This document shows, piece after piece, positions 1 through 24,000 of a stretch of DNA of 24,000 nucleotides (position 1 is its first letter; each line of letters begins with the position of its first letter). The translations under genes and the position numbers were made by a program. The stretch comes from Shewanella sp. MR-4 (GTDB lineage Bacteria; Pseudomonadota; Gammaproteobacteria; Enterobacterales; Shewanellaceae). The notes beneath the pieces were generated by a model. The model saw only the letters and a list, made by a program, of their open reading frames with translations, made no database searches and was not told the DNA's origin. The DNA lies in the NCBI RefSeq assembly GCF_000014685.1, contig NC_008321.1:2659481-2683480 (forward strand). The letters run 5' to 3'.

Positions 1-195
1 TTTATCTCAGCCATAGGTGCTATTGGAGGTTTTTTCATTCCCAAGGCATTCGGAACATCATTAGCATTAACCGGTTCTCCCGTTAATGCCATGAAGGTCT
101 TTATCTTTTGTTATATTGCTTGCCTTTTTATCACATGGTTGATTTATGGGCGAAAAATTAAAACTATGGCCACTGAAAAGATTTCAACTGTTTAG
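1..195 (+). CDS. narK: Nitrate/nitrite MFS transporter, C-terminal 64 codons (5' end outside window)
   Basis: Frame 1 is open from base 1 to TAG at 193-195. The translation FISAIGAIGGFFIPKAFG...FITWLIYGRK is hydrophobic and resembles the last helices of NarK-type porters. It sits directly upstream of narGHJI, as in the conserved narK-narGHJI layout. Confidence 0.7.
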   Translation, partial: FISAIGAIGGFFIPKAFGTSLALTGSPVNAMKVFIFCYIACLFITWLIYGRKIKTMATEKISTV

Positions 196-208
196 TGATT
201 TGATTGTT

Positions 209-254
209 GTATGAATAAAAACGGTTTGCCTAGGCAAACCGTTTTTATTCATAC
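209..254 (+). terminator. Rho-independent terminator (46-bp perfect palindrome) after narK
   Basis: gtatgaataaaaacggtttgcc/taggcaaaccgtttttattcatac is a perfect inverted repeat. The core stem AAACGGTTTGCC/GGCAAACCGTTT is followed by TTTTTATT and lies 14 nt after the narK stop. Confidence 0.8.
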
Positions 255-340
255 GAGTTAAATGATGATGCTCCTTCCCGATTGAGCATCATTGCTTGAA
301 CTTGACTTACACATGTTGAATAACGCCTTGCTGTCTCAAC

Positions 341-347
341 TACCTCT
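341..347 (+). promoter_or_regulatory. Candidate NarL heptamer TACCTCT in the far-upstream narG control region
   Basis: It matches the NarL heptamer consensus TACYYMT. It lies about 195 bp upstream of the transcription start inferred from the FNR box, similar to the -200 NarL region remembered for E. coli narG. A single 7-mer match is weak evidence. Confidence 0.3.
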
Positions 348-490
348 TAATAGTTCAGCTGATAAAACACACGCTCTCCCAACATTGGAAATTAATAAAA
401 TAATCTAATAAACAGTGCCTTAATAGCAAACACCCTCTATTACCTTGGTGGTATTTGGTCATTGCCGTCACAAATTGCTCATTGCCTAAC

Positions 491-532
491 TTGATCTTTG
501 TCAACTTCTACTAACGTTCTGCTCTTTATCCT
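491..532 (+). promoter_or_regulatory. Class II FNR-type promoter candidate for narGHJI (FNR box plus -10)
   Basis: TTGATCTTTGTCAA at 491-504 matches TTGAT-N4-ATCAA at 9 of 10 positions. TATCCT at 527-532 is placed so the box centre is about -41.5 from a start near 539, about 60 nt before the narG ATG. Confidence 0.6.
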
Positions 533-601
533 GCGGTCACCTCAAAGCAATAAATCCGTATACATAAAATAACTAGTACGCCACCATTAGGAGTAACTTG
601 G

Positions 602-3600
602 ATGAGTAAGTTTCTTGACCGGTTTCGCTATTTCAAACAAGTCGGAGATACATTTTCCGGCGACCACGGCCAAACATTGCATACTAATCGAGAATGGGAA
701 GATGGTTATCGTAGCCGCTGGCAACACGATAAAATCGTTCGTTCAACCCATGGAGTAAATTGTACCGGTTCTTGTAGTTGGAAAATTTACGTAAAAAATG
801 GTCTTGTAACATGGGAAACACAACAAACCGATTATCCCAGAACCCGCCCCGATTTACCTAACCATGAGCCGCGCGGATGCCCTCGAGGTGCCAGCTACTC
901 TTGGTATCTCTACAGTGCTAACCGTCTTAAATATCCTATGGTACGTAAACCGCTGCTTAAACTCTGGCGAGAAGCTAAACAGCGTTTTACGGATCCAGTT
1001 CATGCTTGGGAATCGATAGTCACGAATCAAACTGCAGCAAAGGAATATAAATCTGCACGTGGTCGTGGTGGTTTTGTTCGCAGTTCATGGGTAGAGGTCA
1101 ATGAAATCATTGCTGCATCAAACGTTTATACCATCAAACAGCATGGCCCTGACCGAGTTGTCGGCTTCTCGCCAATCCCTGCAATGTCGATGGTATCTTA
1201 TGCTGCGGGAGCACGTTATTTATCACTTATCGGCGGTTCATGTTTAAGTTTCTATGACTGGTATTGCGACCTCCCACCAGCATCTCCGATGACTTGGGGT
1301 GAGCAAACTGACGTCCCAGAATCTGCCGATTGGTATAACTCTTCTTATATCATCGCTTGGGGCTCAAATATTCCACAAACTCGTACCCCAGACGCACATT
1401 TCTTCACAGAAGTCAGATACAAAGGCACTAAAACTGTCGCCATTACTCCTGATTATGCAGAAGTCGCAAAACTTTGCGATCACTGGCTCAATCCCAAGCA
1501 AGGAACCGATAGCGCCGTCGCCTTAGCCATGGGGCATGTGATTCTGCGAGAATTCCACGTCAATCGACAATCAGAGTATTTCCAAAATTACCTGCGCCAG
1601 TATTCGGATATGCCCATGCTGGTACAATTAGATCCTCGTGAAGATGGTAGTTTTGCCGCAGGTCGTTTTCTACGCGCCTCGGATCTGATTGATAAACTTG
1701 GTGAAGAAAACAATCCTGATTGGAAGACAGTCGCCATTAATGATCAAAATGGCGAACTGGTTGCACCGAATGGCACAGCAGGTTATCGCTGGGGTGAAAA
1801 AGGCAAATGGAACCTGGCGCAGCTAGCTGGTAAAGACCAAGACAAAGTGAAGTTACGTCTTGGGATTCATAATGAAGATCATATTGTTGACGTTGCCTTT
1901 CCATACTTTGGCGGTATAGAACATGAACATTTCAGCAGTGTCCCCTTAAAAGATCTTATCCATCGAAAACTGCCTGTAAAACGTATCCAACTTGCTGATG
2001 GAAGCGAAACGTATGTTACAACGGTATACGATTTAACCTTAGCAAACTACGGCGTTGAACGCGGTTTGCAGGATCCAAGCTGCGCACAAACCTATGCCGA
2101 TGTAAAAGCATACTCCCCTGCTTGGGCAGAGAAAATCACTGGTGTCGCAGCCGATGAAATCACCCGCATTGCCCGTGAATTTGCAGATAACGCAGAAAAA
2201 ACTCGTGGCCGTTCGATGATTATCGTCGGCGCAGGATTAAACCACTGGTATCACATGGATATGAACTACCGCGGATTAATCAACATGTTGGTCTTCTGTG
2301 GTTGCGTGGGGCAAAGTGGCGGCGGCTGGGCTCACTATGTCGGCCAGGAAAAACTGCGCCCGCAAACGGGTTGGCAGCCACTGGCATTTGGCCTCGATTG
2401 GCAAAAACCTCCACGTCATATGAACGGCACGTCCTTTTTCTACAATCACTCAAGCCAATGGCGCTATGAGAAATTAAAAACCGAAGAGCTGCTGTCCCCT
2501 CTTGCTGATAAATCACGTTATAGCCAGCACTTAATCGACATGAACGTTAAAGCTGAACGTTTAGGTTGGTTACCGTCATCGCCACAACTGAACGTCAATC
2601 CATTACACATTGCCAAGCAGGCAAATAGCGTAGGGTTATCGCCAACAGATTACACGGTTAAAGCTTTAAAAGAAGGTACTATTCGCTTCGCAGCTGAGCA
2701 ACCAGAAGATCACTATCCGCGTAACATGTTTATCTGGCGCTCAAACCTGCTAGGTTCATCGGGCAAAGGCCATGAATACTTACTCAAGTATTTATTGGGT
2801 ACCGAACACGGTATTCAAGGGAAAGACTTAGGTGAAATGAGTGCCGAAAAACCTAATGAAATCGAATGGAAAGATACCCCCACTCAAGGCAAGCTAGATT
2901 TAGTGGTGACTCTAGACTTCCGGATGTCAAGCACCTGCTTATTCTCGGACATAGTATTACCAACGGCGACCTGGTACGAAAAGGACGATATGAATACTTC
3001 GGATATGCATCCATTCATTCATCCGTTATCCGCAGCAGTAGACCCAGCATGGGAAGCTAAATCAGACTGGGACATTTACAAGGGGATTACCAAGGCATTT
3101 TCCAAAGTCTGTGAAGGCCACCTTGGAAAAGAGACTGATGTAGTGACTCTGCCAATCCAGCATGACTCGCCCGCGGAAATTGCTCAAGCATTTGACGTGC
3201 GAGACTGGAAGCTAGGCGAATGTGACCTCATTCCAGGAAAAACTGCACCTCACATAACAACTGTTGAACGGGATTATCCCAATACTTATGCTCGCTTTAC
3301 GGCTTTGGGTCCACTGTTAACAAGCCAAGGCAATGGCGGTAAAGGGATTAACTGGAACACCGACAGCGAAGTCGAACTACTTAAAAAACTCAACTATGTA
3401 CACCACGATGGCATAGCACAGGGCTTAGCAAAGATTGAATCAGCAATCGACGCTGCTGAAGTCATCTTGGCTCTAGCGCCTGAAACCAACGGCCATGTTG
3501 CAGTGAAAGCTTGGGATGCTCTAAGTGAGGTCACAGGGCTTGAACATCGGCATCTTGCCATCAATAAAGAAGATGAAAAAATCCGCTTCCGCGATATTCA

Positions 3601-4366
3601 AGCTCAGCCACGAAAGATTATTTCTAGCCCGACCTGGTCAGGCCTTGAAGATGAGCACGTTTCCTACAACGCAGGTTATACCAACGTCCATGAGTTTATT
3701 CCTTGGCGTACCGTGACTGGGCGTCAGCAACTCTACCAAGATCACCAATGGATGCGTGACTTCGGTGAAAGCTTGATTGCCTACCGCCCCCCCATCAATA
3801 CCCGCACGGTACACGAAATTATGGGAAAAAAAGGTAATGGCAATAAGGAAAAAGCATTGAATTGGATCACACCACATCAAAAATGGGGGATCCACTCAAC
3901 CTATAGCGAAAACCTATTAATGCTGACCCTATCCCGAGGTGGACCAATCGTCTGGATGAGTGAAGACGATGCTAAAGACTTAGGCATTGAAGATAACGAT
4001 TGGATTGAAGCCTTCAATAGCAATGGCTCATTAACTGCTCGCGCGGTAGTCAGCCAACGAGTACCAGAAGGCATGGTGATGATGTATCACGCCCAAGAAC
4101 GTTTGGTGAACATTCCTGGATCAGAAATTACCGGGCAACGCGGTGGTATTCATAACTCGGTCACTCGAGTTTGCCCAAAGCCCACGCATATGATTGGAGG
4201 CTATGTCCATCAAGCCTACGGCTTTAACTATTATGGCACTGTGGGTTCTAACCGAGATGAGTTTGTCGTTGTTCGTCGCATGAATAACGTTAACTGGTTA
4301 GACAACGAAAATAATGATCACAAACAAGCACCCAATATGCACAGCGGTCTGTCTGGGGAGAAATAA
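602..4366 (+). CDS. narG: Respiratory nitrate reductase alpha subunit (molybdopterin catalytic subunit)
   Basis: A 1254-aa ORF. The N-terminus MSKFLDRFRYFKQ...WQHDKIVRSTHGVNCTGSCSWKIYVKNGLVTWETQQTDYPRTRPDLPNHEPRGCPRGASYSWYLYS is nearly colinear with E. coli NarG as I remember it, including the H-x3-C-x3-C FS0 cluster motif. An RBS-like aggag lies upstream. Confidence 0.97.
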   Translation: MSKFLDRFRYFKQVGDTFSGDHGQTLHTNREWEDGYRSRWQHDKIVRSTHGVNCTGSCSWKIYVKNGLVTWETQQTDYPRTRPDLPNHEPRGCPRGASYSWYLYSANRLKYPMVRKPLLKLWREAKQRFTDPVHAWESIVTNQTAAKEYKSARGRGGFVRSSWVEVNEIIAASNVYTIKQHGPDRVVGFSPIPAMSMVSYAAGARYLSLIGGSCLSFYDWYCDLPPASPMTWGEQTDVPESADWYNSSYIIAWGSNIPQTRTPDAHFFTEVRYKGTKTVAITPDYAEVAKLCDHWLNPKQGTDSAVALAMGHVILREFHVNRQSEYFQNYLRQYSDMPMLVQLDPREDGSFAAGRFLRASDLIDKLGEENNPDWKTVAINDQNGELVAPNGTAGYRWGEKGKWNLAQLAGKDQDKVKLRLGIHNEDHIVDVAFPYFGGIEHEHFSSVPLKDLIHRKLPVKRIQLADGSETYVTTVYDLTLANYGVERGLQDPSCAQTYADVKAYSPAWAEKITGVAADEITRIAREFADNAEKTRGRSMIIVGAGLNHWYHMDMNYRGLINMLVFCGCVGQSGGGWAHYVGQEKLRPQTGWQPLAFGLDWQKPPRHMNGTSFFYNHSSQWRYEKLKTEELLSPLADKSRYSQHLIDMNVKAERLGWLPSSPQLNVNPLHIAKQANSVGLSPTDYTVKALKEGTIRFAAEQPEDHYPRNMFIWRSNLLGSSGKGHEYLLKYLLGTEHGIQGKDLGEMSAEKPNEIEWKDTPTQGKLDLVVTLDFRMSSTCLFSDIVLPTATWYEKDDMNTSDMHPFIHPLSAAVDPAWEAKSDWDIYKGITKAFSKVCEGHLGKETDVVTLPIQHDSPAEIAQAFDVRDWKLGECDLIPGKTAPHITTVERDYPNTYARFTALGPLLTSQGNGGKGINWNTDSEVELLKKLNYVHHDGIAQGLAKIESAIDAAEVILALAPETNGHVAVKAWDALSEVTGLEHRHLAINKEDEKIRFRDIQAQPRKIISSPTWSGLEDEHVSYNAGYTNVHEFIPWRTVTGRQQLYQDHQWMRDFGESLIAYRPPINTRTVHEIMGKKGNGNKEKALNWITPHQKWGIHSTYSENLLMLTLSRGGPIVWMSEDDAKDLGIEDNDWIEAFNSNGSLTARAVVSQRVPEGMVMMYHAQERLVNIPGSEITGQRGGIHNSVTRVCPKPTHMIGGYVHQAYGFNYYGTVGSNRDEFVVVRRMNNVNWLDNENNDHKQAPNMHSGLSGEK

Positions 4367-4368
4367 GT

Positions 4369-5907
4369 ATGAGAATTCGTTCACAAGTCGGCATGGTCCT
4401 GAACTTAGATAAATGTATTGGCTGCCATACCTGTTCGGTAACTTGTAAAAATGTCTGGACTAGCCGAGAAGGCATGGAGTACGCATGGTTTAACAATGTC
4501 GAAAGCAAGCCTGGTACTGGCTACCCTAGCGATTGGGAAAACCAAGAAAAATGGAAAGGCGGCTGGATACGCAAAATTAGCGGTAAGCTTGAACCAAAAA
4601 TGGGCGGTAAAATCAGTGTGTTATCGAAGTTATTCAACAACCCAGATATGCCCGTTATTGATGATTATTATGAGCCATTCACCTTTGATTACGAACATTT
4701 GCATAATGCTCCGCAAGGTAAACATCAGCCGATTGCCCGCCCTCGCTCACTGATCACCGGCGAACGTATGGACAAAATTGAAAAAGGGCCAAACTGGGAA
4801 GAAATCCTCGGCGGCGAATTTTCTAAGCGCTCGGCGGATCAAAACTTCAACCATATACAAAAAGAAATGTATGGTCAGTTTGAAAACACTTTCATGATGT
4901 ACTTACCTCGTTTGTGCGAGCACTGTTTAAACCCTGCTTGTGCCGCTACCTGTCCAAGCGGTGCAATTTATAAACGAGAAGAAGACGGTATAGTACTGAT
5001 AGATCAGGACAAATGTCGTGGTTGGCGCATGTGCTTAACAGGCTGTCCATACAAAAAAATCTATTTTAACTGGAAGAGCGGTAAGTCAGAAAAATGTATC
5101 TTCTGTTATCCTCGGATTGAAGCGGGTCAACCCACAGTCTGCTCCGAGACCTGTGTCGGACGTATTCGCTATTTGGGCGTTATTTTGTACGATGCTGATC
5201 GTATTGAGCAAGCTGCCTCAGCACATAACACTCAGGATCTCTACCAAAGCCAATTAGATATTTTCTTAGATCCGAACGACCCGAAAGTGATTGCAGAAGC
5301 CCGCAAACAGGGAATTACCGAAAACGTACTCGAGGCGGCACAAAAATCCCCAGTCTACAAAATGGCGATTGATTGGAAACTTGCACTTCCTTTACACCCT
5401 GAGTATCGCACTCTACCAATGGTCTGGTATGTACCACCACTCTCACCGATCCAATCAGCCGCAGATGCTGGCGCTATCGGCCAAGAGGGTGTGTTACCCG
5501 ATGTGAAGAGCCTGCGCATTCCTGTTCAATACCTCGCCAATATGTTAACCGCAGGCGATACCAAACCTGTGCTACATGCATTAAAACGAATGTTAGCTAT
5601 GCGCCACTTTAAACGTGCAGAAACCGTCGATGGTGTTGTCGATACTAGTGCATTAGACCAAGTAGGATTAACGGCACAACAAGCTCAAGAAATGTATCGT
5701 TACCTCGCAATAGCCAATTATGAAGATCGCTTCGTGGTACCAAGTAGCCACCGCGAACTCGCAAAGGAAGCCTTTTCCGAAGCCAAAGGTTGTGGTTTTA
5801 GCTTTGGTAATGGTTGCCATGGTGGTGACGACAGCAAATTCAATCTCTTTAACAGCCAACGCATCAACGCCATCGACATTACCGCTAAAACCTTGGGGGA
5901 TAAATAA
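4369..5907 (+). CDS. narH: Respiratory nitrate reductase beta subunit (Fe-S)
   Basis: A 512-aa ORF starting 2 nt after the narG stop. It has four Cys clusters (CIGCHTCSVTC, CEHCLNPACAATCP, CRGWRMCLTGCP, CIFCYPR...C), typical of NarH. Confidence 0.96.
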   Translation: MRIRSQVGMVLNLDKCIGCHTCSVTCKNVWTSREGMEYAWFNNVESKPGTGYPSDWENQEKWKGGWIRKISGKLEPKMGGKISVLSKLFNNPDMPVIDDYYEPFTFDYEHLHNAPQGKHQPIARPRSLITGERMDKIEKGPNWEEILGGEFSKRSADQNFNHIQKEMYGQFENTFMMYLPRLCEHCLNPACAATCPSGAIYKREEDGIVLIDQDKCRGWRMCLTGCPYKKIYFNWKSGKSEKCIFCYPRIEAGQPTVCSETCVGRIRYLGVILYDADRIEQAASAHNTQDLYQSQLDIFLDPNDPKVIAEARKQGITENVLEAAQKSPVYKMAIDWKLALPLHPEYRTLPMVWYVPPLSPIQSAADAGAIGQEGVLPDVKSLRIPVQYLANMLTAGDTKPVLHALKRMLAMRHFKRAETVDGVVDTSALDQVGLTAQQAQEMYRYLAIANYEDRFVVPSSHRELAKEAFSEAKGCGFSFGNGCHGGDDSKFNLFNSQRINAIDITAKTLGDK

Positions 5908-6623
5908 TGCAGATGACATCACTCAGGTTAATAGCCCTATTGCTAGATTATCCCGAACAGGAGGTTTGGGATAATGCACAGGAACTAAACCATCTAATAA
6001 AACAGTGTGCGGAACTAAACGAATACCAAAAAGAACGTATTAATCAATTTATTGAACAAATGACTCAAACTCCTTTAATGGATTTACAGGCACAATATGG
6101 TGATTTGTTTGAGCGTGGTCGTTCTTTATCATTATTACTATTTGAACACGTCCACGGTGAATCCCGTGACCGTGGACAGGCAATGATTGATTTACTCAAC
6201 CAATATAATGCAGCAGGAATGGTATTAACGGCTAAACAACTGCCCGACTATTTGCCAACCTACCTCGAATACTTGTCGCAATTGACAGTGTACGAGTCAA
6301 TAAGCGGCTTAAAGGATGTCGCCCCAATTCTCGCGCTTCTCAAAGAGCGACTGAGTCAACGGCAGAGCTACTACAGTAATTTATTGCAGGTATTAATCGA
6401 GCAATCTGGGGAGAAAATTGCACAGGAAAAACTGGCCGAGACGGTGGCAAATGAAGCCAAAGATGACACACCGCAAGCACTCGATGCGGTGTGGGAAGAA
6501 GAGCAAATAAAGTTCTTGGGCGATGAGGGATGCGCCTCAGTCCAACAAACTCTCCATCAAAAACGATTTGCTCACGCCGTTGTTCCGCAATACCTCGACA
6601 CTAAAGCATTAAACGGAGCGTAA
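5907..6623 (+). CDS. narJ: Nitrate reductase assembly chaperone (delta subunit)
   Basis: A 238-aa ORF whose ATG overlaps the narH stop (TAATG). It is an acidic helical protein with the [28 protein letters not shown] motif typical of NarJ, in the conserved position. Confidence 0.9.
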
Positions 6624-6625
6624 CC

Positions 6626-7309
6626 ATGAATTTTCTTAATGGTTTTTTCTTTGATATTTATCCTTATATTGCCGCAGCTGTGTTCTTTATCGGTAGTTGG
6701 CTCAGATATGACTACGGCCAATATACTTGGCGGGCAGGCTCGAGCCAGCTATTGGATAATACGAATATGCAACTTGCTTCTGGCCTATTTCATATAGGTA
6801 TTATTGGGATCCTACTGGGGCATTTTTTTGGAATGCTAACCCCACATTGGATGTATGAATCCTTCTTGTCGATTCAGACTAAACAACTTATTGCCATGAT
6901 CGCTGGGGGAATTTTTGGTCTGATGACAATTGCCGGTGGAGCAATGCTACTCAAGCGAAGATTGACTAATGTTCGTGTCCGCGCAACATCGTCATTTGCC
7001 GATATCATGATCCTCACGTTACTTGTCATCCAAGCTTGTCTAGGGGTGCTAACGATTCCTTTCTCTGCCCAACATTTAGATGGTAGTGAAATGATGAAAT
7101 TAGTCAGTTGGGTGCAAGGCATTGTCACATTCCAAGCTGGAGCATCCGCTCACTTAGAGGGCGTTGGTTTTATATTTAGATTGCATATGGTCTTAGGCAT
7201 GACACTGTTCTTACTATTTCCATTCTGCCGATTAGTACATATTTGGAGTGTACCTGTCGAATATCTCACCCGCCGCTATCAAATTGTCCGTAGCCGGAAC
7301 AATATCTAA
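6626..7309 (+). CDS. narI: Respiratory nitrate reductase gamma subunit (membrane cytochrome b)
   Basis: A 227-aa ORF with about 5 hydrophobic helices and conserved His residues ([28 protein letters not shown]). It is the last gene of the narGHJI order. Confidence 0.93.
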
Positions 7310-7321
7310 GTTCTAAATAAT

Positions 7322-7349
7322 AAAGCCACCTGTTTTGCAGGTGGCTTTG
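7322..7349 (+). terminator. Rho-independent terminator after narI
   Basis: AAAGCCACCTG-tttt-GCAGGTGGCTTT lies 13 nt after the narI stop, with a GC-rich stem followed by TTT. Confidence 0.8.
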
Positions 7350-7472
7350 ATACGACATTCCTCTAGAAAACTAAGCATTGATTGACTCGCTGGAGAATGA
7401 GTCTTAATTGAAAATTATCACAGATACAAAAAATTATTCAGCCGCGAAGAGGCAAAACCGAGGGCCTAGCCC

Positions 7473-7974
7473 TTGTCATACAGACCAACTGACCTAGCTC
7501 TATCATCGCCGTACTTTATTTCTATAAAGCCCACAAATAACACTGCAAGCCTAACAACAGCTGTATATATTGACCGTTTCGAGCGGATAAACGTTCATTG
7601 GGGCCACGCAATCGGAGATGCGGCGCTTATTTATATCGCAAGGTTGACGCAAACTAAACTGAGTTCGAGTGATATTCACACCCGTCTAGGGGCTTACCTG
7701 ATGTTATCCAATACTGACCATGAAGACATCGGCAAGTTGCGGAATCGATTCGACATGGGCTTGGTATGCAGCCATAGCACCATGATGGACATAGCATCCG
7801 CTGCATCGCAAGCTTTGGTTTATCATCCATAATCTTACCGAAAATCAATCACCTCGAGAGGTGCAAACTTCCTTGGAGAGCTTATTCAATCATGCCATTC
7901 AGGCCATGACGCGAGCCAAACACGCAGAGAAGAATAGAGTAAATACAGCAAAAAACAGTCATCTTGTAGTTTAG
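7473..7974 (+). pseudogene. Degenerate, frameshifted GGDEF (diguanylate cyclase) domain remnant
   Basis: The 7473-7832 frame reads ...AVYIDRFERINVHWGHAIGDAALIYIARL...DIHTRLGAYLMLS, the GGDEF-domain pattern DxDxFKxxNDxxGHxxGD...RxGGDEF with the GGDEF signature lost. A different frame over 7879-7974 reads SLFNHAIQAMTRAKHAEKNRV, the usual C-terminal ADxAMYxAKxxGRNRV motif. No sensor domain or credible start is present. Confidence 0.5.
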
Positions 7975-8119
7975 ATAATTCTCACATACCATAAGATACT
8001 TTGTTATATCAGGCAGACCACACAAAAACCTTAACAAATAAGTTATCTTTGGACAAAGTTATTCCTAAAATTTTGCTCATTCAAATATACGAAATTCTCA
8101 TCAAAAGAATAATATAGCT

Positions 8120-9076
8120 TTAATTTAAAAATTTATTCAAATTACATTGTCTACATTTATCATCACAATTAAAAAGGCATTGTAGTTTTTTTTGCACATC
8201 TTTGAGAACAGCAGGATTGCTAATAGCTTTAATTATATTAAATTTCATTAGATACATACCCATTTTATTATCACTACTTCGATAGTACTTCACTTCCTTT
8301 GCTTCGAACACAACTTTACAAAAGCTAAGCATAGGCGGAAAGTCTGCTATAAAAAAATAAACATAATCCTTTTCGCTTGAAAATTTTAACAAATAATAAC
8401 AAATTGCAAGATTGATAAGTTCAAAATAATGTTTGGAACTAGTATAGTAACCAGGCATTACTAAGGCGCTTTTTTTTACTTCATCCTTATCAAGCTTGAT
8501 AAAATGAGGACTATCATTTAGAGGCAAAAGATTCGCAATCCCTGACCAATGCCCCACTATCAGACCATCATCATTCTTCAACAAAAGAGCTGTATACAAT
8601 AAATCTTTAGTAGACAAAAATTTATTAAACTCCTTTAAAGATAAAATATTACTATTAAACTTACCAAAAATATTTTGATACTCATCACTTCTAATCTCTG
8701 AAACCTCCGAAATGACATGTTCAGGCAACTTAAAGTAAGAGAATGATGATATTGAAAAATCTAGCGCCTTCGAGAGTAGATTAACGGCAGTCATAGCCTT
8801 ATTAGAGGACTTTTGTTCCAATACATCGACCTCTTTGAGTATATCGACAAAGTTAACCCCCAAAATCTTTGCAATATACAATTGTTTATATAACGGAGGA
8901 GTACTCTTGCCATTAATCCAGCGACTTAAGGTAATTAAATCCAATCCATCGAATATATCGTAATACTCACACTGCAACAGCGCGATCAAATCTTTCCTAG
9001 ATATTTCTTTTTGCTCAATCCATGACTCCAATTTAGTTGAAAACTTGTATGTCACAATAGCCCCTATACATTGCAA
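8120..9076 (-). CDS. Hypothetical protein: N-terminal XRE-like helix-turn-helix plus roughly 220-aa uncharacterised domain and Cys-rich tail
   Basis: A 318-aa ORF in AT-rich DNA. Residues about 15-80 (ISRKDLIALL...ITLSRWINGKSTPPLYKQLYIAKILGVN) fit an XRE/Cro-type HTH. I do not recognise the rest. The C-terminus is CLFNCDDKCRQC. The track start is TTG at 9076. An in-frame GTG at 9055, preceded by AGGGG, is a plausible alternative start. Confidence 0.6.
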   Translation of the reverse strand: MQCIGAIVTYKFSTKLESWIEQKEISRKDLIALLQCEYYDIFDGLDLITLSRWINGKSTPPLYKQLYIAKILGVNFVDILKEVDVLEQKSSNKAMTAVNLLSKALDFSISSFSYFKLPEHVISEVSEIRSDEYQNIFGKFNSNILSLKEFNKFLSTKDLLYTALLLKNDDGLIVGHWSGIANLLPLNDSPHFIKLDKDEVKKSALVMPGYYTSSKHYFELINLAICYYLLKFSSEKDYVYFFIADFPPMLSFCKVVFEAKEVKYYRSSDNKMGMYLMKFNIIKAISNPAVLKDVQKKLQCLFNCDDKCRQCNLNKFLN

Positions 9077-9634
9077 ACCACATCAAAGTAAATCTATTTC
9101 TAGCAGAAATAAATTTAGATATTAAATTATCATCTCAAAAACAGTAAAACTAGAAAGACAATCCAAAAACCACTACCAAATAGGCATGTACAAATAATGT
9201 CCATGGACCTAAAAAGGTGATTAACGAAATAAGAAGTCAATAATTGACAAATGATATAAATGGTACAGTTATTATATGATAAGATGTTTACTACTAAACA
9301 TATGATACATTAAAATTACTTTAGATTCGAAAAATAAGAATAAAAATGTGACGCGACCCACATTTAAAACACATAAAAAAATAAAAAAATAAACATAGAT
9401 ACAACTTTAACTTGCTTAAAACGCCAGCAACAACGTTTAAAAAATGTATCGCATTGAATTCCCGTATAGATTTCATTACTATAACGAAAGATGCATAACT
9501 ATCTAGCATTTTGTTTTTTGATAAACAGTTATCCTCATCTAACATTACTCTTGATGAACAATAATCATAGTCTTGAATCAACACCGATTTCCTAGAAATC
9601 TTTTAGTTAGATAAACTAACCTAAAGAGGTATCT

Positions 9635-9853
9635 ATGAACCATAAACGTTATCCCGAAGAATTTAAAATCGAAGCTGTTAAGCAAGTTACCATTGCTGGC
9701 TATTCTGTTGCTGATGTTACTCAGCGTTTAGGAACAACCACCCACAGTCTTTATGCCTGGATTAAGCGCTATGACCCCGATTCAGAAGAACATTTGCAAA
9801 AGTCTAAGAGTCCGTCGAGAACGGCTACAGAAAGAGCTCAAGCGTGGCACTGA
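9635..9853 (+). pseudogene. IS3-family OrfA (HTH) fragment
   Basis: MNHKRYPEEFKIEAVKQVTIAGYSVADVTQRLGTTTHSLYAWIKRY is the canonical IS3/IS911-type OrfA N-terminus. The leucine-zipper part continues in another frame (9753-9971). Confidence 0.8.
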
Positions 9854-10200
9854 AGAACATGACTTGTTAAAAATGCAGCAGAATACTTCGCTAGCCACCC
9901 CGAGTAAGATACGCCTTTATTCAACAGCATCATCACAGCTATTTAGTGCGACAACTTTGTCAGCTGTTTGATGTTCATCCGAGCGGGTATTACTCATGGA
10001 GAATCAGCCATATGGAGAATCAGCCACAAATCAAAGTAACAGAAGGAAAATGAACGACTTGCTGGACAGCTTAAGTTGAGTTAGCTTGAATCTGGTGGAG
10101 ATTATGGATATCGGAAACCTTGTGCTCGCGGCGGTGAACGCCATATAGTGACGCTAAATCGTTTAGAGCGACAATTTAATCCATCGGCCCCCAATATGGC

Positions 10201-10407
10201 TTGGATAGCCGATATTACCTGCATCAAAAAAATGAAGATTGGTTATATGTTGGTGCAGTTATGGACTTATTTTCTCGTCGTATTACTGGTTGGTTGATGG
10301 GCAGCAGAATAACCAAAGAGCTAGCCTTAGAAGTGCTTTTAATGGCTATATGGAGCCGTAAACCTACAGGTAAGGTGTTAGTCCACTCAGATCCGGAAAG
10401 CCAATAG
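10201..10407 (+). pseudogene. IS3-family OrfB (DDE transposase) fragment
   Basis: ..WLYVGAVMDLFSRRITGW...VLVHSDPESQ* corresponds to the first-D and second-D regions of IS3 OrfB (DITYI..WLYLAVVxDLFSRxIVGW...HSDRGSQY). It is truncated and frameshifted on both sides. Confidence 0.75.
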
Positions 10408-10640
10408 TTTCTTTCAGTTGCTAAAGCGTGAGCAGATCAAACCGAAGATCTATTCGACAAGAGAAGTGGCTAAAGTGATATTTTTAAGTTTTACAACCCA
10501 AAACTGCAGCATAGTCCCTATCATGGCTTATCACCGTTAGAGCATGAACGCCAGTATTTTACTGAGGGTCAAAATTGTATAATGAAATAGTGGCGATTCA
10601 AACAAAGCCCCATAATAAGTGTTTAATATTTGATTTTTGG

Positions 10641-11657
10641 CTATTCATAAGTCATAACAACTATTGTTTTTGCCTCAACTGTTCCTGCAGTCAAAACTGG
10701 GTCCACTTGTATATATCTAGCTGAAAATGGAATGGTGTAACTCGCAGCGGCCGAGTCATCAGCACCAACAACATAAAATGGTGTATTTAGTACAATTGCC
10801 CCCCCCCAGTTGTTCGATAGAATCTGTATATTAACCCCATCGGCAGATGTCGTTGAGGTCAATGTAGATAGAGAATCGCTAGAGTTACTCGAGTTATAAG
10901 CATCTGAAAAACTGATATAAGCTTTTGTTCCACTTTGACAAGTCACATTCAGGTTAAAGTTTTTTTCCCCAGCGCCAGTTCCAACACCATTAAAATCACC
11001 AACATTCACAGTTGGCAAATTAACAACCTTATTATCATCTTCCGTTGAAAAAGAACATGTACCTGGGTTGACATTCACTGTAAATAAATATGAAACGTCC
11101 CGACTTACATAGCCATTATTTGAGTATTGATTCTCAGATAAATATGCATACCCTAATCCTCCATAAACTTGATGAATTCCTTTATCGATAACTCCCCTTA
11201 CATGAAATCGAGTTTTGTAGTGTGCCGAGTACCAGCCGTTACCATCCGGATGATTACGTAAATTAACATGTCTACTTGATATAGTAGCCAAATTAATCCA
11301 AGGACCACCACTATCTTTTACCCATAGTTCATAAAAAACATTCGGATTATTAGTAGCAAACATCGCGGTAGAATCAATAGTTTCTATTTGCGAATTAGGG
11401 GAGTAAAACCAATGTGAACTTCCTGCTGAAGAGCAACCATAAAAGGTCCAGTACAACCCATTTCCTCCAGTTGTATACCAATCAGAAGTAAATACACTAG
11501 AGTCACTCATATCCCCTTGAGATACATCACCCATATTAATACTTGCATTTAGATATACATTAGGAGCCCCAACACTTGTACAATATGCCAATATTTTTTC
11601 GCTGAAAAATAAAAGTAAACAAAAAACACAAAAACGAAACTTTATTGCAAAAAACAT
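10641..11657 (-). CDS. Two-domain fimbrial tip adhesin (N-terminal receptor-binding domain plus C-terminal pilin domain), in-operon
   Basis: A 338-aa ORF with a signal peptide (..EKILA/YCTS) and Cys pairs in both halves. The C-terminal half (GTCSF..NLNVTCQSG...GVNIQIL...IPFSARYIQV...GTVEAKTIVVMTYE) has the fimbrial pilin-domain pattern. It is the last gene of the pilin-chaperone-usher-adhesin order, as in F17-type operons. Confidence 0.8.
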   Translation of the reverse strand: MFFAIKFRFCVFCLLLFFSEKILAYCTSVGAPNVYLNASINMGDVSQGDMSDSSVFTSDWYTTGGNGLYWTFYGCSSAGSSHWFYSPNSQIETIDSTAMFATNNPNVFYELWVKDSGGPWINLATISSRHVNLRNHPDGNGWYSAHYKTRFHVRGVIDKGIHQVYGGLGYAYLSENQYSNNGYVSRDVSYLFTVNVNPGTCSFSTEDDNKVVNLPTVNVGDFNGVGTGAGEKNFNLNVTCQSGTKAYISFSDAYNSSNSSDSLSTLTSTTSADGVNIQILSNNWGGAIVLNTPFYVVGADDSAAASYTIPFSARYIQVDPVLTAGTVEAKTIVVMTYE

Positions 11658-11753
11658 ATTGAAGACCCGTTACATTAACATTTCACACCATTTACTTCTG
11701 CTTATAAAATTGCAAAAAACAAAGCATATATACAGAAACGACTTCACAATAAA

Positions 11754-14213
11754 CTAAATACAATCAACATTTAAAATATTCAACGTGCCTTTAGATTTAT
11801 TTTTATTGACATCATACTTAATAGAACAATACTCCCCATTTTTTATATTAACTTTTAATATTCCATTACTACTTTTTGTTCTTGCAAAAACGATACTTCC
11901 TTGCGCTACATTGCCAATATTTAAACCATTCTCATCAATCACATCAGCACCAAATGGCAATGCATCACCTTTAAAACTACTATTAATTAAAATTGAAAAC
12001 CCAATCTCCGTTCCATATTGTAATTTAACAATTGCACTATCGTAAGGAACTGTTTTATTCACAGTATTGCTCAAGGAAGCATTCTTTGAAGTGCCATTTG
12101 GGTCAACATGAATATGGTTAACTTGATAAGGTCTCAAATTTGGTACAACAGCATGTCCTAGGTTGTTTATTTTAATTCCCTTGTAACCAGAAACAGTTGC
12201 TCCCTCCATACCTTTGGCTTCAACTAAAGCAAAAGTATTTCCTGAGTATGGTGAAAGTGTAACGCCACCAGAATGGCCAACTAATGTCCCAGACAAACCA
12301 AATCCATAACTCTTGTAATTATTTCCTTTGCTTGCATTCGCAGACAACTTAGCAATTGGACTAACATACGAAGCATTACCATTAAAGGAGTTCGAACTTT
12401 CATCGTTTGATACTGACACATCATAACTTAGTAATTTTTCTTCCCCGACCACATCAGACAAACCAACTTGCGCTTGTTGATATCCATCACTATCTCTATT
12501 TAAATTAAGCCTAACTCGTGAATCCCTTAATTCTCCTTCAAAACCAAGAGGAATTGAAAGTGAAAGAGCATAATTTGTTTGATATTGTCCATATTGATCT
12601 TCATTTCTACTCACCGATACCCCCCAGCTAAGCCTTTTATATTGATTATTATAACTGACTTGATATTGTCTAGAATAGTTAGTTTCATTCCAGAAGTTTT
12701 CGAAAACTCCAGAAAGATAAAGATTACCATAACCTTCAGGAAAACTTTGGCCGACAGTAACTAAGTACCTGTTTTTTGAATTATATAAATCGTTATATAA
12801 GTATCCTCTCCTTATATTGTCCAAATACAGCATAGCTGTCTGATAATCCATATACTCTTTGGTACTATATTTATATGCTCCTAAAGACAGATTAGTGCCA
12901 CTCGAAAAAATGTTTTTACTATACTTCAATTCATAACTCTGCCCTGAATAATTTTCGTCTAGAAAAGCATAAGATTGCGTCCCTCCAAATGAAAAAGTAC
13001 CTAAACTTGTGCCCAAAGCGAGACCACCTTGCAATGATAAAAAGTCTTCATTTGCTTGCCCCCCCCAATATCCCGTAACAAAGTTATTAATACCGAGCTC
13101 ATAAGTTCCCTCTATAAGCATGGGAGTAAATGAAAGTCTGTCATTCTTATACTGCCCTATAGAAAATGAATATCTTGAGGTATTAGGCCTTAACAATTGT
13201 GCCATTGACTCATATGGAACAGAAAATCTTTGCTCAGTGCCATCAGCTTCTAAAATAATGACATTTAGATTACCACCATATCCTGTTGGATAGAGATCAT
13301 TTATTAAAAACTCGCCAGGACTCACTAATGTCTCATATATAATACGTCCATTTTGCTCCACCTTAACGATTGCATTAGTTTTAGCCACACCAAAAATTTC
13401 TGGCGCATAACCTTTTTGCGAGTCTGCTAACATATTTTGGTCATCATAAATCTGCATACCTAGCAATGGTACTGTGTCAAATAATCTACCATTCGTATTT
13501 TTCTTCCCAAGAACAACATTACCTTTAATGCTGGCAACTGGCCTATAAAGATACGAGTCTAGTGCGTTGTATTGCTCACCTGTATACTCATTCCAGCTAT
13601 ACATACCTTTATGCTTAAAATACCAACCATTAATATTTATACCAGAATCAAAATATGCATTAAAATTTTTGACATCATTTGGACTGACACCGAATAAATC
13701 ATAGGATATATAGGCCGCAGAGATCCCTCTTTCCCACTCGGCAGGATCAACATATCCTCTAACGACCTTATCAAGATATATCTGAGGCACCTGTATATCT
13801 AACTTTGACATTCCCATTGTAAAGTTCACTGCTGAGCCAACAATCACCTCCTCCAATACTATACAGTCTTTAATAAGATTGTCACTTTCAATTAAAATAG
13901 ACTCTTTTATTCCTAATGAGTTTAAGATATTCATATCTATACATGGACGTGACTTACCACCATCCTCTTTAACCTCAAGAGAAACCTTTTTTAAAAAGGA
14001 ACCATTAACGAATAAATCGGCAGGATAGACACCACTAGGAACATAATTACTATATGCAAATTTTTGAATCAAAGAGGCATCATTTACATTGAAAAATGCG
14101 CTATCAAATTCAATCATTTCATTTTCTTTTGCGAATGTAAAACTACCAAACAGAATAAAAAAAATAGGAAAAACACTGCTTAAAACATTCAATTTATGAT
14201 ATATGAAGTTCAT
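11754..14213 (-). CDS. Fimbrial outer-membrane usher
   Basis: An 819-aa ORF with a signal peptide. It has the N-terminal FDSAFF..(L)..VPSGVYPADLFVNG motif typical of PapC/FimD-family ushers, a long beta-rich Gly/Tyr/Asn-rich body and a C-terminal Cys pair. The start is 2 nt after the chaperone stop. Confidence 0.92.
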   Translation of the reverse strand: MNFIYHKLNVLSSVFPIFFILFGSFTFAKENEMIEFDSAFFNVNDASLIQKFAYSNYVPSGVYPADLFVNGSFLKKVSLEVKEDGGKSRPCIDMNILNSLGIKESILIESDNLIKDCIVLEEVIVGSAVNFTMGMSKLDIQVPQIYLDKVVRGYVDPAEWERGISAAYISYDLFGVSPNDVKNFNAYFDSGININGWYFKHKGMYSWNEYTGEQYNALDSYLYRPVASIKGNVVLGKKNTNGRLFDTVPLLGMQIYDDQNMLADSQKGYAPEIFGVAKTNAIVKVEQNGRIIYETLVSPGEFLINDLYPTGYGGNLNVIILEADGTEQRFSVPYESMAQLLRPNTSRYSFSIGQYKNDRLSFTPMLIEGTYELGINNFVTGYWGGQANEDFLSLQGGLALGTSLGTFSFGGTQSYAFLDENYSGQSYELKYSKNIFSSGTNLSLGAYKYSTKEYMDYQTAMLYLDNIRRGYLYNDLYNSKNRYLVTVGQSFPEGYGNLYLSGVFENFWNETNYSRQYQVSYNNQYKRLSWGVSVSRNEDQYGQYQTNYALSLSIPLGFEGELRDSRVRLNLNRDSDGYQQAQVGLSDVVGEEKLLSYDVSVSNDESSNSFNGNASYVSPIAKLSANASKGNNYKSYGFGLSGTLVGHSGGVTLSPYSGNTFALVEAKGMEGATVSGYKGIKINNLGHAVVPNLRPYQVNHIHVDPNGTSKNASLSNTVNKTVPYDSAIVKLQYGTEIGFSILINSSFKGDALPFGADVIDENGLNIGNVAQGSIVFARTKSSNGILKVNIKNGEYCSIKYDVNKNKSKGTLNILNVDCI

Positions 14214-14215
14214 AT

Positions 14216-14917
14216 TTATAAACCTACAATTTTTTGTTTTTCTGTCGCGCCATAGTCATTTATGAATGATATATTATGAACCAAAGAACTATTATATTCA
14301 CTTGAAACAGTCAACACTTCAAATGGTGAAATCATTATGTTTTCTATTAATTTTTTTTCAATATCACCACTTTCAACTGCAGATATACTCAAAATAGTAA
14401 TAAAAAAAGGTGTAGGATTATTAATTTCCATTCCATTTTCTAACTTGCTCAACTTTATTTTTTCCACAGCGCTACTTGTTGACCCATCTAATGAGGTAGG
14501 TCTGAAAAATAGTTTTATCTTGGTTTTAAATGCAAGTTGGAGCTTATTAGCATTAGAATTATTCTTCGGGGGGACCGAAAGTACGTTTAACCAAAATATA
14601 GACTCTTTATTATCTGGAAGAGTTTCCCCTGTGTAAAAAATTCGCAAATGCTGTCCCTCGCCAGCATTAATCTTGTTTATAGGAGGTGATATGACAAATG
14701 GAACTTTAATATTGGAAGGATCTAAATTAAGCTCGCCATTATCAATCCAACTCTGAACTAGAAATGGTTCACTTCCTTTATTTGTCAACTTCAAACTAAC
14801 TTCTTCTTTATCTGATCTATATATTATCCTTGTATTATCCAGTACAACACTAGCTTCCACTGATGAAAAAATAAAAATTGATATAAATATTGCAAATTTA
14901 TATTTCAAACCATTCAT
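14216..14917 (-). CDS. Periplasmic fimbrial chaperone (PapD-like)
   Basis: A 233-aa ORF with a signal peptide and the TRIIYRSDKEEVSLKLTNKGSEPFLVQSWID motif (RxIY...L.N....P.LVQSW), the hallmark of PapD/FimC chaperones. A GGAGGG RBS lies upstream. Confidence 0.92.
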   Translation of the reverse strand: MNGLKYKFAIFISIFIFSSVEASVVLDNTRIIYRSDKEEVSLKLTNKGSEPFLVQSWIDNGELNLDPSNIKVPFVISPPINKINAGEGQHLRIFYTGETLPDNKESIFWLNVLSVPPKNNSNANKLQLAFKTKIKLFFRPTSLDGSTSSAVEKIKLSKLENGMEINNPTPFFITILSISAVESGDIEKKLIENIMISPFEVLTVSSEYNSSLVHNISFINDYGATEKQKIVGL

Positions 14918-14942
14918 TTATATCAGCCCTCCATATAAAGAG

Positions 14943-14972
14943 GCACGTGTATAAATACTCTCATACACGTGC
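14943..14972 (-). promoter_or_regulatory. Intercistronic stem-loop between the major pilin and chaperone genes (partial terminator or mRNA stabiliser)
   Basis: A perfect 10-bp stem GCACGTGTAT/ATACACGTGC with a 10-nt loop lies 12 nt after the pilin stop on the minus strand. It is followed by CTCTTTATAT and then the chaperone RBS. Confidence 0.6.
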
Positions 14973-14984
14973 ACCATTTCATTG

Positions 14985-15533
14985 TTACATATAATGAATA
15001 GAATAAGTGACACTAGAAGTAACTGTGCCAGCAGTTGCCGCTGCACCTTCAGCATAATATTCAACAGCATATGGTAGAATCGCTGTACCATCCCCGGCTA
15101 CAGTTGTTGCTGTATTACTTGTTTTCTGACCTTCATCGCCAGCCTTAATAACACTTGAATTCACCGCATCAAGCAATTGCAAAGAGACATTTCCTGCCGT
15201 ACCATTATTTTTCAAACGGCCAGTAGTAGCCACAACATTTGTGCCGCTCTCAAAGAAAGCAACAACCTGTGACTGATTTGCATCCAGAGTACATTCTGAC
15301 AAATTAATTGTGAATGTTGTTCTACCTGCTACCACAGTGTCTGCGGCTAAATCCGAAGTAGAAACAGTTGGAAGTGTAACAACTGCATCTGCACTGGTGC
15401 CATTAACTTTAACAGTACAAGTCGACGATGTAACTTCACCGTTAAATGTAATGGTTCCTGTCGATGCTTTAGCTGTTGGCACCACGATTACGGGTAAACA
15501 TGCAATTGCTAAAGAAATAATTTTTTTATTCAT
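14985..15533 (-). CDS. Major fimbrial subunit (type-1/F17-A-like pilin)
   Basis: A 182-aa ORF with a signal peptide (..TAKA/STGTITFNGEVTSSTCTV), a Cys pair (C..C about 40 aa apart) and a C-terminal ..TSSVTYSIHYM beta-strand with penultimate Tyr. An AAGGTGAG RBS lies upstream. The mature N-terminus GTITFNG resembles F17-A as I remember it. Confidence 0.9.
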   Translation of the reverse strand: MNKKIISLAIACLPVIVVPTAKASTGTITFNGEVTSSTCTVKVNGTSADAVVTLPTVSTSDLAADTVVAGRTTFTINLSECTLDANQSQVVAFFESGTNVVATTGRLKNNGTAGNVSLQLLDAVNSSVIKAGDEGQKTSNTATTVAGDGTAILPYAVEYYAEGAAATAGTVTSSVTYSIHYM

Positions 15534-15587
15534 TTTCTCACCTTTTTATAAATAAATAATTAATTAGCCACACCAATTAATTACGTT

Positions 15588-15616
15588 GATATAAACGCAA
15601 TTTTATTAGACAACAA
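15588..15616 (-). promoter_or_regulatory. Candidate sigma70 promoter for the fimbrial operon
   Basis: On the minus strand, TTGTTG (15616-15611) is separated by 17 nt from TATATC (15593-15588), about 55 nt upstream of the pilin ATG. This is an eye-picked match in AT-rich DNA, so confidence is low. Confidence 0.3.
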
Positions 15617-15711
15617 TTCAACCTTTTATAATTAGCATCAAAAAATAAAAATCACCATAGACGCTCTTGACATTGAAGATATATGCATGCTAACAAAACT
15701 AACTTTAATGT

Positions 15712-15745
15712 ATAAAAAAGGCCGCCTAACTTTATATAGGCGGCC
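15712..15745 (-). terminator. Strong rho-independent terminator oriented on the minus strand, inside the fimbrial upstream region
   Basis: GGCCGCCTA-(8 nt)-TAGGCGGCC at 15720-15745 forms a 9-bp GC-rich stem. On the minus strand it is followed by TTTTTTAT (plus-strand A6 at 15714-15719). On the plus strand only TTT follows. Confidence 0.7.
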
Positions 15746-15779
15746 TTTAGCTAGTAACACTTTAACTTCCTTGATAAAT

Positions 15780-15900
15780 CCCTTTCTCACCGAATCCCTT
15801 CTCACAGAATCCCTTCTCACAGAATCTCCCTTCTCACAGAATCCCTTCTCACAGAATCCCTTCTCACAGAATCCCTTCTCACAGAATCCCTTCCTCTCTC
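15780..15900. repeat. Tandem array of a 15-bp unit CCCTTCTCACAGAAT (about 7.5 copies)
   Basis: The units are 15780-15795 (16 bp variant ccctttctcaccgaat), 15796-15810, 15811-15825, 15826-15842 (17 bp, extra ct), 15843-15857, 15858-15872 and 15873-15887, then a partial unit cccttcct... Five units are identical. Confidence 0.95.
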
Positions 15901-16063
15901 TACAGACTACAAAACCTCTAATAATCCGTTTAATTTCGCATTGTTTAGAACGTTACAAAACAAAATGGCACAAAAAGACATCCTGTACACCCTGTACCTG
16001 CAAAGACATATTTTGCCATCTGCAAAAAGGCCAGACTTAGCACTCACAAAAAAAGCGCGCGTC

Positions 16064-16081
16064 AGATGCTAACTCTCGAAC
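16064..16081 (+). promoter_or_regulatory. Conserved upstream motif AGATGCTAACTCTCGAAC shared with the other EAL-like gene
   Basis: It lies 57 nt upstream of the 16138 ATG and is preceded by A7-GCGCGCG. A near-identical AGATGCTAACTACTCGCAAC, preceded by A8...GCGCGC, occurs 46 nt upstream of the 21412 ATG. Confidence 0.35.
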
Positions 16082-16137
16082 ATCGAGTGCCGCTAGAATG
16101 AATTCGTCTAGGGACTATAAAATAAAGGAAAAGCATT

Positions 16138-16659
16138 ATGATTAATTGTACTTGTGATCTTTTAAACATACTAATGCAAAGTTACAATATCAACTTTACT
16201 AATAAAATTAGTTATAGATTATGTTTGGTTAACAAAAAACATAGTGAATCACCTATAAAAGGAAATATTTATACTATTTTGATCAATGATTCAAATTTTG
16301 ACTCATCGGCAAAGAACCATATTGTCAATCAAAGATTATTATTAACAAACACTCCTAGAGAAATTTTTAATATAATCCGAAAAAACAAAATAAAACTTGA
16401 GAAGTTAGAATGCAGATTTCTATTCCTACCATTTGAGCGTAGTTATTTGTGCGATATGCATCTGCTAATAGAACTACTTGACTTACAGGTCTGTCTTTCG
16501 AAGTCAAACATAGGGCTAGTAATTGAAATAAATCACCGTTCCCATTATGGCTGTACAGATTGCCCAAATGCCAATTTAGGATTGAAATATATTGATAAAA
16601 AAATAGACATTATATACACAAAAAAATCAAATGAAGATTTTTTCACTAAATCACCTTGA
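16138..16659 (+). CDS. Truncated, degenerate EAL-like protein (paralogue of 21412-22134), possibly a pseudogene
   Basis: A 173-aa ORF with an AAGGAA RBS. It aligns by eye to the 240-aa EAL protein: YTILIND/YQNIIDR, FLFLPFERSYL/FLNVDKHLL, LVIEINHRSHYG/IVFEITERQYG, KKIDII/IKIDMH. The E.L..R, N, second E of ExxE and DD positions are substituted. The EGVE and QG segments are absent and about 20 aa are deleted internally. Confidence 0.5.
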   Translation: MINCTCDLLNILMQSYNINFTNKISYRLCLVNKKHSESPIKGNIYTILINDSNFDSSAKNHIVNQRLLLTNTPREIFNIIRKNKIKLEKLECRFLFLPFERSYLCDMHLLIELLDLQVCLSKSNIGLVIEINHRSHYGCTDCPNANLGLKYIDKKIDIIYTKKSNEDFFTKSP

Positions 16660-16764
16660 ATATGACTAATCAGCCAATGATCAAGACTTATATTTTTATG
16701 ATTGTATATAGGTAAATGTATAAATCATATAGTTCACTAATTAAAACCCATAGAGACTTAGAGG

Positions 16765-17748
16765 ATGTTCATGAGAAAAACTGTAAATTTTAAATGGATT
16801 ATTCCTATAATTTTGTGGGGTGCACAAAATCAATCTGTTTATGCATTTTATTGCTCTTTCAGTTCGACCACAACAACAATTAAATTGAGTGATGTAGCAA
16901 ACATCGGTGATGAAATCGTTCTTTATAACTTAGCAGGGCAAACTTGCAGTGGTTGGGGAAGCCCTAACTATCTAGATGCACTTAGAGTTTATAGTTTCAC
17001 TGAATACAATATTTTGCAAGGTTCTGGACTTTCAGTGTTCTATGTCGATAATGGCTATTACTACAAATACCCAGAAGTTATTAATCGCTGTGTTTGGCCT
17101 TGGAGTGGAAGTACATGTCCTTACTCTACCTTTACGGATGGTACCTACCCTGTCAGAGGACGGCTAGTGCTCAGACGGACGGGCACCACCGCATCCAACG
17201 TAACTATTCCTGCAAACTCAAAATTAGCCGAAATTGGGTTTCAGCAAAGAGGATATTCCAGCTCAGGACCAGCATGGAGTAGTAACGTTTATAAAATATC
17301 CGTCTCAAATAGTGACGCATTATCTTTTCCAACGTGTGATGTAGATATTGGCAGTCAAAATCAAACTATAGCTTTTTCTCCAGTATCTTCAAATCAATTC
17401 TCGGGGATTGGGACGACCGCTGAAAGTGAATTGTTTTCAATAAAATTAAATTGCAAAGCGGGTGTTTCTGTATATGCAACCGTTACCGATTCGAATCAAC
17501 TAGGTAGCGCAGGCCCTAACTTATCACTTGATCCAAGCTCAAGTGCCGCAGGGGTTGGCATTCAAGTTTTGTATAATGGCGCACCATTGGGATTCGGAGT
17601 TGCAAACCAATTTTATGTAGCAGGAAACGCCTCCACTCCGGAAGTATCACACATAGTTCCCTTTGAAGCACGTTATGTTCAAACTCAATTGAAAATTATT
17701 CCTGGCTCGGTGTCTGCAAAAGCGATCATATCTTTTGAATATTTGTAG
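16765..17748 (+). CDS. Orphan two-domain fimbrial adhesin paralogue
   Basis: A 327-aa ORF with a signal peptide (..SVYA/FYCSF). The C-terminal half (PTCDV..KLNCKAGVSVYATVTDSNQLGSAGPNLSLD..GVGIQVL..VPFEARYVQT..PGSVSAKAIISFEYL) is a pilin domain closely related to 20243-21238. The N-terminal half is unrelated by eye. A second ATG at 16771 has better spacing to the GAGG and may be the true start. Confidence 0.8.
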   Translation: MFMRKTVNFKWIIPIILWGAQNQSVYAFYCSFSSTTTTIKLSDVANIGDEIVLYNLAGQTCSGWGSPNYLDALRVYSFTEYNILQGSGLSVFYVDNGYYYKYPEVINRCVWPWSGSTCPYSTFTDGTYPVRGRLVLRRTGTTASNVTIPANSKLAEIGFQQRGYSSSGPAWSSNVYKISVSNSDALSFPTCDVDIGSQNQTIAFSPVSSNQFSGIGTTAESELFSIKLNCKAGVSVYATVTDSNQLGSAGPNLSLDPSSSAAGVGIQVLYNGAPLGFGVANQFYVAGNASTPEVSHIVPFEARYVQTQLKIIPGSVSAKAIISFEYL

Positions 17749-18704
17749 TAAGACAATTTAAAGCTGTATAGATCGCTAATGATTCCCCTAGGCACCTTTT
17801 AGTTAGATGAACTAACACAAGAGATGCCTAGAGACCACAACCTTATCCCAGAGAATTTATAATCGAAGCTGTTAATAAATTACCTTTGCAGTTCATTCTG
17901 TTGTTGCTCAACGCTTAGGTCCATTCAGAGATTAAACGCTATGGCTCAGATTCAGATCAACACTTGCGCAATGTTTGATTAATCTGCCGAAATTAATCAA
18001 CTTCAGAAAAAATAAAGCGTGTAACTGAAAAATGTGACTAGTTAAAAAGCTGCCGCGTACTTTGGAGCCTGTCCTCGTAAGATACGCCTTTTTTCAAGAA
18101 CATCACTACTTGCCAGTACAACAACTTTATGAACGAGTTTAATGTTAATCTGAGCAGGTTTTACGCACCGAGAAACCGCTCTAAATCAAAGTAGCAGAAG
18201 GATAATAAAAGAAGACTTACAGGGCAACTCCAAAGGAGGTATCTCGGAGTTTGTGGTGTTATAGATATCCTAAAATCTGCCGAGATATGAGGACATTGGC
18301 TGGTAATGTGAGATTAATCGTGTACACCGACTCATGCGACTAGTAGGACTGAAAGTATAAGTTGAAATCGGAAACCACGTGCTCATGCAGGTGAACGGCA
18401 TGTAATCGCCAAATCGTTTAGCGGCAATGTATCCCAGAGGCTCCCGATATGGTTAGAGGTAATCGATATTTATAACATCAAAATACATGAAGGTTGGTTT
18501 TATCTTGGAAGATTGATGGGTAAAAGAATAGCTAAATCCCTGGTATTACAGCGTTTTTAATGGCTATATGGTGCGTTAAATCTACAGGTAAGATTACTTA
18601 ATTGTAAACAATGAAACCAATATTCCCAGCCATGACTGGAGTGAACTTCTTACTGCACATGGATTGGAAGGCGCCATGAGACGACGTGGTAATTAGTATG
18701 ATAA

Positions 18705-18713
18705 TGCCGTAGT
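18705..18713. repeat. 9-bp target-site duplication TGCCGTAGT (left copy) of the IS10-like element
   Basis: An identical 9-mer directly abuts both IS ends (18705-18713 and 20032-20040). Confidence 0.9.
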
Positions 18714-20031
18714 CTAGCAAATCCCCAGATAAATTCGATGGAATTCAAATAAGTAGACACGCATGATGCTGTTTGATCTAATTAATTTCGCCAAAAACCT
18801 ACTAGATCCAACATCATGCGTGATATCGACATATTACACGATTTACTCAAAAAACAATGCCCTCAAATACATCAAAAACGCCTTAATTCTCTGATGGTTG
18901 CTACCGAGTCTTTACTCGATGGTAATCAACTCTCGTTAACCCAGTTAGGACGGAACATAACGGGGAATGTTGCACCAAAACACAATATCAAGCGCATTGA
19001 CCGACTGCTCGGAAATTTACATGTTATCAAAGATAAGTTCGCTATTTATCAATGGCATGCACAATATCTCTGCGGCGCAAATCCGATGCCCATTATTCTT
19101 GTGGATTGGTCTGATGTACGCGAGCAACTGCGAATGATTACCTTACGCGCATCAATCAGTGTTAAAGGTCGCTCCATTACTTTGTACGAACGCACTTTTC
19201 TGTTTGAAGATTACAATGCTCCACGCAGTCATAACGCTTTCCTAGTTGAGCTTGCAAACGTATTGCCGCCAGGATGCTGCCCGCTCATCGTCACCGATGC
19301 AGGTTATCGCAATACTTGGTTTAGGGAAGTTGAGCGCCATGGCTGGTTTTGGCTAGGTAGAGTTCGCGGTGACGTCAGTTTTATGCTCAACGGCCAAACA
19401 TCATGGCAGTCAAATAAATCCCTCTATCCTAAAGCGAATTCAACCGCGAAATACATAGGTAGTGTCAAGTTAGCACGCAAGTCTCCGCTACAATGTTACC
19501 TGCACTTGTTTAAAGCTAAACCTAAGCTGCGTAAGGATAAACGCTCTTCTAAGGCTGGACGAAATCACACCGCACAAAAGAGTTACAGCTTAGGAAGTAA
19601 AGAGCCTTGGCTACTCGCCACCAATCTACCTCCAGATTACTTTGGCCCTTCGAAGGTCGTCGATTTGTATGCTAAACGAATGCAAATTGAAGAAACCTTC
19701 CGCGATTTAAAAAGTCCGCAATATGGCATGGGCCTCAGACAAAGCCGCAGCCGTTGTCCAAAGCGATATGATGTATTGCTGCTCATCGCTATGCTCGCTG
19801 AAATCGTGTTGTGGTGTATTGGGTTAGCGGCACAACACCTTGGATGGCAAAGATATTTTCAAGCCAATACCGTGAGAAAGCGGGCAGTGCTATCAATTGT
19901 TAGACTTGGAAAGGAAGTACGTAAAAGAGACAAATATCCGGTAAAGGAGACAATTTTTCGCTGGGCATTAGTCGAATATATAAACTTAGTTCATGACGCT
20001 GGAAGACCTCAATTATGAGGGGATCCCCCAG
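18714..20031 (+). mobile_element. Intact IS10-like (IS4 family) insertion sequence, 1318 bp
   Basis: The ends are CTAGCAAATCCCCAGATAAATT (left) and the reverse complement CTGGGGGATCCCCTCATAATT (right). They resemble the IS10 ends CTGA.GAATCCCCT.AT.ATT as I remember them. There is a single full-length transposase ORF and a 9-bp TSD, as IS10 makes. Confidence 0.92.
18816..20018 (+). CDS. IS4-family (IS10-type) DDE transposase
   Basis: A 400-aa ORF colinear with the IS10 transposase as remembered: DILHD...HNIKRIDRLLGN..., ILVDWSD (D1), LIVTDAGY (D2), KEPWLLATNLP, YAKRMQIEETFRDLKSPQYGMGL (E, YREK region), FQANTVR..VLS.VRLG.EV. Confidence 0.95.
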   Translation: MRDIDILHDLLKKQCPQIHQKRLNSLMVATESLLDGNQLSLTQLGRNITGNVAPKHNIKRIDRLLGNLHVIKDKFAIYQWHAQYLCGANPMPIILVDWSDVREQLRMITLRASISVKGRSITLYERTFLFEDYNAPRSHNAFLVELANVLPPGCCPLIVTDAGYRNTWFREVERHGWFWLGRVRGDVSFMLNGQTSWQSNKSLYPKANSTAKYIGSVKLARKSPLQCYLHLFKAKPKLRKDKRSSKAGRNHTAQKSYSLGSKEPWLLATNLPPDYFGPSKVVDLYAKRMQIEETFRDLKSPQYGMGLRQSRSRCPKRYDVLLLIAMLAEIVLWCIGLAAQHLGWQRYFQANTVRKRAVLSIVRLGKEVRKRDKYPVKETIFRWALVEYINLVHDAGRPQL

Positions 20032-20040
20032 TGCCGTAGT
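20032..20040. repeat. 9-bp target-site duplication TGCCGTAGT (right copy)
   Basis: See 18705-18713. Confidence 0.9.
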
Positions 20041-20242
20041 ATAGAGCTTTTCCCTGTTATTAAAGCATGAAAAAATAATATAGAAGCTCTATTCTACAAG
20101 AGAAACGCCACAAAGAGTGATTTTTAAGTGCGTTGTTGCTAAACAAATTAGGCCACTAGTGAAATAATAGCTATTCAGGGCTGTTTTACATTCTCATTTA
20201 GGAAAACGATATTTTGTTTAAATTCTACAAAGGGAGTAAAAG

Positions 20243-21238
20243 TTATAGGTAACTGAATGAAATCACTGTTTTGGCTATGACTGTCCCAGGATTTATAATT
20301 GTTGAAGTTTGTACATAACGTGCTTCAAACGGCACAGAATAAGTACTCGCCGAAGGTATTCCTGTTCCAGAGATATAAACAGGATTGCCAAATGATAAAG
20401 GATTGCCACTCTGTAATAATTGAATACCAACCCCCGATGCAGTCGAGGAACCATCAAGAGATAAGTTAGGCCCAGTATTACTTAATTGGTTAGTATCACT
20501 AACAGTAGCATAGACAGAAACTCCTGCATCACAATCTAACACAATCCCAAATGGCACGCTTTCAGCTGTTGTTCCAACACCTAAGAAGTCACTTGTTGAA
20601 ACCTCAGGGAGTAAAACAGTTTGCTCTGAATTATTTACAGTGCATGTTGGGGCTGTTACTATTGAAGATCCAAAACCCATTCTGTTATAAATAGCAGAAT
20701 CTGATGATACAACCGAATAATATCTGCTTGTTAATGCTTTAATTGTTGGAATAGGTAACTGTATCACTCCTGACTTTAAAGGCCCGGTAACAATAAACCG
20801 CACATATATAGAGGCAAGATACGCAGCACCGCCAGATGTATTATGTTGATACCAGTACTTAGGTGTGTTACCAATCATGACTGTCTTACCGAAGGTAGTG
20901 TATACTTGAACTCCAACTCCATCAACGTTGGTATCGTACACTTCATATCCATTATATGTGACGCTCGACTTTACCATGGGCTGCTCAAAAGCTAACCACA
21001 TATAAGGTATATAACCGCAGTTCAGAGCAGAAGCACTCCCACTAAAAGAGCCAAATAGTGCTAGCTGTTGGCCTATTGACACATTGGCTGGCACACTAAC
21101 ACTCCCTAGCGAGCGATTGCTGTAGATAGCGTTAGCGCTGCAAGCTTCAGCTTTAGCAATAAAGATAAAACAAAAAAAAACCAGACCAACTAGAGCAAAA
21201 ATTAGCCACAGCATTTTCTTCTCAGATAGAAACATCAT
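20243..21238 (-). CDS. Orphan two-domain fimbrial adhesin paralogue
   Basis: A 331-aa ORF with a signal peptide (..FIAKA/EACSAN). The C-terminal pilin domain (PTCTV..VLDCDAGVSVYATVSDTNQLSNTGPNLSLD..GVGIQLL..VPFEARYVQT..PGTVIAKTVISFSYL) is clearly paralogous to 16765-17748. The N-terminal roughly 190 aa are divergent. Confidence 0.8.
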   Translation of the reverse strand: MMFLSEKKMLWLIFALVGLVFFCFIFIAKAEACSANAIYSNRSLGSVSVPANVSIGQQLALFGSFSGSASALNCGYIPYMWLAFEQPMVKSSVTYNGYEVYDTNVDGVGVQVYTTFGKTVMIGNTPKYWYQHNTSGGAAYLASIYVRFIVTGPLKSGVIQLPIPTIKALTSRYYSVVSSDSAIYNRMGFGSSIVTAPTCTVNNSEQTVLLPEVSTSDFLGVGTTAESVPFGIVLDCDAGVSVYATVSDTNQLSNTGPNLSLDGSSTASGVGIQLLQSGNPLSFGNPVYISGTGIPSASTYSVPFEARYVQTSTIINPGTVIAKTVISFSYL

Positions 21239-21345
21239 TACTCACCCATAAAATATTTCAACATAGCACAGCTCTTAAATAAGAATTTTGAAATTTACCA
21301 CCATGCCAAAAAAAAGAGTTGGCACGCGCGCAATTATTTCTCAAG

Positions 21346-21365
21346 AGATGCTAACTACTCGCAAC
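21346..21365 (+). promoter_or_regulatory. Conserved upstream motif AGATGCTAACTACTCGCAAC (second copy)
   Basis: See 16064-16081. It lies in the 173-bp divergent region between the adhesin (20243-21238) and the EAL gene (21412-). Confidence 0.35.
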
Positions 21366-21411
21366 TAAAACTAGGTGATTATTTTTATTAAAATAATTAG
21401 AGGTTCTAATA

Positions 21412-22134
21412 ATGATATACACCTCCACAGTAAGTCATTGCAAATATAAACAATGTATTTTCCATAGTGTAGAATGTGATAAGTCAAATTGTCGACATTA
21501 TTATATCTACCAAAATATCATTGATAGAAATGGAGGCTTACACGCCATTGAAATCCTTTCAAGACCTATCTCAAACATTAAAATCTCAATAGAAAAATAC
21601 TTTGACATATTAAGTCAAGATGAAGGAACGAAGATATTAAAACATCAATTACTAAACTTTTCTAAAAACTTCAAAAAACTGGATATTGGAACAAAAAAAA
21701 TTTTTTTGAATGTTGATAAACACCTACTTAATAACCAAAAAAATGTCGACTTGCTTATTAACAGCAGCACTGACTTTAACCAAAATTTCTGGGAGATTGT
21801 TTTTGAAATCACAGAAAGACAATATGGAAAAATCCCTGGGATAAGAAATGCTTTTTGCCAAATGATATTAAATGATGTGTTATTTGCCGCAGATGATTAC
21901 TCATCAATTACAAACACGCATAATTTTTTAATTGACTACACCTATATAAAAATAGATATGCATGAAATAATTGAGCGTACGAATCGAGACTTTAATGATT
22001 TTATTGATGAGCTTTATTTAATGAAAGAATGCGGCAAAAAACTTATAGTAGAAAAAATACAGACACAAAATGATTACCTTTTAACAATCGCAATGCCATT
22101 TGACTATTTTCAAGGTTTTTATTTTGATGATTAA
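21412..22134 (+). CDS. Stand-alone EAL-domain protein (putative c-di-GMP phosphodiesterase or c-di-GMP-related regulator)
   Basis: A 240-aa ORF with an AGAGG RBS. EAL-domain motifs appear in order: YQNIIDRNGGLHAIEILSRP (YQPI...G.E.L.R), FLNVD (N), FEITER (ExxE), AADDYSS (DDFG), IKID (KxD), LIVEKIQTQNDY (AEGVE with the first E kept and the second changed to Q), FDYFQGFYF (QG). The size matches single-domain EAL proteins such as PdeH and YdiV. Confidence 0.7.
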   Translation: MIYTSTVSHCKYKQCIFHSVECDKSNCRHYYIYQNIIDRNGGLHAIEILSRPISNIKISIEKYFDILSQDEGTKILKHQLLNFSKNFKKLDIGTKKIFLNVDKHLLNNQKNVDLLINSSTDFNQNFWEIVFEITERQYGKIPGIRNAFCQMILNDVLFAADDYSSITNTHNFLIDYTYIKIDMHEIIERTNRDFNDFIDELYLMKECGKKLIVEKIQTQNDYLLTIAMPFDYFQGFYFDD

Positions 22135-22143
22135 ATAGAAGAT

Positions 22144-22185
22144 TGAATCATGAGGTGCTCAGGATTCATCTGCATTTTATTTTCG
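22144..22185 (+). terminator. Rho-independent terminator after the EAL gene
   Basis: TGAATCATGAG-gtg-CTCAGGATTCA forms an 11-bp stem with one mismatch. It starts 10 nt after the stop and is followed by tctgcATTTTATTTT. Confidence 0.6.
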
Positions 22186-22337
22186 CTATGCCTGATGGTA
22201 CATTTTTTGTATACAAGTATAAGCTGAATTAACCAGGTCACCAACAAAGAGTCAAGGCAACATAATAACTATGCACTATTGTTTATGCGAAGCTTTAATA
22301 GACCACCCTACTAAAAACTAAAAATCATCGTATAAAA

Positions 22338-22379
22338 ACATTAAAGCCTCACAGTAAAAGTTACTATGAGGCCTTTATA
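22338..22379 (-). terminator. Terminator hairpin downstream of tRNA-Pro (bidirectional in form)
   Basis: GCCTCACAGTAA-aag-TTACTATGAGGC (22346-22372) has one mismatch and lies about 40 nt past the tRNA 3' end. The minus strand continues TTTAATGTTTTTAT and the plus strand continues CTTTATATT. Confidence 0.65.
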
Positions 22380-22413
22380 TTGATTGACTTCGGGTGAAAC
22401 CAATCTCCGAATT

Positions 22414-22490
22414 TGGTCGGTATGAGAGGATTCGAACCTCCGACCCCTGACACCCCATGACAGTGCGCTACCGGGCTGCGCTACATACCG
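22414..22490 (-). tRNA. tRNA-Pro, anticodon GGG
   Basis: The reverse complement is CGGTATGTAGCGCAGCCCGGTAGCGCACTGTCATGGGGTGTCAGGGGTCGGAGGTTCGAATCCTCTCATACCGACCA, 77 nt. It has a 7-bp acceptor stem, a GCGC/GCGC D stem, the anticodon loop AUGGGGU (GGG), the T arm GGAGG-TTCGAAT-CCTCT and an encoded CCA. It is almost identical in pattern to E. coli proL as remembered. Confidence 0.95.
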
Positions 22491-22843
22491 AGAATTTTCG
22501 TGCTTAACTAAACTGACTTCTGTAAGCTTAAGCACTTGTTACTTAAGATGCTATCGACTGGGGTTCACCTTAAGTGACGCTGACTTTACCAAGTGGATCG
22601 GCTCAACGCAAGTGCTTAGTGATATGAGTTTGGTCAACTGCTTAGTTTCTGGTCTGAATGGCGAGTTTTGCAAAAAAATTCCCTCCCATCTTGGCTGTAA
22701 CAGCCACTGACTGTGAACTAGAGCGAAACTTAACTGAACCAGTCAATATCAAATTAAGAAACATCTGCTAAGCTAGATGTAATTCATCGTTTCAATGCAA
22801 TAGATTGCTTTTTAAACATAAATTTTGTGGAAGGGAATTATCA

Positions 22844-24000
22844 TTGCGTGTACCTGCTGTTAATGCCGCCCATCTAAAGTTAGCCACCTTTCTTGGTCTA
22901 CTGGGTCTAATACTCAACATTTACCCTATTCCGCTCTTTGCTAACGTGCAGCTTATTTTAGGTAATGCGGCGGTAGTAATAGTGGCCATTCTGCTTGGGC
23001 CTTGGTATGCCCTATTGACAGCCTTATTTACGGCAACAGGCTTGATGTTGGCCTGGTCCAGTGCCCATGTGTATCTGGTGTTTTTACTCGAAGCCCTTTG
23101 GTTGGGGTTTGCGCGGCGCAGAGACGTACCTATCCTGTACGCCAGTATAAGTTACTGGCTGTTAATAGGTTTGCCATTAATGAGTTTGTACCTGTGGCTT
23201 ATCACGGGAATGCCAGCTTACCACATCCCTTTTACCACAATAAAACAAGCATTTAACGGGATTTTCTACACCACGTTAGGGGAGCTTTGCGTGGTCGCCC
23301 TCCCCAGTTTATGGCATTTAAAAGATAGGTTGGTGAATCACACTCGCCGAACCATGAGTTCACAGATCAGCTATCTGTTTATTTTAATTACCACCATCAG
23401 CTTATTAACCTCATCCTTAGTGTTTAACCATTATTTCATGGATAAACAACAAATATTGATTAATCAGAATCTTAACGACACAGGCATCTCCCTTGGACAC
23501 GCCACCGAAACCTACATTAGTACTAACACCCGTACCATTGCCAGTGTCGGGAAATTTATCAGTGTATCGGGTCTACCTTTTGAACAATGGCAGCGCATAC
23601 TCGATAGCGTCCAGAGTCTGACCCCCAGTTTTACCACTATGTTTATTGCCAATGAACATGGGGAGATTGTCGCAGGAAGCCCTATTGAAAAGCTTAATAA
23701 TTTCAAAAAGCTGGAACAAAGGTTCAATGTGCAAGATAGGGATTACTTTATCCAAGCCCTCATTAACCACAACACCTTTGTGTCCCCCGTCTTTATCGGA
23801 AGGGGTTTAGATAAAGAAATCATCATTGCTATCAGTACCCCCATTTTTAAAGAAGGCTCTAACACCGCCATAGGTATTGTGCAAGGAAGCCTAGACTTGG
23901 GGTATTTCTCCAATATTGATAAACAAAATCAACACCATGAAACACAGTCTATTATTTTATTGGATGAGAAAAAGAACATCGTTTATGCATCCGAAAGACT
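22844..24000 (+). CDS. Membrane sensor protein, N-terminal part: polytopic membrane domain plus periplasmic Cache-like domain (3' end and output domain outside window)
   Basis: The frame is open from 22772 to the window end. A TTG at 22844 follows GGAAGGG at about 8 nt. A TTG at 22805 is an alternative start. About 5 hydrophobic helices (LATFLGLLGLILNIYPIPLF..., AVVIVAILLGPWYALLTALF..., etc.) are followed by another TM and then FIANEHGEIVAGSP...VQDRDYFIQAL..FVSPVFIGRGLDKEIIIAISTPIF..GIVQGSLDLGYF, which fits the Cache/dCache pattern. Confidence 0.7.
   Translation, partial: MRVPAVNAAHLKLATFLGLLGLILNIYPIPLFANVQLILGNAAVVIVAILLGPWYALLTALFTATGLMLAWSSAHVYLVFLLEALWLGFARRRDVPILYASISYWLLIGLPLMSLYLWLITGMPAYHIPFTTIKQAFNGIFYTTLGELCVVALPSLWHLKDRLVNHTRRTMSSQISYLFILITTISLLTSSLVFNHYFMDKQQILINQNLNDTGISLGHATETYISTNTRTIASVGKFISVSGLPFEQWQRILDSVQSLTPSFTTMFIANEHGEIVAGSPIEKLNNFKKLEQRFNVQDRDYFIQALINHNTFVSPVFIGRGLDKEIIIAISTPIFKEGSNTAIGIVQGSLDLGYFSNIDKQNQHHETQSIILLDEKKNIVYASER

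What the first reader, a model, noticed from the sequence alone, without database searches (positions are those of the whole stretch)
15780..15900. Near-perfect 15-bp tandem repeat array in the control region of the fimbrial operon
Seen directly: about 7.5 head-to-tail copies of CCCTTCTCACAGAAT. Five are identical, one is a 16-bp variant and one is a 17-bp variant with an extra CT. The array lies 247-367 bp upstream of the major pilin ATG (15533, minus strand) and 238 bp upstream of the EAL-like ORF (16138, plus strand). Nothing like it occurs elsewhere in the window. The high unit identity argues for recent expansion or contraction. Inference: the array could be a copy-number-variable spacer. 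Each 15-bp step rotates upstream sites by roughly 1.4 helical turns relative to the promoter. That would be a phase or rheostat switch comparable to repeat-controlled adhesin promoters such as the TAAA tract upstream of Neisseria nadA. Alternatively it could be an iteron-like array of binding sites for a regulator.
Basis: partly seen in the sequence, partly recalled or inferred. Interest (0 to 1): 0.65.

Follow-up and report, generated by a model that had tools for sequence, protein, structure and literature searches.

The report
GGA-rich tandem repeat beside pilin gene
A real array of eight 15-base repeats, so far found only in this organism, lies upstream of a fimbrial pilin gene; read on the pilin's strand it looks like a ~200-nt small RNA with ten binding motifs for the global regulator CsrA and a strong terminator, but this is unproven and it may be only an unstable minisatellite.

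Summary
Window 15777-15893 holds 7.6 head-to-tail copies of a 15-bp unit, with five identical units, one 16-bp variant and one 17-bp variant. A degenerate eighth unit extends the array to 15905. Nothing similar occurs elsewhere in the window or in the public collections scanned.

On the minus strand (the pilin strand) every unit reads CUGUGAGAAGGGAUU and carries the CsrA-type motif ARGGA. Two further AGGA motifs flank the array. About 28 nt downstream lies one of the two strongest intrinsic terminators in the window, with no annotated gene upstream of it on that strand.

Motif density equals that of E. coli CsrB and CsrC. Three of the five published criteria for CsrA-sequestering sRNAs are met. 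Two are not: predicted GGA exposure and an upstream UvrY/GacA box. No convincing promoter was found.

The closest homologous fimbrial operon lacks the array. The neighbouring "EAL-like" ORF is an orphan with no EAL signal. Copy-number variation could not be tested because short-read assemblies break inside the array.

Best reading (confidence about 0.35): a young repeat-built GGA-rich RNA acting as a CsrA sponge. Rivals are a neutral minisatellite, a DNA-level spacer switch, and a regulator-binding array.

The parts
15777..15905 (-). Tandem array of 8 units read on the minus strand. From 5' to 3': degenerate CUGUAGAGAGAGGAAGGGAUU (15905-15885); three units of CUGUGAGAAGGGAUU; a 17-nt variant CUGUGAGAAGGGAGAUU (15839-15823); two more perfect units; a 16-nt variant CGGUGAGAAAGGGAUU (15792-15777). 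Every unit contains AGGGA (ARGGA). Every full unit contains UGUGAG or GGUGAG.
15766..15772 (-). Extra AAGGAAG (an AGGA motif) in the non-repeat linker between the array and the terminator. Together with the AGGA in the degenerate first unit, this gives 10 GGA in about 199 nt.
15714..15748 (-). Intrinsic terminator: AAAGGCCGCCUA-UAUAAAGU-UAGGCGGCCUUU followed by a U-run, six U in all. The stem has 12 pairs. On the plus strand only three U follow the stem.
   Evidence: -22.1 kcal/mol, z = -4.8, 0 of 200 shuffles as stable; I7, 100% complementary arms; second strongest terminator-like site of the window; the strongest lies just downstream of the tRNA-Pro gene
15714..15912 (-). Proposed transcript: a GGA-repeat RNA of about 200 nt. 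The 3' end is set by the terminator. The 5' end is not determined.
   Evidence: Inference. No promoter above the 99.5th percentile lies directly upstream.
15687..15716 (-). Best sigma-70-like site for the pilin operon: -35 TTTATA (15716-15711), 18-nt spacer, -10 TAGCAT (15692-15687). It lies downstream of, and abuts, the terminator U-tract.
   Evidence: score 6.3, 99.91st percentile of all sites in the window; consensus match only
15531..15542 (-). Pilin translation-initiation region GGUGAGAAA-AUG. Its 9 nt GGUGAGAAA are identical to part of the terminator-proximal repeat unit.
   Evidence: the only one of 15 ORF start regions with a match of 9 nt or more; the others have 6 nt or fewer; about 0.4% chance per start region; post hoc
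10641..15533 (-). Chaperone-usher fimbrial operon: FimA-like pilin 14985-15533, PapD chaperone 14216-14917, usher 11754-14213, tip adhesin 10641-11657.
16138..16659 (+). No family, no homologues, no confident fold; it may not be a gene.
15814..15842 (+). Promoter-like TTCTCA-17 nt-CAGAAT inside the array. The 17-nt spacing exists only at the 17-bp variant unit. It points towards 16138.
   Evidence: 99.89th percentile; consensus match only

Best explanation
The array is a young minisatellite specific to this lineage. Together with the adjacent terminator it forms a small transcription unit on the minus strand, roughly 15912 to 15714 (about 200 nt).

The RNA would consist of eight 15-nt units, each carrying one ARGGA motif (AAGGGAU) that can sit in a weak AGA/UCU hairpin. 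Two more AGGA motifs flank the units, and a strong rho-independent terminator ends the RNA.

Such an RNA would bind several dimers of the global translational regulator CsrA. It would then act as a sponge, like CsrB, RsmY or the Salmonella fim leader. That would link expression of this horizontally acquired fimbrial island to the Csr network. Gain or loss of units would change the number of binding sites.

Shown: the array, the motif in every unit, the motif density, and the terminator with its strand and strength.

Inferred: that the region is transcribed, where the transcript starts, that CsrA binds it, and any effect on fimbriae.
For: 1. Strand-specific intrinsic terminator 28 nt downstream of the array. 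It has 12 pairs and -22.1 kcal/mol (z = -4.8), with a U6 tail on the minus strand only.
2. It is one of the two strongest terminators in the 24 kb. The other ends the tRNA-Pro gene, so such sites mark real 3' ends here. No ORF of 60 aa or more lies upstream of it on that strand before 16367.
3. AGGA/ARGGA count is 10 in 199 nt (5.0 per 100 nt). E. coli CsrB scores 4.9 and CsrC 4.1 by the same count. The maximum elsewhere in the window is 5 per 180 nt. ANGGA windows average 0.64 per 200 nt, against 10 here.
4. AGGGA is also used 4 times in CsrB.
5. Two of the ten motifs lie outside the perfect units.
6. Three of the five defining criteria of Kulkarni et al. 2006 (PMC1488887) are met: intergenic location, motif density, terminator.
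7. The host is a Vibrio/Shewanella-type gammaproteobacterium. Shewanella has CsrA, BarA/UvrY and CsrB1/B2 (PMC3171408).
8. Precedent for a fimbrial RNA titrating CsrA: the Salmonella fim 5'-UTR (PMC6844306).
9. The closest homologous operon lacks the element, so it is not part of the operon's ancestral promoter architecture.
Against: - Because all units are copies of one 15-mer, 'a motif in every unit' is essentially one observation. A random 15-mer unit carries AGGA/ARGGA on a given strand roughly 9% of the time (my estimate).
- GGA triplets are predicted to be mostly paired: unpaired probability 0.29 against 0.47 for all positions. In CsrB the values are 0.80 against 0.44, and in CsrC 0.61 against 0.42. 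With pair span limited to 20 nt there is still no enrichment, 0.57 against 0.59.
- No UvrY/GacA box (TGTRAGN6CTYACA, up to 3 mismatches) lies within 240 bp upstream.
- No sigma-70 match above the 99.5th percentile lies directly upstream of the array. The nearest minus-strand candidate, TATAGT at 16114-16119, has a poor -35.
- No Rfam family matches, even at E<=10.
- No homologue exists anywhere, so there is no covariation or conservation evidence.
- No expression data are available.
Confidence: 0.35

Rival explanations
1. Neutral minisatellite (VNTR). A 15-bp unit expanded recently by replication slippage in an AT-rich, IS-ridden, horizontally acquired intergenic region. It has no function. 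The terminator only insulates the pilin promoter, or is left over from a lost upstream gene. The motif matches are coincidental.
For: - High unit identity, with degenerate edge units.
- The element is unique to this lineage and absent from the closest homologous operon.
- The island is 30-40% G+C against 45-47% for the nar operon, with IS genes and gene fragments around it.
- Unrelated minisatellites with similar purine-rich units are scattered through metagenomes.
- There is no promoter, no UvrY box and no predicted GGA exposure.
Against: - A top-ranked orphan terminator lies directly 3' of the array, on the strand where the array is GGA-rich.
- Extra AGGA motifs lie outside the perfect units.
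- There is a 9-nt identity with the adjacent pilin ribosome-binding region.
- Each of these is individually weak.
Confidence: 0.25
2. One reading: a DNA-level contingency locus. Slippage changes the number of 15-bp units. That alters the distance and helical phase between upstream sites and the pilin promoter or the divergent promoter, giving phase-variable or graded expression, as with nadA (TAAA)n or hmw (ATCTTTC)n.
For: - Near-perfect repeats are mutable.
- The array would lie at about -97 to -213 from the best pilin promoter candidate.
- The 17-bp variant unit creates a TTCTCA-17-CAGAAT promoter-like site on the plus strand.
- Repeat-number control of adhesin genes is well documented (PMC12721329; PMC8262952).
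Against: - No copy-number data could be obtained.
- The unit is 15 bp, longer than classical simple sequence repeats.
- A strong terminator hairpin lies between the array and the promoter candidate.
- No operator or regulator site is known upstream.
- The divergent ORF is an orphan of doubtful reality.
- No complementary partner segment exists that would allow an hmw-type 5'-UTR hairpin.
Confidence: 0.15
3. Array of protein-binding sites on DNA. Each unit holds the palindrome TTCT-CAC-AGAA and, on the minus strand, TGTGAG. TGTGAG is one half-site of the UvrY/GacA box TGTRAG-N6-CTYACA. A NarL/FixJ-type response regulator (UvrY or a fimbrial regulator) would bind cooperatively and either activate a neighbouring promoter or be titrated.
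For: - The unit sequence itself.
- The Shewanella UvrY box consensus (PMC3171408).
- A chance half-site in a random 15-mer unit is about 1.5% (my estimate, post hoc).
Against: - No full 18-bp palindromic box is present.
- The sites are direct repeats at 15-bp spacing, about 1.43 helical turns, so not on one face of the helix.
- No regulator gene is adjacent: the 318-aa ORF at 8120-9076 and the 173-aa ORF have no DNA-binding domain hit.
- The motif resemblance was found after looking at many motifs.
Confidence: 0.12
4. Plus-strand RNA. The array is transcribed towards 16138 as (CCCUUCUCACAGAAU)n, a pyrimidine-rich tract resembling an anti-Shine-Dalgarno sequence. Its units are complementary to 7-9 nt of the pilin ribosome-binding site (UUUCUCACC pairs with GGUGAGAAA), so it would repress pilin translation in trans. 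This would resemble the CU-rich seed motifs of Listeria LhrC or staphylococcal RsaE (from memory).
For: - A 9-nt match between the terminator-proximal unit and the pilin start region, unique among 15 ORF starts.
- Plus-strand promoter-like sites with -10 hexamers ending at 15700 and 15842.
Against: - No terminator follows the array on the plus strand.
- The strong hairpin lies upstream of the array on that strand and has only a UUU tail.
- The plus-strand region is not structured, z = +0.6.
- The promoter matches are consensus-only.
- The 9-nt match is post hoc.
Confidence: 0.08

Closest known systems
CsrB/CsrC/RsmY/RsmZ-type CsrA-sequestering sRNAs (including Shewanella CsrB1/B2 and Pseudoalteromonas Pf1-3)
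   Same: - Intergenic location.
- Similar size range: about 200 nt here, against 246-369 nt for the controls and about 420 nt for Shewanella CsrB1/B2.
- AGGA/ARGGA density of 5.0 per 100 nt, equal to CsrB (4.9) and CsrC (4.1).
- Ends in a rho-independent terminator.
- AGGGA is also a CsrB motif variant.
(PMC1488887; PMC11882849; PMC3171408)
   Different: - Built from near-identical head-to-tail 15-nt units instead of diverged stem-loops.
- GGA triplets are not predicted to be exposed.
- No UvrY/GacA upstream box and no clear promoter.
- No Rfam match.
- No orthologues.
- Located in a fimbrial island directly upstream of a pilin gene.
Salmonella fimAICDHF 5'-UTR as a CsrA-titrating RNA (Sterzenbach et al. 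2013, as described in PMC6844306)
   Same: An RNA physically linked to a chaperone-usher fimbrial operon that would sequester CsrA, and so tie one adhesin system to the Csr network.
   Different: Here a strong terminator separates the GGA-rich segment from the pilin gene, so it would be a separate short transcript rather than the mRNA leader. The motif number is much higher and is repeat-derived.
Haemophilus influenzae hmw1A/hmw2A (ATCTTTC)n repeat (PMC12721329, PMC8262952)
   Same: A tandem repeat upstream of an adhesin gene that acts after being transcribed. Repeat number tunes expression.
   Different: - The hmw unit is 7 bp and lies in the adhesin mRNA's own 5'-UTR.
- It pairs with a G-rich arm to form an RNase III substrate.
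- Here no complementary arm exists, and a terminator ends the RNA before the pilin gene.
Neisseria nadA (TAAA)n promoter tract
   Same: A repeat tract roughly 100-200 bp upstream of an adhesin promoter.
   Different: - 15-bp unit against 4 bp.
- No known flanking operator or IHF sites.
- Variation has not been demonstrated.
- A terminator lies between the tract and the promoter candidate.

Membership tests
CsrA-regulating sRNAs (criteria of Kulkarni et al. 2006, PMC1488887) | Located in an intergenic region | tested here: met
   It lies between the pilin ATG (15533) and the ORF at 16138. Only short or implausible ORFs overlap it.
CsrA-regulating sRNAs (criteria of Kulkarni et al. 2006, PMC1488887) | High concentration of AGGA/ARGGA motifs | tested here: met
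   10 motifs in 199 nt (5.0 per 100 nt), against CsrB 4.9 and CsrC 4.1. The maximum elsewhere in the window is 5 per 180 nt. Caveat: the units are copies of one sequence.
CsrA-regulating sRNAs (criteria of Kulkarni et al. 2006, PMC1488887) | Rho-independent terminator at the 3' end | tested here: met
   12-bp stem, -22.1 kcal/mol, U6 tail on the minus strand.
CsrA-regulating sRNAs (criteria of Kulkarni et al. 2006, PMC1488887) | Predicted structure shows GGA repeatedly in loops or free regions | tested here: not met
   GGA unpaired probability is 0.29 against 0.47 overall, and 0 of 10 GGA lie in MFE hairpin loops. The controls give CsrB 0.80 against 0.44 and CsrC 0.61 against 0.42. The local unit hairpin is worth only -1.7 kcal/mol. 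This is an in-silico result only; the inter-unit helices are rich in G.U pairs and weak.
CsrA-regulating sRNAs (criteria of Kulkarni et al. 2006, PMC1488887) | Conserved upstream activating site (csrB/UvrY-GacA box TGTAAGN6CTTACA, or a csrC or rsmY site) | tested here: not met
   No match with up to 3 mismatches in 15900-16140. The csrC-type site could not be tested because no matrix was available.
CsrA-regulating sRNAs | Sequence and structure homology to a curated family (Rfam CsrB, CsrC, RsmX/Y/Z) | tested here: not met
   No hit at gathering threshold or at E<=10.
CsrA-regulating sRNAs | Transcribed, and binds CsrA | not testable with these tools
   No expression or binding data were available.
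Promoter or 5'-UTR simple-sequence-repeat contingency loci (nadA, hmw, hif) | Near-perfect tandem tract of short units (1-9 bp) | tested here: not met
   The tract is near-perfect, but the unit is 15 bp, which makes it a minisatellite.
Promoter or 5'-UTR simple-sequence-repeat contingency loci (nadA, hmw, hif) | Copy number varies between strains or within populations | not testable with these tools
   The only other assemblies, SRR9438266 and SRR9438267, break inside the array.
Promoter or 5'-UTR simple-sequence-repeat contingency loci (nadA, hmw, hif) | Tract lies between promoter elements or operators, or within the regulated gene's 5'-UTR | tested here: inconclusive
   The array is about 97-213 bp upstream of the best pilin promoter candidate and is separated from it by a terminator. 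No transcription start sites are known.
Iteron-like or regulator-binding arrays | Units spaced in helical phase, with a cognate binding protein encoded nearby | tested here: not met
   The 15-bp period is about 1.43 helical turns. Neighbouring ORFs have no DNA-binding domain hit.
UvrY/GacA binding box | 18-bp palindrome TGTRAG-N6-CTYACA | tested here: not met
   Only the half-site TGTGAG is present, as direct repeats. No full box was found.

The most novel reading that the evidence does not exclude
A regulatory RNA of variable copy number: a CsrA (or other RNA-binding-protein) sponge built from a mutable minisatellite. Slippage would add or remove 15-nt binding units and so change the sponge's number of binding sites, heritably and reversibly. 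This would be a contingency locus acting through the stoichiometry of a regulatory RNA, not through a promoter or a reading frame. It would be carried on a fimbrial island and could set the hierarchy between adhesins.
Probability: 0.1. Interest if true: 0.75.

Novelty: new variant of a known kind. Interest (0 to 1): 0.42.

Why it matters
If the RNA reading is right, it would show that a protein-sponge sRNA can arise de novo by amplification of a single binding motif, and the present array would be an early stage of that process.

It would also suggest that horizontally acquired adhesin islands can bring their own input into the host's Csr network. This extends the Salmonella fim-leader precedent.

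If copy number also varies, it would add a new layer, RNA valency, to bacterial phase variation.

If the array is only a minisatellite, its practical value is as a strain-typing marker and as a known breakpoint for short-read assemblies.

Tried and rejected
1. Homologue searches found no relatives:
- The exact 24-mer (1.6 units) is absent from 185,579 species-representative genomes and from JGI metagenomes.
- Those scans returned only unrelated purine microsatellites or minisatellites, with no shared flanks or terminator.
- There is no match in E. coli genomes or plasmids.

2. Copy-number comparison failed. Contigs of the only two other samples end inside the array.

3. Rfam found nothing, at gathering threshold or at E<=10. 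The weak hits are all to the terminator hairpin.

4. Coding readings were rejected:
- The plus-strand 117-aa ORF (15687-16040) runs through the terminator hairpin, and the 16- and 17-bp units shift it through three frames.
- The minus-strand 60-aa and 21-aa ORFs are similar artefacts.

5. A transcription-attenuation leader was rejected. No array or linker segment is complementary to a terminator arm, so I see no antiterminator (sequence inspection).

6. An hmw-type long 5'-UTR hairpin was rejected. No complementary pyrimidine-rich partner exists in the operon transcript.

7. A mobile element or MITE was rejected. No flanking inverted repeats beyond AT-rich chance pairs were found.

8. Structured RNA in the non-repeat upstream region: not significant, z = -1.7 on the minus strand and +0.6 on the plus strand.

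9. The sigma-54 idea is too weak to pursue: TGGCAC at 15966-15971 (plus strand) has a poor -12 element, and the hexamer is expected about 12 times per window by chance.

10. The organism is not confirmed:
- NarH and NarI cluster at 90% identity or more with Vibrio and Shewanella proteins.
- From memory, the chromosome length of 4,706,287 bp suggests Shewanella sp. MR-4, but a literature check did not confirm this.
- An IS query against plasmids gave nothing.

11. Structure prediction of the 173-aa ORF was uninformative, pLDDT 32, so no fold search was run.

Full report
**Observation**

The array is real and is placed as described.
- TRF finds one array at 15777-15893: period 15, 7.6 copies, 94% matches, score 200. 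Nothing comparable exists elsewhere in the window.
- Parsing gives five identical 15-mers, a 16-bp variant (15777-15792), a 17-bp variant (15823-15839), and a degenerate 21-bp unit that extends the array to 15905.
- The 9-mer GAAGGGATT occurs six times, all in the array, against 0.19 expected.
- The stated distances to the pilin ATG (15533) and to the ATG at 16138 are correct.
- Pfam confirms a chaperone-usher operon on the minus strand: FimA-like pilin, PapD chaperone, usher and tip adhesin.

**Surroundings**

- The window runs from narGHJI (602-7309) through an AT-rich island to a tRNA-Pro gene at 22417-22490.
- The island holds IS genes, gene fragments, the fimbrial operon, two further adhesin-like genes and an EAL protein.
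- The island is 30-40% G+C, against 45-47% for the nar operon.
- NarH and NarI fall in 90%-identity clusters with Vibrio and Shewanella proteins, and the source chromosome is 4.706 Mb. The host is therefore a marine-type gammaproteobacterium.
- I suspect, from memory and unconfirmed, a Shewanella of the MR-4/MR-7 group. Shewanella has CsrA, BarA/UvrY and UvrY-dependent CsrB1/CsrB2 (PMC3171408).

**The "EAL-like" neighbour**

The 173-aa ORF at 16138-16659 has no support as an EAL protein:
- no Pfam or NCBIfam match, even at E<=10;
- no similarity to the genuine EAL protein of the window;
- no PDB sequence match;
- no homologue outside its own species;
- a structure model with mean pLDDT 32.

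It is an orphan and may not be a gene.

Read on the pilin's strand, the array is (CUGUGAGAAGGGAUU)n.
- Every unit holds AGGGA, which fits the CsrA-binding motif ARGGA.
- The degenerate 5' unit adds an AGGA, and the linker after the array adds another (AAGGAAG, 15766-15772).
- This gives 10 GGA in about 199 nt.
- Twenty-eight nucleotides downstream of the last unit lies a 12-bp G+C-rich stem-loop followed by U6 (15714-15748): -22.1 kcal/mol, z = -4.8, and no shuffle as stable.
- On the plus strand the same hairpin is followed by only UUU.
- In a scan of both strands of the whole window, this is one of the two strongest terminator-like sites. The other lies directly downstream of the tRNA-Pro gene, so such sites mark real transcript ends here.
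- No ORF of 60 aa or more lies upstream of it on the minus strand before 16367. It is an orphan terminator, a classical pointer to an unannotated small RNA gene.

**Testing the CsrA-sponge reading**

Kulkarni et al. 2006 (PMC1488887) list five defining features of CsrA-regulating sRNAs.

Three are met:
- Intergenic location.
- Motif density: 5.0 AGGA/ARGGA per 100 nt, against 4.9 for E. coli CsrB and 4.1 for CsrC counted the same way. Nothing else in the window exceeds 5 per 180 nt. AGGGA itself occurs four times in CsrB.
- A rho-independent terminator.

Two are not met:
- GGA exposure. In the folding ensemble the GGA triplets are mostly paired, 0.29 unpaired against 0.47 for all positions. 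They are strongly exposed in CsrB (0.80 against 0.44) and CsrC (0.61 against 0.42). The cause is that GGGAUUCU is quasi-self-complementary through G.U pairs, so units pair with each other. The local AGAA-GGGA-UUCU hairpin is worth only -1.7 kcal/mol.
- Upstream site. No UvrY/GacA box occurs in the 240 bp upstream, even with three mismatches.

Further negatives:
- A sigma-70 weight-matrix scan finds no site above the 99.5th percentile directly upstream of the array. The nearest minus-strand candidate, TATAGT at 16114-16119, has a poor -35.
- Rfam gives nothing.
- Because the units are copies of one 15-mer, "a motif in every unit" is close to a single observation. By my estimate a random unit would carry AGGA/ARGGA on a given strand about 9% of the time.

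**Comparative evidence**

- The pilin's closest relative is only 67% identical. Its operon lies next to ilvC with a 590-bp upstream region that has no array and no GGA-rich element. The array is therefore not an ancestral part of this operon's control region.
- The exact pilin and the 173-aa ORF occur only in two Logan short-read assemblies, SRR9438266 and SRR9438267.
- In both, the contigs stop inside the array on both sides, with flanks 100% identical to the window.
- The array 24-mer is absent from the species-representative genomes and from JGI metagenomes.
- Relaxed scans returned only unrelated repeats.
- The element is, as far as these collections show, specific to this lineage and evolutionarily young.

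**The DNA-level readings**

- The best promoter candidate for the pilin gene is TTTATA-18-TAGCAT at 15687-15716, at the 99.91st percentile. It abuts the terminator's T-tract. This puts the array at about -97 to -213, with the terminator hairpin in between.
- That geometry does not exclude a nadA-like spacer effect, but nothing supports it. The unit is 15 bp, no operator is known upstream, and the divergent gene is doubtful.
- As a binding-site array, each unit has the palindrome TTCT-CAC-AGAA and the UvrY/GacA half-site TGTGAG. However, the sites are direct repeats out of helical phase, no full box exists, and no regulator gene is adjacent.
- An hmw-like mechanism, in which the repeat is transcribed in the adhesin 5'-UTR and forms a long hairpin (PMC12721329), lacks a complementary partner here.

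**Two further observations**

- The pilin translation-initiation region, GGUGAGAAA-AUG at 15531-15542, shares 9 nt with the terminator-proximal unit. It is the only one of 15 ORF start regions with a match of 9 nt or more, which is about 0.4% chance per region but post hoc. The minus-strand RNA would therefore mimic the pilin RBS, and a plus-strand RNA would be complementary to it.
- The 17-bp variant unit creates a TTCTCA-17-CAGAAT promoter-like site on the plus strand.

Both are leads, not evidence.

**Verdict**

| Reading | Confidence |
|---|---|
| Short minus-strand transcription unit: a repeat-built, GGA-rich RNA ending at a strong terminator and acting as a CsrA sponge | about 0.35 |
| Neutral minisatellite | 0.25 |
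| DNA-level spacer or rheostat | 0.15 |
| Regulator-binding array | 0.12 |
| Plus-strand anti-RBS RNA | 0.08 |

- The sponge reading has functional parallels in CsrB/RsmY and in the Salmonella fim leader (PMC6844306).
- It is not a demonstrated member of the CsrB family, because two defining features failed in silico.
- The most novel reading not excluded is a sponge RNA whose number of binding sites changes by repeat slippage (probability about 0.1).

Noticed in passing
window 15777-15905 (minus strand): Each repeat unit contains TGTGAG, one half-site of the UvrY/GacA box TGTRAG-N6-CTYACA, directly next to the ARGGA motif. A single 15-nt unit therefore carries sequence signatures of both the transcriptional arm and the RNA arm of the Csr system. 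No full palindromic box is present.
   Followed up: partly
window 15531-15542 and 15777-15792: The pilin ribosome-binding region GGUGAGAAA(AUG) is identical over 9 nt to the terminator-proximal repeat unit. None of 14 other ORF start regions shares more than 6 nt with the array.
   Followed up: partly
window 15814-15842 (plus strand): The 2-bp insertion of the 17-bp variant unit creates a promoter-like TTCTCA-17 nt-CAGAAT (99.89th percentile of the window) pointing towards 16138. Normal units give only 15-nt spacing.
   Followed up: no
window 15979-15997 (minus strand): A short 9-bp repeat (ACACCCTGT x2.2 on the plus strand) reads ACAGGGUGUACAGGAUGU on the minus strand. It includes CAGGAUG, the most common CsrB motif, about 75 nt upstream of the array. 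It would be part of the RNA only if transcription starts further upstream, for example from the TATAGT at 16114-16119.
   Followed up: no
A second sample (SRR9438267, L008) has it called as a shorter 161-aa product. It may be non-coding.
   Followed up: yes
window 7310-22490: A low-G+C island (30-40%, against 45-47% for narGHJI) lies between narI and a tRNA-Pro gene. It holds IS transposase genes (9635-9971 and 18816-20018), a GGDEF fragment (7473-7832, partial domain only), the intact fimbrial operon, two stand-alone adhesin-like genes (16765-17748 on the plus strand; 20243-21238 on the minus strand with an MrkD-like receptor domain) and an EAL protein (21412-22134). It looks like a mosaic of fimbrial clusters disrupted by IS elements.
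   Followed up: partly
window 9996-10026: A perfect 16-bp direct repeat (ATGGAGAATCAGCCAT x1.9) lies next to the IS-related ORFs. It is possibly an IS end or a target duplication.
   Followed up: no
L001, L002 and L008 (Logan assemblies SRR9438266 and SRR9438267): Short-read assemblies of the same organism break exactly at both edges of the array. The locus is therefore systematically split in such data, and its copy number is invisible without long reads.
   Followed up: yes
L192, L248, L222 and L167 (metagenome contigs): Unrelated metagenome contigs carry 14-16-nt minisatellites with very similar cores, for example (GCGTGAGAAGGGAC)n, (ACGTGAGAAGGGAGA)n and (TTAGTGAGAAGGGA)n. They have different flanks and no shared terminator. 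This is probably selection by my search pattern, but a recurrent GUGAGAAGGGA-type repeat was not ruled out.
   Followed up: partly

Follow-up and report, generated by a model that had tools for sequence, protein, structure and literature searches.

An intact small EAL-domain gene and the probable remnant of another beside orphan fimbrial adhesin genes on a Shewanella island

Why does each of two orphan fimbrial adhesin genes have a small EAL-derived gene as its neighbour? The question arises in a stretch of 24,000 nucleotides from a Shewanella chromosome (the window, in whose coordinates all positions are given), in which a low-GC, IS-scarred and strain-specific fimbrial island at about 8.0-22.4 kb is flanked by narGHJI and a GGDEF pseudogene on one side and by tRNA-Pro on the other. 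The island contains one complete F17-like chaperone-usher operon, two extra adhesin genes and two members of a clade of small EAL proteins, and the EAL-bearing segment studied here is its right-hand part. An earlier note on this DNA had interpreted the arrangement as two adhesin-EAL pairs. Its coordinates, positions and orientations hold, as both ORFs are present and each orphan adhesin has an EAL-derived neighbour: the ORF at 16138-16659 lies by adhesin 2 and that at 21412-22134 by adhesin 3. In the composition profile, the right edge of the island is marked by a tRNA-Pro(GGG) gene (22414..22490, minus strand; ARAGORN and Rfam), 280 bp past the second of these ORFs. IS3 fragments, ISShes5 and the frameshifted GGDEF gene are marks of decay. 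The fimbrial and EAL proteins of the island are all singletons at 90% identity and thus strain-specific, and the E. coli genomes searched hold no match to the region. No tRNA-derived direct repeat was found at the island ends, and scans for promoters and terminators returned no more sites than in shuffled sequence.

The F17-like operon (10641..15533, minus strand; Pfam FimA and Fimbrial matches) encodes, all on the minus strand, the major subunit (14985-15533), the chaperone (14216-14917), the usher (11754-14213) and adhesin 1 (10641-11657). It is divergent from the ORF at 16138-16659 across an intergenic region of 604 bp, the centre of which is occupied by a 15-bp tandem repeat of 7.6 copies (15777..15893; TRF score 200, 94% matches; repeat family D1). 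Co-directional with this ORF and 105 bp downstream of it follows the gene of orphan adhesin 2 (16765..17748, plus strand), a two-domain protein of 327 aa with a Pfam Fimbrial domain at residues 189-326. An IS4-family transposase gene (18816..20018, plus strand; NCBIfam IS4 transposase 411.6 bits), whose product clusters with Shewanella baltica proteins that bear the name ISShes5, separates it from the gene of orphan adhesin 3 (20243..21238, minus strand). The latter encodes a two-domain protein of 331 aa (Pfam Fimbrial 76.4 bits; singleton at 90% identity) with a MrkD-like receptor-binding domain match below threshold, and is divergent from the ORF at 21412-22134 across 173 bp. Remnants of usher, chaperone or major-subunit genes were found near neither orphan adhesin, which leaves a second operon with an internal deletion, composed of the first ORF and adhesin 2, unsupported. 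An inversion switch between the two adhesin genes was likewise rejected, since no DNA-level inverted repeats link them.

The ORF at 21412..22134 (plus strand, GC 28.5%) is an intact stand-alone EAL-domain gene of 240 aa, with a Pfam EAL (PF00563) score of 47.9 bits, above the gathering score of 31.3, over profile positions 9-233 of 236. Its product aligns in register with two EAL enzymes of known structure, YahA/PdeL and VcEAL of V. cholerae, and a fold search with the confident part of its AlphaFold model matches EAL domains only; the C-terminal half of the model is of low confidence, with pLDDT below 50 from residue 162. The earlier observation that most catalytic positions are kept was confirmed: all metal-binding and catalytic residues are present (E47-x-L49-x-R51, N100, E132-x-x-E135, D161-D162, K180-x-D182, E214 and Q234-G235). 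EKIQ replaces EGVE, and loop 6 reads DDYSSITNTH versus the canonical DDFG(T/A)GYSS, so that the protein does not carry the class I EAL signature of loop 6 DFG(T/A)GYSS with an intact EGVE. Both changes are common to the whole Shewanella subfamily of this protein, whose relatives are six Shewanella homologues with 51-62% identity. A Cys/His cluster (C10, C15, C22, C27, H29) is found at the N-terminus. When metagenomes were scanned with the 240-aa family, the loci recovered were all distant, generic EAL loci (21-30% identity), and they served as background control. In RocR, loop 6 is needed for catalysis. Because this loop is replaced here and EGVE has become EKIQ, the 240-aa protein may bind c-di-GMP without hydrolysing it.

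The ORF at 16138..16659 (plus strand, 173 codons, GC 27.8%) has no match in Pfam, NCBIfam or the PDB. An exhaustive phmmer search returned three proteins of ~235 aa (P0009-P0011, E 1e-6 to 6e-5), of which one scores above the cut-off of Pfam EAL. With an HMM built from 14 Vibrio relatives, leaving out the window sequence, the ORF scored 62.0 bits, its residues 6-155 corresponding to model positions 2-146 of 236. Its EAL ancestry is thus transitive, through Vibrio proteins that carry PF00563, and by this profile the ORF is EAL-derived, though not a complete domain. Four catalytic positions had been listed as substituted in it. Three are (E to T46, N to P98 and the second E of ExxE to H133); the fourth, DD, is lost as claimed, not by substitution but together with everything that follows. 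The homology spans 16153-16602 (tblastn limits) and stops at residue 155, just before the DD strand, so that the DD, KxD, E and QG segments are absent rather than substituted; the EGVE and QG segments had already been recognised as missing. The last ~18 codons are unrelated read-through, and model positions 147-236, the C-terminal 38% of the domain, are lacking. Neither downstream, in whatever frame, nor in the rest of the window was a remnant of the missing 3' part found. A location beside the gene of a 318-aa HTH protein, as in Vibrio, was rejected, the DNA there being the tail of the frameshifted GGDEF gene.

As encoded, the 173-aa product cannot form a complete EAL barrel. AlphaFold on the single sequence was uninformative (pLDDT 32), and at the 90% identity level the ORF is a singleton found only in this genome. 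It is most likely a pseudogene, left over from a small stand-alone EAL gene of the Vibrio type after 3' truncation and catalytic degeneration; other fragments of its family occur in two further loci (L027 and L029). The ORF is still open in DNA of 28% GC, a plausible Shine-Dalgarno sequence precedes it, and the LCD and CxxC cysteines that are specific to the family are retained; a residual non-enzymatic function may persist. The earlier description of two EAL-derived genes, one near-canonical and one truncated and degenerate, therefore stands.

The explanation that we favour, and to which we give slightly better than an even chance, is that of an IS-scarred island which combines an intact local EAL regulator of fimbriae with the decayed remnant of a Vibrio-type EAL gene. 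The 240-aa protein is predicted to act as a local c-di-GMP phosphodiesterase, or at least as a c-di-GMP binder, and would bias the expression of the island's fimbriae and adhesins, as is thought for MrkJ, FimK, Fim2K and SfaY. The 173-codon ORF would represent the decayed 5' two-thirds of a member of the Vibrio-type subfamily: a rearrangement with its breakpoint near base 16602 would have taken the 3' third of the gene, and three of the four surviving catalytic positions would then have mutated. A repeated association of this clade's small EAL genes with adhesion loci, a co-occurrence the earlier note had proposed to look for, is borne out by several genomes. Members of the 173-aa family in V. 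vulnificus and V. hepatarius are divergent from a TcfC/CooC-type chaperone-usher operon and are themselves followed by a Big_2 adhesin gene. On a metagenome-assembled contig (L028), another member lies directly upstream of an F17-like operon, whose major subunit, chaperone and usher are 41-48% identical to those of the window, and in a further locus (L026) a small EAL gene is found 35 bp upstream of a Big_2/Lcl_C adhesin gene. A literature search found no published description of these Vibrio or Shewanella linkages.

It is also conceivable that mobile, AT-rich EAL genes landed beside the adhesin genes through IS shuffling and exert a global effect on c-di-GMP, if any. The intact gene itself gives reason to consider this. 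None of four sampled contexts of the 240-aa family elsewhere shows a fimbrial neighbour; its homologues adjoin a tRNA-Ser island integrase, IS605 tnpA/tnpB or MipA/RND genes instead, and because they are found in other Shewanella away from fimbrial genes, the placement here could be incidental island cargo. Furthermore, the small EAL genes have a higher AT content than each host locus that was examined, the island holds ISShes5 and IS3 remnants, and adhesion genes are absent from the surroundings of several Vibrio relatives (V. owensii, V. mediterranei and others). Chance placement is, however, difficult to reconcile with the Vibrio-type subfamily, which in five or more independent loci adjoins chaperone-usher operons of two usher classes and Big_2 adhesin genes, whereas chaperone-usher genes occurred in 0 of 80 generic EAL loci (823 kb) that served as control. 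Experimental precedent for locus-specific EAL regulators, namely FimK, MrkJ, Fim2K and SfaY, also argues against it, and overall we consider incidental cargo unlikely, though not negligibly so.

A third reading involves the 318-aa protein encoded at 8120..9076 (minus strand), a candidate regulatory partner with an XRE-like N-terminal HTH (weak match to 3omt) and a C-terminal Cys motif. A small EAL protein and this HTH protein could form a regulatory unit, comparable to the HTH-EAL fusions FimK and PdeL but divided between two proteins, in which the 240-aa EAL protein would have replaced a decayed Vibrio-type partner. Over its full length the 318-aa protein is 46% identical to homologues encoded tail-to-tail with a small EAL gene in three Vibrio species (L018-L020, tblastn; alignment A5), with a gap of 9 bp in L018; a homologue with 36% identity lies near an EAL fragment in L029, and in L025 an analogous HTH_3 protein gene is convergent with the EAL gene. 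In the window, on the other hand, 7 kb and an IS3 remnant separate the 318-aa gene from the EAL remnant, and no homologue of the 318-aa protein accompanies the 240-aa family elsewhere or the small EAL genes found in V. vulnificus, V. hepatarius and L028. The C-terminal domain matched no known fold or function. We regard such a unit as improbable.

How closely the two EAL proteins of the window are related bears on the last alternative. The 173-aa ORF had been described as aligning to the 240-aa protein, but their direct alignment is not significant (BLASTP E 0.94, hhalign probability 0.9%), and the 7.4 bits that the ORF obtains with the 240-family HMM were reached by 20 of 5000 shuffles. The L028 EAL protein (256 aa) acts as a bridge, matching both window proteins (E 8e-7 and 1e-9), and a solid link between the two exists only through intermediate sequences of this kind. 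Judged from these comparisons, the proteins are members of different subfamilies, the 173-aa ORF of a Vibrio type and the 240-aa protein of a Shewanella type, and are not each other's closest relatives; both belong to a single broad clade, whose members are small (~235-256 aa), AT-rich, stand-alone EAL proteins in which loop 6 is non-canonical. It is therefore very improbable that adhesin and EAL regulator form a duplicated two-gene module, as the earlier note had suggested, with one copy turned into a YdiV-like binder and the choice of tip adhesin tied to c-di-GMP: the EAL-derived neighbour of each orphan adhesin, the junction of an EAL gene at 28% GC with an adhesin gene at 40% GC in both pairs, the common broad clade and the EAL-adhesin order in L026 agree with this idea, but the EAL subfamilies differ, one pair is co-directional and the other divergent, adhesins 2 and 3 are alike (54% identity) in the pilin domain only and have unrelated lectin domains, the 173-aa product does not retain the closed barrel that YdiV keeps, and the pairing was found in no other genome, the 240-aa family lacking fimbrial neighbours in its four sampled contexts, which for that pair is an outcome the earlier note had named as refuting.

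EAL genes in fimbrial clusters that tie adhesion to c-di-GMP are already established, so the concept as such is familiar, and current thinking would be left unaltered by the remnant as well as by the notion of a module. The present case makes a modest addition: with it, the pattern comes to include Shewanella and Vibrio as hosts, and F17-like and TcfC/CooC-type operons among the fimbrial clusters. A coherent clade of small EAL proteins emerges in which loop 6 is replaced and the activity of which is a biochemical question, the 318-aa HTH protein gene is flagged as a conserved, uncharacterised candidate partner, and the case provides a worked example of an unmatched 'orphan' ORF that is the fossil of a known domain. 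A bolder proposal, which we put forward tentatively and think unlikely to hold as a whole, is that small, AT-rich, mobile EAL proteins with a replaced loop 6 constitute a class of regulators devoted to adhesion loci in marine Gammaproteobacteria, recruited repeatedly to chaperone-usher operons of different usher classes and to Big_2 genes and at times accompanied by the 318-aa partner. Both subfamilies have cysteine motifs, a CxxC after ExxE in the Vibrio type and the N-terminal Cys4/His cluster in the Shewanella type, and such proteins might serve as c-di-GMP sensors gated by redox state or by metal, and not as simple phosphodiesterases.

Among known systems, YdiV/STM1344 is a degenerate stand-alone EAL protein that serves as anti-FlhD4C2 factor; it has a complete EAL fold of ~237 aa and acts by protein binding. 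The 173-aa ORF shares with it the single EAL-like domain and the loss of catalytic residues. The analogy drawn earlier is nevertheless weak, as the ORF covers only positions 2-146 of 236 and looks like a product of truncation. The solved structures closest to the 240-aa protein by sequence profile are VcEAL (PDB 6ifq, E 3e-5) and YahA/PdeL (PDB 4kie and 4lj3, E 3e-6), which have a canonical DDFG(T/S)GY loop 6 and EGVE, in contrast to its DDYSSITNTH and EKIQ, and are without its N-terminal Cys4/His cluster. In Klebsiella, mrkJ and fimK are EAL phosphodiesterase genes within fimbrial clusters that couple fimbriation to c-di-GMP; in FimK an HTH is fused to the EAL domain, and the partner of MrkJ is the PilZ-type activator MrkH. 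A PilZ or MrkH-like gene was not found within the window, where, unlike in the MrkJ-MrkH and FimK systems, the only regulator candidate is the 318-aa HTH protein. The sfa cluster of neonatal-meningitis E. coli contains the gene of SfaY, a stand-alone phosphodiesterase (PMC6385356). The window resembles the MrkJ, FimK and SfaY systems in having EAL genes embedded in a fimbrial cluster, whereas these three proteins have canonical EAL signatures and the 240-aa protein has an altered loop 6 and EGVE. The position typical of EAL genes of the MrkJ/FimK/Fim2K/SfaY type, in or right next to a chaperone-usher cluster, is found here too: the remnant is divergent from the F17-like operon, and the intact gene from orphan adhesin 3. 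Fim2K, a FimK homologue of 285 aa, is a stand-alone EAL protein encoded next to a tRNA gene on the KpGI-5 fimbrial island of Klebsiella pneumoniae and co-transcribed downstream of fim2H in a type-1 (gamma1) operon (PMC3419637). The 240-aa protein differs from it in length, in its Shewanella-specific subfamily, in its non-canonical loop 6 and in the divergent orientation of its gene relative to an orphan adhesin gene. By its description, however, Fim2K shares with the 240-aa protein a stand-alone EAL domain without HTH and a low-GC, tRNA-associated island with a chaperone-usher operon, and in both cases no island gene lies closer to the tRNA than the EAL gene, which adjoins an adhesin gene.

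The 240-aa ORF (21412-22134, plus strand) is an intact stand-alone EAL gene, as the earlier note had proposed. Its product scores 47.9 bits against the Pfam EAL profile PF00563 (threshold 31.3), covering profile positions 9-233 of 236. Profile alignments of its family with EAL enzymes of solved structure, namely YahA/PdeL and, at full length, V. cholerae VcEAL, match E47-I-L49-S-R51, N100, E132-I-T-E135, D161-D162, K180-I-D182, E214 and Q234-G235 to the corresponding positions of the catalytic signature, in agreement with the ordered motifs that had been read from the sequence. An AlphaFold model (seven homologues) is of moderate quality (mean pLDDT 56.5, with most of residues 30-160 at 65-90 and values under 50 in the C-terminal part), and Foldseek on this model retrieved essentially only EAL domains (YahA 4kie, E 4e-4). 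All homologues, at 51-62% identity, are from Shewanella. Common to this entire subfamily are a loop 6 reading DDYSSIT(N/K)TH compared to the canonical DDFG(T/A)GYSS and EK(I/V)Q at the EGVE position. Loop 6 is important for catalysis, as established by work on RocR. In recent classification practice, domains with a partly deviating signature are regarded as being of uncertain activity (PMC12900916). For both reasons, we take the 240-aa product to be a protein that probably hydrolyses, or at least binds, c-di-GMP, and not a proven enzyme. Ahead of the EAL core, a C-x2/4-C-x6-C-x4-C-x-H cluster (residues 9-29; 21412-21500) stands in place of the usual first helix and is invariant in 7 of 7 aligned Shewanella family members.

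The second EAL-like gene, a 173-codon ORF (16138-16659, plus strand), had no match in Pfam, NCBIfam or the PDB and retrieved only itself in a word-indexed search of 5.8 billion proteins. It had been aligned directly to the 240-aa protein, but this similarity is insignificant when taken alone (BLASTP E 0.94; an hhalign probability of 0.9%, on 48 ungapped columns, with the 240-aa family; family HMM 7.4 bits, a score reached by 20 of 5000 shuffles). The EAL ancestry holds via intermediate proteins. Exhaustive phmmer yielded three proteins of 231-239 aa matching residues ~23-155 (E 1e-6 to 6e-5), one of which exceeds the Pfam EAL cut-off with 38.7 bits, and a profile search then gave a Vibrio protein family, ~236 aa in length, whose members have precomputed PF00563 matches. 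An HMM of 14 Vibrio proteins, with the window sequence left out, scores 62.0 bits on the 173-codon ORF (residues 6-155 to model positions 2-146 of 236) and 37.0 bits on the 240-aa protein (positions 25-231). Together with a 256-aa EAL protein on the MAG contig L028 that is similar to each of the two window proteins (E 8e-7 and 1e-9), these scores place the two ORFs, at the level of sequence, in separate subfamilies of one broad clade of small stand-alone EAL proteins.

The loss of catalytic residues described for the 173-codon ORF was found at the EAL glutamate (T46), the asparagine (P98) and the second glutamate of ExxE (E130-I-N-H133); the EALxR arginine is N or D across the whole Vibrio family already. 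The EGVE and QG segments are indeed missing, but the DD pair, thought to be substituted, is absent along with the whole 3' third. In tblastn with all family members homology stops at base ~16602, family residues 146-236 have no match in any frame anywhere in the window, and the last ~18 codons are unrelated to the EAL family. From these comparisons, we therefore read the ORF as a gene without its 3' third, the part encoding the DD, KxD and QG segments and the catalytic-base E. The unrelated tail is about what read-through into 28% GC DNA would produce, where by our own estimate a first stop is expected after ~13 codons. V. madracius and a Vibrio MAG also have fragmentary members of this family, so decay of these EAL genes is not unusual. 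Vibrio-type proteins share an invariant LCD motif, with a CxxC directly after ExxE, and the remnant retains both; these and the N-terminal Cys/His cluster of the Shewanella type are possible metal or redox sites.

The pairing of each orphan adhesin with an EAL-like gene had been interpreted as a duplicated two-gene module, with the degenerate copy acting like YdiV, a full-length degenerate EAL protein that functions by protein binding. While the observation itself is confirmed, this interpretation largely is not. The EAL-like genes are not mutual nearest relatives, and one lies upstream of and co-directional with adhesin 2 (16765-17748, plus strand), whereas the other is divergent from adhesin 3 (20243-21238, minus strand). 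The two adhesins are 54% identical in the C-terminal pilin domain only, their lectin domains being unrelated. Both pairs do consist of a ~28% GC EAL gene abutting a 40% GC adhesin gene; however, small-EAL genes of this clade are low in GC in all hosts examined. Nor was the pairing found in the sampled loci of the 240-aa family. In S. mangrovisoli and S. xiamenensis its homologues adjoin the integrase of a tRNA-Ser island, and elsewhere IS605 tnpA/tnpB or MipA and RND genes; tblastn of all window fimbrial proteins against these loci gave no match.

For the Vibrio-type subfamily, in turn, association with adhesion loci recurs. In three assemblies of V. vulnificus and two of V. hepatarius, a 5-6-gene cluster with a TcfC/CooC-type usher runs divergently from the relative of the 173-aa ORF, which is followed by a Big_2 adhesin gene. 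On L028 (3388-8114) the EAL gene comes first and is co-directional with F17-like major subunit, chaperone and usher genes, whose products are 48, 44 and 41% identical to those of the window. In V. makurazakiensis a Big_2/Lcl_C/InvE-type adhesin gene begins 35 bp after the EAL gene. From these contexts we conclude that the Vibrio-type gene has as its conserved partner the fimbrial operon or any adhesin gene; the proposed EAL-adhesin linkage survives in part, but not with the orphan F17-type adhesin as specific partner. The remnant occupies the position of the intact V. vulnificus gene, divergent from the operon's major-subunit gene. Other Vibrio small-EAL loci examined had no adhesion neighbours, and usher, chaperone or adhesin homologues were found in 0 of 80 generic metagenome EAL loci (823 kb), a crude control that is not taxonomy-matched. 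Our literature searches found no description of such EAL-fimbrial linkage in Vibrio or Shewanella. L028 is labelled as a Labilibaculum (Bacteroidota) MAG; because its gene content looks gammaproteobacterial, it was probably misbinned, unless the segment arrived by lateral transfer.

A 318-aa protein encoded by the first gene of the low-GC block (8120-9076, minus strand) shares 46% full-length identity with the product of a gene that, in V. owensii, Vibrio sp. M260121 and V. jasicida, is placed tail-to-tail with the small EAL gene, across a gap of 9 bp in V. owensii. Homologues are located at 9717-10676 on the small-EAL contigs L018 (V. owensii) and L019, at 9718-10668 on L020 and at 5017-5961 on the Vibrio MAG contig L029, the last being 36% identical and 2.7 kb from an EAL fragment. 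The 318-aa protein falls into no family of Pfam or NCBIfam. Its N-terminal part is similar to an XRE-type HTH (3omt, E 0.058), its C-terminus has a conserved C-x4-C-x3/4-C-x2-C motif, and an analogous 308-aa neighbour on another small-EAL contig (L025) has a Pfam HTH_3 match. Judged by gene order and homology, the conserved pair suggests a split HTH + EAL regulatory unit. In the window, however, the 318-aa gene is separated from the EAL remnant by 7 kb that contain the operon and an IS3 remnant. The DNA beside the 318-aa gene was searched for the lost EAL 3' end, which was not found there.

These genes lie in a block of ~8.0-22.4 kb in which GC drops from ~45% to 28-40%. All its fimbrial and EAL proteins are singletons at 90% identity among ~15 billion proteins, so we regard the island as strain-specific; no similar region was found in E. 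coli genomes. At the window start, narGHJI (602-7309; NCBIfam narG and narH equivalogs) precedes a degenerate, frameshifted GGDEF pseudogene (7473-7975, plus strand) at the left island edge. Its Pfam GGDEF fragment (7473-7832) covers profile positions 38-81 only, the motif reads RLGAYLM, and the C-terminal tail ('...AMTRAKHAEKNRV') runs on in another frame to ~7975. IS-mediated mosaicism is further indicated by IS3-family transposase fragments (9635-10407, plus strand; HTH_Tnp_1 9635-9853, rve core 10201-10407) in the stretch from the 318-aa gene to the fimbrial operon. The F17-order chaperone-usher operon, assigned from ORF and domain matches, is on the minus strand (major subunit 14985-15533, chaperone 14216-14917, usher 11754-14213, adhesin 10641-11657). 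The 604-bp intergenic region between it and the 173-codon ORF holds a 15-bp tandem repeat, AATCCCTTCTCACAG (15777-15893; 7.6 copies, 94% matches), near-midway between the divergent start codons (244 bp to the major-subunit gene, 245 bp to the EAL remnant), a candidate phase-variable or protein-binding array. The repeat gives rise to a spurious 117-aa ORF (15687-16040). In the same region a strong GC-rich hairpin (GGCCGCCTA...TAGGCGGCC; 15717-15750) between an A-run and a T-run looks like a terminator of leftward transcription, with no evident gene to terminate. Adhesin 2 is followed by ~1 kb free of ORFs and an ISShes5-like IS4 transposase gene (18816-20018; NCBIfam and protein-cluster match), and tRNA-Pro(GGG) (22414-22490, minus strand) lies 280 bp past the 240-aa ORF. 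The ~1.5 kb beyond (22500-24000; 42% GC, longest ORF at most 84 aa, no Rfam match) may be decayed or non-coding sequence.

In the account that we favour, the island would once have carried small-EAL regulatory genes with its fimbrial genes or would have gained them by successive IS-mediated events. The Vibrio-type copy would have been truncated through rearrangement and would now be decaying. The intact 240-aa protein, whose gene shares a 173-bp divergent control region with adhesin 3, would lower or sense c-di-GMP locally and thereby bias how strongly the F17-like operon, adhesin 3 or both are expressed. We infer EAL activity and regulatory targets from precedent; only the sequence-level steps have been observed directly. 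The small-EAL clade and its 318-aa partner are the most interesting remainder, so far as a lead. MrkJ and FimK are established precedents for fimbria-linked EAL proteins, and the EAL feature is a further case of this known type, in an island that is strain-specific and decaying. The sfa cluster codes for the stand-alone phosphodiesterase SfaY (PMC6385356). On the fimbrial island KpGI-5 a tRNA gene adjoins the gene for Fim2K, a stand-alone EAL protein (PMC3419637), and the 240-aa EAL gene likewise lies near a tRNA gene, the tRNA-Pro at 280 bp.
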